Assembly (NCBI GenBank): GCA_963705375.1
Contig: OY970071.1
Location: 960,001-992,000, forward strand
Source: Candidatus Saccharimonadota bacterium
GTDB taxonomy: Archaea > Micrarchaeota > Micrarchaeia > Micrarchaeales > Micrarchaeaceae
Length of the DNA: 32,000 bases
Direction: 5' to 3'
Shown: positions 1 to 32,000 of the stretch, one piece after another
Position numbering within the stretch: the stretch's first letter is position 1
How the letters are laid out: every line of letters starts with the position of its first letter
Program-made: the position numbers and the translations under genes
Notes under the pieces: generated by a model
Databases searched by the model: none
What the model was told of the DNA's origin: nothing
The model's input: only the letters and a program-made list of their open reading frames with translations

Positions 1-2
1 GC

Positions 3-1661
3 CTGCTGCAGGAGCGCATAGCTAGCACATGCAGCAGCGTGTCTCTGGGCAGCGTGAACGGCTGTATGCAAGCTAGTGGTACCAACGAATATTCCTTTGG
101 CTCGTACCTTGTGCAGCCGTATCAGAGCGTCCTTCAAGCTATCGCGAACATGTACCTCAACGGCAACGTAAACGGTCAGCTTGTCGGGAATTTCAGCGGC
201 ACCGGCAGTTACATTTCGATCCCGTCAATCGTGGGCATCAGCGGATCTTCAAACGCCGCAGTTTCTGCATGGATACTCATGAAGAGTCCTAGCAACAACG
301 TGGTGCTCTCTGATGCTTGGACTTCTCCTATGGTGCTGCAGATGTATGTGCACGCAAACGGCTCTCTAGAGGCAGATTTCGGGAGTGGATCCGACTGGAT
401 CATCGAAGCCGAAACATCGTCGAACACACTGTCTCCAGGCAGGTGGTATGACCTCATGGCTACCTGGCAGAGCGGCAACGGAATCTCATTATACGTAAAC
501 GGCCAACTTCAAAGCGCAAACTATCTCGTAGGCAACTCGTTGTCTGAAGGTTCGTTGGGCGTGCCTTCTATGGGGTATATCGGTTATAGCGGCCAGGGAA
601 TCGGCGGATACTTTGATGGCCTGCTTGCCAACATACAGGTCTATTCTTCGCAGCTCAACTCATCTCAGTCTCTGCAGCTCTACTACCGTGGCGTATCTGG
701 GCACCCATTAGGTGATTCAAACCTGATGGGCTGGTGGCCCCTGAACGGCACTCCGAACGACTACTCTGGAAACGACTACAACGGCACATCAACAAGCGTC
801 GCATATTTCGGCCAGACCCCCTCACCGGGGCCGTTCGCAAGCGCACTTCTTGGTGCCTTATACCCGTCAACAAACATGACGATCTTTATAAACAACAGGT
901 ATGCGCCGTCTATGCATCTTCAGTCTGCCGTCTTCAACGGCTTTGGCAGCATAGACGTTCCGAGCAGCTCGAGCCTTAACTTCATCACGCCATTCAGCGT
1001 CGAGGCATGGTTTGAGACGTCAAACTCTGGAGTGTACCAGACAATCATAAACAAAGACCTTACAGGCGAGGGCTATAACCAGAATTATCATCTTAGGGTG
1101 AACAACAACAATGTTCTGTTCGCAAGGTACGGTACTGGAGCGACTTCGTACGACATAACGGGCAACACTGTAGTGACTGATGGAAGGTGGCACCAGGCTA
1201 TCTTTGTGTGGGATGGCCAGTATGTGCATCTGTATCTTGATGGTGCGCAGGACGCAGCCCCTATAAGCGCGCAGAATTTACCGCTCACTAACACGGACCC
1301 GCTTCAAATAGGGACTTGGGCCGGGTATCTTTCTTTTAATGGCTTACTCTCCAATGTGCAGATATACGGCACAGCCCTTACGGCACCGCAGATAATGCAG
1401 CTGTATACTGAAGGTATCGATGGTGCACCTGCAGCCGGTGCAAACATGGTGGGGTGGTGGCCCCTTGACGGCAACGCAAATGACTACACAATCCACGGCA
1501 ATGGCGGTTACTCTTCAGGCGTCACGTACAGCAGCATGAACACGTATGTTCCTGTTTCATTTTCTGCATCGTCATTGGTGAGCGAAGAATCCATACCTCT
1601 GCTTCTCAATGCAAGCGGAACCGACGGCTTGTACAACGTAAGTGTGGTGATATGGCGATGA
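3..1661 (+). CDS. LamG/concanavalin-like lectin-fold repeat surface protein, 5' partial (frame open to the window edge)
   Basis: Frame 3 is open from nt 3, so the GTG at 39 in the ORF track is probably internal. There are two units of about 170 aa with LamG (Laminin_G_3-type) hallmarks: F.G.GSYI, core strands AWILMKS and EAWFETS, LYVNG and LYLDG, and endings ANIQVYSSQLNSSQSLQLYY and SNVQIYGTALTAPQIMQLYTEG. Each unit is followed by a GWWPL(N/D)G..NDY motif (nt 729-788 and 1452-1508). K/R/E/D content is very low and N-x-S/T sequons are frequent. Confidence 0.7.
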   Translation: MLQERIASTCSSVSLGSVNGCMQASGTNEYSFGSYLVQPYQSVLQAIANMYLNGNVNGQLVGNFSGTGSYISIPSIVGISGSSNAAVSAWILMKSPSNNVVLSDAWTSPMVLQMYVHANGSLEADFGSGSDWIIEAETSSNTLSPGRWYDLMATWQSGNGISLYVNGQLQSANYLVGNSLSEGSLGVPSMGYIGYSGQGIGGYFDGLLANIQVYSSQLNSSQSLQLYYRGVSGHPLGDSNLMGWWPLNGTPNDYSGNDYNGTSTSVAYFGQTPSPGPFASALLGALYPSTNMTIFINNRYAPSMHLQSAVFNGFGSIDVPSSSSLNFITPFSVEAWFETSNSGVYQTIINKDLTGEGYNQNYHLRVNNNNVLFARYGTGATSYDITGNTVVTDGRWHQAIFVWDGQYVHLYLDGAQDAAPISAQNLPLTNTDPLQIGTWAGYLSFNGLLSNVQIYGTALTAPQIMQLYTEGIDGAPAAGANMVGWWPLDGNANDYTIHGNGGYSSGVTYSSMNTYVPVSFSASSLVSEESIPLLLNASGTDGLYNVSVVIWR

Positions 1662-1771
1662 AGCTTCCGATGTGTGTTACTGGCGCTCAGAAGGGTATGC
1701 TCTTCACGCTGATCACCATAGTGCTTGTCACTCTCATGCTTGCGATCGTGATGACATATTTATTGCTGAAC
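1652..1771 (+). other. Class III (type IV prepilin-like) signal peptide candidate, or an uncleaved signal anchor
   Basis: A short charged n-region ends in QKG and is followed directly by MLFTLITIVLV.... This resembles the archaeal (K/R)G|hydrophobic site and the bacterial G|FTLIE prepilin site. The h-region of about 24 aa is too long for a typical cleavable Sec signal. Confidence 0.45.
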
Positions 1772-4414
1772 ATAAACTACGACAACCAGGCGTCTCGGGC
1801 CTACGGTGTCCTTGGCACCGACAATTTTGCAAGCTTGATACAAAGCGCAATGCCATCGCTGCTGGCCACCAGCCTGCAGAATGCACAGCATGCGTATCTA
1901 TCCGAAAACCTTGTGGAATGGTTGCCTCTTAGTGGTAACGCCAACGACTACAGCCGCAACGGCAACGACGGCGCTTCGACCAATGTGATATATGTGCCTA
2001 CTGCTACCGCGCAAGTAGCTGGCTTCGACGGTGTGGGTAGTTATATCAACTTAGGCAACACTGCGAAGTTGGATTTCGCCAGTAACAGTTTCACAGTCCT
2101 CGCATGGGTGTATCCAAAAACCCCAATCAATACATACGGTTCTTACGGACAGGTGCTTGCAAGAACCACTAGTGGTGGTGAAGGGTACGAGTTTGGCTGG
2201 TTTGGAAATTCGGATTGTACTGTGCTGTATGCAACCAACGGTCCAACGACTATCTACAGCAGTAACACTATATGCAAAGACGGCTGGGCATCAATCGGGC
2301 TGACGTCTAGTGGCGGCACTTCGACATTTTATATAAATGGTGCACAGGCTGGAAGCGGATTGATAAATTATCCTTCAGAGGCTTCAACAAATACAGGAAT
2401 AGGCAGGGCGCCAGACAGGGCTTCCCCATCTCTAGACTTCAATGGTCTCATCACTGATATTCAGATATACAACACCTCCCTATCAACAAACCAAATGGCA
2501 AGCGTGTATGTGGAAGGTATGCATGGTGCTCCAGTGACTCCTGTAGACTCTGCTATCTTGTTTCCAATAAATGCATCTGCTTCAGAAGCGCTATCCTCTC
2601 TTCTATCAGGCACGCCGTCAATATCTGGCACTTCCCTTAGCGATTACGTGGCTGCTCTGCAGAAGCAATCGCTCGTGCGCAACGTCCATCTCACAATAAC
2701 AAATCAGAGTGTGGACGTGTTCCAAACATCTCCTCTGTGGCTTAACATAACGTATTCTGCGCTTGCCTCCGTCAATTCAACGTTCGGTGCAGTTTTGTAC
2801 CCTCTGCATTCAAGTGTGGCGTTGCCTGTGGCCGTAGCATACTCTAACATAAGCCTCAGCAACACGGGGAGTGCAAGCTTCGACGGCTCGAGCAGCTACA
2901 TCGACATCGGAAATGTGCCGGAGATAAGTTCTTCATCGACATCATGGACCATATCCTTCTGGATGAACTCTGGAAGTGTAGCTAATTACAAGAACGCACT
3001 CGATGCAAATTTCGTTCCTTCAGGAAACAATGCCGGCCCAAGGTTCGAACAGAGTGGCCCATCCATTTTTTCACTGGCAATCGGCACCGATCAGGGCGAC
3101 TCCAATGGTTACACATACACTGATTCGCTTATTCCGAATACGTGGTACTATGTGGTTGCGATACGGTCTGGAGACGCTGTGGTTGGCTATCTCAACGGTG
3201 TCGAAGTGTTCAACAGCCCTAACACCTTGTGGCCTTCCGGCTTCACGAACCTCACAATAGGAAAGGGTGGGGAAGATTTACCTAATAGGTGGTTCATTGG
3301 CAACATCACGAATATCCAGACCTACTGCGCTGTGCTTTCTGCAAGCCAGATTGCGAGCATGTATGCTGCAGGTACAGGCGGCAGCCCGCAGCAATACGGG
3401 CTTGCTGGCTGGTGGCCTCTTGACGGTAACGCCAACGATTATTCAGGCAACGGCAACAATGGCGCGGCTTATGATGTGGCGTATTCCTCATCAAACGTGC
3501 CAGGGCAGTTCCAGCAGATGCTGGCTTTCAACGCGTCGCAGTATTCTGCCTACGAGCGCGTAGACCTCGGAAACGTGCGTTTCTATCATAACGACGTCCC
3601 GCTTTACAGCTGGTGCGAATCCGGGTGCACCAACGCTAGTACGGCAAGCGTGTTATGGGTGAAGCTGCCAGACGGCATTCGGGCCTTCTCCAACACTGTG
3701 ATGACAATGGCATTCTTGCCAAAGTATGTGGGATATGATTCCGGTATCGGTGCGCATGCCGGAGAGGCGCCGCAGCTGAGCCCGATATATGGCCAGTATG
3801 ACAACGGCGCAAGCGTATTCACATTCTATGACAACTTCCAATCCGGTGATAGTAGGTGGACCATCTATCAAGGCGGTGGCTCAAGTTATTCTTTCAATAA
3901 CGGACTGTCTATAACTTCTGGTGTGTCATCGGGCATGGAGCTCTACGCAAGGGCGTCACAGAACCCTTCAATTGTTGAATCTCTGATAACCAATGGACAG
4001 GGAACAAACCTTGGCACTGCAATCGGATGGTCTACTGTTGCACCATCATCCAATGGTGACTTAAATACTGGCTACTGGATAGACAATGGATTTTCTTCAG
4101 CATATTCTGCAAGAATAATAGGCATCGCTGGTGGGTCCCTGACTTATGCCCCTTCGACAGCATACACTTTCCCTGCAACCTGCGTTATAAGCTTCAGTTG
4201 GCCTTCGACAGGTTCGGAAAACTTTCTTCTTAACTTCAGTCCGATAATGGCTGGCACCGATACCAGTATAGGCTGGTCAACTGCGCATGTTTTCATACAG
4301 CAGAGCTCTGGTGATACTGCAACGTCAACATACCAATGGGTCCGTACGCGCGTCAACCCTCCGAACGGCATCATGCCTACCACAAGCTTCGGCGACGTAG
4401 TTCGGCTTGTTTGA
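1652..4414 (+). CDS. Large (920 aa) secreted LamG-repeat protein with a class III (prepilin-like) signal candidate and a DUF2341-like module; candidate giant pilin or adhesin
   Basis: The start overlaps the upstream stop: ATG 1652 gives a 10-nt overlap, and the alternative ATG 1658 gives an ATGA overlap. The N-terminus is MAMKLPMCVTGAQKG followed by the 24-residue hydrophobic stretch MLFTLITIVLVTLMLAIVMTYLLL. Two LamG units lie at about nt 1916-2520 and 2870-3385. The segment NVRFYHNDVPLYSWCESGCTNASTASVLWVKLPDGIRAFSNTVMTMAFLPKY (about nt 3518-3740) resembles DUF2341. The C-terminus looks like a jelly-roll domain. Confidence 0.75.
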   Translation: MAMKLPMCVTGAQKGMLFTLITIVLVTLMLAIVMTYLLLNINYDNQASRAYGVLGTDNFASLIQSAMPSLLATSLQNAQHAYLSENLVEWLPLSGNANDYSRNGNDGASTNVIYVPTATAQVAGFDGVGSYINLGNTAKLDFASNSFTVLAWVYPKTPINTYGSYGQVLARTTSGGEGYEFGWFGNSDCTVLYATNGPTTIYSSNTICKDGWASIGLTSSGGTSTFYINGAQAGSGLINYPSEASTNTGIGRAPDRASPSLDFNGLITDIQIYNTSLSTNQMASVYVEGMHGAPVTPVDSAILFPINASASEALSSLLSGTPSISGTSLSDYVAALQKQSLVRNVHLTITNQSVDVFQTSPLWLNITYSALASVNSTFGAVLYPLHSSVALPVAVAYSNISLSNTGSASFDGSSSYIDIGNVPEISSSSTSWTISFWMNSGSVANYKNALDANFVPSGNNAGPRFEQSGPSIFSLAIGTDQGDSNGYTYTDSLIPNTWYYVVAIRSGDAVVGYLNGVEVFNSPNTLWPSGFTNLTIGKGGEDLPNRWFIGNITNIQTYCAVLSASQIASMYAAGTGGSPQQYGLAGWWPLDGNANDYSGNGNNGAAYDVAYSSSNVPGQFQQMLAFNASQYSAYERVDLGNVRFYHNDVPLYSWCESGCTNASTASVLWVKLPDGIRAFSNTVMTMAFLPKYVGYDSGIGAHAGEAPQLSPIYGQYDNGASVFTFYDNFQSGDSRWTIYQGGGSSYSFNNGLSITSGVSSGMELYARASQNPSIVESLITNGQGTNLGTAIGWSTVAPSSNGDLNTGYWIDNGFSSAYSARIIGIAGGSLTYAPSTAYTFPATCVISFSWPSTGSENFLLNFSPIMAGTDTSIGWSTAHVFIQQSSGDTATSTYQWVRTRVNPPNGIMPTTSFGDVVRLV

Positions 4415-4537
4415 TTCCTGAGAACCTCAAGAAGCTCTCCATCAACTGACGGATTCATCTTAATCTACACGCGTAGAAAGGACTTCCGCGTACGCCACCA
4501 CAATACGCAACACAGTAGTGTTTGCGCTGCTTGCCTC

Positions 4538-5521
4538 TCAGACGAGGCTGGCGAACATACCTGCAATCACATGCTGCATCACTAAGAAGAGCACGATGCC
4601 TATCGCCACAAACACTGGCAGTAATCTTATTCCCTTCACCGCAGATCCTGAAGATATTGCCGACATGATGAGGCTGGCGAAGCCCGTTATGACTACAATC
4701 GCAGCTAGCGAGAATTCATAATAGACGCCCGGGGTTATCTTCGGAGGACTGGGCTTCAGGAAAGACATTCCCATGCTCGGCATGCCTGCCGGGTTTGCCG
4801 TGAGTATGCCTTTCCATATTGTGTCGGTCACTACAATCATCTGGCTGGTGAGCCCGTATAGCAGCGGAGCAGCTATCAGTGCTGCGAACGCTATAAATAT
4901 ACTGTACAGTAACAGCTGGCCGCTTATCTCCTTCTGGACTATCGCATTGTTCCTCATGTTTTTCGCTATCTGCTCTATAAGGTCTGCCATGGCGCCGCCG
5001 TAGCGCAGCGCCTCAATCATCATTCGAACAGCATGATTCATCTCTGCAGAACGGTATCTGTTAGAGAGCTCCCTGAGTGCGCTCTCGAAATTCTCGCCGC
5101 TGTATATGCGCTTGTTCATTTCCTTGATCTCATCGCTCAAGAAGCTGAACTCTGGCCTTGCAGAAAGCAGAAGCGCTCTGTCAAGCGCTATTCCGCTGCG
5201 CAGGTTAGCGGATGCAATTTGAAAGAAATCCGGCAGCATCTCCTCTAGTTGCGTCTTCCGGTTTTCTATTCTATACTCCATGAACATGTAGATCAAGGCG
5301 ATAAAGACCACGCCAGCCGCAAGCCCGGCAACACCTGCTATGGGTGCGTAGAACTTCAGTACGATGACGCCGACAAATATCATTAGGATAAACATGACGA
5401 AGAAGCCAATTATCGCTATTCTCAAGAGGTTCTCGACCGTAATCTTCATGCCTGCAAGGTCGAGCTCGTGCGATACCCTTCTCGCCACGCCCCTGCTTAC
5501 AAGCATCTCGAATCTCACCAT
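4538..5521 (-). CDS. Type IV filament platform protein, single T2SSF domain (FlaJ/PilC/TadC-like), second of two
   Basis: A polytopic membrane protein whose cytoplasmic T2SSF-like block is LPDFFQIASANLRSGIALDRALLLSA...ALRELSNRY...MIEALRYGGAMADLIEQIA. ATG 5521 lies 4 nt after the upstream stop. The ORF-track start at 5551 is a GTG that overlaps the upstream gene. Confidence 0.75.
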   Translation of the reverse strand: MVRFEMLVSRGVARRVSHELDLAGMKITVENLLRIAIIGFFVMFILMIFVGVIVLKFYAPIAGVAGLAAGVVFIALIYMFMEYRIENRKTQLEEMLPDFFQIASANLRSGIALDRALLLSARPEFSFLSDEIKEMNKRIYSGENFESALRELSNRYRSAEMNHAVRMMIEALRYGGAMADLIEQIAKNMRNNAIVQKEISGQLLLYSIFIAFAALIAAPLLYGLTSQMIVVTDTIWKGILTANPAGMPSMGMSFLKPSPPKITPGVYYEFSLAAIVVITGFASLIMSAISSGSAVKGIRLLPVFVAIGIVLFLVMQHVIAGMFASLV

Positions 5522-5525
5522 TCGA

Positions 5526-6590
5526 TCACATCGAATATACGGGTCTTGCACTCGTTATCATGTTCATGAAAATGAACTGCAGGACTATCATGCCAACAAG
5601 TACGAATCCGAGCACAGAGTCCGTGACTGTAAATACTGCTATGAATGTTGTCAATATGGTGATCACTGCTATGCCCATGCTGGGCACTATTATTCCGAAC
5701 AGCATATAGAACATCGCTATCGCATTCAGTTTCTGGCCGTAACTTCTCAGTTCGATTATGCGCTCTTGCGACAGCTGGTCTATCACGCTCTGCAGGGCAT
5801 CGACGACATTGGCGCCTGCCTTTATGCTGGTCGAAGCCTGCAGCATCATGTGCTTGAACGCGGGGCTCTTCGTCTCAGTTGCCGTCTGGTCTATCGCATC
5901 CTCTAGAGGCAGACCTAATTGCACTCTTTCCACTACCTTGGCAAACTCCTTGCTTGCCTCGGCATAGCCCGTGCTGACCGATGCTATCGAATTGTACAGC
6001 GGCATGCCGGACCTGAGCGAGATTATCATGTCCCTGGCTGCAGAGAGAATGTCCCTTTCTATGTTCTTCGATGCCGCTTTGGCGCGCTGTGCAGGATAGT
6101 TTATGAACACGCCAAACGAAACGTAATATGATGCTGCGCCTACGATGATGCCAAGTATCAGGTCCTCCACTATCGGAAGCCCTACGTTATAGAGCAGGAA
6201 TGTGGTCGATATCAGGAGCACGGCCGCAAGCATCGCCGCAGCCATCATCATGCGCTGCAGGAATTCGTGCACGCTCTGGCGCACTCCCTGCTCCCTGAGT
6301 GACTGGTCGAGCCCCTTTTGCTTCGCTTCGATCCTTTCAAGATAAAGGTAAATGGCTCCAGGTTTCTTTATTTGGCGTATTTCCGCCTTCGCCGCATATC
6401 CTTGCTTCTGCTCCGGAGATGCGCCTGCTGCACCTGGCATGCGCCGTTGTTCTGCACGTGGCGGGTCTGGATCGTTCGTTACTGGCCTACTTTGCTTCCC
6501 GAACATTCCGGAAAGCGTCGTGGGCTTCGGGTCAAGCTCTATGCGCTTGCCGTCAACTTCTATCACTCTTTTGTTCTTCTCAAACATCAT
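5526..6590 (-). CDS. Type IV filament platform protein, single T2SSF domain (FlaJ/PilC/TadB-like), first of two, with a cytoplasmic N-terminal extension of about 120 aa
   Basis: The T2SSF-like block is ILSAARDMIISLRSGMPLYNSIASVS...VVERVQLGLPLEDAIDQTA...ASTSIKAGANVVDALQSVIDQL, flanked by TM helices. The preferred start is ATG 6590 (MMFEKNK), which forms an ATGA overlap with the upstream stop. The ORF track extends the ORF to 6638. Confidence 0.75.
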   Translation of the reverse strand: MMFEKNKRVIEVDGKRIELDPKPTTLSGMFGKQSRPVTNDPDPPRAEQRRMPGAAGASPEQKQGYAAKAEIRQIKKPGAIYLYLERIEAKQKGLDQSLREQGVRQSVHEFLQRMMMAAAMLAAVLLISTTFLLYNVGLPIVEDLILGIIVGAASYYVSFGVFINYPAQRAKAASKNIERDILSAARDMIISLRSGMPLYNSIASVSTGYAEASKEFAKVVERVQLGLPLEDAIDQTATETKSPAFKHMMLQASTSIKAGANVVDALQSVIDQLSQERIIELRSYGQKLNAIAMFYMLFGIIVPSMGIAVITILTTFIAVFTVTDSVLGFVLVGMIVLQFIFMNMITSARPVYSM

Positions 6591-7255
6591 TTCACCAGCG
6601 CAAGCGCCTCGGACAGGCGTTGCTCCCTGACAGCCCACATCTCCTTCTCAGAACCCTGAAGCTCGACATTGCCCTTCTGTATCGTTGCCCTTTCCTTTGC
6701 TATTTCTATCTGGAGCCCTCGAAGCTCCTGCGTCAGGACAGTGAGTTGATCATTGTCGAATATTTTACCACGAATTCCCTCTATTATCTTCTCAAGCTCA
6801 GGAACCTGTTCCGCCATCGGAAGGTTGGGCAGCACGAGGTCTTTCATGTTGATGCTCATCTGGGCCTCTTCTATTGTGGGTCCTGTCTTCAATGCGCCCG
6901 TTACTTCGGCTAGCTCCTGTTTCGCCTTTTCTTTGAGCCTCGCATGCTCTGCTTCGTACGCAGGTGGGGCGAATGCCTGTACTTGTGCAGCGGCTGCTGC
7001 AGGCGCAGGCTTCACAGTCGGTGCTGCTGTGGTCTCAAGCCGTATGTGCTCTTTCTCTTCCTTTGGCTTGTGAGGTGTCTCAAATGAGGCTCTTTCTATC
7101 TGATCTAGCAATTGTCCGTAACCCGCGCCGCGCACGTTGACATTTCCGGCAGTAACATTCGTGATGTTTACTGTGCTCTGAGTTTTGACGCTGGCGCCGC
7201 TCTCGATAGACGTGACAAGCTTTACCAGGTCGTCGTACGAAGTCATAATTGCCAC
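6587..7255 (-). CDS. Hypothetical protein (222 aa) between the ATPase and the platform genes
   Basis: The GTG start overlaps the ATPase TAG stop by 1 nt (TAGTG), and its stop overlaps the next start (ATGA). The protein has no TM segment and no P-loop. A central Ala/Pro-rich linker (TAAPTVKPAPAAAAAQVQAFAPPAY) is followed by a predicted helical C-terminal half. I recognise no family. Confidence 0.55.
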   Translation of the reverse strand: MAIMTSYDDLVKLVTSIESGASVKTQSTVNITNVTAGNVNVRGAGYGQLLDQIERASFETPHKPKEEKEHIRLETTAAPTVKPAPAAAAAQVQAFAPPAYEAEHARLKEKAKQELAEVTGALKTGPTIEEAQMSINMKDLVLPNLPMAEQVPELEKIIEGIRGKIFDNDQLTVLTQELRGLQIEIAKERATIQKGNVELQGSEKEMWAVREQRLSEALALVK

Positions 7256-8097
7256 TAGAGTATATCCTTCGTGAACTTTACGTTGTTGTCCACGATGTCC
7301 ATTACCTTTGTTCTGTTCTTGTAATAGTTAGCGACGACAGAACCGGCATCGTCAACATCCAGCACGTTGTTGGCGACCATCCAGTTGAGCACCTTTATCT
7401 TCTCCTGCACGTCCATCGCTATCTCTTTCCTAGATAGGCCTCCATAGAGCATCAGCTGCTCTGCCAGCCTTGTCATGTCTGCTATCTGCGCGAACCTGCC
7501 GTCAGAGAGGTTCCACCTGTACAGCACGTTAACATCTCCTGTCCTCATTACCTCTCCGAATTCGAGCACGCGCCTTATGCCTTTCATCCGGTGTCTGAAC
7601 AACACGATCATAGCTCCCAGAGCATTCATCAGCACTTTTGGCACGTTGATTGGCGGGTTTGTCATCCTTATTATCGTGTCCTGCGCATTATCTGCGTGCA
7701 CAGTGCCGTACACTGCGTGGCCTGTGTGTATCGCTTCGAAGAGTGTTTCTGCATCTTTCTCAGTTCTGATCTCTCCGACCAGCACTATGTCTGGCCTCTG
7801 CCTTAGTGCGTTTATCATGAGGTTGTAGAGCGTGACCTCTCCCTTTCCTTCAGGGTTTGGCAGCCTGGATACCATCGGTATCCATTGCAGGAAGCTCGGC
7901 AGGGTGAGCTCTCGAGTGCCTTCTATCGATATTATTCTCCTGTTAGCCGGGAAGAATATGCTCGTTGCGTTGAGGAAACTCGTCTTACCGCTAGCTGTGC
8001 CTCCCGAGAACAGCATGCTCATCTCGTTCTGTATGCACAGCCATGTAAGTGCCGCAATCTCGGGGCTCACCGTGCCGTTCTTTATGAGCATCGTCAT
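7255..8097 (-). CDS. FlaI/PilB/GspE-family secretion ATPase, C-terminal (ATPase domain) fragment
   Basis: Walker A is GGTASGKTSFLNA and Walker B/Asp box is RPDIVLVGEIRTEKDAETLFEAIHTGHAVYGTVHA. Upstream of its ATG the same frame still encodes the conserved ...SQSGNTITIRKFSKNPWT. Confidence 0.85.
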   Translation of the reverse strand: MTMLIKNGTVSPEIAALTWLCIQNEMSMLFSGGTASGKTSFLNATSIFFPANRRIISIEGTRELTLPSFLQWIPMVSRLPNPEGKGEVTLYNLMINALRQRPDIVLVGEIRTEKDAETLFEAIHTGHAVYGTVHADNAQDTIIRMTNPPINVPKVLMNALGAMIVLFRHRMKGIRRVLEFGEVMRTGDVNVLYRWNLSDGRFAQIADMTRLAEQLMLYGGLSRKEIAMDVQEKIKVLNWMVANNVLDVDDAGSVVANYYKNRTKVMDIVDNNVKFTKDIL

Positions 8098-8752
8098 GGT
8101 CCACGGGTTCTTCGAAAACTTTCTTATAGTGATCGTGTTGCCTGATTGCGATATCGGGATATAGCGTAGCGTTGACTCTGGAACCGTCAGACAGTTCCGC
8201 GTCCATGAGAGGTTCGAGGTTGGATATCTGTTTGCCTATCCTTCTTCCTATCTGCTCTGCCTGGTCGTATATCATCTCCTCGCTCGCCGGTTTTATGTTT
8301 GTCTTGCACCAGCCGCGCACCTTGTGGAAGACCCAAATATCGCTCTTGGATCCGTTCACTGCTATCTCTTCAAGGTTCTCGTCTGCTAATGGCGCTTCGA
8401 GCTCTCCCAGGCCGAGCATTATGTTGAGTATGTATGCCACAAGGAGCTTCTTCACTACGGGACGCGTGCCGGGCACGTACTTGTCTATGAGCAGTTCGCT
8501 GGCGTCTATGTACCTCTTGTTCAACTCTTCCGCATACTCCTTGTCCTCTATTCGCGTCGGGTCTATCGCCACCATCAATGCAAGCTCACGCCTGAACGAC
8601 ATAAGCAGCAGTTTCGTCGCGTCTCCTATGCCTTGGAAGCCCACATGGTACGCTAGTGCGAAGTCGGAAGTCTTCAGTATCTGCACGGTGACCTGCATCC
8701 CGTGCGCATCCAGCTGGTATGATTCAAGCACTTCTTGTTCTTCTTTCGCCAA
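7991..8752 (-). CDS. FlaI/PilB/GspE-family secretion ATPase, N-terminal domain fragment ending in an out-of-frame tail
   Basis: Conserved stretches are ...LGELEAPLADENLEEIAVNG...DIWVFH...EPLMDAELSDGSRVNATLYPDI, after which the sequence becomes nonsense (AIRQHDHYKKVF...). The TTG start lies 4 nt after the upstream stop and is preceded by GTGATC (SD-like). The fragment overlaps ORF 7255-8097 in another frame. Confidence 0.8.
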   Translation of the reverse strand: MAKEEQEVLESYQLDAHGMQVTVQILKTSDFALAYHVGFQGIGDATKLLLMSFRRELALMVAIDPTRIEDKEYAEELNKRYIDASELLIDKYVPGTRPVVKKLLVAYILNIMLGLGELEAPLADENLEEIAVNGSKSDIWVFHKVRGWCKTNIKPASEEMIYDQAEQIGRRIGKQISNLEPLMDAELSDGSRVNATLYPDIAIRQHDHYKKVFEEPVDHDDAHKERHGEPRDCGTYMAVHTERDEHAVLGRHS

Positions 8753-8756
8753 GCGA

Positions 8757-10049
8757 TCACTTGCCCTCGTTGAACTTGTTCTCTGTATCTTTTATAGATT
8801 TCTTTATGCCAGACAACTTCTCATCAGTCTTATCTACCTTCTTCTCGATCTCCGTAGTTATGTTCATGCGCTGTTCAAGCGTGACTGTCATGGCCGCGAA
8901 CGCCTGCAGGCTCTTCTGCAGATCTGAAACGCTGGCCCTCGACTCTTCTATCTCTTTGTTTATGGTTTCGATGCTCTTCTTTGCATCGTGCAGAGTGCTG
9001 TCCACTTTAACCACATCACCGAATGCCATCTTGAGGTCGTTGAGCTTGCCGAGCACATCTTTGGAGTTCTGATCCAGCAGCTCGGTGCTGGCTTTCATGC
9101 TCTCCTCTATCTTCTCGTACCTGTCCGTGAACTGGACCCTTGCGGTGGTGAGCGTCCTTTTGGTGCGGTCCATGTCCTTCTTGAAGTTCTTTAGCTGCTC
9201 CACGAGTGCCTTTGACTCGCTGCCCTGGTTTTTGAGCTTGCTGAGGTTACGTGATACGCTGGCGCTGCTCGTGCCCATCTGAGCATCGACTTCTTTCTTC
9301 TTTGCAGCGATCTGCTTCTTGAGATCCGCAACTTGATCGTCGACATCATCCAACAAAGAATCGAACACCCTGTCTTTGGCGCTGGACAGGCTGACGAGTG
9401 CATCATATGCCTCTTTTGCATTCTTTATTGCGTCCTGTGCCTCCCCAGTGCCCGTTGTAACTGCGGTCACGCCCTTGCCTTGCCCTGCGGTCACTTCCGT
9501 GTTGCTGAGCGTTTCGATCTTCGAGTACAACTCATCGATATTCTTGTTGACGCTCTGGTATGAGTCCTCTGCGGTTCTCTTTATGCGTTCAACTGTTCTG
9601 CCCTGCTCTATTATGCTGTCATAAAGCGTGTTTATCTGCATCAGCATCTGCTGAACAGCAGGCATCCTTTGCTGGTATATGCGCTCAAGGCTTGACACTT
9701 CTGTGCTCAGGTTGCTTATCTCTGCGGCAAACTTTTCTATTTCTGTGCGCTGAGTCACGACCTTCTCTTCGACAAGCCCTCTCTTGACCTCCATCCTCGA
9801 TTCTACGAGCTTTACCTGTTCTGCGCTAACGGTGATAGGTGCGACATTCATCCTTCCGACTTCATAGCTTATCCTGACCATGCCTCCCGTTTCCAGCACT
9901 TTGGACCAGTTCTCCACTATCGACGGCGCAATTCCCAGTGTCGATGCTATCTCGCTAACATCCATCTTTCCCTTGGCTTGGAGCAGCTCCATCAAAGCGT
10001 CTATAGTAGTTCTGGCTTCGGCGCTTTCCTCGGGTTTTTCTGCCGGCAT
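8757..10049 (-). CDS. Winged-helix (wHTH-like) N-terminal domain plus a long coiled-coil protein; first gene of the filament operon
   Basis: The N-terminal segment IDALMELLQAKGKMDVSEIASTLGIAPSIVENWSKVLETGGMVRISYEVGRMNVAP has a helix-turn-helix plus wing pattern. The remaining roughly 350 aa are heptad-like and K/E/Q/S-rich, with no TM segment. A TATA candidate lies upstream. Confidence 0.65.
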   Translation of the reverse strand: MPAEKPEESAEARTTIDALMELLQAKGKMDVSEIASTLGIAPSIVENWSKVLETGGMVRISYEVGRMNVAPITVSAEQVKLVESRMEVKRGLVEEKVVTQRTEIEKFAAEISNLSTEVSSLERIYQQRMPAVQQMLMQINTLYDSIIEQGRTVERIKRTAEDSYQSVNKNIDELYSKIETLSNTEVTAGQGKGVTAVTTGTGEAQDAIKNAKEAYDALVSLSSAKDRVFDSLLDDVDDQVADLKKQIAAKKKEVDAQMGTSSASVSRNLSKLKNQGSESKALVEQLKNFKKDMDRTKRTLTTARVQFTDRYEKIEESMKASTELLDQNSKDVLGKLNDLKMAFGDVVKVDSTLHDAKKSIETINKEIEESRASVSDLQKSLQAFAAMTVTLEQRMNITTEIEKKVDKTDEKLSGIKKSIKDTENKFNEGK

Positions 10050-10077
10050 TAAACCAAGTTAGCATTCGCAGCAAACA

Positions 10078-10086
10078 TTTAATAAA
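10078..10086 (-). promoter_or_regulatory. TATA-box candidate for the type IV filament operon
   Basis: The minus strand reads cacTTTATTAAAtg. It is centred about 33 nt upstream of ATG 10049, in the only sizeable gap (90 nt) of the co-directional gene string. Confidence 0.35.
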
Positions 10087-10139
10087 GTGAGCAGAAAAAG
10101 CCCTCTTCACCCGATATAATTCTGTCGCGTTTCGAAACT

Positions 10140-11282
10140 TCAGCCGCGTTCTCCTTTTGCGACCTTCCTGGCAAGCGCATCAAAGCCCCTAAAGAACTTC
10201 TCCCAGCTGTAAGCTTGCTCGACTCTGCGCCTGCCCTGCCTTCCCATGTCTTCCGCGACGCTCCTATGCTCTGCCAGGAACAGCATGCGTTTTGCCATCT
10301 CGCTTGGCGAGTTAATGAGGAATCCTGTCTTGCCGTCCAGGACCGTTTCCTTCGGACCGCCCTCGTTGACCGAGATGACGGGCTTGAAGCTGGCCATCGC
10401 CTCAAGAGGCACGATGCCGAAGTCCTCGTTGATAGGTGCGAACAGCAATGCCGTGCAATTCGCATAGAGCTCTTTGACCTGTGCGTCGCTAGGGTTCAGG
10501 ACGAACTCCACGTTCTTCGCATGCATGCTTTTCAACGAGCCGTAGTACTCTTCAGAGCTGCGATATCTCTTGGAGAGCGTGCCTGACAGTATGAGCTTGT
10601 AGCTCTTGTCCTTTGACTGGACTAGGAACTGCCTGAACGCGTCGATCACATACTCCTGTCTTTTCATCCTGTCTATTCTTGAATGGTAGATGAAGTACTT
10701 GCTATCGCCATCATTCCTGAAGCCTTTACAATCAACACCCGGGCTTACGACTGTGCCTTTTCTGTCCAGGTATTTTATTATTCTTATATTCGTGTTTTCG
10801 CTGTTTGTCGCTATGCCTTCTATTTTCTTAACAATGCCGCGCTCTATGCGCTTGTAGAAGAGCGACAGTGCATCATACGCAATTCTCTCGTGCAAAGGCC
10901 TCTTTCTTACCGTGCCGATTGTCGGATCGAATATCTCCCTTGGTGGCGTGTGCACATACCACAGCACACGCTCGTTCTTGTTCCTCGACCACTCGCTCGG
11001 AGACATGTGCGCGTTTATGACATCGTAGTCTTCTTTTATCTTGAGTTTGAGGAAGTTCGTGCCATAGTGCACGCCGTTGGCTATGACCTGCGGCATCACT
11101 CCATTGAACACGCCTCTTTTTGCGAAGACCTCCACATCCAACGCCTTGAACCCTTCGAACGTTGCATTGCTTTCATAACCAAGGGTGTATATTTTCGCAT
11201 CGTAGTGCTGCGCTATTTTCAGTATGACGCGCTCAGCACCACCTCGCTCGTTCAGATTATGCTGGAGTATGAGCAGCTTCAT
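10140..11282 (-). CDS. Glycosyltransferase, GT4 (GT-B fold) family
   Basis: The N-terminus MKLLILQHNLNERGGAERV is typical. The C-terminal E-x7-E motif is EDFGIVPLEAM and is followed by GGPKETVLDGKTGFL. Confidence 0.85.
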   Translation of the reverse strand: MKLLILQHNLNERGGAERVILKIAQHYDAKIYTLGYESNATFEGFKALDVEVFAKRGVFNGVMPQVIANGVHYGTNFLKLKIKEDYDVINAHMSPSEWSRNKNERVLWYVHTPPREIFDPTIGTVRKRPLHERIAYDALSLFYKRIERGIVKKIEGIATNSENTNIRIIKYLDRKGTVVSPGVDCKGFRNDGDSKYFIYHSRIDRMKRQEYVIDAFRQFLVQSKDKSYKLILSGTLSKRYRSSEEYYGSLKSMHAKNVEFVLNPSDAQVKELYANCTALLFAPINEDFGIVPLEAMASFKPVISVNEGGPKETVLDGKTGFLINSPSEMAKRMLFLAEHRSVAEDMGRQGRRRVEQAYSWEKFFRGFDALARKVAKGERG

Positions 11283-11291
11283 GCACGCACC

Positions 11292-12815
11292 TCAATCATG
11301 GGCACCATCAACACCAAAATACCTGAACACCAGAGGTGCGATTCCACAGACATTCATCTCTTTCTTGCTATACTTGCTCAGAATCCCGTCATTGCCGAGC
11401 ATGCCAAATATTCCGTGCATAGTGTGGTCTCCGCTCTTCGCAAGCTCTGGCTTCATTATGTCGCTGTGCAGAGAGTAATTGAACACGTCTATGGTGTATC
11501 CTGGCTTTGCCTCTACAAGAAGGTCTGGCGTTATGATGCTGTTCAGCCCGCGGTAGTATGCGCTGCCATCGACCACCCTGCTTATGAGGCTATCGCCTTC
11601 TGGCGACCGTATCTGTTTCAGCGATTTCTCCACTTGTGCTTTCAGCCTGGCCCTCTCTCCTATGCTTACATTCGGGTTTGAGAAACGCCTGTCGTTTATG
11701 AATATGGTGCCGACAGGATTGTTGGATACCGATGCAAAAGCCCTTGTGTTGTCCATGTCGAAGTCGAAATCGTGTATCCGTGTGTAGCCCGCCCCAGAGG
11801 CACCAGAGAGTACCATGCCTGCGGTGCTCGCGATCACACTCTTCACCTTTCCAGGCATCTTGTTGTACACGCGCCTGAGCCCGCTCTTGAAGAGCATCTC
11901 TCTTATCGTATACTTTATGCTGCCTGTTCCGTGCTCACTGCTCTTCATCGATTCTATTATCTGGTCTTTCAGCTTCGCATATCCGTTGTTGATGAGCCAT
12001 GCGTTGATGAGGAACTTGCCCTTTATCTGCTGCGATCCGTGGTCTGAGAAGAGCACCACCGTGCATTCGTCTTCAGAACTTGCGACATACGATTCCAGCC
12101 ATTCCAGGAATTCCGACACCTTTTTGTAGAGCGGCGTGAGCAGAGTCTCCCAGTTCTTTACGGGAAGATAGTGCTGCATGCGGTCCGTTTCAGAGAAGCA
12201 CACCAGAACAAAGTCGTAATCGTTGCGTTCCAACATGCGTCTTGTGAACCGTGCCCTGCCTTCGATGCTCTTTGCATACATCTCTGAACCTTTTTCAACG
12301 GACAATGTGCCCGCTTTCAAAACTCCCTCTATTTCTGGTTCTCCTGAAAAGTCCGCTTTCTTCGCCTCTGCCTTTAATGTGCTTGAGCTGAACTTTGACT
12401 TAAGGGGCCAACCAGTCATCATGTCAACGTTCTTCTTCGTGCTCAGGTTGGTTATCATGACAGGGTTGACTACAAGGCTTTTCAGCCCTTTGTCTGAGAG
12501 CACATCCCATAATGGCGGGTGCTTGTCGGTATCAAGGAAGAGCAGGTCTTCTTTCTCGTAGTTACTGCCGATCGACAGGAAGTCTATCACTCCATGCTCC
12601 CTCGGCTCTAGGCCTGTATATATGCTTGGCCAGGCCGGCCCACTGAGCGGAGGCAAAGTGGACTCTATCTCCTTCAGGAAGCCTTTCTCAAAGAATGCAT
12701 TGAACCCTTTCATGCCGTATTTTCTTGACAGATGCTTCACTATCCACAGAGGTGCAGAATCCACACCGACCATGTAGAGTTTCTTTCGTGTCAATGAATC
12801 ATTTCTACTTATCAT
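11292..12815 (-). CDS. Alkaline-phosphatase superfamily protein (type I phosphodiesterase/nucleotide pyrophosphatase-like)
   Basis: Motifs are KKLYMVGVDSAP (metal-binding Asp), PPLSGPAWPSIYTGLEPREHGV (nucleophile region) and VLFSDHGS. It lies 9 nt upstream of the GT4 gene on the same strand. Confidence 0.7.
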   Translation of the reverse strand: MISRNDSLTRKKLYMVGVDSAPLWIVKHLSRKYGMKGFNAFFEKGFLKEIESTLPPLSGPAWPSIYTGLEPREHGVIDFLSIGSNYEKEDLLFLDTDKHPPLWDVLSDKGLKSLVVNPVMITNLSTKKNVDMMTGWPLKSKFSSSTLKAEAKKADFSGEPEIEGVLKAGTLSVEKGSEMYAKSIEGRARFTRRMLERNDYDFVLVCFSETDRMQHYLPVKNWETLLTPLYKKVSEFLEWLESYVASSEDECTVVLFSDHGSQQIKGKFLINAWLINNGYAKLKDQIIESMKSSEHGTGSIKYTIREMLFKSGLRRVYNKMPGKVKSVIASTAGMVLSGASGAGYTRIHDFDFDMDNTRAFASVSNNPVGTIFINDRRFSNPNVSIGERARLKAQVEKSLKQIRSPEGDSLISRVVDGSAYYRGLNSIITPDLLVEAKPGYTIDVFNYSLHSDIMKPELAKSGDHTMHGIFGMLGNDGILSKYSKKEMNVCGIAPLVFRYFGVDGAHD

Positions 12816-12842
12816 GCAATCTTTAAATTGACAAGCACAGCA

Positions 12843-13925
12843 CTACCTGGTGATGGCGAAGTCCTTCACCGTATCGTAAAGCGCCTTCGCGCTCTTGTTC
12901 TTTTCGAAGTGCTCTCTGACTGGCCGTATCTGCTCCTCGAGCTTCTCTGCCACGAAGTTCTTCAAGTCCATGGGGTGCAACCCGCCATTCCTATATATTT
13001 CGCAAAGCGACTCATAACTTTTGGCTTCAACGATCCCTCCGAACTTCTGCGGGCGATCTATCGTTATAGGTTTTGACTTGTCGTCTATTATTATGCGCTC
13101 TATGTAGTCAAACATCGGGTTTCCTGCGACTACTTTCTCGGGGCAATAGGCCGAATTTATCTTCTCCTTTATCTGTTCAAACGAATCATGCATCATTATC
13201 GCACTACGCGGGTCTGACTTTGACATCTTGTACTCCATCAGCACCGATTCATCAGTTGTCTTTAGATCAGGGGGCATGCCCTTAAGGCCTAGAAGCAGAG
13301 GATGGCTGACCATTACGGGCACCTTCCAACCATACTTGTGCGCAACTTCCCTTGCGATTATGTTTGCCTTTCTCTGGTCTATTGCCAGCTGGCATATGTC
13401 GATGTCCATTTGGAATATGTCTGTTGCCTGCATAACGGGGTAGAACAGTTGGCCTACAGACACCTCTTCCCCTTCCTTCCTGCCCATTATTGTTATCGCA
13501 CGCTTCACCCTATCGAGTGATAATGCCTTTCCTATCTTAAGGACTCTTTCCCAATATGCGGGATCTGCCATCAGATCCTTGCACCATACTATCTCTACCT
13601 TGTCTGTGTCAACTCCGGCGGCGCGCCAAACCTCTACGAAATACTTTCCGACAGTCCTTATGTTGTCTATGTTTCCTCCCATCTTGTTGTTGAGATATGC
13701 GAAGTAATCTGCAAGATATAGTTTGAAGCGTACGCCTAGTCCCATGAGCCTCTTCAGGTTCTTTGCCCTCAGGAGGCCAAAGTGTATCGGCGCTATGCCT
13801 GAAGGTTCAAATCCATCGTATGCCACGGGGTGCTCGTTTGTCTCAAACAGCGTCCTTAGCTCCGCCTCAGTTACAATCTCGGCGGAGAAGCTCCTGATCA
13901 CTGAAAGCTTTGTTTCAACATCCAT
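12843..13925 (-). CDS. tyrS: Tyrosyl-tRNA synthetase, archaeal type
   Basis: It is collinear with archaeal TyrRS as I recall it: GFEPSG..IH.G, YPVMQ, KMSKS, RPQKFGG and LHPMDLKNFVAEKL. ATG 13925 (MDVETKL) is preferred over the ORF-track GTG 13940, because the TATA candidate is centred 26 nt upstream of 13925. Confidence 0.9.
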   Translation of the reverse strand: MDVETKLSVIRSFSAEIVTEAELRTLFETNEHPVAYDGFEPSGIAPIHFGLLRAKNLKRLMGLGVRFKLYLADYFAYLNNKMGGNIDNIRTVGKYFVEVWRAAGVDTDKVEIVWCKDLMADPAYWERVLKIGKALSLDRVKRAITIMGRKEGEEVSVGQLFYPVMQATDIFQMDIDICQLAIDQRKANIIAREVAHKYGWKVPVMVSHPLLLGLKGMPPDLKTTDESVLMEYKMSKSDPRSAIMMHDSFEQIKEKINSAYCPEKVVAGNPMFDYIERIIIDDKSKPITIDRPQKFGGIVEAKSYESLCEIYRNGGLHPMDLKNFVAEKLEEQIRPVREHFEKNKSAKALYDTVKDFAITR

Positions 13926-13947
13926 GCTAGAAGCACGCACTTAAAGG

Positions 13948-13954
13948 ATTTAAA
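13948..13954 (-). promoter_or_regulatory. TATA-box candidate for tyrS (leaderless geometry)
   Basis: The minus strand reads gcTTTAAATcc. Its centre is about 26 nt upstream of ATG 13925. Confidence 0.4.
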
Positions 13955-14008
13955 GCTATTCTGCTATCTGCAAAAATTTTACTTCGGGACAAAGAAACAG
14001 GAATGCGG

Positions 14009-14018
14009 TTTTTATTAG
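14009..14018 (+). promoter_or_regulatory. TATA-box candidate for mat
   Basis: TTTTTATTAG is centred about 35 nt upstream of ATG 14049. Confidence 0.35.
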
Positions 14019-14048
14019 TTATCTTCTACACCCTATCTCAGTGTTCAT

Positions 14049-15245
14049 ATGTCGATAAGCATTGAGCAGTTTGAGCGCCTTCTTGTTTCGGAACAGGCTG
14101 TGGAGTTCGTGGAAAGGAAAGGTCTGGGACATCCTGACAGCCTGATAGACGGCATCGTCGAGAACGTGAGCCTTGCACTTGGAAGGGCGTATACCAAAGA
14201 AGCAGACTTAATACTTCATCACAATGTTGACAAAGGGCTGATAGTCGGCGGCTCCTCAGACGTGAGCTTTGGCAAAGGTGTCATAACCAAACCGATAGAG
14301 ATAATAGTTGCAGGCAGGGCGACAGACGAATTCAGGGGCAAGAGGATAGACGTGGACGGCATAGCTCTCGAAGCCACGAAAGACTACCTGAGAAGACACA
14401 CACGATTCCTTGACATAGAGAATGAGGTAATTATCGTTTCGAAGATAAGACGGGGCTCTGCCAATCTTAGCGCGATATTCAATCGAACTTCTGGTGTGCC
14501 CCTTGCCAACGATACCTCTTTCGGAATAGGCTTCGCACCGTTCACCGAAACAGAGAGGCTCGCACTCGAAACAGAGCACATGCTGAACAGCTCTCAGTAC
14601 AAGAGAGCGTTCCCGATGGTCGGCGAAGATGTGAAGGTCATGAGCATAAGGGAAGACAACACGATAACTCTTACTGTCGCAATAGCATTCGTTTCGAAAT
14701 ACATAAACAGCATGGATGAGTATGTAAAAATAAAAGAAAGTGTTGCAAGCGACATACTCAAGAATGCTAAAGGAATCACGAAGAAAGAAGTCGATGTCTC
14801 GATAAACCACGGCGACTCACACGAAAACAACGAGGTTTACCTCACCAAGTCTGGGCTCAGCTGCGAGGCTGGCGATGATGGTGCAGTGGGTCGCGGCAAC
14901 AGGGTGAATGGGCTCATAACTCCATTCAGGTTCATGTCTCTTGAGGCTGCTGCTGGAAAGAATCCAGTCAACCACGTCGGTAAGATATACAACATCGTAT
15001 CAAAGAAGATTGCTGAGGACATAGTCGCAAACTATCCTGTCATAAAAGAGTGCACTGTTTCGCTTGTTTCACAGATAGGGCGTCCGATCAACGACCCGCG
15101 GAGTGCCTCAATAAACGTTGTCATGGAGAAAGGCGCCAAGATAAGCCCCATACTGTCAAAGGTGCAGGGCATAGCGAGCGAGAACCTTGAGAACATAGCA
15201 AGCACAACCATGGACATAGCTAACGGCAAGTATGAGATGTTCTGA
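14049..15245 (+). CDS. mat: S-adenosylmethionine synthetase, archaeal type
   Basis: The N-terminal signature VERKGLGHPDSLIDG and the length of about 400 aa are typical of archaeal MAT and unlike bacterial MetK. Confidence 0.9.
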   Translation: MSISIEQFERLLVSEQAVEFVERKGLGHPDSLIDGIVENVSLALGRAYTKEADLILHHNVDKGLIVGGSSDVSFGKGVITKPIEIIVAGRATDEFRGKRIDVDGIALEATKDYLRRHTRFLDIENEVIIVSKIRRGSANLSAIFNRTSGVPLANDTSFGIGFAPFTETERLALETEHMLNSSQYKRAFPMVGEDVKVMSIREDNTITLTVAIAFVSKYINSMDEYVKIKESVASDILKNAKGITKKEVDVSINHGDSHENNEVYLTKSGLSCEAGDDGAVGRGNRVNGLITPFRFMSLEAAAGKNPVNHVGKIYNIVSKKIAEDIVANYPVIKECTVSLVSQIGRPINDPRSASINVVMEKGAKISPILSKVQGIASENLENIASTTMDIANGKYEMF

Positions 15246-15334
15246 CAACCAATACGGTGACGATTTCCCCTCTGTGCTTAGGCAGTACAATACGTTTATA
15301 AGCCTAAAGTTGACATCACACAGAGGGTGCTCTC

Positions 15335-16912
15335 TTGGAATCTGCCACGTATGTCGAAACGCTAGACACGACGCTCAGGGACGGTGCTCAGTCCGTGGAT
15401 GTATCCTTCACTCCAAAAGACAAGATACATATCGCTCTGGCGTTAGATGAGCTCGGCGTTGACTATATCGAAGGCGGATGGCCCGGTTCCAATCCAAAAG
15501 ACAATCTGTTCTTCAATGAAATAAGGGAGTACAAACTGGCCAATTCCAAACTTACCGCGTTCGGAAGCACGCTGCATAAGGACAAAAAACCGTCTGAGGA
15601 CCAGAATCTCAATGCCATAGTTGATTCCGGAGTTGGAGTTGCTACTATTTTCGGCAAATCATGGCTGCTGCATGTGCACAATGTGCTCAAGGTCAGCAAG
15701 CAAGAGAACCTCGACCTTATATACGAATCAGTTGCCTACCTGCGGAAGCACGGCCTGAACGTGATATTCGATGCAGAGCACTTCTATCAGGGCTATCTAG
15801 ACGATAGGGATTATGCACTATCAGTTCTCAGGTCTGCGAAAGACGCAGGGAGCGACACTCTGGTGCTTGCTGACACTAACGGCGGCACTCTGCCTCCAGA
15901 GATATACCGCATCACGAAAGACGTTGTTACCTCGTTAAATTCCAAGATCGGCGTGCACATGCACAACGACACCGGCTGTGCAGTTGCAAACACAATAATG
16001 GGCGTCGAGGCCGGAGCGACGCACATACAAGGCACAATAAACGGCCTTGGGGAAAGGTCTGGCAACGCAGACATCGTCCAGATCGTACCGTCTTTAATGC
16101 TCAAACTCGGATACAAAGTCCTTAAACAGGATCATCTGCAGCGGCTCAAAACCACTTCTTCATTGCTGTATGAACTGAGCGGCATTGCTCCTGATCCTTT
16201 CCAGCCATTCGTGGGAAGCAACGCGTTCGCGCATAAGGGCGGAATCCATTCCGACGCGGTATTGAAGGACCCGCGCGCCTACGAACACATAAATCCTGAA
16301 CTGGTCGGGAATCTGAGAAGGATTGTCATATCTGAGCTTAGCGGCGCAAGCAGCCTCGTAGGTTATGCAAAAGAGCGGGGAATAGACGTCGACAAATCCG
16401 ACGCGCGAGTGAAGGAGGCTCTGAGTAAAATAAAGGAGCTCGAAAGAGCCGGCTACAGCTTTGACCTTGCTCCAGAGTCTGCGTTTTTGGTGCTGGCGCA
16501 GTATCTGGGCCTCTATAAGAACTGCATAAATATCGACTACTGGAAGGTCATCTCAGAAAACGACTCGAATGTTGCTATTGTCAAAACGAATGGGATGCTG
16601 GGTGTTGCAGAATCTTCAGGTCCTGTTAGTGCAATAGACAGGGCTCTCAGGAAAGCATTGCGCAAGGTCTATCCTACAGTGGACAAGGTCTCCTTGACAG
16701 ACTACAGGGTCGTGATCCCTGGCCAGGCAAATAGCACAGACAGCACAGTCCGGGTTGCCATAGAGATGTCCGATGGTCGGTCCAGATGGCGGACTATGGG
16801 CGTTTCAACGAACATAATAGAAGCGTCAGTAAAAGGCATGCTCGATGGGATGAACTATTATCTATGGAAGTCCAAGCCCTCGAGATCCGCGCACACGCAT
16901 GAAAAAGACTGA
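15335..16912 (+). CDS. cimA: Citramalate synthase / 2-isopropylmalate synthase family protein (CimA-like)
   Basis: Features are LDTTLRDGAQS, the DRE-TIM barrel motifs YIEGGWPGSNPKD and HMHNDTG, and a C-terminal LeuA-dimer-like regulatory domain. The start is TTG. CimA cannot be distinguished from LeuA by eye. Confidence 0.7.
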   Translation: MESATYVETLDTTLRDGAQSVDVSFTPKDKIHIALALDELGVDYIEGGWPGSNPKDNLFFNEIREYKLANSKLTAFGSTLHKDKKPSEDQNLNAIVDSGVGVATIFGKSWLLHVHNVLKVSKQENLDLIYESVAYLRKHGLNVIFDAEHFYQGYLDDRDYALSVLRSAKDAGSDTLVLADTNGGTLPPEIYRITKDVVTSLNSKIGVHMHNDTGCAVANTIMGVEAGATHIQGTINGLGERSGNADIVQIVPSLMLKLGYKVLKQDHLQRLKTTSSLLYELSGIAPDPFQPFVGSNAFAHKGGIHSDAVLKDPRAYEHINPELVGNLRRIVISELSGASSLVGYAKERGIDVDKSDARVKEALSKIKELERAGYSFDLAPESAFLVLAQYLGLYKNCINIDYWKVISENDSNVAIVKTNGMLGVAESSGPVSAIDRALRKALRKVYPTVDKVSLTDYRVVIPGQANSTDSTVRVAIEMSDGRSRWRTMGVSTNIIEASVKGMLDGMNYYLWKSKPSRSAHTHEKD

Positions 16913-16928
16913 GAAGCACACATACGGC

Positions 16929-16997
16929 TCATTTTTGCCCCGCCACAATTCATGTCATGTATGCCTGGTTGCCTGGCTGCCCGAAAGCAGCCAAAAT
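16929..16997. terminator. Convergent termination zone (oligo-T tracts plus a hairpin)
   Basis: A T5 tract at 16932-16936 lies 20 nt after the cimA stop. A 7-bp hairpin TGGCTGC-N6-GCAGCCA spans 16974-16993. A T4 tract on the minus strand (16993-16996) lies after the minus-strand gene that ends at 17014. Confidence 0.3.
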
Positions 16998-17013
16998 GCA
17001 GAGGCAGACCCCG

Positions 17014-18180
17014 TTACAGGTTTGGCCTAGGCTTTATCTTGGCAAAGAGCCCGTAGAACAATGAAGACTTATTGCTATCGAACTTGCCAGAAATCAATTC
17101 TGATGGTGTTGGATATTCGATTGCCATGCTGGCGCGTACGCTCTTCTCCAGGTCCTCCGGTGTTACCTTTTCGCTTCTCTTCTTGAATATCAGCAGGTCT
17201 TCTGGTTTGAGCGTTGTGGTGCGCGTTTCAGGAACTGTGCTTCTTTGCGCGAAGCTGCGGGCTTTTTCAGCTTCTGCCGGCCGGTTCTGCTCGACGACTT
17301 GTTCCAGCATGCATGCCTGCTCTGGTAGTGCGCACTCTTTTATTCCGAGGGTGCCTGCCATGGCCATTCCCTGACATGGCTCTTGTGACAGGACGTCTGG
17401 AACGTCTATCTGGCTCTGCGAGCATGCCGGCCCTTCCTGTTCGAGCTGTCGGACCACCATCTGCTGCAGCGTTGTCTCTCCGTCCAGTATGCTGTTTTCT
17501 ACCATCTCGTTCGCAATCTTCATGCTGCGTTTTGTGGTGTATGAGACGCTTGCTGGCGCAGAAACGCAGTAGCTTGCGGGATCCGGCAACGGGAGCGCCA
17601 TGTCGTGGTGCAGCTTGTGCATCACGCTAAGCTGATAACTCCAGCGCGACGCGTCGTCCATTTCGTCAGTTTTTGTCTGATCATGCTTCTGCTTGGATCT
17701 GATGTGTCTCGCGTAGTTTATGCCGTTTGCTATCATGTTCGCGCCCTCCCTCGAGAATCCCTTTATCTCTCCCTCGCAGAGGTTGTCGAATACGCAAGAG
17801 TCAGGTGTTCCATTCTGCCTTATCTGCACAGAAGAGAACATCAGGCTGTGCACGACCCTGAACGACGCGATGCTGTCGTGGTCTATGAACGCTATGTCCG
17901 ATTTCATGCGCAGATACCTGCGGTTGATTATTATCGTCCTGTGGTCCGTGACCAGTACGATTGTAGGGTTCAGCAATGCTCCGTGGAGTCTGCGCTCCAT
18001 GGCGAACGCAAGCACGTTCTCTTCAGGCAATATCATAGAGGATATTGTGCTAGACTCGTTCTTTGACAGCTTCGGAGTCTTGCGCACAGCCATGTGGCGT
18101 GTATGGTACACTCTGCTCTCTATGTCAAAAGAGCTTTGCGGTCTTATTTGCAGTGCCGATTCTATATTTTGGTCTTTCAT
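17014..18180 (-). CDS. Hypothetical protein with an N-terminal bacterial-PH-like domain
   Basis: The segment LPEENVLAFAMERRLHGALLNPTIVLVTDHRTIIINRRYLRMKSDIAFIDHDSIASFRVVHSLMFSSVQIR resembles bPH/YdbT-type PH domains. The remainder is acidic, Gln-rich and low in complexity. ATG 18180 is preceded by GAGGTG (SD-like). The ORF-track start at 18186 is a GTG. Confidence 0.5.
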   Translation of the reverse strand: MKDQNIESALQIRPQSSFDIESRVYHTRHMAVRKTPKLSKNESSTISSMILPEENVLAFAMERRLHGALLNPTIVLVTDHRTIIINRRYLRMKSDIAFIDHDSIASFRVVHSLMFSSVQIRQNGTPDSCVFDNLCEGEIKGFSREGANMIANGINYARHIRSKQKHDQTKTDEMDDASRWSYQLSVMHKLHHDMALPLPDPASYCVSAPASVSYTTKRSMKIANEMVENSILDGETTLQQMVVRQLEQEGPACSQSQIDVPDVLSQEPCQGMAMAGTLGIKECALPEQACMLEQVVEQNRPAEAEKARSFAQRSTVPETRTTTLKPEDLLIFKKRSEKVTPEDLEKSVRASMAIEYPTPSELISGKFDSNKSSLFYGLFAKIKPRPNL

Positions 18181-18427
18181 CCCCACACCTCAAATGCCTG
18201 CATCTAGCGATTCTATGCCCCCGCTGCTATCGCTGAAGTGCAGTCATTGGTTGTTGTTCGAAAGTGAGTCCTGAAGATATATATAGATTTTCACTACCCT
18301 CGTCATTCGTAGATATCCGTAGTTAAAGCGGCTCCATGCAAAGATGCGGCGGGTATAACTGAGTTTAAATTCAAGATGTCTGCGTGGAATATTTTGCTAC
18401 GGCGCTACCTAAATTGGACGACCTACA

Positions 18428-19771
18428 TCATGGAAATAGCCGATCCATGTCCCTGAATACATAGGTCACTTCCCGCACGTTTTCTTGTTCTAGCATGACC
18501 ATTATGGCTCTCGACAGGCCGAAGCCGAAACCGCCGTGCGGCGGACACCCGTACTTGAAAAAGTTGAGGAAGAAGTTTATGTTGTCTTCCTTGAGGCCCT
18601 TCTCTTTTATCTGGCTGTCCAGAATCTCATACCTGTGCTCTCTCTGCGAACCGGTGGTCACTTCGAGCCCTTTCCATAATAGGTCGAAACCCATGGTCAC
18701 CGAAGGCTTGTCTTCCTTTCGCATATGATAGAACGGCTTTATTTTCCATGGGAATTCTGTGACAAACACAAACTCGTGGCCTAGCTCCTCCTTAATAATT
18801 TTTGCTATCGCCTTCTCTTCCGCAGGTGTCAGATCCTCATCATACGAGACTGCCATGCCTTCCTTGGCAATCCTTCTTTTTGCCTCTTCCATTGTAATCC
18901 GAGGAAACGGCGTCTTTGGAACTACGATATCGACGCCGAATGTCTCCTTTATCTGCTTTCCATACTTGCCTTTGACTCTGTTTAGCACGTGCGCAAGCCA
19001 TTCCTCTTCGAATTTCATCAAATCTTCTTGAGAGTTTATCCACGACATCTCGACGTCTACAGATGTAAACTCCGTATCGTGCCGTGTCGTGTGCGACGGG
19101 TTTGCCCTGAACACTGGCGCTATCTCGAATACCCTGTCGAACCCTGCTGCCATTGCCATCTGCTTGTAGAATTCCGGCGACTGCGCCAGGTATGCCTCTC
19201 TGTCGAAGTATAGGACCTGGAATAGCTCAGCACCGCTCTCGCTAGGTGCTCCGAGAAGTTTCGGAGAGTGTATCTCTATGAATCCGTGCCTTTCCCAGAA
19301 TTCGCGCATCGCGGCTTCCATCTCCGTCTGTATCTTGAATATGAGTATGTTGCGCTTCCTTCTCAAGTCCAAAAAGCGCCAGTCGAGCCGTGTGTCTAGC
19401 AGCGCTTTCGATTTATCTGCAACCGGTATTGGCAACGGCGTATGCGCGATCGATATCAGTTTCAAGTCTGTGGGAAGTATCTCGACTGAATTCGGCGCCT
19501 CTTTGCTCTCCTTGACAATACCCTTTACCGCGATTGCAGACTCGTCAGTCAGTAGCTTGATCTTAGATGTGAGTTTTGTGTTATCTGGTTTGTGTTTTAT
19601 CGTTATCTGTACCATACCTTCCCTATCTGCGAGCACGACAAATGTCAATTTTCCAAGGTCCCGTATCTCCCTTACAAAACCAGTAACTATTACTTCCTTG
19701 CCGTTGAGCGCAGGGACTATCTGGTTGGTATAATGTGTCCGCTTCCAATCTCCAAGTGACTCATACTGCAT
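18428..19771 (-). CDS. aspS: Aspartyl-tRNA synthetase, archaeal/eukaryal type
   Basis: It has an OB-fold N-terminus (RTHYTNQI...EVIVTGFVREIRDLGKLTFVVLADREG), class II motif 2 (FRANPSHTTRHDTEF) and motif 3 (GGFGFGLSRAIM). ATG 19771 (MQYES) is preferred because an A/T-rich TATA-like element sits immediately next to the longer start at 19822. Confidence 0.9.
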   Translation of the reverse strand: MQYESLGDWKRTHYTNQIVPALNGKEVIVTGFVREIRDLGKLTFVVLADREGMVQITIKHKPDNTKLTSKIKLLTDESAIAVKGIVKESKEAPNSVEILPTDLKLISIAHTPLPIPVADKSKALLDTRLDWRFLDLRRKRNILIFKIQTEMEAAMREFWERHGFIEIHSPKLLGAPSESGAELFQVLYFDREAYLAQSPEFYKQMAMAAGFDRVFEIAPVFRANPSHTTRHDTEFTSVDVEMSWINSQEDLMKFEEEWLAHVLNRVKGKYGKQIKETFGVDIVVPKTPFPRITMEEAKRRIAKEGMAVSYDEDLTPAEEKAIAKIIKEELGHEFVFVTEFPWKIKPFYHMRKEDKPSVTMGFDLLWKGLEVTTGSQREHRYEILDSQIKEKGLKEDNINFFLNFFKYGCPPHGGFGFGLSRAIMVMLEQENVREVTYVFRDMDRLFP

Positions 19772-19914
19772 GCAAAGATCATCAAAGTCCAGTGCTGGAC
19801 AATTCCTTACTTCTTCTCGCATAAGCTTATTATTGGTAATGTGCGATGTAATCGGACGCGTGCGACTGGATACAGGGCCTAGCGCGTTTTGGCATTGCGA
19901 CGCCCAAATCCTAA

Positions 19915-19923
19915 GATATTTAT
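19915..19923 (+). promoter_or_regulatory. TATA-box candidate for the small ORF at 19947 (leaderless geometry)
   Basis: GATATTTAT is centred 28 nt upstream of ATG 19947. Confidence 0.35.
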
Positions 19924-19946
19924 GCCGTACTTGTCATCTACCATAC

Positions 19947-20225
19947 ATGAGTAATGCTGTGCATAACAACAAACCAAACAAAGATAACGAACCCGCAGAA
20001 CCTCCAATGCCGCCCCAAATGCGCGATCTTCTTCTCAAATTACGTACTGTAAAACCTCCAGAATCATATTCCCATAGTGGTGGCATTTGCAGGAAAACGC
20101 AAAAACCTTATTTTGAAATAAGAGGAAACGTAAACACAATCGGACCGTTCTCCGGAAGGTATGGAAAAGTCACAAAATGCAGCGAATGCGGGCAGGAACT
20201 TGACTTTGACGGGTTCGTCGCATAA
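19947..20225 (+). CDS. Small hypothetical protein (92 aa), Pro-rich N-terminus and C-terminal CxxC
   Basis: It starts at an internal ATG of ORF 19770-20225; the upstream part of that ORF overlaps aspS and is implausible. The residues H..GGIC...KCSEC could form a zinc-ribbon-like site, but this is weak. I recognise no family. Confidence 0.4.
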   Translation: MSNAVHNNKPNKDNEPAEPPMPPQMRDLLLKLRTVKPPESYSHSGGICRKTQKPYFEIRGNVNTIGPFSGRYGKVTKCSECGQELDFDGFVA

Positions 20226-20310
20226 AACGCCATTTCTCTTGAGCATGAATCCAAGCTAATATGGCCCAACTACAAAACTTTCCATCAGTATTTCCTTTCA
20301 GTTAACCTGC

Positions 20311-20322
20311 ATATTATAAATA
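20311..20322 (+). promoter_or_regulatory. TATA-box candidate for the permease gene
   Basis: ATATTATAAATA is centred about 44 nt upstream of ATG 20360. Confidence 0.3.
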
Positions 20323-20359
20323 CGATGTACTATGGTTAGTTTACCATCAATGATTTTGA

Positions 20360-21571
20360 ATGAAAAAGCGTAATGCGAGTGCGTTCGACAAGGTGCTCGG
20401 TAGTCTGGGTGCGACATCGATCTCGATAGGCGGGATTATCGGCTCTGGCATATTTTTCATACTCGGGATAACCGCAGGCATAGCAGGCCCTGGCGTGCTG
20501 TTGTCTTTGGTGTTTGCAGGAATCATAGCGATACTAACTGCGCTGAGTTTCGCTTCTCTAGGATCAAAGGTAACCAAAGAGGGTGGCGAGTATCAGTTCA
20601 TCTATGCAGCATTCGGCCCTGATGTCGGATTTTTTGCAGGCCTTCTGTGGATATGCGCTACTGCGATAGCAGGAGTGACCGTTAGCATAGCGTTCGCAGG
20701 CTATTTCACGGTGCTGGTGCCTTCAGTACCTATGAATGTCGTAGCTGCAACCGCATGCCTGGTCTTCATGTTCATTGATGTGCTCGGGCTGCGCCTTTCA
20801 TCAAAAGTGGTCGATGCTTTTGTCGTTGTGAAGGTGAGCGTGCTGCTGCTGTTCATAGCGCTTGCGCTGCCTCACTATCAGGCATCGAATTTCAACAACA
20901 TACTATCCAAGGGTTATAGTGGCATACTGACCGCAGCATTCCTCATATTTTTTGCATATGCCGGATTTGGCAAGATAACCGCGGCTGCAGAGGAGGTGAA
21001 AGACGCTTCTAAGACCGTGCCGAAGGCGATACTGATTTCAATCACTATCGCAACGCTGATTTACCTCCTTACTACGCTCTCTGCCATTGGTGCTGTTGGC
21101 GCAACTAACCTCTCATCACCCAACTTCATAAACGCGCCGCTAGCGAGTGTCATGCTCTCTCTGGGTGCGAGATGGGGCTTTTTTGCAATACTGGCCGGCG
21201 CCCTCACCGCAACATCAAGCGTGCTCATAATACAGATGCTCGGGCTTTCGCGCACCATCTACGCAATGTCGATCAATAGGCAGCTTCCCGAATTCCTATC
21301 CAAGGTGCATCCACGGTTCAAGACTCCCTACAGGGCGGAAATACCTATAGGCGTGCTCATGGCTGTGATGGCGTTGTTCATTAAAACCAAATCCGTGATA
21401 GCGCTTACAGGATTCGGCATACTTTGCTACTATGCGATGATCAACCTTGCTGCATTGCGAATGAATAAGCAGAAAGGTGCATTTGAGGTTCCGCGCGCAG
21501 TCCCGATCTTGGGCTTTGTCTTGTGCCTGTTTCTTGTAGTTTATTTCCTCACCACTCTGGTAAGGTTCTGA
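20360..21571 (+). CDS. APC-superfamily amino acid permease
   Basis: It has about 11-12 TM helices. The N-terminal motif SIGGIIGSGIFFILG is typical of APC transporters. Confidence 0.85.
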   Translation: MKKRNASAFDKVLGSLGATSISIGGIIGSGIFFILGITAGIAGPGVLLSLVFAGIIAILTALSFASLGSKVTKEGGEYQFIYAAFGPDVGFFAGLLWICATAIAGVTVSIAFAGYFTVLVPSVPMNVVAATACLVFMFIDVLGLRLSSKVVDAFVVVKVSVLLLFIALALPHYQASNFNNILSKGYSGILTAAFLIFFAYAGFGKITAAAEEVKDASKTVPKAILISITIATLIYLLTTLSAIGAVGATNLSSPNFINAPLASVMLSLGARWGFFAILAGALTATSSVLIIQMLGLSRTIYAMSINRQLPEFLSKVHPRFKTPYRAEIPIGVLMAVMALFIKTKSVIALTGFGILCYYAMINLAALRMNKQKGAFEVPRAVPILGFVLCLFLVVYFLTTLVRF

Positions 21572-21760
21572 TTGCAAATGCACTCAAAATGCCTCGTAGG
21601 AATAGGGCTCAATATCCTTGAAGTGCCCGTAGGTAAAAGTTGTCATAGTCCCTGGAGGTATCGTTTGCTAAACGAAATAAGCCCCTGCTTAGAGCCTAAC
21701 CGTAAGTGATAAGGGATACACCTCGACATGGCTCGCTTCCTCTTAAAGACTTGAAAGAGG

Positions 21761-21770
21761 ATTAATATAT
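21761..21770 (+). promoter_or_regulatory. TATA-box candidate for ORF 21798
   Basis: ATTAATATAT is centred about 32 nt upstream of ATG 21798. Confidence 0.3.
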
Positions 21771-21797
21771 CAAAATGCATAAATATTACGTGAGAAT

Positions 21798-22568
21798 ATG
21801 GCAACAAGGGAACAACACGGCAATAAGGCCAACATAGATTATCTCACAACGCACAAAGTCGACCCGTATCACTTGATAATTCAGAAATTCAATGAAGGAA
21901 CAAAGGCCGTTTTTCTTGGTGAAATGCACTCCTCCTCTATCTCCAAATCCCAACAATTCTGTGCCGATTTGATACCAAAACTCAAAAAAGCAGGCGTCAG
22001 ATATTTGGCCTTGGAAATACCCACGTATATGCAAGAAAGTGTGGATGTTTATTCTGTTGGTGATAAGACGGAAGGATTTTTTGATATGTACGTGGGTATA
22101 ATAAATGCAGCAAAAACCAGTGGGATGGATATTATATGTTTTGATCCCAGGATCCCTATAGATGCCTGGCTCTCCGGTGCCCAAGAACCTCCAGGTGCAG
22201 ATAGGCGTATGGCACTTAATGTGGCCCTAAAATTGCCAGATAATCCAGATGCGAAGGTTTTGGTGTATGCTGGTGCAGCGCATGGCGAAAGAACTGCATC
22301 AAAAGGCTCGATGGTTTTTACGCTTGATAAATTTACCACATATGCGGGCAAGGTGTATAGTATGAAATTTATAGCCAAGGATGCCCCCTCTTCCATAAAG
22401 GACCTCGGAAAACTATGGGCTGTTTTTAAAGATGAAGCGCTTTCTAAGGGGGCTTTTGCAATAGATGGCATAAACAACGCCCCTTTTGCTAATTATAAGC
22501 TTCTCAATCTACGTGACGATAAGTCAACTGTCGGGTCTGCTTTTGACGGGCTTATTTTTATTCCATAA
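21798..22568 (+). CDS. Hypothetical protein, possible ChaN/Tiki/erythromycin-esterase-like superfamily member
   Basis: The motif series VFLGEMH...(26 aa)...YLALEIP...VLVYAGAAHG resembles the GExH / ALE / AGxxH pattern of ChaN-type (Cofac_haem_bdg) and Tiki-like proteins. The match is made from memory only. The gene is visibly more A/T-rich than its neighbours. Confidence 0.5.
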   Translation: MATREQHGNKANIDYLTTHKVDPYHLIIQKFNEGTKAVFLGEMHSSSISKSQQFCADLIPKLKKAGVRYLALEIPTYMQESVDVYSVGDKTEGFFDMYVGIINAAKTSGMDIICFDPRIPIDAWLSGAQEPPGADRRMALNVALKLPDNPDAKVLVYAGAAHGERTASKGSMVFTLDKFTTYAGKVYSMKFIAKDAPSSIKDLGKLWAVFKDEALSKGAFAIDGINNAPFANYKLLNLRDDKSTVGSAFDGLIFIP

Positions 22569-22592
22569 GGCCATTACTCGACTTTAGCATTT

Positions 22593-22681
22593 AGCCCCAG
22601 GAGGGAATTGAACCCACAACCTACTGCTTTATGGTCTGTTTCCGTTACCATGCAGTCGCTCTGCCACTGAGCTACTGGGGC
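22593..22681 (-). tRNA. tRNA-Thr (anticodon GGU) with a 17-nt intron at the canonical 37/38 position
   Basis: The minus strand reads GCCCCAG-TA-GCTC-AGTGGCA-GAGC-G-ACTGC-[AT GGT A | ACGGAAACAGACCATAA | A]-GCAGT-AGGTT-GTGGG-TTCAATT-CCCTC-CTGGGGC-T. The acceptor, D and anticodon stems all pair. The T-stem has one U-U mismatch. No CCA is encoded. Confidence 0.85.
22629..22645 (-). other. tRNA intron (bulge-helix-bulge-like)
   Basis: The intron segment ACCAT pairs with the anticodon-loop segment ATGGT. This leaves an AAA bulge before the 3' exon and an A-rich bulge at the 5' splice site. The exact cut sites are ambiguous by 1-2 nt because of repeated A residues. Confidence 0.7.
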
Positions 22682-22688
22682 ATTATCA

Positions 22689-22940
22689 TCATATGACCTT
22701 GTATACGTCACTACCTTCCTTGACCTGCTGCTCCGTCTTTATGCCTACAGAATCGCCGCTCGATGCCTTGTCTATGTTCACATGCTCTATCTGCATGTTC
22801 ATGACCTTCTGCTCGACGGCATTGTTGTCCTTCTCTATCGATATGATGTCTCCTACCGCAAGTTCCTCAACAAGCGTGACAACAAAGACGCTCGCCTCGC
22901 TGTAAAAGTGTTTGACTTTTCCAACAAGGATCTTCGGCAT
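22689..22940 (-). CDS. Small translation-factor domain II-like beta-barrel protein (83 aa)
   Basis: The sequence KVKHFYSEASVFVVTLVEELAVGDIISI...VMNMQIEHVNIDKASSGDSVGIK...VKEGSDVYKV follows the EF-Tu domain 2 pattern (VGD..., MQ.EH, A..GD.VGI, GD.VY). Only the C-terminal 83 codons of the 198-aa ORF are credible. Confidence 0.6.
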   Translation of the reverse strand: MPKILVGKVKHFYSEASVFVVTLVEELAVGDIISIEKDNNAVEQKVMNMQIEHVNIDKASSGDSVGIKTEQQVKEGSDVYKVI

Positions 22941-22968
22941 CAGATCTGTGCCTAATATAAGAACTAAC

Positions 22969-22976
22969 TTATATAG
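22969..22976. promoter_or_regulatory. Shared or bidirectional TATA candidate between divergent genes
   Basis: The near-palindromic TTATATAG lies about 32 nt from ATG 22940 (minus strand) and about 37 nt from ATG 23010 (plus strand), within a 69-nt divergent spacer. Confidence 0.3.
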
Positions 22977-23009
22977 TATTTGCTGTTTGCTAAGGTTATA
23001 GCACATACT

Positions 23010-23816
23010 ATGATAACCATGGAAGGCGCGTCTTACATCGGCGTGATAAGAGGTCTTAAACTCTCGAAGCGCATGGGCCAGACATTCCTTGTGAATTCCG
23101 GCATAGCAAAGCAAGAGGCTAGCCTCGCCGCTGGCCTGCGTGTCGTTGAGCTCGGGTCGGGTCTTGGAATACTTACAAAAGAACTGTGCGCCGTGGCAAG
23201 GAGCGTCCTTGCCGTGGAGATCGATGGCACGCTGTTCGAACATATTCAGCGCGACCTGCATTTCGACAACCTGAAGCTTGTTCACAAGGACTTCTTCAAG
23301 CTTGAAGACAAGGAAATTGCTGGGGCTGAGATGCTCGTGTCAAATGCGCCTTACAGCCTGTCGAGCAAGACTATCATGTGGGTGTGCGAGCATCGAATGC
23401 CTGCTGTGCTCTGCCTGCAGAAAGAATTCGTCGATCACATGCTGGCCAAGCCTGGCACGCGAGATTATTCTAGGCTCAGCGTGCTCGCTTCACTGCAGCT
23501 TGACACAGAGCGCATAATGGACGTTGGCGCAGGGAACTTCTACCCAAAACCGAAGGTCGACTCGTGCGTCATACGCATAAAGCCTGTAGGATCGGTACGC
23601 GACAGCACCGCCAAACTCATAGGCATTCTGATGTCGCACAAGAGAAGAACGGTAAAAAGCGCGATGCTCTCTTCCGCGAGGCAGCTGAGCATAAGCAAAG
23701 CCCGGGCACGCGAGCTGTCTGAGGGAATGGAACAAATGGACGAACGCGTGTTCAAACTAGCGCCCAGGGCTCTGCTCTCGATCGCAGAGCTGCTCGAGAA
23801 GATGCTCGTTACTTGA
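23010..23816 (+). CDS. ksgA: 16S rRNA (adenine-N6,N6)-dimethyltransferase KsgA/Dim1
   Basis: Features are KRMGQTFLV, SAM motif I (VVELGSGLGILT) and motif IV (NAPYSLSS). ATG 23010 or 23019 is preferred over the ORF-track TTG 22980. Confidence 0.85.
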   Translation: MITMEGASYIGVIRGLKLSKRMGQTFLVNSGIAKQEASLAAGLRVVELGSGLGILTKELCAVARSVLAVEIDGTLFEHIQRDLHFDNLKLVHKDFFKLEDKEIAGAEMLVSNAPYSLSSKTIMWVCEHRMPAVLCLQKEFVDHMLAKPGTRDYSRLSVLASLQLDTERIMDVGAGNFYPKPKVDSCVIRIKPVGSVRDSTAKLIGILMSHKRRTVKSAMLSSARQLSISKARARELSEGMEQMDERVFKLAPRALLSIAELLEKMLVT

Positions 23817-24477
23817 ATGCGTAAGTGGGCTCCTGCACTTCCTTCATTATCATCGCTCCCTTAACGCTCTTTCTGATTTGCTCCTCTGCGGCCTTTGAGC
23901 CGTCCTTGCCAAGCAGGTTCTTGTAGTGCATCGGCACGAAGAAACACGGCGATATCTCCTTCACTGCTTCTATCGCCTCAGAAACGTCCATGGTGAATGT
24001 GCCGCCTACCGGAAGCAGCGCAGCGTCTATGTCTTTAAGGTTCTTCATCTCCGGAACGAAGTCGGTATCTCCTGCATGGTATATCCGCATGCCGCCTATG
24101 CCCAGGACGTAGCCTACCCAGCCATTAATGCGCGGGTGGAATTGCAGTCTTTCGCTCTTCATGTTATACGCAGGCACTGCCTCTATTTCTAGGCTTCCGA
24201 TGCGCTCTCTAAATCCAGGTTTTGCAATCGTTATCCCGCCATAGTCTCCTGCATTCAGGCAGCCTTGCGCGGCTATCACTCTGGATTCGCTTTTCAAGAC
24301 CTTTTCTATGTCCTTCCTGCTGCAGTGGTCGAAGTGCGCATGGGTTATCAGCACCACGTCAGCGCGGTCTTTCAGACTGTCTGAAACGTTGAAAGGATCT
24401 ATGAACACAGTCATGCCTTCCGACTTGATGTAGAAGCTCGCATGGCCTATCCAGAACAGCGCATCCTTCAGATCCAT
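23809..24477 (-). CDS. Metallo-beta-lactamase-fold metal-dependent hydrolase (UPF0173-like)
   Basis: It has the HxHxDH motif (ITHAHFDHCS) and the beginning MDLKDALFWIGHASFYIK, typical of small archaeal MBL hydrolases. ATG 24477 is preferred; the ORF-track start at 24561 is a TTG extension. Confidence 0.8.
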   Translation of the reverse strand: MDLKDALFWIGHASFYIKSEGMTVFIDPFNVSDSLKDRADVVLITHAHFDHCSRKDIEKVLKSESRVIAAQGCLNAGDYGGITIAKPGFRERIGSLEIEAVPAYNMKSERLQFHPRINGWVGYVLGIGGMRIYHAGDTDFVPEMKNLKDIDAALLPVGGTFTMDVSEAIEAVKEISPCFFVPMHYKNLLGKDGSKAAEEQIRKSVKGAMIMKEVQEPTYAFK

Positions 24478-24570
24478 AGTACCACATACACTAAACGACA
24501 ACACAAAAGAAATAACTTTCTTATCTAGGTGCCAATGTCCTTTGCCATATGGAAATGCCAAAGGATAAAT

Positions 24571-27500
24571 ATGTTAAGTGCAAGCATATACCAAACTGTC
24601 AGTAGTGATTCGTTGCCACTGCTCGCGAACAAGAATGCTTTCGTATTAAAGCTGCTTCTGCTGTTCACTATTCTCTTTGTGTTAGTGTGCGCGTATGCAA
24701 GGGCTGACAGCACCACCACAACCACCGTTACCACCACCATACCCTGCAACCAGCAGAACTATCCTTCCGCTACTAGCCTTCCCATGGACACTGCAATTTC
24801 TGGCGCGTATGGAGGGTCGATGATTCAAAACCGCTACGTAGACGTGCCAGCATCTTACTCTACGAGTGGAGGCTCGATAACGGTCAGCGCATGGATCAAC
24901 GGTGCAAGTTGGCAAACCGGATCTGACAGAGGCAGTTACATAGCTGGCGACTATGGAAACAATTTTGCAGGTATCGAACTCTATGTCGACAATAATGGGC
25001 ATCCTGTTTTTAGAGTTGCGTCCACGTCTCCAGCGTCAAATGAATACACGGCAATCTCCACATCTAGCAGCATATCAACTAACGCGTGGCACTTTGTTGT
25101 GGGTGTGTATCCTGTTGGTACAGGCAATACTGTGCTGTATGTGGATGGGAGTAGTGTTGGAGCTGACACTGGAACTCATCTGGGAACCGCTACGACTGAC
25201 TTCTACATAGGCAAGGAAGGGTGGGCCAACTATGGCTACTTTAATGGCAGAATTGCAGATGTTCAAGTCTACAGATCTGCACTCTCATCAGACCAAGTGA
25301 CAGCTCTTTATAACGAGGGCAGTGGTGGTGCACCGCTAAACGGCCAAAGCAATGTGGGTTGGTGGCCTCTAATCAAAGACTACAACGACTACAGCGGCTA
25401 CGGCAACAATGGCGCTACACTTACGTCTTCACCTATTTCTACATTCTCCCAACAAGCCACTCCTGTTATAAGCTCTGTGCTAAGCGACAATCTAGGTCTA
25501 AGCAACTCTAATAGTGGTGCGGGGTGGCTAATAACGTGCCCCGCGACTCCCGATCCCACCAAAACACAAGAATATTTTTCAAGCTCGCGCTTTGTCCTGG
25601 GCAATGCCTGCCTTGCAGACCCATCACCACTGTCCGCCACCGCGACCATAAACGCCCCTTTTGTCTGCAACTCCATTTCTTTGGCAAACGCTACAGTACA
25701 TCTCTCAATCAATAACATCGGCAGAGGTGCAGTCTATAATCTTGGATATTCTGGAACTACGAATTACCCGGACAAGGGCCTTAGTGACATATCAAGCAGC
25801 TACGATTCTGCATCTTATATATTCGGCCAGGCTCCTTTCAGTCCTCAGTACGGCCTTTGGGCATGGACTGGAGAGTATGCCGATCTTTCAAGCTTTTTGC
25901 CTGTGTCGGTCTCTGTCCAAAATTCACTTGCGCTGACAGGGCCATCAAATTGCGGCAGTCCAGTAGTGTGCAACTATCCTTATACCTATAACGCATTTGT
26001 CTCTCTAAGCTATCTTCAGAATGCGAATGTACCTGTTCAGAGTGCGGTCAGCGGCGGAAACTATCTGGTCGCAAACGGGCAAGTGTACACAGGCTTACAA
26101 TCTTGGCAGGGTGCTGGTGATAATCTTTGCGCATGGAGGATGGCCCAGGCTGGGGGGCCAATTAATTCAGGAGGAGTCCCATCCTACGCAGCTCCTACTT
26201 GTGACTATACTCAGGTACAGAATATGAATAATGTCTGGATAATGTTGAACGGCCAGTATTATGATAGCGTAAGTGTGCTTGGCGGGAACGAAGGTCTTAC
26301 AGTGTACCGCCACTGCAATTACGACAGGAACTATGGTTGTATTGGGAGTGCCTGTATTCCTGATGAGATTGACTGCGATGTCGATAACGGCGATCCTAAC
26401 TTTTACATCATCACAGGGTACAGTAATGTTTATGCCACTGGCGGATACACGGCTATGGAAGTGAACTCAATGAATGTCATAAGTCAGTGGTTCACTGTAA
26501 ATGCGTTGCCGTATCTTCTTTACGACCTGAGCATGCCTGCCACATACAGCTCGCTGAACAATAACGAGCAATTTCTTAACCTGTCTTTTGATTTGTATAG
26601 CACGCAGAATTTCATGAGTCCGAAAGGCCGCCTGGGGGATCTTGCCTTATATACTGACTCTGGTTTCTTTGCAAAAGACACTTCTACCGGACAGCTCGAG
26701 TCTCTTTCTGGAGCGCTTACCACAACAAACATTAAAAATGCACTCGCATCGTCATTTGGGACTGCAGCGGAAGTTTTTTCAAGTTCTTTGACGAGTAATC
26801 CTCAGAACGCAGCAGGGGCGCAAGGCAAGACGCTTGGTGCTTACCTGCAATTTAAACTGACAGGTCCTGCGTACATATCCTCGGCTCCGGATGACAATAT
26901 ATACGTCCTCACCACTGCTTCGTCGAGTTCATTTAGTATTATAGCTAGTGCATCACAGTCATCATACTTGTATAAACTGCGTTACATACCTTCTGGCTAC
27001 TACAACCTCACCAGCTACAATCCTGGCAGTATCTCCTCAAATTCCCTTGATTGGAACACTTGGAACTCTATATGGAGATCTTTCTGGCAAAATAGCGGCT
27101 TGCAGCAGAATCCGGATCTGTACGTGACAGCAGCAACGGCCTTTACCACCGCGACTTGCTCCTCTTTTCTTGGAACTGGCTTGTTTGGTAGTTGCAGCGG
27201 TGGTGGTGCTGCTGTTATTCCTTTCGCAATGGGCTCCGATTACGCAGACGATGTCTTTGTCCTAGCCAAAAATGTGGTATCCAGTGGCAGCAACTGGAAC
27301 CCAAACGGGTTTGATTTGATAGAGATGCCTAGCAATTCTCAAGTTGCCATAACTGACAACAAGGCGCCCGAACCGAGCTCTAATAATAACTTCATGCCAG
27401 ATCCGGAATTCGCAGTCTCACCATCAGGTCAGTATGTTTATGTTGCTAGCCTTTCAGACAATTCTGTGTACCTCTACCGGAGCCCATCAGGCTCTCAGAA

Positions 27501-30500
27501 CCCATCAGGCAGCGGTGCCCAGAGTTCCGGCTTCGCTTATGCAGGAAAAATAAGCTTGTCTTATTCGAACACATCTTATGATCTTGACCTGGCGGGGTAC
27601 CTGAAGAATGGATGCCCATTTGGCAATACTCTAATCGCAAATACGTATTCGAGCGCACCGAAATGCGACCCTACCAGCGGGACAAATTGCGATACCGGCT
27701 CGAATCATCATCCGGTCGCAATAGCGAACTTACAGGGGATTGTGTATGTGCTCGACAACTGGACGTTTACTGTCAATTACAACAGTGGCGGAGCCCAGAT
27801 GCGATCTGCAATTCTTATGCTCAGAGCGTTCTATAATGGCACAGAGGTGTCCGTGGACGGATCCCCTAATAGTTATTCTGTGGTGATTCCTGGCAGCAGC
27901 CAACCCCCTTCAAACGGGAAGGGTGCACCATCCAATGGATTTCGCCCATACGGATGGCCCATGTCTGCAACAATAAGCATTCATGCTCCTTCGAATGGCG
28001 GTTCGTCCTCCGGGTCCAATCCACAGCCTTCAGAACTTATAACGTACTGCGCTTTCAACTGCACCTACACGCCAAGCACTCTGACTGCCTCATATGAGCC
28101 GATAGGTCCACAGATAAGAAACGATGGCTATGCCAATGGCTTCGGCTTCTCCACAGACTATAATGGCACTGCATACATTATAGCGCGGCCGAATGATATG
28201 TTCGATGATTCGTACAATAATGGTCTTACATTATCATCCCAGACTTATGTAGGTTACCCGACATATGGTGGCGTATCAAAACACATGTACACAGAACTGG
28301 CCTCGTTTAAGATATCGCTGGCCAACTATACACACATATCGCTGGGTGCCGACGAGCCTTATGTGTGCTACGTGGACACATATCCAGATACAAACAATGG
28401 CATACAGTACCCAAGCACGCCATGCGTACTGGCCTACGGCAGCAGCGTGCTTACTAATATGGGTCCTCCTGTGCTTGGAGTGCCCAGTGCGTTCTATTAT
28501 GTTGCTGGTGAGGGTACACCTGCGCAATACTTGTCGCTGCAGAGCAGTGTTTCGGCTGGGATGCCCTCTGGAGCTAGCAACTATAACTCTCAAGCTAAAA
28601 CTGAGGCGAGCACGGGCCAAGTTCCGGAGGGTAACAATGCCTTCGTTACTCCTAATTCTCTAGACCTCGCCCCTCCCTCTAGCACCGCATCTGTTCCTAC
28701 TGTGCTTCCTGCCGTGTATATCAACAGCGTGATAACCGGCAACCTGCTTGTGCCATACTGTGCCGAGTATGCTTTGACACAGAAATGGATATTTGGTACT
28801 CCGTTCGTAAGTTCGACGGACGGTTCTACCCCTTCAGCATCTTGCTCGTGCGGTTCTCCCCCCAGCTACACCAATCCTGGTTTGGGCATCTCTTGGCCAA
28901 CGGATTATTCGTCATGGTCTACAAAAGGCACAGTGTCCAACACCATAACAACTGATATCTGCACAACAGCAAAAGTTCCGATGAAGAGCAACTATGTTAA
29001 CGAAACCATAGAAGGCGGCGCAACATACATGCAGCTGACTCCAAGCCTGAAATATTATGATGGGAATCTTTCCGATGCAAGTTCGATAGAGCTGCCCTAT
29101 CTTAACTACAACCTCTTCTCAAGCAGAATCTTCGGAGAAGCGTACGTCAACCTTACCGTGAACCCGTCGAACTATCACTTTTATGATAGTTCAGCGTGCC
29201 CTGGCGGATACGTGTTGGCGAGCATAGAGCAAACCGATTATTGTGTGCAGATTGGGGTTTTTTCGTGTCCGGATGCAAATGTTATTCATACTCCGTATGG
29301 TCCCCATTTATGTGGGTATCAATACACTTCTGGGATCTCTTTCCTTCCGATAGTGGTGAACGCCGTGCAAGCTTACGATTACCAGTATGGGAGCCTGGTT
29401 CAGGAAGTGCCAGGCGTTGGAACTTTCTACGGATATGAGTTCCAGCAGGCCATTCCTTCAAACCCTGCCAATCCTCCAACCAACGTTCTGCTTGGCACTA
29501 ATTGCGGGTCATCGTGCCCGGCCAACTACTATTACACATATACTGATGCAGTCCCCGCGTCACTCTTCGACGGTTCTACGAGTTACATATCAACATCACA
29601 CTCTTATTCTCAACAGGGCGAACCTATCACCATTAGTGCCTGGATTTACAGTACGAACTGGGCTAGCGGTTCGGACAGGGGCAGGTACATAGCTGGCGAC
29701 TATGGTGGCAATTATAAAGGAGCCGAATTTTATGTTAATACAGCAGGACATCTAAACTTTGGGGTAGCTTCAGACTCTCCACAAGGAGAATATACAATAA
29801 CTTCATCCACGCCCCTCTCCACTAACACATGGTATTTTGTCACAGGAACATTTGACGGGACTACTGTGCGCTTATACATAAATGGCGCATCTGCAGCAAC
29901 TCCTATTTCCGGACATCTGGCGACCGCTACGACTGGTTTCTATATGGGCAGGGCTGAGTGGGTCAACGCTGCTTACTTTTCGGGCTACATCACGAATGTC
30001 CAGGTCTATGGCACCGCACTTTCGGATGCCAATGTGCTTTCTCTTTTCAACGAAGGCAACGGCGGCGCACCTCTAAGCAATGCAGACACTTTGGGTTATT
30101 GGCCGCTGGGCACCTCGCCTTATGACTACAGCGGCAGCGGTAATGATGGCGTGGCCTATGGCGTTTCATATTCGAATGCGTACGCAAGCGGAAGCCTGAT
30201 GAACTATGCTGCTGCAACATATCCATATTTCGTATCGATAGGGTCGGTATACGCGCAGACATCACAGCTTGACACTATGATACTCGATCAAACCAGCAAT
30301 CCGAGCGTGCTTGGTTACAACCGCCTGATATACACTTTTGTTGATACTTTCAACAACATAATATACGCCCCTTTTGATACGGACTTTGCTTATCCGACCC
30401 AGATAACTCTCGATCCTTCCGTCTCTATAAGCGATATCAATGCAAATGAGAGCATCGTCTCTTTGACTGGCACTGTCACATACACCACGCTGAGCGGAGC

Positions 30501-31335
30501 GATCGCGCCTCTCGCAAATAACGACATATATCTGTATTACAACCTGAATATGAACTATTATGATCCTACAAACTCGCCATCGGGTGGTCCCACAACTCAA
30601 AGCACTGCCGCCAGCAATTATTATGCGCATTCTCTTCTTTGCGCCTTCAATCCTCCAAGTACTACTGGCTGCCAGCTTGCCAACCCCCTTTATACTGTGG
30701 TGCAGGGCAGCCCTTCAGGAAACCCTCTATTGGATGTGGGTGCCGTTGAGTACAATCCAGAGTATAACGGCCTATCTCAAACAGCTACCTCTCCGTTACA
30801 GTGCAATCCTATGCCGTCGAGCCTGCTCGCGGTGTCGAACATAGTGTACAACTGCAACTTGAATGGCGTTGGAATGAGCGCCATGGCTTACAATACCCAA
30901 GTCAACAACTACCGATACTGCCTGCCCTACACATTGGACGGCAACGGTCTGCTCACTTCGCAAATGGGGCTCATTGCGAAAGTGACCACTGACACCAATG
31001 GCAACTTCAACTACCAGTTCACTGCATGCGGCAACGGCAACAATCAGGTATTTGCGAACTATTACGGCTGGCCGCCTCCTCAGCCGCTCACCATTGTACA
31101 ACCACCAATCCCTCAAAGTAGCGGTGTTAACGAGCGTTCCCCGTCTTACCAAACAATTCCATCAAACGAATTCACATACATAGTCGCGCCTGATCAGGTG
31201 ACCGCGGGGATAACAATAGGCGCATTCGCGCTCAGTATGTTCAACCTTGATTGGTTTGCGATAATGTCACTGGCCGCGATAGTGGTATTTATTATTGCAT
31301 TTCAACGCAAGAAGATCATGAAAACCTCTTTATGA
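24571..31335 (+). CDS. Giant (about 2250 aa) cell-surface protein: Sec-type signal, poly-Thr stalk, two LamG modules, propeller-like middle region and C-terminal TM anchor
   Basis: It is a single uninterrupted ORF. The start is uncertain: GTG 24529, ATG 24571 or TTG 24613. The signal is ...KLLLLFTILFVLVCAYA|RADS followed by TTTTTVTTT. The LamG modules lie at about 24817-25413 and 29566-30150. YVTN-like strands are present, such as AVSPSGQYVYVASLSDNSVYLY at 27406-27480. The C-terminus ITIGAFALSMFNLDWFAIMSLAAIVVFIIAFQRKKIMK (31204-31335) forms the anchor. I count at least 13 N-x-S/T sequons and few charged residues. Confidence 0.85.
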   Translation: MLSASIYQTVSSDSLPLLANKNAFVLKLLLLFTILFVLVCAYARADSTTTTTVTTTIPCNQQNYPSATSLPMDTAISGAYGGSMIQNRYVDVPASYSTSGGSITVSAWINGASWQTGSDRGSYIAGDYGNNFAGIELYVDNNGHPVFRVASTSPASNEYTAISTSSSISTNAWHFVVGVYPVGTGNTVLYVDGSSVGADTGTHLGTATTDFYIGKEGWANYGYFNGRIADVQVYRSALSSDQVTALYNEGSGGAPLNGQSNVGWWPLIKDYNDYSGYGNNGATLTSSPISTFSQQATPVISSVLSDNLGLSNSNSGAGWLITCPATPDPTKTQEYFSSSRFVLGNACLADPSPLSATATINAPFVCNSISLANATVHLSINNIGRGAVYNLGYSGTTNYPDKGLSDISSSYDSASYIFGQAPFSPQYGLWAWTGEYADLSSFLPVSVSVQNSLALTGPSNCGSPVVCNYPYTYNAFVSLSYLQNANVPVQSAVSGGNYLVANGQVYTGLQSWQGAGDNLCAWRMAQAGGPINSGGVPSYAAPTCDYTQVQNMNNVWIMLNGQYYDSVSVLGGNEGLTVYRHCNYDRNYGCIGSACIPDEIDCDVDNGDPNFYIITGYSNVYATGGYTAMEVNSMNVISQWFTVNALPYLLYDLSMPATYSSLNNNEQFLNLSFDLYSTQNFMSPKGRLGDLALYTDSGFFAKDTSTGQLESLSGALTTTNIKNALASSFGTAAEVFSSSLTSNPQNAAGAQGKTLGAYLQFKLTGPAYISSAPDDNIYVLTTASSSSFSIIASASQSSYLYKLRYIPSGYYNLTSYNPGSISSNSLDWNTWNSIWRSFWQNSGLQQNPDLYVTAATAFTTATCSSFLGTGLFGSCSGGGAAVIPFAMGSDYADDVFVLAKNVVSSGSNWNPNGFDLIEMPSNSQVAITDNKAPEPSSNNNFMPDPEFAVSPSGQYVYVASLSDNSVYLYRSPSGSQNPSGSGAQSSGFAYAGKISLSYSNTSYDLDLAGYLKNGCPFGNTLIANTYSSAPKCDPTSGTNCDTGSNHHPVAIANLQGIVYVLDNWTFTVNYNSGGAQMRSAILMLRAFYNGTEVSVDGSPNSYSVVIPGSSQPPSNGKGAPSNGFRPYGWPMSATISIHAPSNGGSSSGSNPQPSELITYCAFNCTYTPSTLTASYEPIGPQIRNDGYANGFGFSTDYNGTAYIIARPNDMFDDSYNNGLTLSSQTYVGYPTYGGVSKHMYTELASFKISLANYTHISLGADEPYVCYVDTYPDTNNGIQYPSTPCVLAYGSSVLTNMGPPVLGVPSAFYYVAGEGTPAQYLSLQSSVSAGMPSGASNYNSQAKTEASTGQVPEGNNAFVTPNSLDLAPPSSTASVPTVLPAVYINSVITGNLLVPYCAEYALTQKWIFGTPFVSSTDGSTPSASCSCGSPPSYTNPGLGISWPTDYSSWSTKGTVSNTITTDICTTAKVPMKSNYVNETIEGGATYMQLTPSLKYYDGNLSDASSIELPYLNYNLFSSRIFGEAYVNLTVNPSNYHFYDSSACPGGYVLASIEQTDYCVQIGVFSCPDANVIHTPYGPHLCGYQYTSGISFLPIVVNAVQAYDYQYGSLVQEVPGVGTFYGYEFQQAIPSNPANPPTNVLLGTNCGSSCPANYYYTYTDAVPASLFDGSTSYISTSHSYSQQGEPITISAWIYSTNWASGSDRGRYIAGDYGGNYKGAEFYVNTAGHLNFGVASDSPQGEYTITSSTPLSTNTWYFVTGTFDGTTVRLYINGASAATPISGHLATATTGFYMGRAEWVNAAYFSGYITNVQVYGTALSDANVLSLFNEGNGGAPLSNADTLGYWPLGTSPYDYSGSGNDGVAYGVSYSNAYASGSLMNYAAATYPYFVSIGSVYAQTSQLDTMILDQTSNPSVLGYNRLIYTFVDTFNNIIYAPFDTDFAYPTQITLDPSVSISDINANESIVSLTGTVTYTTLSGAIAPLANNDIYLYYNLNMNYYDPTNSPSGGPTTQSTAASNYYAHSLLCAFNPPSTTGCQLANPLYTVVQGSPSGNPLLDVGAVEYNPEYNGLSQTATSPLQCNPMPSSLLAVSNIVYNCNLNGVGMSAMAYNTQVNNYRYCLPYTLDGNGLLTSQMGLIAKVTTDTNGNFNYQFTACGNGNNQVFANYYGWPPPQPLTIVQPPIPQSSGVNERSPSYQTIPSNEFTYIVAPDQVTAGITIGAFALSMFNLDWFAIMSLAAIVVFIIAFQRKKIMKTSL
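24817..25413 (+). repeat. LamG module copy 1 of an intragenic duplication (includes the junction motif)
   Basis: The sequence ...ITVSAWINGASWQTGSDRGSYIAGDYGNNFAGIELYV...ADVQVYRSALSSDQVTALYNEGSGGAP...GWWPL...DYSGYGNNG aligns end to end with the copy at 29566-30150. The two copies share an identical 20-nt core, TACATAGCTGGCGACTATGG (24937-24956 and 29686-29705). Confidence 0.8.
29566..30150 (+). repeat. LamG module copy 2 of an intragenic duplication (includes the junction motif)
   Basis: The sequence ...ITISAWIYSTNWASGSDRGRYIAGDYGGNYKGAEFYV...TNVQVYGTALSDANVLSLFNEGNGGAP...GYWPL...DYSGSGNDG aligns with copy 1. Confidence 0.8.
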
Positions 31336-32000
31336 TCTCGTTGCCGACGTCCTCTCCCGCGACCACTTCGGGCATCACTAACTTGTACACGCCTGCAACC
31401 GTGAGCTTTGGTATGCTGGCTTCGCTGCTAACCTTCGCTATGACTCCTATGTGCGGGTTCGCCGTCTTTGCGGTTATGGCTATCATCGCGTTCTGCATGT
31501 CGTTATCGCTGCACGCGACCACGAAGCTCGCCCTGTCTATGCCTACGCTCTCATAGGCGTCTGCATACCTTATGTCTCCCAGAAGCGCGAGCTCCTTCTT
31601 GTCGTGAAGCCTGGCAAGCACATTCCTGTCTGAAGTTATGGTCACTGCATTCATGCCTTTCTTCTGCAGCTCATCCATGAGTACTCTCGCGAAGCCATTG
31701 AACGGAACGACTATCACATGGCCTTTGAGGTTGCGTATTTTTGAGAGTGCTATCTTCTCGCTCACGCGCACGTTGCTCATGAAACTATAGAACCACGCGG
31801 CAAACACGACAGTCAAAAGCGCAAACACAAAGACATTGAGTATGTCTGCGACAACGAGCAGGCTATTGTTGAGCATATCCTGCGGTATCAACAGGTAATT
31901 GACCTGCAGCGCTTCGAGCACACTCTGCGCGACAGCTATCTTGAAAGGAACGTGTGCAATCAGCATTAGGCAGTTGGCCGCTACGAAAAGCACCAGTGCG
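31316..32000 (-). CDS. Membrane protein with a C-terminal RCK/TrkA-N-like domain, 5' partial (frame open to the window edge)
   Basis: The C-terminal Rossmann-like block is GHVIVVPFNGFARVLMDELQKKGMNAVTITSD...LLGDIRYADAYESVGIDRASFVVACSDNDMQNAMIAITAK...VIAKV, preceded by TM helices. No TVGYG selectivity filter is visible in the part inside the window. Its 3' end overlaps the giant gene's 3' end by 20 nt (convergent). Confidence 0.55.
   Translation of the reverse strand, partial: ALVLFVAANCLMLIAHVPFKIAVAQSVLEALQVNYLLIPQDMLNNSLLVVADILNVFVFALLTVVFAAWFYSFMSNVRVSEKIALSKIRNLKGHVIVVPFNGFARVLMDELQKKGMNAVTITSDRNVLARLHDKKELALLGDIRYADAYESVGIDRASFVVACSDNDMQNAMIAITAKTANPHIGVIAKVSSEASIPKLTVAGVYKLVMPEVVAGEDVGNEIIKRFS

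Follow-up and report, generated by a model that had tools for sequence, protein, structure and literature searches.

The window (the whole 32,000-nt stretch of DNA analysed here) contains, at its left end, a string of five minus-strand genes that faces two LamG-repeat genes. ORF calls on the window confirmed that the string spans 10049 to 4538, as an earlier note on this DNA had proposed, and that its order is an HTH-like/coiled-coil gene, a secretion ATPase gene, an orphan gene and two genes for TadC-like platform proteins. The junctions, read from the sequence, were as tight as had been described. The gap between the first gene and the ATPase gene was 4 nt; the ATPase and orphan genes overlapped by 1 nt with a GTG start, or were separated by 8 nt with the likelier ATG at 7246; the orphan and TadC1 genes shared an ATGA overlap; and TadC2 followed TadC1 after 4 nt. 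The TATA-like element upstream of the first gene may be the archaeal promoter of the operon. The two LamG genes overlapped by 10 nt and ended close to the operon end, also in line with the note. The features are listed in the table.

Features of the type IV filament locus, in window coordinates
Feature	Coordinates	Strand	Evidence or detail
Gene C, LamG-repeat protein, 5' end cut by window start	3..1661	+	Two Laminin_G_3 stretches, 9e-39
Gene D, pilin-like LamG protein, 920 aa	1652..4414	+	Laminin_G_3 9.7e-33
Convergent intergenic spacer, gene D/TadC2	4415..4537	.	123 nt, read from sequence
TadC2, single-T2SSF platform protein, 327 aa from ATG at 5521	4538..5521	-	T2SSF 8.2e-16
TadC1, single-T2SSF platform protein, 354 aa from ATG at 6590	5526..6590	-	T2SSF 1.2e-17
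Orphan, lineage-specific accessory protein, 219 aa (222 aa with GTG start)	6587..7246	-	Between ATPase and TadC1
PilB/FlaI/CpaF-family secretion ATPase, frameshifted (+1)	7255..8752	-	T2SSE and repaired alignment
CCC run with one extra base, frameshift site	8156..8158	-	Adjoins GATATC
First operon gene, 430 aa, HTH-like N-terminus then long alpha-helical coiled coil	8757..10049	-	Profile matches and AF2 model
TATA-like TTTATTAAA, candidate promoter	10078..10086	-	28 nt upstream of the ATG of the first gene, read from sequence

The assignment of the second gene to the FlaI/PilB family was upheld by a Pfam search (T2SSE, 3e-29), but the gene was not the single ORF that the note had assumed. It was split into two frames by an extra C near 8158, with the N-terminal part at 7991..8752 and the C-terminal part, which bears the T2SSE match and the Walker A motif GGTASGKTS, at 7255..8097. 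Removal of one C from the CCC run at about 8156-8158 restored a 498-aa ATPase that fitted the block DGSRVNATLYPISQxGNTITIRKF, invariant across relatives, and was 87-89% identical to intact Micrarchaeota ATPases. The ATPase of every relative was in frame at the matching site, and six relatives were each one base shorter within a few positions of the CCC run. The public 1,209,602-bp source contig shows the same shift and accounts for a recorded 235-aa frameshifted fragment; exactly this ATPase was not found intact in any protein record. The frameshift probably reflects a one-base error in the assembly. The best PDB matches of the ATPase were 2oap, 4ii7 (the FlaI structure, 1.4e-56) and CpaF.

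Both platform proteins gave the expected single T2SSF match, on ORF 5526..6638 for TadC1 and ORF 4538..5551 for TadC2, with median identities to relatives of 50% and 54%, respectively; the TadC2 start MVRFEML agreed with that of relatives. The orphan proved to be one indeed: neither it nor its 78 orthologues had a Pfam, NCBIfam or PDB match, and its family comprised 307 representative clusters among 1.84 billion proteins. In its AF2 model, for which no fold match was found, residues 130-219 had a pLDDT of about 90 and the remainder was disordered; the prediction is a cytoplasmic protein whose C-terminus forms a three-helix bundle. For the 430-aa product of the first gene, the earlier label "wHTH" was too definite. 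The HTH_5/MarR matches were sub-threshold (E 3e-4 to 9e-4), there were many matches to coiled-coil families, and a low-confidence single-sequence AF2 model showed three short helices (10-24, 31-38 and 42-54) and then three very long ones (76-190, 194-342 and 349-429). The N-terminal block TxID..G..L..E.W..LE..Y..G.M was conserved in this family.

The source organism is a Micrarchaeon (DPANN), which agrees with the suggested small-genome symbiotic archaeon. The nearest matches of the ATPase were named Micrarchaeia/Micrarchaeaceae, more than 120 clusters with 65-89% identity carried the names Micrarchaeia/Micrarchaeota, and all of the best 80 of 556 related stretches in GTDB species genomes were from Micrarchaeota or obvious mis-bins. 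HMM mapping of these loci (about 80, the best 80 of 556) showed the five core genes in the same order in every one. Among 62 loci that extended 3 kb or more downstream, the convergent LamG operon was present in 55 and was not adjacent in the other 7, so that the LamG genes were co-conserved with the filament operon. The convergent gap was 500 nt or less in 44 of the 62, and the median arrangement was that of the window. In one locus (L088), a canonical small pilin gene adjoined TadC2 in place of the LamG operon. An independent Logan contig (L090) was identical to the window over the shared stretch and ended short of the frameshift site.

In relatives, the convergent operon consisted of four genes, A (~900 aa), B (~180 aa), C (~720 aa) and D (650-1500 aa); the window holds only D and the truncated C. 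The absence of a small pilin stated in the note was thus a window-edge effect: the small pilin-like gene B, found in 41 of the 50 loci with at least 6.5 kb, and the further LamG gene A lie just outside, B being left of the window in relatives. Three of the four operon proteins bore LamG/ConA-like lectin modules on a prepilin-type N-terminus. With an arrow between positions -1 and +1, the family N-termini were [AS]↓QIAxEF for A (+1 Gln, +5 Glu), [KR][AG]↓QFWSFD for B, [KR][GA]↓F(I/V)FT(L/V)D for C (44 ORFs) and [KR][GA]↓(I/V/L/Q)L(L/M/F)T(L/I) for D (52 orthologous ORFs), the last lacking an acidic residue at either +5 or +6. Orthologues of C found by HMM were about 600-750 aa long, many with a PQQ beta-propeller. 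Gene D itself began with MAMKLPMCVTGAQKG↓MLFTLITIVLVTLMLAIVMTYL and was, as the note had it, the sole ORF in the window with a class-III-like N-terminus. It encodes two LamG modules and a DUF2341-like C-terminal region; the proposed DUF2341 match was sub-threshold here (E 0.0035, 18.2 bits vs a cut-off of 23.4), and 5 of the 45 orthologues gave a significant one (best 2.7e-18). No A24 prepilin peptidase, major pilin or archaellum accessory gene was found in the window, the first and last of these as stated earlier. The LamG pilin-like proteins diverge far faster than the machine, as recognition proteins would be expected to: C and D were 39-40% identical to their counterparts in a locus (L010) whose ATPase was 88% identical. 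Another giant LamG protein, the third in the window, is encoded at 24529..31335; its signal peptide looked normal, it had an anchor at the C-terminus, and it was not pilin-like.

An archaellum was rejected, in agreement with the non-archaellar reading of the note. The ATPase belongs to the same superfamily as FlaI/ArlI, and the FlaI model aligned its residues 111-480 at 4e-75, but the score of 253.5 bits was less than half the equivalog cut-off of 550. The platform here consists of two separate single-domain proteins, and a search of the window, and of 10 kb around the locus in relatives, found no FlaH, FlaF/G, FlaC/D/E, archaellin or other arl genes. The four pilin-like genes, presumably co-transcribed and the second being the smallest, are analogous to GspH-I-J-K, the tip set of the type II secretion pseudopilus, and to PilV-W-X-FimU with PilY1. 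GspK lacks an acidic residue at +5, and the last gene here, D, is likewise bulky and without acidic +5. The micrarchaeal proteins are, however, far larger, and there is no outer membrane or secretin. PilY-type adhesins likewise have a DUF2341 domain (PMC4858521). A pilin with a ConA-like lectin module has been placed experimentally at a pilus tip in Streptococcus sanguinis: PilC combines a class III signal and pilin moiety with such a module, binds glycans, and is one of a small minor-pilin set (PilA-PilB-PilC) modelled at the tip (Shahin et al. 2023, PMC9934059). The micrarchaeal LamG proteins may resemble it in tip position and glycan binding. PilC differs in being bacterial, in having no detectable sequence relationship to the micrarchaeal LamG proteins, and in carrying one lectin module, whereas each of the three micrarchaeal proteins, which reach 1500 aa, has two or three.

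The locus appears to fit clade 1 of Makarova et al. 2016 (PMC4858521) and "system 1 ... DPANN" of a preprint (10.64898/2026.04.22.720090), which includes the Epd system of Methanococcus maripaludis. It shares with these two separate TadC-like platform genes, a hallmark of system 1 (10.64898/2026.04.22.720090), a major pilin in trans, and a number of minor pilins with class III signals encoded in the locus itself, some of them large adhesin-like proteins with DUF2341 ("large DUF2341 class-III adhesins", PMC4858521); gene A of relatives also has the +1 Gln and +5 Glu of Epd pilins (PMC3875500). In contrast to these systems, the window lacks EppA peptidase, FleN/MinD ATPase and small (~70 aa) pilins, LamG modules dominate, genes A and B have Ala or Ser in place of Gly at -1, and the HTH/coiled-coil and orphan proteins seem confined to Micrarchaeota. 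The system, a candidate uncharacterised one in the note, has already been described: this kind of locus was published in 2017 for another Micrarchaeon, Mia14 ("Ca. Mancarchaeum acidiphilum"). MIA14_0170-0177, which matches by gene order and annotation rather than by sequence, includes an ATPase (0170), TadC proteins (0172 and 0173) and a secreted component (0176) (PMC5498576, Supplementary Table 2), and the paper describes the LamG genes of Mia14 as "linked to type IV pili loci" (PMC5498576). Golyshina et al. (2017) assigned it to the Methanococci/Methanothermobacteria/Thermococci group, and the single prepilin peptidase of Mia14 is encoded away from the pili locus (PMC5498576). By contrast, the LamG locus of Mia14 lies on a genomic island. 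The HTH/coiled-coil gene, the orphan family and the four LamG families with prepilin-type N-termini go unmentioned in that paper (PMC5498576).

As described above, each of the four families keeps its own prepilin-type N-terminus, and the LamG proteins are therefore better read as pilin-like subunits than as the displayed or secreted cargo suggested in the note. Taken together, the window probably holds the conserved Micrarchaeota version of the Epd-like type IV filament loci of archaeal clade/system 1, with LamG proteins as pilin-like minor or tip subunits. In the mechanism that we propose, a hexameric PilB/FlaI-type ATPase would work with the two-protein TadC-like platform to extract pilins processed by signal peptidase III from the membrane and polymerise them. 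The HTH-like/coiled-coil protein and the ~220-aa orphan, both presumably cytoplasmic and co-transcribed with the machine genes, would probably scaffold or regulate the machine, and the major pilin and prepilin peptidase would be encoded elsewhere in the genome. A to D, once processed and incorporated into the filament, would most likely assemble into a priming or tip complex of minor pilins, with lectin modules presented to glycans of a host cell or other surface. The likeliest role would be that of a glycan-binding tip complex for attachment to a host or surface; host contact, as the note had supposed, is one form that this may take.

The N-termini of A to D could instead be plain membrane anchors. 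The LamG proteins would then be ordinary surface or S-layer-associated adhesins, mere neighbours of a pilus machine that assembles small pilins from elsewhere and never handles them. A FlaFind-type regular expression matched some members of D and no member of B or C, the third LamG protein of the window is not pilin-like and has a signal peptide with an anchor at the C-terminus, and the LamG operon was non-adjacent in 7 of 62 loci, with a canonical small pilin beside TadC2 in L088. However, a basic residue and then Gly/Ala directly precede a hydrophobic helix of about 22 aa, and across dozens of species three of the four families keep an acidic +5 or +6 residue. This pattern is the class III signature and not that of a generic anchor. 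The convergent arrangement persists in 55 of 62 loci amid variable surrounding genes, and we regard simple anchoring as decidedly unlikely. A type II secretion-like pseudopilus that pushes LamG or other proteins through the S-layer, in place of a long adhesive pilus, is less probable still. A set of four minor-pilin-like proteins whose locus lacks a major pilin recalls GspH-I-J-K, a retraction ATPase is absent and unneeded, and the earlier "display or secrete" wording is compatible with it. Nevertheless, such secretion is not known for any archaeal type IV filament machine, the clade 1 systems studied so far make pili (PMC4858521, PMC3875500), and thin filaments on the cultured Micrarchaeon ARM-1 "could represent archaeal pili" (PMC11329633).

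The ATPase frameshift recurs in the one public assembly that covers its site, so the machine may be dead in this strain, as part of a recently inactivated pseudogene cluster that no longer makes a filament. The shift destroys the invariant TITIRKF block, and the public 1.2-Mb contig encodes just the out-of-frame fragment. We nonetheless consider inactivation somewhat unlikely: a single assembly shows the lesion, which amounts to one surplus base in a CCC run, the remaining genes of the 10-kb locus are all intact, and two long-contig MAGs among the relatives, L076 and L085, have TadC genes in several pieces, which fits assembly indel errors.

The open reading frame (ORF) map of the window showed a minus-strand gene string running from 10049 to 4538 and, converging on it, two overlapping plus-strand genes, the first of which is open at the window start. 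This was the arrangement that the earlier note had described as an operon facing LamG-repeat genes, and the map confirmed it: the tight junctions were as claimed when read base by base, and the gap between the convergent gene ends was 123 nt. The operon encodes, in order, a protein named as wHTH plus coiled-coil (wHTH-CC), an ATPase, an orphan protein and two platform proteins (TadC1 and TadC2). Both platform proteins matched T2SSF above the Pfam threshold of 25.2 bits, with 64.5 and 58.5 bits. We call the genes of the convergent LamG operon A to D, of which the window contains all of D and the 3' part of C only; A and B are expected immediately outside it, to the left of position 1. A scan with sigma-70 and terminator models, which are bacterial, was uninformative for this archaeon.

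Genes and features of the window and of related loci (handles beginning with L). Positions without a handle are those of the window.
Feature	Position	Strand	Length	Content
Gene A, relatives			~900 aa	two to three LamG
Gene B, relatives			~180 aa	no Pfam
Gene C, relatives			~720 aa	LamG, often PQQ beta-propeller
Gene C, 3' part	3..1661	+		two Laminin_G_3 stretches, 9e-39
Gene D, relatives			650-1500 aa	LamG, sometimes DUF2341
Gene D	1652..4414	+	920 aa	two Laminin_G_3 stretches, 9.7e-33
TadC2	4538..5551	-		one T2SSF domain, 8.2e-16
TadC1	5526..6638	-		one T2SSF domain, 1.2e-17
ATPase C-terminal part	7255..8097	-		Pfam T2SSE 3e-29
ATPase N-terminal half	7991..8752	-		
GT4 glycosyltransferase	10140..11282			
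Phosphodiest-family gene	11292..12815			
M50-like protein gene	L004:7969-8664, L008:7963-8661, most of L011-L084		~231 aa	weak Pfam match
Extra HTH-like domain	L006:8489-8704, L077:8371-8604		71-77 aa	stand-alone copy of the wHTH-CC N-terminal domain
TadC genes in pieces	L076:13568-14723, L085:12134-14323			3-7 ORF pieces
Pilin-like protein	L088:5029-5601	+	190 aa	canonical archaeal pilin N-terminus
ORF	17014..18186	-	390 aa	no Pfam match
tRNA	22593..22681	-	89 nt	Rfam tRNA, 56.5 bits
Giant LamG protein	24529..31335	+	2268 aa	two Laminin_G_3 modules
TrkA_N gene	31316..31993			

The ATPase, a secretion ATPase of the PilB/FlaI family that had been taken for a single gene, was split over two frames by one extra C in a CCC run at about 8156-8158, with the Walker A/B and Asp/His box motifs GGTASGKTS, DIVLVGEIR and HTGH all in its C-terminal part. 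Dropping one C gave a 498-aa protein whose join reads DGSRVNATLYPISQSGNTITIRKF, in agreement with a stretch that varies little or not at all in an alignment of eleven relatives. Programmed frameshifting was ruled out because the six related loci compared each lacked one base, no more than a few positions from this site, and every relative was in frame. Two readings are then left, namely a single-base assembly error and a locus that is dead in this strain. The public contig of 1,209,602 bp encodes a 235-aa out-of-frame fragment that is itself on record, and an intact version of precisely this protein is missing from the records, both of which speak for a real pseudogene. However, the TadC genes were broken into several pieces in two metagenome-assembled genomes (MAGs) with long contigs, L076 and L085, which suggests that indel errors are common in assemblies of this type. 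Because a single base is affected and those TadC genes are broken, we consider an assembly error substantially more probable than a pseudogene. An independent Logan contig of 4.4 kb (L090) was 100% identical to window positions 3410-7837 and ended short of the frameshift.

A search with the repaired ATPase as query gave over 5,700 relatives. Among these, the 120 best clusters showed 65-89% identity over proteins of about 500 aa and, where named, belonged to Micrarchaeia, Micrarchaeaceae or Micrarchaeota. A scan with one genome per GTDB species gave 556 related stretches; the best 80 (ATPase identity 60-89%) were all from Micrarchaeota or evident mis-bins, one of them being the cultured 'Ca. 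Micrarchaeum' A_DKE, whose genome is complete. When HMMs made from the window and four relatives were mapped on all loci, the order wHTH-CC, ATPase, orphan, TadC1, TadC2 was kept in every locus of sufficient length. The convergent LamG operon came next in 55 of the 62 loci whose downstream sequence was 3 kb or longer, at a distance of 500 nt or less in 44, so that the earlier note's reading, which lack of co-conservation in related genomes would have undone, was not refuted on this point. The other flank was variable: most relatives carried a gene for an M50-like membrane protein (site-2 protease family) directly upstream of wHTH-CC, and the clade of the window had the GT4 glycosyltransferase and phosphodiesterase-family genes in its place. 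Therefore, the conserved unit comprises nine genes, the five core genes and A to D. The pilus locus is near-universal in the Micrarchaeota phylum.

Orthologues of the LamG operon encoded four families, each with an N-terminus composed of a short basic leader ending in Gly, Ala or Ser and about 22 hydrophobic residues. With the predicted cleavage point marked by an arrow, the N-termini were ..[KR]x[AS]↓QIAxEF(I/V)(V/I)YSF in A (4/4 complete copies), [KR][AGLM]↓QFWSFD(V/A/I)IFA in B (41/45), [KR][GA]↓F(I/V)FT(L/V)DA(V/I)F in C (44 of 65 ORFs, the remainder being cut) and [KR][GA]↓(I/V/L/Q)L(L/M/F)T(L/I) in D (52 ORFs). In the D protein of the window this region reads GAQKG↓MLFTLITIVLVTLML, which is class-III-like, and the protein thus combines a prepilin-type N-terminus with two lectin modules. 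An acidic residue was present at +5 or +6 in A, B and C and absent there in D; B has Gln at +1 with Asp at +6. A FlaFind-style expression matched 42 of 52 sequences in family D and 1 of 4 in family A, and not a single one in B or C. No Pfam Class_IIIsignal or DUF361 match was obtained on the A-D orthologues, and one A protein had a weak DUF7266 match. By their residue pattern the N-termini of A to D resemble the class III (prepilin) type with predicted cleavage, and all four families look like pilins.

Laminin_G_3 was present in 43 of 45 D orthologues and DUF2341 was significant in 5 of 45 (best 2.7e-18). In the window's own D protein, the proposed Pfam check bore out the LamG domains and left DUF2341 below threshold (E 0.0035, 18.2 bits against a cut-off of 23.4). 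Compared with the related locus L010, the window showed 39-40% identity in C and D, 54% in the orphan, 68% in wHTH-CC, 78% in TadC2 and 88% in the ATPase; such fast divergence of C and D relative to the machine would be the pattern expected for recognition proteins. The overlap of the C stop with the D start (1652..1661) was 10 nt in the window and in four related loci (L001, L004, L006 and L008), with protein identities of only 21-44%. The constant overlap suggests translational coupling.

The note's view that the machine is non-archaellar held. The ATPase scored 253.5 bits with the FlaI equivalog model NF058587 (cut-off 550), the platform is in two proteins, and there were no arl genes: FlaJ, FlaH, FlaF/G and archaellin genes were found neither in the window nor within 10 kb in relatives. 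The bacterial Tad/Flp pilus was also rejected, since the TadA model gave 159.7 bits against a cut-off of 373; Flp, TadZ and secretin families were not found in the window with Pfam and NCBIfam, and the locus shares with that pilus only the parts resembling the ATPase and TadB/TadC. An A24 class III signal peptidase (PibD/FlaK/EppA) was absent from the 32-kb window and from the called genes in the 10 kb around the locus in four relatives. The window likewise held no archaellum accessory gene and no second class-III-like ORF, as had been claimed; the missing pilin, in contrast, is attributable to the window edge.

Makarova, Koonin and Albers (PMC4858521) described a clade 1 in Methanococci, Methanothermobacteria and Thermococci, which includes the Epd pilus. 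Its loci contain an ATPase, two TadC genes, several class-III minor pilins and two large DUF2341 proteins proposed to be PilY-like tip adhesins, the small major pilins being encoded elsewhere (PMC4858521). A 2026 preprint (10.64898/2026.04.22.720090) lists a 'system 1' in methanogens, Thermococcales and DPANN, marked by two platform genes. The window locus shares with clade 1/system 1 the two separate TadC-like genes near the ATPase. The Epd pilins of M. maripaludis have Gln at +1 and Glu at +5, as EppA-type substrates (PMC3875500). Gene A shows both residues in the four relatives whose N-terminus is complete, whereas C and D do not fit this pattern. In 'Ca. Mancarchaeum acidiphilum' Mia14, Golyshina et al. 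(PMC5498576) placed the locus MIA14_0170-0177 in the clade-1 group, with the ATPase at 0170, TadC at 0172 and 0173 and a secreted component at 0176; a single prepilin peptidase is encoded elsewhere in that genome, and key components of the locus are common to many Micrarchaea. Compared by gene order and annotation, the Mia14 locus fits the order ATPase, orphan, TadC, TadC, D, C, B, A. Filing under system 1 is likely; it draws on gene order and the published Mia14 assignment, and is not proven because two platform genes occur also in some DPANN 4A loci (10.64898/2026.04.22.720090).

Since the Mia14 order matches, a locus of this kind, together with its link to LamG genes, has already been reported for Mia14, and system 1 filaments are in the literature for DPANN. 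The earlier note had thus named the kind of system correctly and rated its novelty too high: what the window carries is one more example of a Micrarchaeota pilus system that is known but experimentally untouched, and our contribution is one of detail, not of a new type of system: the nine-gene anatomy and a testable tip-complex hypothesis. We found no publication that describes the four families of prepilin type, the two families of accessory proteins or how fast they change. The A_DKE paper (PMC8975820) makes no mention of pili or LamG, nor does the genome paper of ARM-1, another cultured Micrarchaeon, of pilins or LamG (PMC8784108).

The 222-aa orphan, said to belong to no recognised family, indeed had no Pfam match, nor did its 78 orthologues, and gave no NCBIfam match and no PDB sequence match even at E 10. 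Its identity over the phylum was 20-30%, against 62-72% for the ATPase. When 1.84 billion representatives, in a library that carries no names, were searched exhaustively with a profile, only 307 clusters came back, nearly all full-length and of about 190-330 aa; the family is small. A core, LVLPxLSxxDQISELExIxEGL, was conserved. An AlphaFold model built on a 12-sequence alignment showed a C-terminal three-helix bundle (residues 130-219, pLDDT about 90) preceded by a disordered Pro/Ala/Gln-rich stretch. Foldseek returned nothing better than E of about 1 for this model, the bundle being generic.

In the 430-aa wHTH-CC protein, the Pfam matches were HTH_5/MarR below threshold and generic coiled coil, and the same applied to the 74 members examined. 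The PDB matches were spurious coiled-coil hits. An N-terminal block of about 70 aa is kept (TxID..G..L..E.W..LE..Y..G.M), and the remainder consists of long helices in a single-sequence AF2 model of low confidence (mean pLDDT 61). Two related loci (L006 and L077) carried an additional stand-alone copy of the HTH-like domain just upstream of the full-length gene. Both the orphan and wHTH-CC were without membrane segments or signals. We infer for both a cytoplasmic role in the machine, as scaffold or regulator, for just two reasons: their linkage never varies and the coupling is tight.

The locus may bear on the way in which DPANN archaea recognise their hosts and stay attached to them. No Micrarchaeota surface filament has yet been assigned to genes, although thin pilus-like filaments were noted in passing on ARM-1 (PMC11329633). 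A locus with fast-diverging, lectin-domain proteins of prepilin type is a concrete and testable candidate for an attachment apparatus, and its nine-gene set is now defined. In the mechanism that we propose, an A24 peptidase encoded elsewhere in the genome would remove the leaders, the TadC1/TadC2 platform and the ATPase would build a filament whose major pilin is encoded in trans, and A to D would start assembly, stay at the tip and present their LamG lectin modules. Among tested precedents the nearest is PilC of S. sanguinis, a pilin with a ConA-like lectin module that binds glycans and has been modelled in a minor-pilin tip complex; tip location and glycan binding are established for PilC only (PMC9934059).

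The bacterial H-I-J-K tip complex resembles A to D in having a small second subunit and a bulky last subunit that lacks the acidic residue. It is conceivable, though we would not yet favour it, that A-B-C-D is the archaeal counterpart of that complex, with its large subunits as multi-LamG 'mega-pilins', and serves Micrarchaeota as a host-recognition device in which the HTH/coiled-coil and three-helix-bundle proteins are new cytoplasmic machine parts. If this were true, the divergence of C and D would set which Thermoplasmatales or Sulfolobales host a Micrarchaeon attaches to. Competing with the proposed mechanism as a whole are a plain set of anchored adhesins that is a mere neighbour of the machine, a secretion pseudopilus, and a locus that is dead in this strain.

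In the locus L088, from a more distant Micrarchaeon, the ATPase was 61% identical and the LamG operon was absent downstream of TadC2. The same site encodes a protein with the N-terminus KIQS↓AMEYLITYGWAILII, a candidate for the major pilin type of this machine.

Elsewhere in the window, the 390-aa ORF lies between a citramalate/isopropylmalate synthase-like gene and an aspartyl-tRNA synthetase gene. The tRNA, for which ARAGORN gave no anticodon, is probably an intron-containing archaeal tRNA. The 2268-aa LamG protein carries a hydrophobic Sec-like signal at its N-terminus and a membrane anchor at its C-terminus, and is adjoined by the TrkA_N gene. In two distant relatives (L004 and L008), a giant protein of 1600-2000 aa, a membrane protein of 322-362 aa and three TrkA_N genes were located about 5 kb upstream of the pilus operon, and there may be a loose link between the giant surface protein and the neighbourhood of the pilus locus.

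Follow-up and report, generated by a model that had tools for sequence, protein, structure and literature searches.

How a protein of 920 residues that is rich in lectin-type modules could be built into a pilus is the question raised by gene D, found in a 32,000-nucleotide stretch of Micrarchaeon DNA (hereafter, the window). An earlier note on this DNA had described the open reading frame, which is present as stated (Table 1), and had proposed that it encodes an adhesive pilin of very large size, or else a tip or minor subunit. All computational tests that were run agree with this proposal. With a probability of about 0.68, we consider gene D to encode a modular type IV pilin-like protein, likely belonging to a minor-pilin or tip complex. 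Computation supports the pilin reading well but does not prove it.

Table 1. Features of the gene D locus, with positions in the window.
Feature	Position	Strand	Remarks
Gene C, C-terminal 552 aa	3..1661	+	N-terminus beyond the left edge of the window; ORF open from base 3
Gene D	1652..4414	+	920-aa LamG-bearing pilin-like protein with class III signal; basis: ORF, domains, family, synteny
Predicted class III (prepilin-type) leader	1652..1696	+	aa 1-15, MAMKLPMCVTGAQKG; predicted cut after G15
Long N-terminal helix, alpha1-like	1697..1903	+	aa 16-84; AlphaFold2 helix and hydropathy
LamG1 cassette	1904..2539	+	aa 85-296, Pfam core 126-281; inserted at end of long helix, hypervariable
N-domain second half	2540..2839	+	aa 297-396; two short helices, three-stranded antiparallel sheet
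LamG2	2840..3406	+	aa 397-585, Pfam core 411-568
DUF2341-like module	3512..3871	+	aa 621-740; sub-threshold in gene D, matched in relatives
Variable C-terminal tail	3872..4411	+	aa 741-920; ends in conserved W.R.R..PPNG.MP motif
TadC/FlaJ-like platform protein 1 (T2SSF)	4538..5551	-	Pfam T2SSF E 8e-16; 14/14 loci
TadC/FlaJ-like platform protein 2 (T2SSF)	5526..6638	-	Pfam T2SSF E 1e-17; 14/14 loci
Conserved 222-aa cluster protein	6587..7255	-	no recognised domain
FlaI/VirB11-type assembly ATPase	7255..8752	-	Pfam T2SSE and NCBIfam FlaI; two frames
Winged-helix N-terminus and long coiled-coil protein	8757..10049	-	weak HTH and coiled-coil matches

The reading frames of gene D (from its ATG) and of gene C, the LamG gene upstream (to its TGA), overlap by 10 nucleotides, and the two genes are co-transcribed. 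Since an identical overlap recurs in four other loci (L001, L005, L007 and L008) and the leader of the orthologue P0002 is equal in length to that of gene D, the start at 1652 is supported. The protein is poor in Lys (1.1%) and Glu (1.8%), abundant in S, T, N and G, and contains 11 N-glycosylation sequons, a composition consistent with an extracellular protein.

Hydropathy analysis revealed a single hydrophobic segment, at the N-terminus, which reads MAMKLPMCVTGAQKG|MLFTLITIVLVTLMLAIVMTYLLL (leader, then mature start). K14 (position -2) and G15 (-1) directly precede a 25-residue hydrophobic stretch, amino acids 16-40, which we infer to form a membrane or filament-core segment. In archaeal class III signals, position -1 is G, A or S, position -2 is charged and the processing site lies ahead of the H-domain (PMC4371748). 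The gene D N-terminus has all of these features and they are conserved family-wide, which bears out the class III-like N-terminus with a KG junction proposed earlier. An exhaustive search with an HMM of the N-domain retrieved 328 clusters at E <= 1e-3 (155 at E <= 1e-30), so that the family comprises at least 328 sequence clusters. In each of the best 150 of the 328 matches the N-domain spans residues 1 to about 215; these proteins are mostly 850-1400 aa long, with some shorter fragments. Among family members at <=50% identity (n=162), 150 have a [KR][GA] junction immediately ahead of the hydrophobic stretch, while the leaders range in length from 3 to 27 residues; the junction is thus not due to chance. 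Position -2 is K in 87% and R in 12% of the family (99% together) and position -1 is G in 72% and A in 27% (also 99%), while T or S occupies +4 in 99% and L occupies +13 in 94%. M+14 and Y/F+21, which lie deep inside the helix, also show strong conservation. Gene D itself has Met at +1, a residue found there in just 3% of the family.

The half of the N-domain that follows LamG1 (amino acids 297-396), with its VFQTSPLWLNITY motif, is conserved across the 328 clusters. The full-length AlphaFold model of the protein was poor (pLDDT 44.5), with low confidence across the tail. AlphaFold2 was run on the N-domain with LamG1 excised and a 68-sequence alignment, yielding a model with pLDDT 81.9 and pTM 0.68. 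This model contains a 73-residue helix (residues 13-85, pLDDT 84-98), helices 93-106 and 116-129, and three 14-residue strands at 133-147, 150-163 and 166-179 (pLDDT 81-95; past the LamG1 site, 212 must be added to obtain real residue numbers). The modelled arrangement, helix then sheet, resembles that of pilins. Since the long helix measures ca. 110 A and the strands ca. 45 A, its hydrophobic N-terminal part must protrude, judging from these lengths. A Foldseek search with the N-domain model retrieved no solved pilin or other structure at E <= 1e-3, the N-domain sequence profile found no relative in the PDB, and, at E values up to 10, no Pfam or NCBIfam profile for archaeal pilins or class III signals matched the N-termini of gene D and its partners A, B and C, described below.

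The two LamG units claimed for the protein are both significant Laminin_G_3 matches in Pfam (LamG1, E 1.4e-20; LamG2, E 1.4e-16). When the LamG1 segment is taken out, the protein aligns end-to-end with insert-less relatives; LamG1 is thus an insertion inside the pilin-like module and not a C-terminal addition. LamG2 is missing from the orthologue P0004. The claimed DUF2341-like segment is borne out only in part: 6 of 13 aligned relatives match DUF2341 at E <= 0.01 (best 1.2e-6), whereas gene D scores 18.2-21.7 bits, below the Pfam gathering score of 23.4. Its motifs LGN[IV]RFY, LYSWCESGC, AGEAPQLS and YDNGA.VF are invariant columns of the alignment. A jelly-roll-like C-terminus, which had also been proposed, was not recovered in the poorly modelled tail, which has no Pfam match and no similarity to the LamG profile in hhalign (probability 0.4%). 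Identity to P0002 is 79% in leader and helix, 37% in LamG1, 70% in the remaining N-domain, 69% in LamG2, 74% in the DUF2341-like module and 30% in the tail, which shows 25-30% identity among orthologues. The protein is thus a mosaic, its scaffold conserved and its LamG1 and C-terminal tail strongly variable between orthologues. LamG cassettes are common to gene D and its A- and C-type paralogues: the C-type protein P0053 has a LamG that shares 51% identity with LamG1, and the A-type proteins P0006 and P0007 have one that shares 53% identity with LamG2.

Gene D is the fourth member of a conserved set of class III-type genes, A-B-C-D, followed by genes for a FlaI-like ATPase and two TadC-like proteins. 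This order was found in 14/14 loci, which are all those with enough flanking sequence; nearly all A-B-C-D loci come from Micrarchaeota MAGs. In the window, gene D is convergent with the two T2SSF genes and the T2SSE/FlaI-like ATPase. The partners have class III-type N-termini, ..KG|QIALEF in A, ..KA|QFWSFD in B and MKG|FVFTIDA in C, and all four proteins except B are very large. The product of gene C in the window is a LamG protein, belongs to the MKG|F.FT.DA class and has two Pfam LamG matches; in tblastn, the N-termini of C-type proteins match positions 6-161, and a C-terminal YNVSVVIWR motif is shared. A gene of 210-237 aa occupies the position of the 222-aa protein in six loci, and the winged-helix/coiled-coil gene, which closes the machinery operon, keeps its position in orthologous loci. 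The four-gene set, the nature of LamG1 as an insertion and a frameshift in the ATPase of this locus (see below) are absent from the earlier note.

Our verdict is that the gene D product is the archaeal counterpart of the "modular minor pilin" of bacteria. In bacteria, modular pilins that bear a ConA-like lectin module occupy a tip complex (PMC9934059, PMC8179133). Like one of them, PilC of the Streptococcus sanguinis PilA-B-C tip complex, the gene D protein joins a class III-type leader, a short pilin-like module and a module of the ConA/LamG superfamily (PMC9934059, PMC8179133), is encoded with other putative minor pilins beside assembly genes, and has too much bulk to fit in the filament shaft. 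Unlike PilC (roughly 53 kDa), it has a signal of archaeal type, with a charged residue at -2 and neither Glu5 nor the IPR012902/PF07963 N-methylation motif, and ca. 905 mature residues with two LamG domains and a DUF2341-like module; one LamG lies inside the pilin-like module, whereas the PilC module is grafted C-terminally. The A-D set may further be analogous to the bacterial HIJK minor pilins, in that it too comprises four distinct pilin-like genes whose order is fixed (PMC9934059, PMC8179133). As with GspK, the bulky HIJK cap, the D protein is large, carries an extra domain inserted into its pilin module and lacks an acidic residue near the mature N-terminus, which its partners have (E+5 in A, D+6 in B and C). 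Unlike in the HIJK set, three of the A-D proteins are giant, most D family members carry Glu at +17 (73%; gene D does not), and no sequence or Foldseek similarity was found.

The machinery, one ATPase and two TadC/PilC-like genes, is like that of the Methanococcus maripaludis Epd pili (EpdL; EpdJ and EpdK), which also have the minor pilins EpdA-D and the peptidase EppA (PMC4371748). EppA, a second archaeal prepilin peptidase, requires Gln at +1, and its validated substrates are cut at KG|QI (PMC4371748). The A-type site resembles these substrates, partners A and B having Gln at +1 and A also Glu at +5; Met at +1 makes gene D a poor fit to an EppA-type peptidase. Epd pilins, unlike D, are small. 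In the Micrarchaeon Mia14, LamG genes are linked to type IV pilus loci, one of which was placed by Golyshina et al. in the Methanococci/Thermococci group, and a FlaK-like peptidase was noted (PMC5498576). TafC, the tip subunit of haloarchaeal Tat-fimbriae, is also an archaeal filament-tip protein with LamG, but it relies on the Tat pathway for export and on donor-strand exchange for assembly, with no class III signal or type IV pilus machinery (PMC11821415). It is the sole NCBIfam match of gene D, over the LamG part only (52.7 bits, cut-off 410). No characterised archaeal prepilin-LamG fusion was found in the literature searched, in agreement with the earlier note.

Large class III proteins are known in archaea, e.g., the subunits of the Sulfolobus bindosome, which are assembled at the surface by machinery of the type IV pilus type (PMC4371748). 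The A-D proteins, of which A, C and D are very large, could likewise be class III-processed and handled by the ATPase and TadC proteins to form a short stalk or surface patch displaying LamG, with neither a long filament nor a separate major pilin. Indeed, gene B is the only small class III ORF, and there is no other small major-pilin gene in or near the cluster. This says little, however, because the Methanococcus major pilin EpdE is encoded apart from the epd locus (PMC4371748). Thin filaments, possibly pili, occur on a cultivated Micrarchaeon (PMC11329633), and pili-like fibres connect ARMAN and Thermoplasmatales cells (PMC4110969). Moreover, unlike the solute-binding proteins of the bindosome, gene D has no substrate-binding-protein homology and combines lectin-type LamG with a conserved pilin-like N-domain of ca. 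200 residues, and its locus ATPase reaches only 78 bits against the NCBIfam BasE cut-off of 1000. We regard a bindosome- or pseudopilus-like assembly as unlikely.

Still less probable, in our estimate, is an uncleaved signal anchor, i.e., a type II membrane adhesin whose N-terminal helix tethers the LamG protein independently of pilus genes. In its favour, positive residues ahead of a transmembrane helix are expected in any N-in anchor, pilin HMM and structure searches gave no match, and no prepilin peptidase gene is encoded in the window or was seen in 86 related loci by a crude motif scan. An anchor would, however, leave unexplained the near-invariant G/A at -1, the conserved deep-helix positions (T+4, L+13, M+14 and Y/F+21), the presence of the ATPase and both TadC genes alongside in all 14 loci with enough flank and the EppA- or PibD-type motifs of the three partners. 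It could also be that the family is pilin-like and the locus is decaying here, its ATPase being broken into two frames where a CCC run (8156-8158) holds a single additional base (frame change placed at 8156/8157 by tblastn against intact orthologues of 480-532 aa). If real, this frameshift would mean that the machinery is broken in this organism. Homopolymer indels are common assembly errors, both ATPase halves are 60-73% identical to the orthologues with no other damage, and gene D and the remaining cluster genes are intact; we hold a decaying locus to be very doubtful.

According to the preferred reading, a modular pilin-like protein, the N-terminus of the gene D preprotein would insert into the membrane and a prepilin (class III) peptidase would cleave behind Gly15 at the cytoplasmic face, leaving the mature protein held by the hydrophobic start of its long helix. 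The FlaI-like ATPase and the two TadC-like platform proteins would then extract it, and it would be assembled with the pilin-like partners A, B and C, encoded just upstream. Because the mature protein carries bulky LamG1, LamG2 and DUF2341-like modules, a minor-pilin or tip complex is its most likely place, rather than the repeating shaft. There it would display variable lectin-type modules, through which it may bind glycans or attach to a host cell or some other surface. Micrarchaeota are tiny symbiotic archaea. Being one of four pilin-like genes that constantly adjoin a pilus-assembly motor, gene D is a good candidate for one of their host-attachment subunits.

Gene D is present as an ORF encoding the 920-residue, LamG-bearing pilin-like protein. 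There is a 10-nt overlap between its ATG and the end of the preceding gene with its stop codon, an identical overlap is found at the orthologous junction in four other loci (L001, L005, L007 and L008), and the leader is of the same length as that of P0002, the closest orthologue. The start codon can therefore be considered sound. The protein begins with MAMKLPMCVTGAQKG, followed by MLFTLITIVLVTLMLAIVMTYLLL, the latter being the only hydrophobic segment of the whole protein.

Positions of gene D, its domains and other features (window coordinates)
Feature	Position	Strand	Remark
Gene C, C-terminal 552 residues	3-1661	+	continues beyond the left window edge
Gene D	1652-4414	+	920 residues
LamG1 of D	1904-2539	+	Laminin_G_3 at aa 126-281 (E 1.4e-20)
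LamG2 of D	2840-3406	+	Laminin_G_3 at aa 411-568 (E 1.4e-16)
FlaI-like ATPase	7255-8752	-	two overlapping ORFs
CCC run with one extra base in the ATPase	8156-8158	-	GGG on the + strand
GT4 glycosyltransferase and alkaline-phosphatase-superfamily (Phosphodiest) genes	10140-12815	-	
tRNA gene	22593-22681	-	89 nt, Rfam 56.5 bits
2268-aa LamG protein	24529-31335	+	Laminin_G_3 E 2e-47

The two LamG domains reported in the earlier note were recovered by the Pfam search, Laminin_G_3 (PF13385) matching two stretches of D with 113.9 bits against a gathering threshold of 27.6. The DUF2341 module (PF10102) proposed there falls just short of recognition in D, which scores 18.2 bits over its full length and 21.7 bits when its C-terminal part is searched, both below the threshold of 23.4 bits. 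Since DUF2341 is matched (E <= 0.01) by the homologous modules in 6 out of 13 relatives in the alignment, the module of D can be regarded as a diverged member. Modules of this type, with LYSWCESGC and AGEAPQLS motifs, are found in many other Micrarchaeota loci with no pilus genes nearby (among L011-L086 of the loci fetched for neighbourhood comparison), and some proteins (e.g., P0011 and P0026) carry several copies. Judging from these sequences, it is a predicted surface-protein module widely reused across Micrarchaeota. A jelly-roll C-terminus had also been suggested for D. However, residues 741-920 have no Pfam match, and hhalign pairs this tail with the LamG profile at a probability of 0.4%, which does not support a further LamG/jelly-roll domain. 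Assignment of D as a TafC fimbrial protein (NCBIfam NF052521) was rejected as well, the score being 52.7 bits against an equivalog cut-off of 410 and confined to the LamG part. A sequence search of the PDB with D returned just one weak LamG match, 4qvs (E 0.006).

The position of LamG1 became clear from comparison with relatives such as P0009 and P0033. A VFQ[TS]SP...Y motif located at about residue 150 in these proteins is found at about residue 356 in D, and without its residues 85-296 (LamG1 plus the leader strand), D aligns end-to-end with the first ~215 residues of relatives of this type. It follows that LamG1 is an insertion into a domain of ~200 residues, referred to below as the N-domain. 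A global full-length MAFFT alignment had set the VFQTSP region against LamG1; the N-domain alignment was prepared with LamG1 excised and the relatives truncated. The AlphaFold2 model of full-length D (13-sequence alignment; pLDDT 44.5) was poor beyond the LamG cores and, being unusable there, was kept out of the fold search. The model of the excised N-domain (68 aligned sequences) reached a pLDDT of 81.9 and a pTM of 0.68.

In the latter model, a helix spanning residues 13-85 is followed by two 14-residue helices and a three-stranded antiparallel sheet, i.e., by the order of elements that characterizes the pilin fold, a long N-terminal helix and then an antiparallel sheet. LamG1 is inserted between residues 84 and 85, where the long helix ends. 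The variable alpha-beta loop of classical pilins sits at the equivalent place. The modelled helix measures ~110 A, of which about half at most can be covered by the remainder of the domain; by these lengths, the hydrophobic first 25-30 residues must project from the predicted fold as they do in pilins. A Foldseek search of the PDB with the N-domain model gave nothing at E <= 0.001 (the best match, at 0.023, was an unrelated protein), and the N-domain sequence profile found no relative in the PDB. As modelled, the N-domain is thus pilin-like in topology only.

Archaeal class III signals are processed before the hydrophobic domain, with G, A or S at position -1; a charged residue at -2 is important specifically in archaea, and an acidic residue at +5 is present in only some archaeal pilins (PMC4371748). 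In D, K14 and G15 occupy positions -2 and -1 and are directly followed by a hydrophobic stretch of 25 residues. Since motifs in a single sequence are weak evidence, the family was examined. A first homologue search with D yielded 46 proteins, those bearing names being from Micrarchaeota, and in ~36 of them a [KR][GASL] junction directly precedes a long hydrophobic stretch. A word-indexed search with the N-domain profile returned 3 fragments only, and an exhaustive profile search was used instead; it retrieved 328 clusters (50%-identity representatives) at E <= 1e-3, 155 of them at E <= 1e-30. In every one of the best 150 matches listed, mainly proteins of 850-1400 residues with some shorter fragments, the N-domain match begins at the protein N-terminus.

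The junction could be placed in 150 out of 162 members of the D family; the 12 exceptions are evidently for the most part truncated gene calls, with a few K-L or K-M junctions. Among these 150 members, position -2 is K (87%) or R (12%), position -1 is G (72%) or A (27%; 99% together) and position +1 is Q, I, V, L, F or M. Conservation extends deep into the helix, with T or S at +4 (99%), L at +13 (94%), M at +14 (84%) and Y or F at +21 (92%). Leaders are 3 to 27 residues long, with a median net charge of +3. The prepilin-like N-terminus that the earlier note had read from D is thus supported by a family-wide junction. The predicted mature helix carries Glu at +17 in 73% of the family and Ile in D and its subfamily; in bacterial pilins, the glutamate is at position 5.

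Such a leader could also belong to a simple signal anchor, i.e., D could be an uncleaved membrane tether, and a plain anchor would account for the positive charges before the helix. It would, however, leave unexplained both the invariant small residue at -1 and the conservation deep in the helix, and it fits poorly with the family-wide conservation taken together with the synteny described below. Pfam and NCBIfam scans of the N-termini of D and of its partners A, B and C revealed no class III or archaeal pilin profile at E up to 10. A scan of the window and 86 loci for a prepilin peptidase (GxGD[VIALF][KR], sought in ORFs having four or more hydrophobic segments) gave no candidate, though a motif scan this crude is weak negative evidence; one FlaK-like peptidase is reported for the Micrarchaeon Mia14 (PMC5498576).

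Gene neighbourhoods of five relatives were inspected, and the 86 fetched loci were surveyed by tblastn. Many of the latter are unrelated to pili, since the contig scan was seeded on DUF2341-like motifs from the alignment of full-length relatives. A single invariant cluster emerged from the two: three pilin-like genes (A, B and C), then D, then machinery genes. The latter are convergent with D and comprise, in order, two T2SSF (TadC/FlaJ-like) genes, a conserved gene for a 222-aa protein, a T2SSE ATPase gene whose best NCBIfam match is FlaI, and a winged-helix/coiled-coil gene. The whole set was found in 14 out of 14 loci with sufficient flank, the window included, nearly all from Micrarchaeota MAGs. 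In the window, the ATPase gene is split by a single extra base. Its orthologues are intact (480-532 aa). The frame change reflects either an assembly error or very recent inactivation, and we favour the former because the two halves show good conservation apart from this base.

Gene A products are multi-LamG proteins of ~900-1400 aa with the N-terminus ..[KR][GS]|QIALEF (the bar marks the predicted cleavage site), gene B products are ~180-217 aa long and begin with ..KA|QFWSFD, and gene C products (400-730 aa, often with a PQQ propeller and LamG) begin with MKG|FVFTIDA; the D family has ..[KR][GA]|.L[LMF]T. These are four distinct and conserved N-termini of predicted class III type. Near its C-terminus, the gene C fragment in the window has a conserved motif, YNVSVV[IV]W[RH], in common with C-type proteins at other loci, and its orthologues begin with MKG|F.FT.DA. 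Genes for a GT4 glycosyltransferase and a Phosphodiest protein follow the pilus machinery both in the window and in the orthologous contig of P0003; they could be linked to the cluster, e.g., through glycosylation.

Identity between D and P0002 is distributed unevenly. It amounts to 79% in the leader plus helix, 70% in the rest of the N-domain, 69% in LamG2, 89% in the linker and 74% in the DUF2341-like region, with 37% in LamG1 and 30% in the tail. LamG1 is closer to the LamG of the C-type protein P0053 (51%) than to LamG1 of the orthologues (~35%); LamG2 is 53% identical to a LamG of the A-type proteins P0006 and P0007 and is missing from the orthologue P0004. LamG cassettes thus appear to have been exchanged among A, C and D paralogues, and a mosaic of this kind is what one expects when a conserved carrier bears exchangeable, putatively binding modules. 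Proteins of ~290 residues (P0056, P0059-P0067 and P0071) were also found, with the N-terminus [KR][AS]|QSAMEYLMTYGWAIL or [KR][AS]|QSAMEYLMTYGWAILIIAVVL. This is followed by a linker that contains Cys, by one LamG and by a C-terminal tail with the conserved pattern ..SW.SGYT.P. These proteins resemble LamG pilins of small size, and fusions of class III-type N-termini with LamG can therefore be considered common in these archaea.

The window holds a second giant LamG surface protein, of 2268 aa, with a Sec-type N-terminal signal region in place of a class III N-terminus, LamG near each end and, at the C-terminus, a hydrophobic anchor with basic residues behind it (..AAIVVFIIAFQRKKIMKTSL). The 89-nt tRNA gene, for which ARAGORN gives no sensible anticodon, probably contains an intron; tRNA introns are common in archaea. 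From their translations, the tyrosyl- and aspartyl-tRNA synthetase genes are of archaeal type and the S-adenosylmethionine synthetase gene archaeal, and we take the window to be archaeal.

Fusions of prepilins with LamG are indeed known in bacteria, as the earlier note had it: the bacterial LamG match P0088 carries the N-methylation motif PF07963. D combines a pilin-like N-domain with two Laminin_G_3 domains, a module not specific to pili, which would make it a modular pilin by the definition of Raynaud et al. (2021); the signature by which that survey itself searched, the bacterial N-terminal methylation motif (IPR012902/PF07963), has no match in D. By analogy, the closest characterized counterpart would be PilC of S. 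sanguinis, a pilin with a ConA-like lectin module that forms a tip complex with PilA and PilB (PMC9934059). In GspK, a bulky protein without Glu5, the pilin module is interrupted by an inserted domain (PMC8179133, PMC9934059). The acidic residue that A, B and C carry at +5 or +6 is missing from D too, and the A-B-C-D set recalls the four HIJK minor pilins. We infer this parallel from organization, with no sequence similarity behind it. The A motif is very similar to those of validated EppA substrates, which have KG|QI and Glu at +5 (PMC4371748), and, as here (T2SSE and two T2SSF genes, 14 out of 14 loci), the Epd locus has one ATPase and two PilC-like genes. Each of the seven A- and B-type N-termini inspected carries Gln at +1, the residue that EppA requires, with the exception of one A-type whose start is truncated. 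In contrast, D has Met at this position, and Gln is found in 36% of the D family.

D is best read as a pilin-like subunit of modular build that bears lectin-type domains, either a minor pilin or a tip pilin, and that the neighbouring machinery would assemble along with A, B and C. Its chief competitor is a short, bindosome-like surface assembly that forms no filament. It gains from the fact that gene B is the only possible major pilin in the cluster.

Micrarchaeota, like other DPANN archaea, spend their lives bound to archaeal hosts, and the molecules by which they find and hold the host are, to our knowledge, largely unknown. A DPANN genome paper covering Nanohaloarchaeota and Undinarchaeota reported type IV pilus machinery with "no pilins annotated" (PMC9563170), and the thin filaments and pili-like fibres revealed by cryo-tomography (PMC11329633, PMC4110969) are of unknown composition. 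In excerpts of Golyshina et al. (PMC5498576), expanded LamG genes of Mia14 are reported, "some linked to type IV pili loci", with no explanation and with no class III signals described on the LamG proteins. A census of archaeal type IV pili does not mention LamG (PMC4858521), archaea do not figure in the modular pilin survey, which relied on a bacterial signature (PMC8179133), and the literature searched held no description of the A-B-C-D set or of archaeal LamG pilins.

We tentatively propose, with a probability of roughly three in ten, that A-B-C-D is a Micrarchaeota host-recognition organelle, an independently arisen counterpart of the bacterial four-minor-pilin tip complex, in which giant subunits bear exchangeable LamG cassettes that set host or surface specificity. 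If so, the "missing pilins" of type IV pilus loci in DPANN archaea would be encoded by these genes, which would also explain in molecular terms the pili-like fibres observed to link ARMAN cells with their hosts. The modular pilin idea, surveyed so far with a bacterial signature alone, would extend to archaea, with D as a variant whose added module is placed inside the pilin module. The finding is of interest because the giant LamG proteins, if they are subunits with class III signals encoded in a conserved set of four genes, would be concrete, testable candidates for DPANN host attachment.

Follow-up and report, generated by a model that had tools for sequence, protein, structure and literature searches.

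A giant membrane-anchored surface protein of Micrarchaeota with a phylum-wide conserved core and variable accessory modules

Micrarchaeota are obligate, genome-reduced episymbionts, and the protein described here bears on two questions about these archaea, host attachment and S-layer anchoring. The window, the whole stretch of 32,000 nucleotides of contig OY970071.1 that was analysed, gives up 21% of its length to a single open reading frame, and the question raised by the locus is what so large a protein would do at the cell surface. An initial annotation, made from the sequence, had read the product as a giant membrane-anchored extracellular protein, paralogous to LamG proteins linked to a filament locus of the same window, and had proposed that it could be the S-layer or cell-envelope protein, or else a host-contact adhesin.

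The annotated frame of about 6.8 kb is indeed single and uninterrupted on the + strand, running from an ATG at 24571 to 31335 and specifying a product of 2,254 aa, with a size of 240 kDa and a pI of 4.3. An alternative in-frame GTG start lies at 24529 on the + strand. The same 2,254-aa product, at 100% match, is encoded by a single contig in public data (Logan ERR11594402), but this contig possibly derives from the same sample, so that the identical frame is perhaps no independent confirmation. The coding sequence and the features at its two ends are as follows.

24571..31335, + strand: complete coding sequence of the giant surface protein (ORF call; identical product on a public contig)
24571..24699, + strand: Sec-type signal peptide, aa 1-43 (hydropathy; cleavage site read by eye)
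24709..24741, + strand: Thr-rich linker STTTTTVTTTI, aa 47-57, at the start of the mature protein, distal to the membrane (sequence)
31246..31332, + strand: transmembrane (TM) helix, aa 2226-2244, with basic cytoplasmic tail QRKKIMKTSL (hydropathy, sequence)

The signal peptide combines a long n-region, the h-region LLLLFTILFVLVC and the c-region AYA, with a probable cut before RADS; by hydropathy and sequence, the hydrophobic N-terminal segment spans aa 21-47, with AYA/RADS thereafter. A hydrophobic start is also found in most of 53 complete relatives, and the arrangement of C-terminal TM helix and basic tail is common to all of them. Charged residues (K+R+D+E) account for 8.7% of the protein versus 24-30% of four cytoplasmic proteins encoded in the same window, in line with the low content noted at the outset. 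Signal peptide, C-terminal TM helix, basic tail, low charge and family-conserved Cys together bear out a large membrane-anchored extracellular protein. The poly-Thr stretch that had been described is present, and Thr/Ser runs of a similar kind occur in relatives P0003 and L069, but the suggestion of an O-glycosylated stalk places it at the wrong end of the protein: because the membrane anchor is C-terminal, the N-terminal poly-Thr lies at the distal end.

Word-indexed searches with the protein, a 5-sequence alignment and a 54-sequence alignment of the membrane-proximal block D returned 11, 5 and 8 matches, respectively, under-sampling the family, and its extent was revealed by a genome scan and a full HMMER scan. 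The family was defined by four conserved blocks, A-D, in that order, by the signature D-x4-HHP-x-[AS]-x6-G-x-x-YVLD-x-W, and by a C-terminal module with TM helix and basic tail; the window protein has the block order, the signature, the module, the helix and the tail. The core, matching query aa ~300-2250, is present in 74 loci of species-representative genomes, nearly all labelled Micrarchaeota, and the window protein aligns with the 53 complete relatives over aa ~296-2254. A profile of the C-terminal module retrieved 209 protein clusters among 1.84 billion representatives (HMMER; 188 at E<=1e-30), and the window protein scores 519 bits against it. In nearly all 209 clusters the module stands at the C-terminus, in proteins of 1,500-4,050 aa, and the members that carry a source name are all called hypothetical. 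The related loci contain 1,222 ORFs, and in these the motif IG.x3.LS.G ahead of a TM helix and basic tail occurs in family members only; it was therefore treated as part of the family module and rejected as a general sorting signal. The window protein has no NCBIfam match to a PGF-CTERM/archaeosortase-type C-terminal sorting domain.

The part that these proteins share is a conserved core, about 1,600 aa long, composed of the four blocks plus the anchor.

25456..26070, + strand: conserved block A, aa 296-500, with conserved C323, C347, W430, W432 and C467 (family alignment)
26803..28770, + strand: conserved block B, aa 745-1400, beta-propeller-like (profile against PDB, SBBP, hhalign)
27691..27762, + strand: family signature blade DTGSNHHPVAIANLQGIVYVLDNW, the pattern that retrieved the 74 loci
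28888..29520, + strand: conserved block C, aa 1440-1650 (family alignment)
30223..31236, + strand: conserved membrane-proximal block D, aa 1885-2222, ending in IGAFALS (family alignment)

The result is a large, phylum-conserved family that is named in no database and whose core is without Pfam or PDB relatives except for the blades of block B. Block A has no Pfam match and, in a profile search of PDB sequences, no credible relative; block C likewise yielded neither Pfam nor PDB relatives by profile search, and the block D profile found nothing credible among PDB sequences. Weak but recurrent Ig-like/beta-sandwich matches were obtained with block D of relatives, and this block is probably Ig-like. 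Cys positions are conserved family-wide, seven of them being invariant in 54 sequences, and block D has six invariant Cys.

Block B contains at least five blade-like motifs, which start near aa 765, 884, 946, 1046 and 1190. Its family profile matches PDB 1L0Q, a Methanosarcina surface-layer protein with a YVTN propeller, at a summed E=1e-9, and more weakly the Pizza and PknD NHL propellers and PON1. SBBP propeller-repeat matches at E<=0.1 were found in 10/54 relatives, and blade-versus-blade hhalign assigned probabilities of 22-60% to three blade pairs, against <=1% for controls. The window protein alone has no propeller match in Pfam or NCBIfam. Judged from these comparisons, block B probably contains blades of the YVTN/NHL type, with homology at the level of the blade, and the beta-propeller-like strands of the annotation are supported to that extent; its quoted peptides AVSPSGQYVYVA (aa 948-959) and HPVAIANLQGIVYVLDNW (aa 1047-1064) were confirmed. 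In the signature blade, H1046, G1056, V1060, D1062 and W1064 are invariant in 54 sequences, as is R1085 elsewhere in the block. AlphaFold2 models built on 6-sequence alignments were unusable, with a mean pLDDT of 29.3 for aa 283-1480 and of 34.8 for aa 1401-2254.

Inserted into or placed ahead of this core are stretches that vary among relatives.

24835..25413, + strand: LamG module 1 (Laminin_G_3, ConA-like) with a trailing GWWPL..DYSG..GNNG motif (Pfam)
26071..26490, + strand: variable insertion, aa 501-640, with the Cys/Asp-rich segment HCNYDRNYGCIGSACIPDEIDCDVDNGD at nt 26311-26394 (occupancy 0.15-0.37)
29569..30036, + strand: LamG module 2 (Laminin_G_3), separating block C from block D (Pfam)

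Laminin_G_3 (PF13385) matches two stretches of the protein above the Pfam gathering score (161.4 bits for the protein versus a cut-off of 27.6), the better of which, aa 1667-1822, covers model positions 1-150 of 151. With the other module at about aa 89-281, LamG domains do lie near both ends, as had been noted; the two, which share 51% identity, together account for about 17% of the protein. Module 1 sits in the variable N-terminal head region, aa 1-295, whose occupancy across the family is only 0.25-0.45. The site of module 2 has an occupancy of 0.02-0.13, and LamG is found there elsewhere only in relative P0002. Laminin_G_3 was found in 0/46 relatives scanned; several relatives carry lytic modules instead (SLT_3/SLT, Phage_lysozyme2, NLPC_P60, Peptidase_M23). 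When the giant protein was searched singly, its sole PDB sequence match was that of the LamG region to 4QVS (E=8e-4), and in NCBIfam the TafC family fimbrial protein model (NF052521) reached 33.2 bits versus a cut-off of 410, with only the LamG part aligning.

The Cys/Asp-rich segment quoted in the annotation, and read there as possibly Ca-binding, is present at aa 581-608, in a variable insert that few relatives share. In two relatives, P0005 and P0008, this insertion site (aa 501-640) is occupied by a lysozyme-like SLT_3 domain (2e-12 in P0008). No lytic catalytic domain (SLT PF01464, SLT_3 PF18896) was found by Pfam on the whole giant protein, and the possibility that the insert is a degenerate SLT was rejected, since there is no Pfam match at E<=10 (~aa 519-715) and BLAST likewise gave no HSP there. 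Both the LamG modules and the Cys/Asp knot occupy variable insertion sites, and the LamG domains are lineage-specific additions to an unrelated conserved core. This delimits the proposed paralogy to the filament-linked proteins: the LamG modules are 30-38% identical to those of the pilus-linked ORFs 39-1661 and 1652-4414 and share with them the trailing GWWPL..DYSG motif, but the relationship does not extend to the whole protein, whose core is unrelated.

The annotation had also pointed to at least 13 N-x-S/T sequons. Exactly 13 are present, versus 36.5 +/- 5.2 expected, an approximately 3-fold depletion (z = -4.4) that was matched in 0/2000 shuffles (13 sequons or fewer). Because 13 is far below chance, the raw count is no evidence of heavy glycosylation, although at six sites the sequon is kept in 39-54 of the 54 sequences.

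27004-27012, + strand: conserved sequon N812, 45/54 (family alignment)
28162-28170, + strand: conserved sequon N1198, 51/54 (family alignment)
28324..28332, + strand: invariant sequon N1252-Y-T, 54/54 (family alignment)
29065-29073, + strand: conserved sequon N1499, 39/54 (family alignment)
29149-29157, + strand: conserved sequon N1527, 51/54 (family alignment)
30445-30453, + strand: conserved sequon N1959, 54/54 (family alignment)

With these conserved sites and an AglB/STT3-like gene near many family loci, the ectodomain is probably N-glycosylated. Across the family, sequon depletion does not track with adjacency to AglB.

In the window, the neighbours of the giant gene are housekeeping genes (KsgA, MBL-fold, TrkA_N), and the order KsgA-MBL-giant gene recurs in about 18 loci. 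Recurrent neighbours across the family are likewise mostly housekeeping: KsgA, MBL-fold, topoisomerase I, tRNA methyltransferase, DUF655, eRF1 and TruD. The exceptions are an AglB/STT3-like oligosaccharyltransferase, whose gene lies within 5 kb in 21/72 related loci, and a GT2. A functional operon around the family genes was rejected, given that apart from these two the recurrent neighbours are mostly housekeeping. An observation that speaks against a host-contact reading is that the housekeeping neighbourhood in the window provides no functional link.

What kind of surface protein is this? An extracellular enzyme, in which the propeller core would be catalytic (lactonase/PON-like or polysaccharide-acting) and the LamG domains carbohydrate-binding modules, might be suspected from the PON1 matches (weak, E about 0.02), from Arylesterase matches in 3/54 sequences, from the invariance of H1046, D1062 and R1085, and from the true hydrolase modules of relatives. 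No enzyme family, however, is significant on the window protein in Pfam, NCBIfam or PDB sequences, so that strong homology to a characterised enzyme family is not found; the PON-like matches fall under any curated threshold, and alignment to Pizza and 1L0Q blades shows the HHP..G..YVLD.W motif laid out as an ordinary NHL/YVTN blade, so that its conservation can be structural. We therefore regard a catalytic core as quite improbable. Nor does the LamG link make a convincing case that the protein is part of, or carried by, the type IV pilus-like filament whose genes lie at 4.5-10 kb of the window, even though the LamG-bearing ORFs 39-1661 and 1652-4414 flank the T2SSF and T2SSE genes and P0002 has a LamG+DUF2341 cassette resembling that in ORF 1652-4414. 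The pilus locus is 16 kb away, with about 14.5 kb of housekeeping genes between; of about 75 loci only 2 have pilus genes in the vicinity of a family gene, the pilus-linked ORFs are not related to the core, and the protein has a C-terminal TM anchor and a signal that, by eye, is Sec-type and not prepilin-type. This reading, largely refuted by genomic context, was rejected as extremely improbable.

The S-layer offers two further readings. That the protein is the organism's main lattice protein, as the annotation had entertained, would agree with its being large, acidic (pI 4.3), low in charge and secreted, and with a best PDB match annotated 'surface layer protein'; yet that match spans propeller blades only, and no S-layer domain (S_layer_N PF05123 / TIGR01564) was detected by Pfam or NCBIfam at E<=0.1. 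A Micrarchaeota S-layer protein has already been described: it is 101 kDa, similar to PF05123, most abundant in the proteome and represented by homologues in 38/49 genomes (bioRxiv 10.1101/2021.04.28.441871), and at 240 kDa the giant protein exceeds the usual range of 40-200 kDa given in the same source. The claim was abandoned on these grounds, and we hold such a role to be very improbable. An anchor or stalk that would hold a PF05123-type lattice protein at the cytoplasmic membrane, much as SlaB underlies SlaA in the Sulfolobales, deserves more weight. Two papers call S-layer anchoring in Micrarchaeota unknown, and one of them suggests a second, TM-domain stalk protein (bioRxiv 10.1101/2021.04.28.441871; PMC8975820); the family is phylum-wide and always ends in the conserved module, TM helix and basic tail, its gene stands among housekeeping genes and often adjoins an AglB-like gene, and two records labelled whole chromosomes (L024, L025) have one copy each. 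At least one MAG, however, has two copies (L041 and L051), and proteins of 1,500-4,000 aa look, by our own estimate, far oversized for a pseudoperiplasm reported as 20-25 nm (bioRxiv 10.1101/2021.04.28.441871). The variable lectin and lytic modules moreover suggest an outward-facing function, and the PDB profile searches gave no S-layer protein beyond the 1L0Q blade match. An anchoring role is thus possible but unlikely.

On balance, we lean towards a conserved, probably N-glycosylated display scaffold that carries lineage-specific heads, here lectin-like, for contact with a host or matrix. As a type I membrane protein of the cell envelope of this DPANN archaeon, it would be exported through its Sec signal peptide and would stay fixed in the cytoplasmic membrane through the single C-terminal helix, with the basic tail inside and about 2,180 residues outside the cell, forming an ectodomain of low charge with conserved Cys positions that would project from the cell surface. 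From the membrane outward, the ~1,600-residue core would consist of block D, block C, the beta-propeller-like block B and block A, and would serve to present accessory modules at variable sites: here a duplicated pair of LamG (ConA-like lectin) domains, of which one sits at the far N-terminal end, and in other lineages cell-wall-lytic domains. The likeliest role would be to contact or recognise the surface of a partner or a glycan matrix (a host cell, a biofilm), in which the LamG heads would do the binding. LamG domains are not lectins in every case. An adhesin or host-contact role is plausible, but phylum-wide conservation of the core and the conserved housekeeping neighbourhood fit a structural role in the envelope at least as well as a host-specific adhesin, and from the lytic modules of relatives it would seem that bacterial walls, and not archaeal hosts, are the target of some family members. 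A bolder proposal, which we put forward only tentatively as an unlikely one, is that the family is the missing envelope organiser of Micrarchaeota, a phylum-wide, membrane-anchored glycosylated scaffold that would tether or penetrate the S-layer and carry exchangeable lectin or lytic 'warheads', which would help to decide the partner cells open to attachment or attack by each lineage. If this were true, the family would help to set, at the molecular level, the host range of this episymbiotic phylum of archaea.

Taken by itself, this window has a more modest yield, a real and well-supported surface protein whose function is inferred. The family, in turn, is a testable candidate for host-contact or envelope-anchoring machinery, for which the cultured systems A_DKE, Mia14 and ARM-1 are relevant if they encode a member, and it could be used as a marker for comparing lineages with different partners.

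Several known systems resemble the protein in part. The Methanosarcina mazei surface-layer protein 1L0Q (YVTN beta-propeller plus PKD) is likewise an extracellular archaeal envelope protein, and its YVTN blades align with the family blade 'EIAVSPtGqlVYlA'. The likeness is one of single blades matched repeatedly: the window protein lacks PKD and has long insertions between blades, and its blocks A, C and D and its C-terminal anchor are without counterpart in 1L0Q. SlaB, the S-layer stalk of the Sulfolobales, also has a signal peptide, an ectodomain and a single C-terminal TM helix; it is a coiled-coil stalk roughly five times smaller than the giant protein, and it is not known to carry propeller, LamG or lytic modules. 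The two architectures, compared here by description only, would be analogous. With the PF13385 proteins (ORFs 39-1661 and 1652-4414, and the TafC-type fimbrial proteins) the giant protein shares LamG, the remainder being unrelated.

Closer in phylogenetic terms is 'Ca. Mancarchaeum acidiphilum' Mia14, which encodes very large secreted surface proteins with beta-propeller repeats and an expanded set of jelly-roll proteins of the LamG type, some of them associated with type IV pili loci, both proposed as host-interaction factors (PMC5498576). The Mia14 giants belong to the same phylum and general class as the window protein, but by that paper's description they are strain-specific and carry PKD and CARDB, whereas the family here is phylum-wide with a ~1,600-aa core, and neither PKD nor CARDB was detected in the window protein. 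For a cultured Micrarchaeon, another report describes a host matrix rich in mannose and galactose conjugates (PMC8975820). The large lytic murein transglycosylase proteins of Woesearchaeota, also DPANN, have been proposed to attack cell walls (PMC9723730); they are echoed by the SLT/SLT_3, M23, NlpC/P60 and phage-lysozyme modules of relatives, while the window protein has LamG modules in place of a lytic domain. Finally, SLP_Mh of 'Ca. Micrarchaeum harzensis' (Micr_00292, PF05123) is also a Micrarchaeota envelope protein and is, like the giant protein, probably glycosylated. SLP_Mh has a mass of 101 kDa, an S-layer domain at its N-terminus and no established anchor, whereas the giant protein, at 240 kDa, is without an S-layer domain and has a C-terminal TM helix, and the two could be neighbours or partners in the envelope.

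A single open reading frame, as the initial annotation had proposed, runs without interruption from 24529 (GTG) or 24571 (ATG) to 31335 on the forward strand, occupying 21% of the window and encoding a giant protein of 2,254 residues counted from the ATG. An identical 2,254-residue product is found on one public contig, whose sample is possibly shared with the window, and the G+C content of the gene is that of the remaining window. A conserved peptide (..QRINMLSAS..) common to the window and the related locus L004 extends upstream past ATG 24571 (24478-24570), so that both the GTG and the ATG remain candidate starts; with either, the n-region ahead of the hydrophobic core of the signal is unusually long. 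Alignment of 54 complete family members was used to define conserved blocks, numbered by the residues of the window protein.

Features of the giant protein (forward strand, residues counted from ATG 24571)
N-terminus: hydrophobic segment, then AYA/RADS
aa 1-295: variable region
aa 47-57: Thr-rich run STTTTTVTTTI
aa 296-500: conserved block A
aa 501-640: variable region
aa 581-608: Cys/Asp-rich segment
aa 745-1400: conserved block B
aa 1440-1650: conserved block C
aa 1651-1885: variable region
aa 1885-2222: conserved block D, then the transmembrane helix and basic tail
aa 2226-2244: C-terminal hydrophobic helix, with the tail QRKKIMKTSL

The signal-like N-terminus, the C-terminal membrane helix with its basic tail, the quoted propeller-like peptides and the Cys/Asp segment were all recovered as first described, as were two Laminin_G_3 modules, for which the protein scores 161 bits (cut-off 27.6). 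Its pI is 4.3, and the scarcity of charged residues was likewise confirmed, K+R+D+E making up only 8.7% of the sequence, compared with 24-30% in four cytoplasmic proteins from the same window. The Thr run is present, but its suggested role as a stalk is excluded because the anchor is C-terminal, placing the run at the membrane-distal end.

Comparison by BLAST with the first homologues revealed that aa ~296-1540 and ~1870-2250 are common to three proteins devoid of LamG modules (P0003, P0005 and P0008). When one genome from each prokaryotic species was scanned with the pair of best-conserved peptides ([SNT][NY]HHP... and G..YVLDxW), 74 loci were recovered, almost all carrying the label Candidatus Micrarchaeota, Micrarchaeaceae or Micrarchaeia, with matches covering aa ~300-2250. 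A full HMMER search with the C-terminal module, covering 1.84 billion representative proteins, detected 209 clusters (188 with E<=1e-30), in which the module forms the C-terminus of proteins of 1,500-4,050 residues or of fragments; the few members bearing source names are called hypothetical.

The first LamG module, the Cys/Asp knot and the second LamG module fall exactly within the three variable regions. Of 46 relatives scanned over their full length, none has Laminin_G_3; several carry SLT_3/SLT, Phage_lysozyme2, NLPC_P60 or Peptidase_M23 and others DUF445, GerPC, Flg_new_2 or PKD, so the conserved core appears to act as a scaffold for lineage-specific modules. In P0005 and P0008, the insertion site of the Cys/Asp segment is taken instead by a lysozyme-like domain; the segment of the window protein, considered as an SLT relative, has no detectable SLT similarity. 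Modules of peptidoglycan-hydrolase type (SLT/SLT_3, Peptidase_M23, NlpC/P60, phage tail lysozyme) lie at the variable sites of the scaffold in some family members, for example at aa 418-524 of P0008 and in members of A5, A6 and A8. To our knowledge, the known hosts of acidophilic Micrarchaeota are without cell walls.

The profile of block B matched 1L0Q, a YVTN propeller from a surface-layer protein of Methanosarcina (E=1e-9), and, weakly, hydrazine synthase beta, the designed Pizza protein, PknD NHL propellers and PON1. SBBP propeller-repeat matches occur in 10/54 relatives, putative blade sub-alignments resemble one another (hhalign 22-60% in three pairs, control segments <=1%), and the family signature D-x4-HHP-[IVL]-[AS]-I-x-D-x-x-G-x-x-YVLD-x-W has the same layout as aligned NHL/YVTN blades. 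Two AlphaFold2 models of the giant protein (pLDDT 29 and 35) were too low in confidence for fold reading. The profile matches suggest that block B contains beta-propeller-like blades. Profile search gave no PDB relatives for blocks A, C and D; weak Ig-like matches recur in block D of relatives (Big_3_5 in 7/54, CarboxypepD_reg in 5/54).

The 13 N-x-S/T sequons, taken at first to fit an extracellular protein, were counted correctly but are about threefold fewer than in shuffled sequences (36.5 +/- 5.2; the number fell to 13 or below in 0 of 2,000 shuffles), so the raw count is no evidence for heavy glycosylation. At six of the 13 sites, the sequon is shared by most of the 54 aligned members.

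Conserved sequons
N1252, N1959: 54/54
N1198, N1527: 51/54
N812: 45/54
N1499: 39/54

Depletion (z<-2) is seen in 19/54 members, and enrichment was observed in eight. In 21/72 related loci, no more than 5 kb separates the giant gene from a gene for an 800-940-residue protein with about 11-13 transmembrane helices, and in most of these the two genes directly adjoin (examples are L028:7059-9707, L055:6195-8981 and L010:11960-14536). This protein is predicted to be a divergent AglB-like oligosaccharyltransferase, since the Pfam STT3 threshold is exceeded by two of the six copies tested. A GT2 gene is a further recurrent neighbor, present in 14 related loci. Neither depletion nor enrichment was linked to AglB adjacency or synteny group among the 54 members. 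The avoidance of stray sequons, coupled with retention of fixed ones, suggests exposure of the protein to an active oligosaccharyltransferase.

In the window, the giant gene is flanked upstream by KsgA and an MBL-fold gene and downstream by a convergent TrkA_N gene, an order kept in about 18 related loci; other recurrent neighbors, elsewhere in family loci, are housekeeping genes. Type IV pilus-like genes and the LamG-bearing ORFs 39-1661 and 1652-4414 sit 14-24 kb away, and pilus genes occur near a family gene in only two loci. ORF 1652-4414 (forward strand, 920 residues, two LamG modules, a weak DUF2341 match) begins MAMKLPMCVTGAQKG/MLFTLITIVLVTLMLAIV, resembling an archaeal prepilin-type (class III) signal, adjoins two T2SSF genes (4538-6638) and may encode a LamG-bearing pilin-like subunit. 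A frameshift near 8140-8160 divides the T2SSE-type pilus ATPase gene (7255-8752, reverse strand) into two overlapping ORFs, the frame ending '...RVNATLYP' resuming in another as 'ISQSGNTITIRKFSKNPWTMTMLIKNGT...', which points to a pseudogene or to a fault in the assembly. The pilus gene cluster is directly adjoined (10140-12815, reverse strand) by genes for a GT4-type glycosyltransferase (Glycos_transf_1) and a protein of the type I phosphodiesterase/nucleotide pyrophosphatase family.

Paralogy with the two pilus-linked LamG proteins had been proposed for the whole giant protein; it holds only for the LamG modules, ~17% of the length, which share 51% identity with each other and 30-38% with those of the two ORFs. 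In the homologous protein P0002, blocks C and D are separated by LamG plus DUF2341, a cassette also present in ORF 1652-4414, which suggests that modules have been exchanged between the two types of protein. That the giant protein is itself a pilus component is scarcely credible.

We favor, with moderate confidence, a conserved, probably N-glycosylated display scaffold, in which the membrane-anchored core would present lineage-specific modules and would make contact with a partner surface or matrix through lectin-like LamG heads. An enzymatic function is improbable. The Micrarchaeota S-layer protein is a 101-kDa, PF05123-similar polypeptide, the most abundant in the A_DKE proteome and with homologues reported in 38/49 genomes (bioRxiv 10.1101/2021.04.28.441871). 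In contrast, the giant protein lacks a PF05123-type domain and is therefore not the described S-layer protein; what stands of the first interpretation is a surface protein, anchored in the membrane, that has LamG and propeller-like parts, while a role as main S-layer lattice protein is highly improbable. S-layer anchoring is described as unknown (bioRxiv 10.1101/2021.04.28.441871; PMC8975820 Fig. 2 legend), so that the C-terminally anchored family could conceivably supply the anchor, a role we consider unlikely. As for the display scaffold, its phylum-wide core, C-terminal module and module swapping appear not to have been described in the literature searched. The general kind is already known, since the Mia14 genome paper reports very large secreted propeller-repeat proteins together with a LamG expansion, for which host interaction was proposed (PMC5498576).
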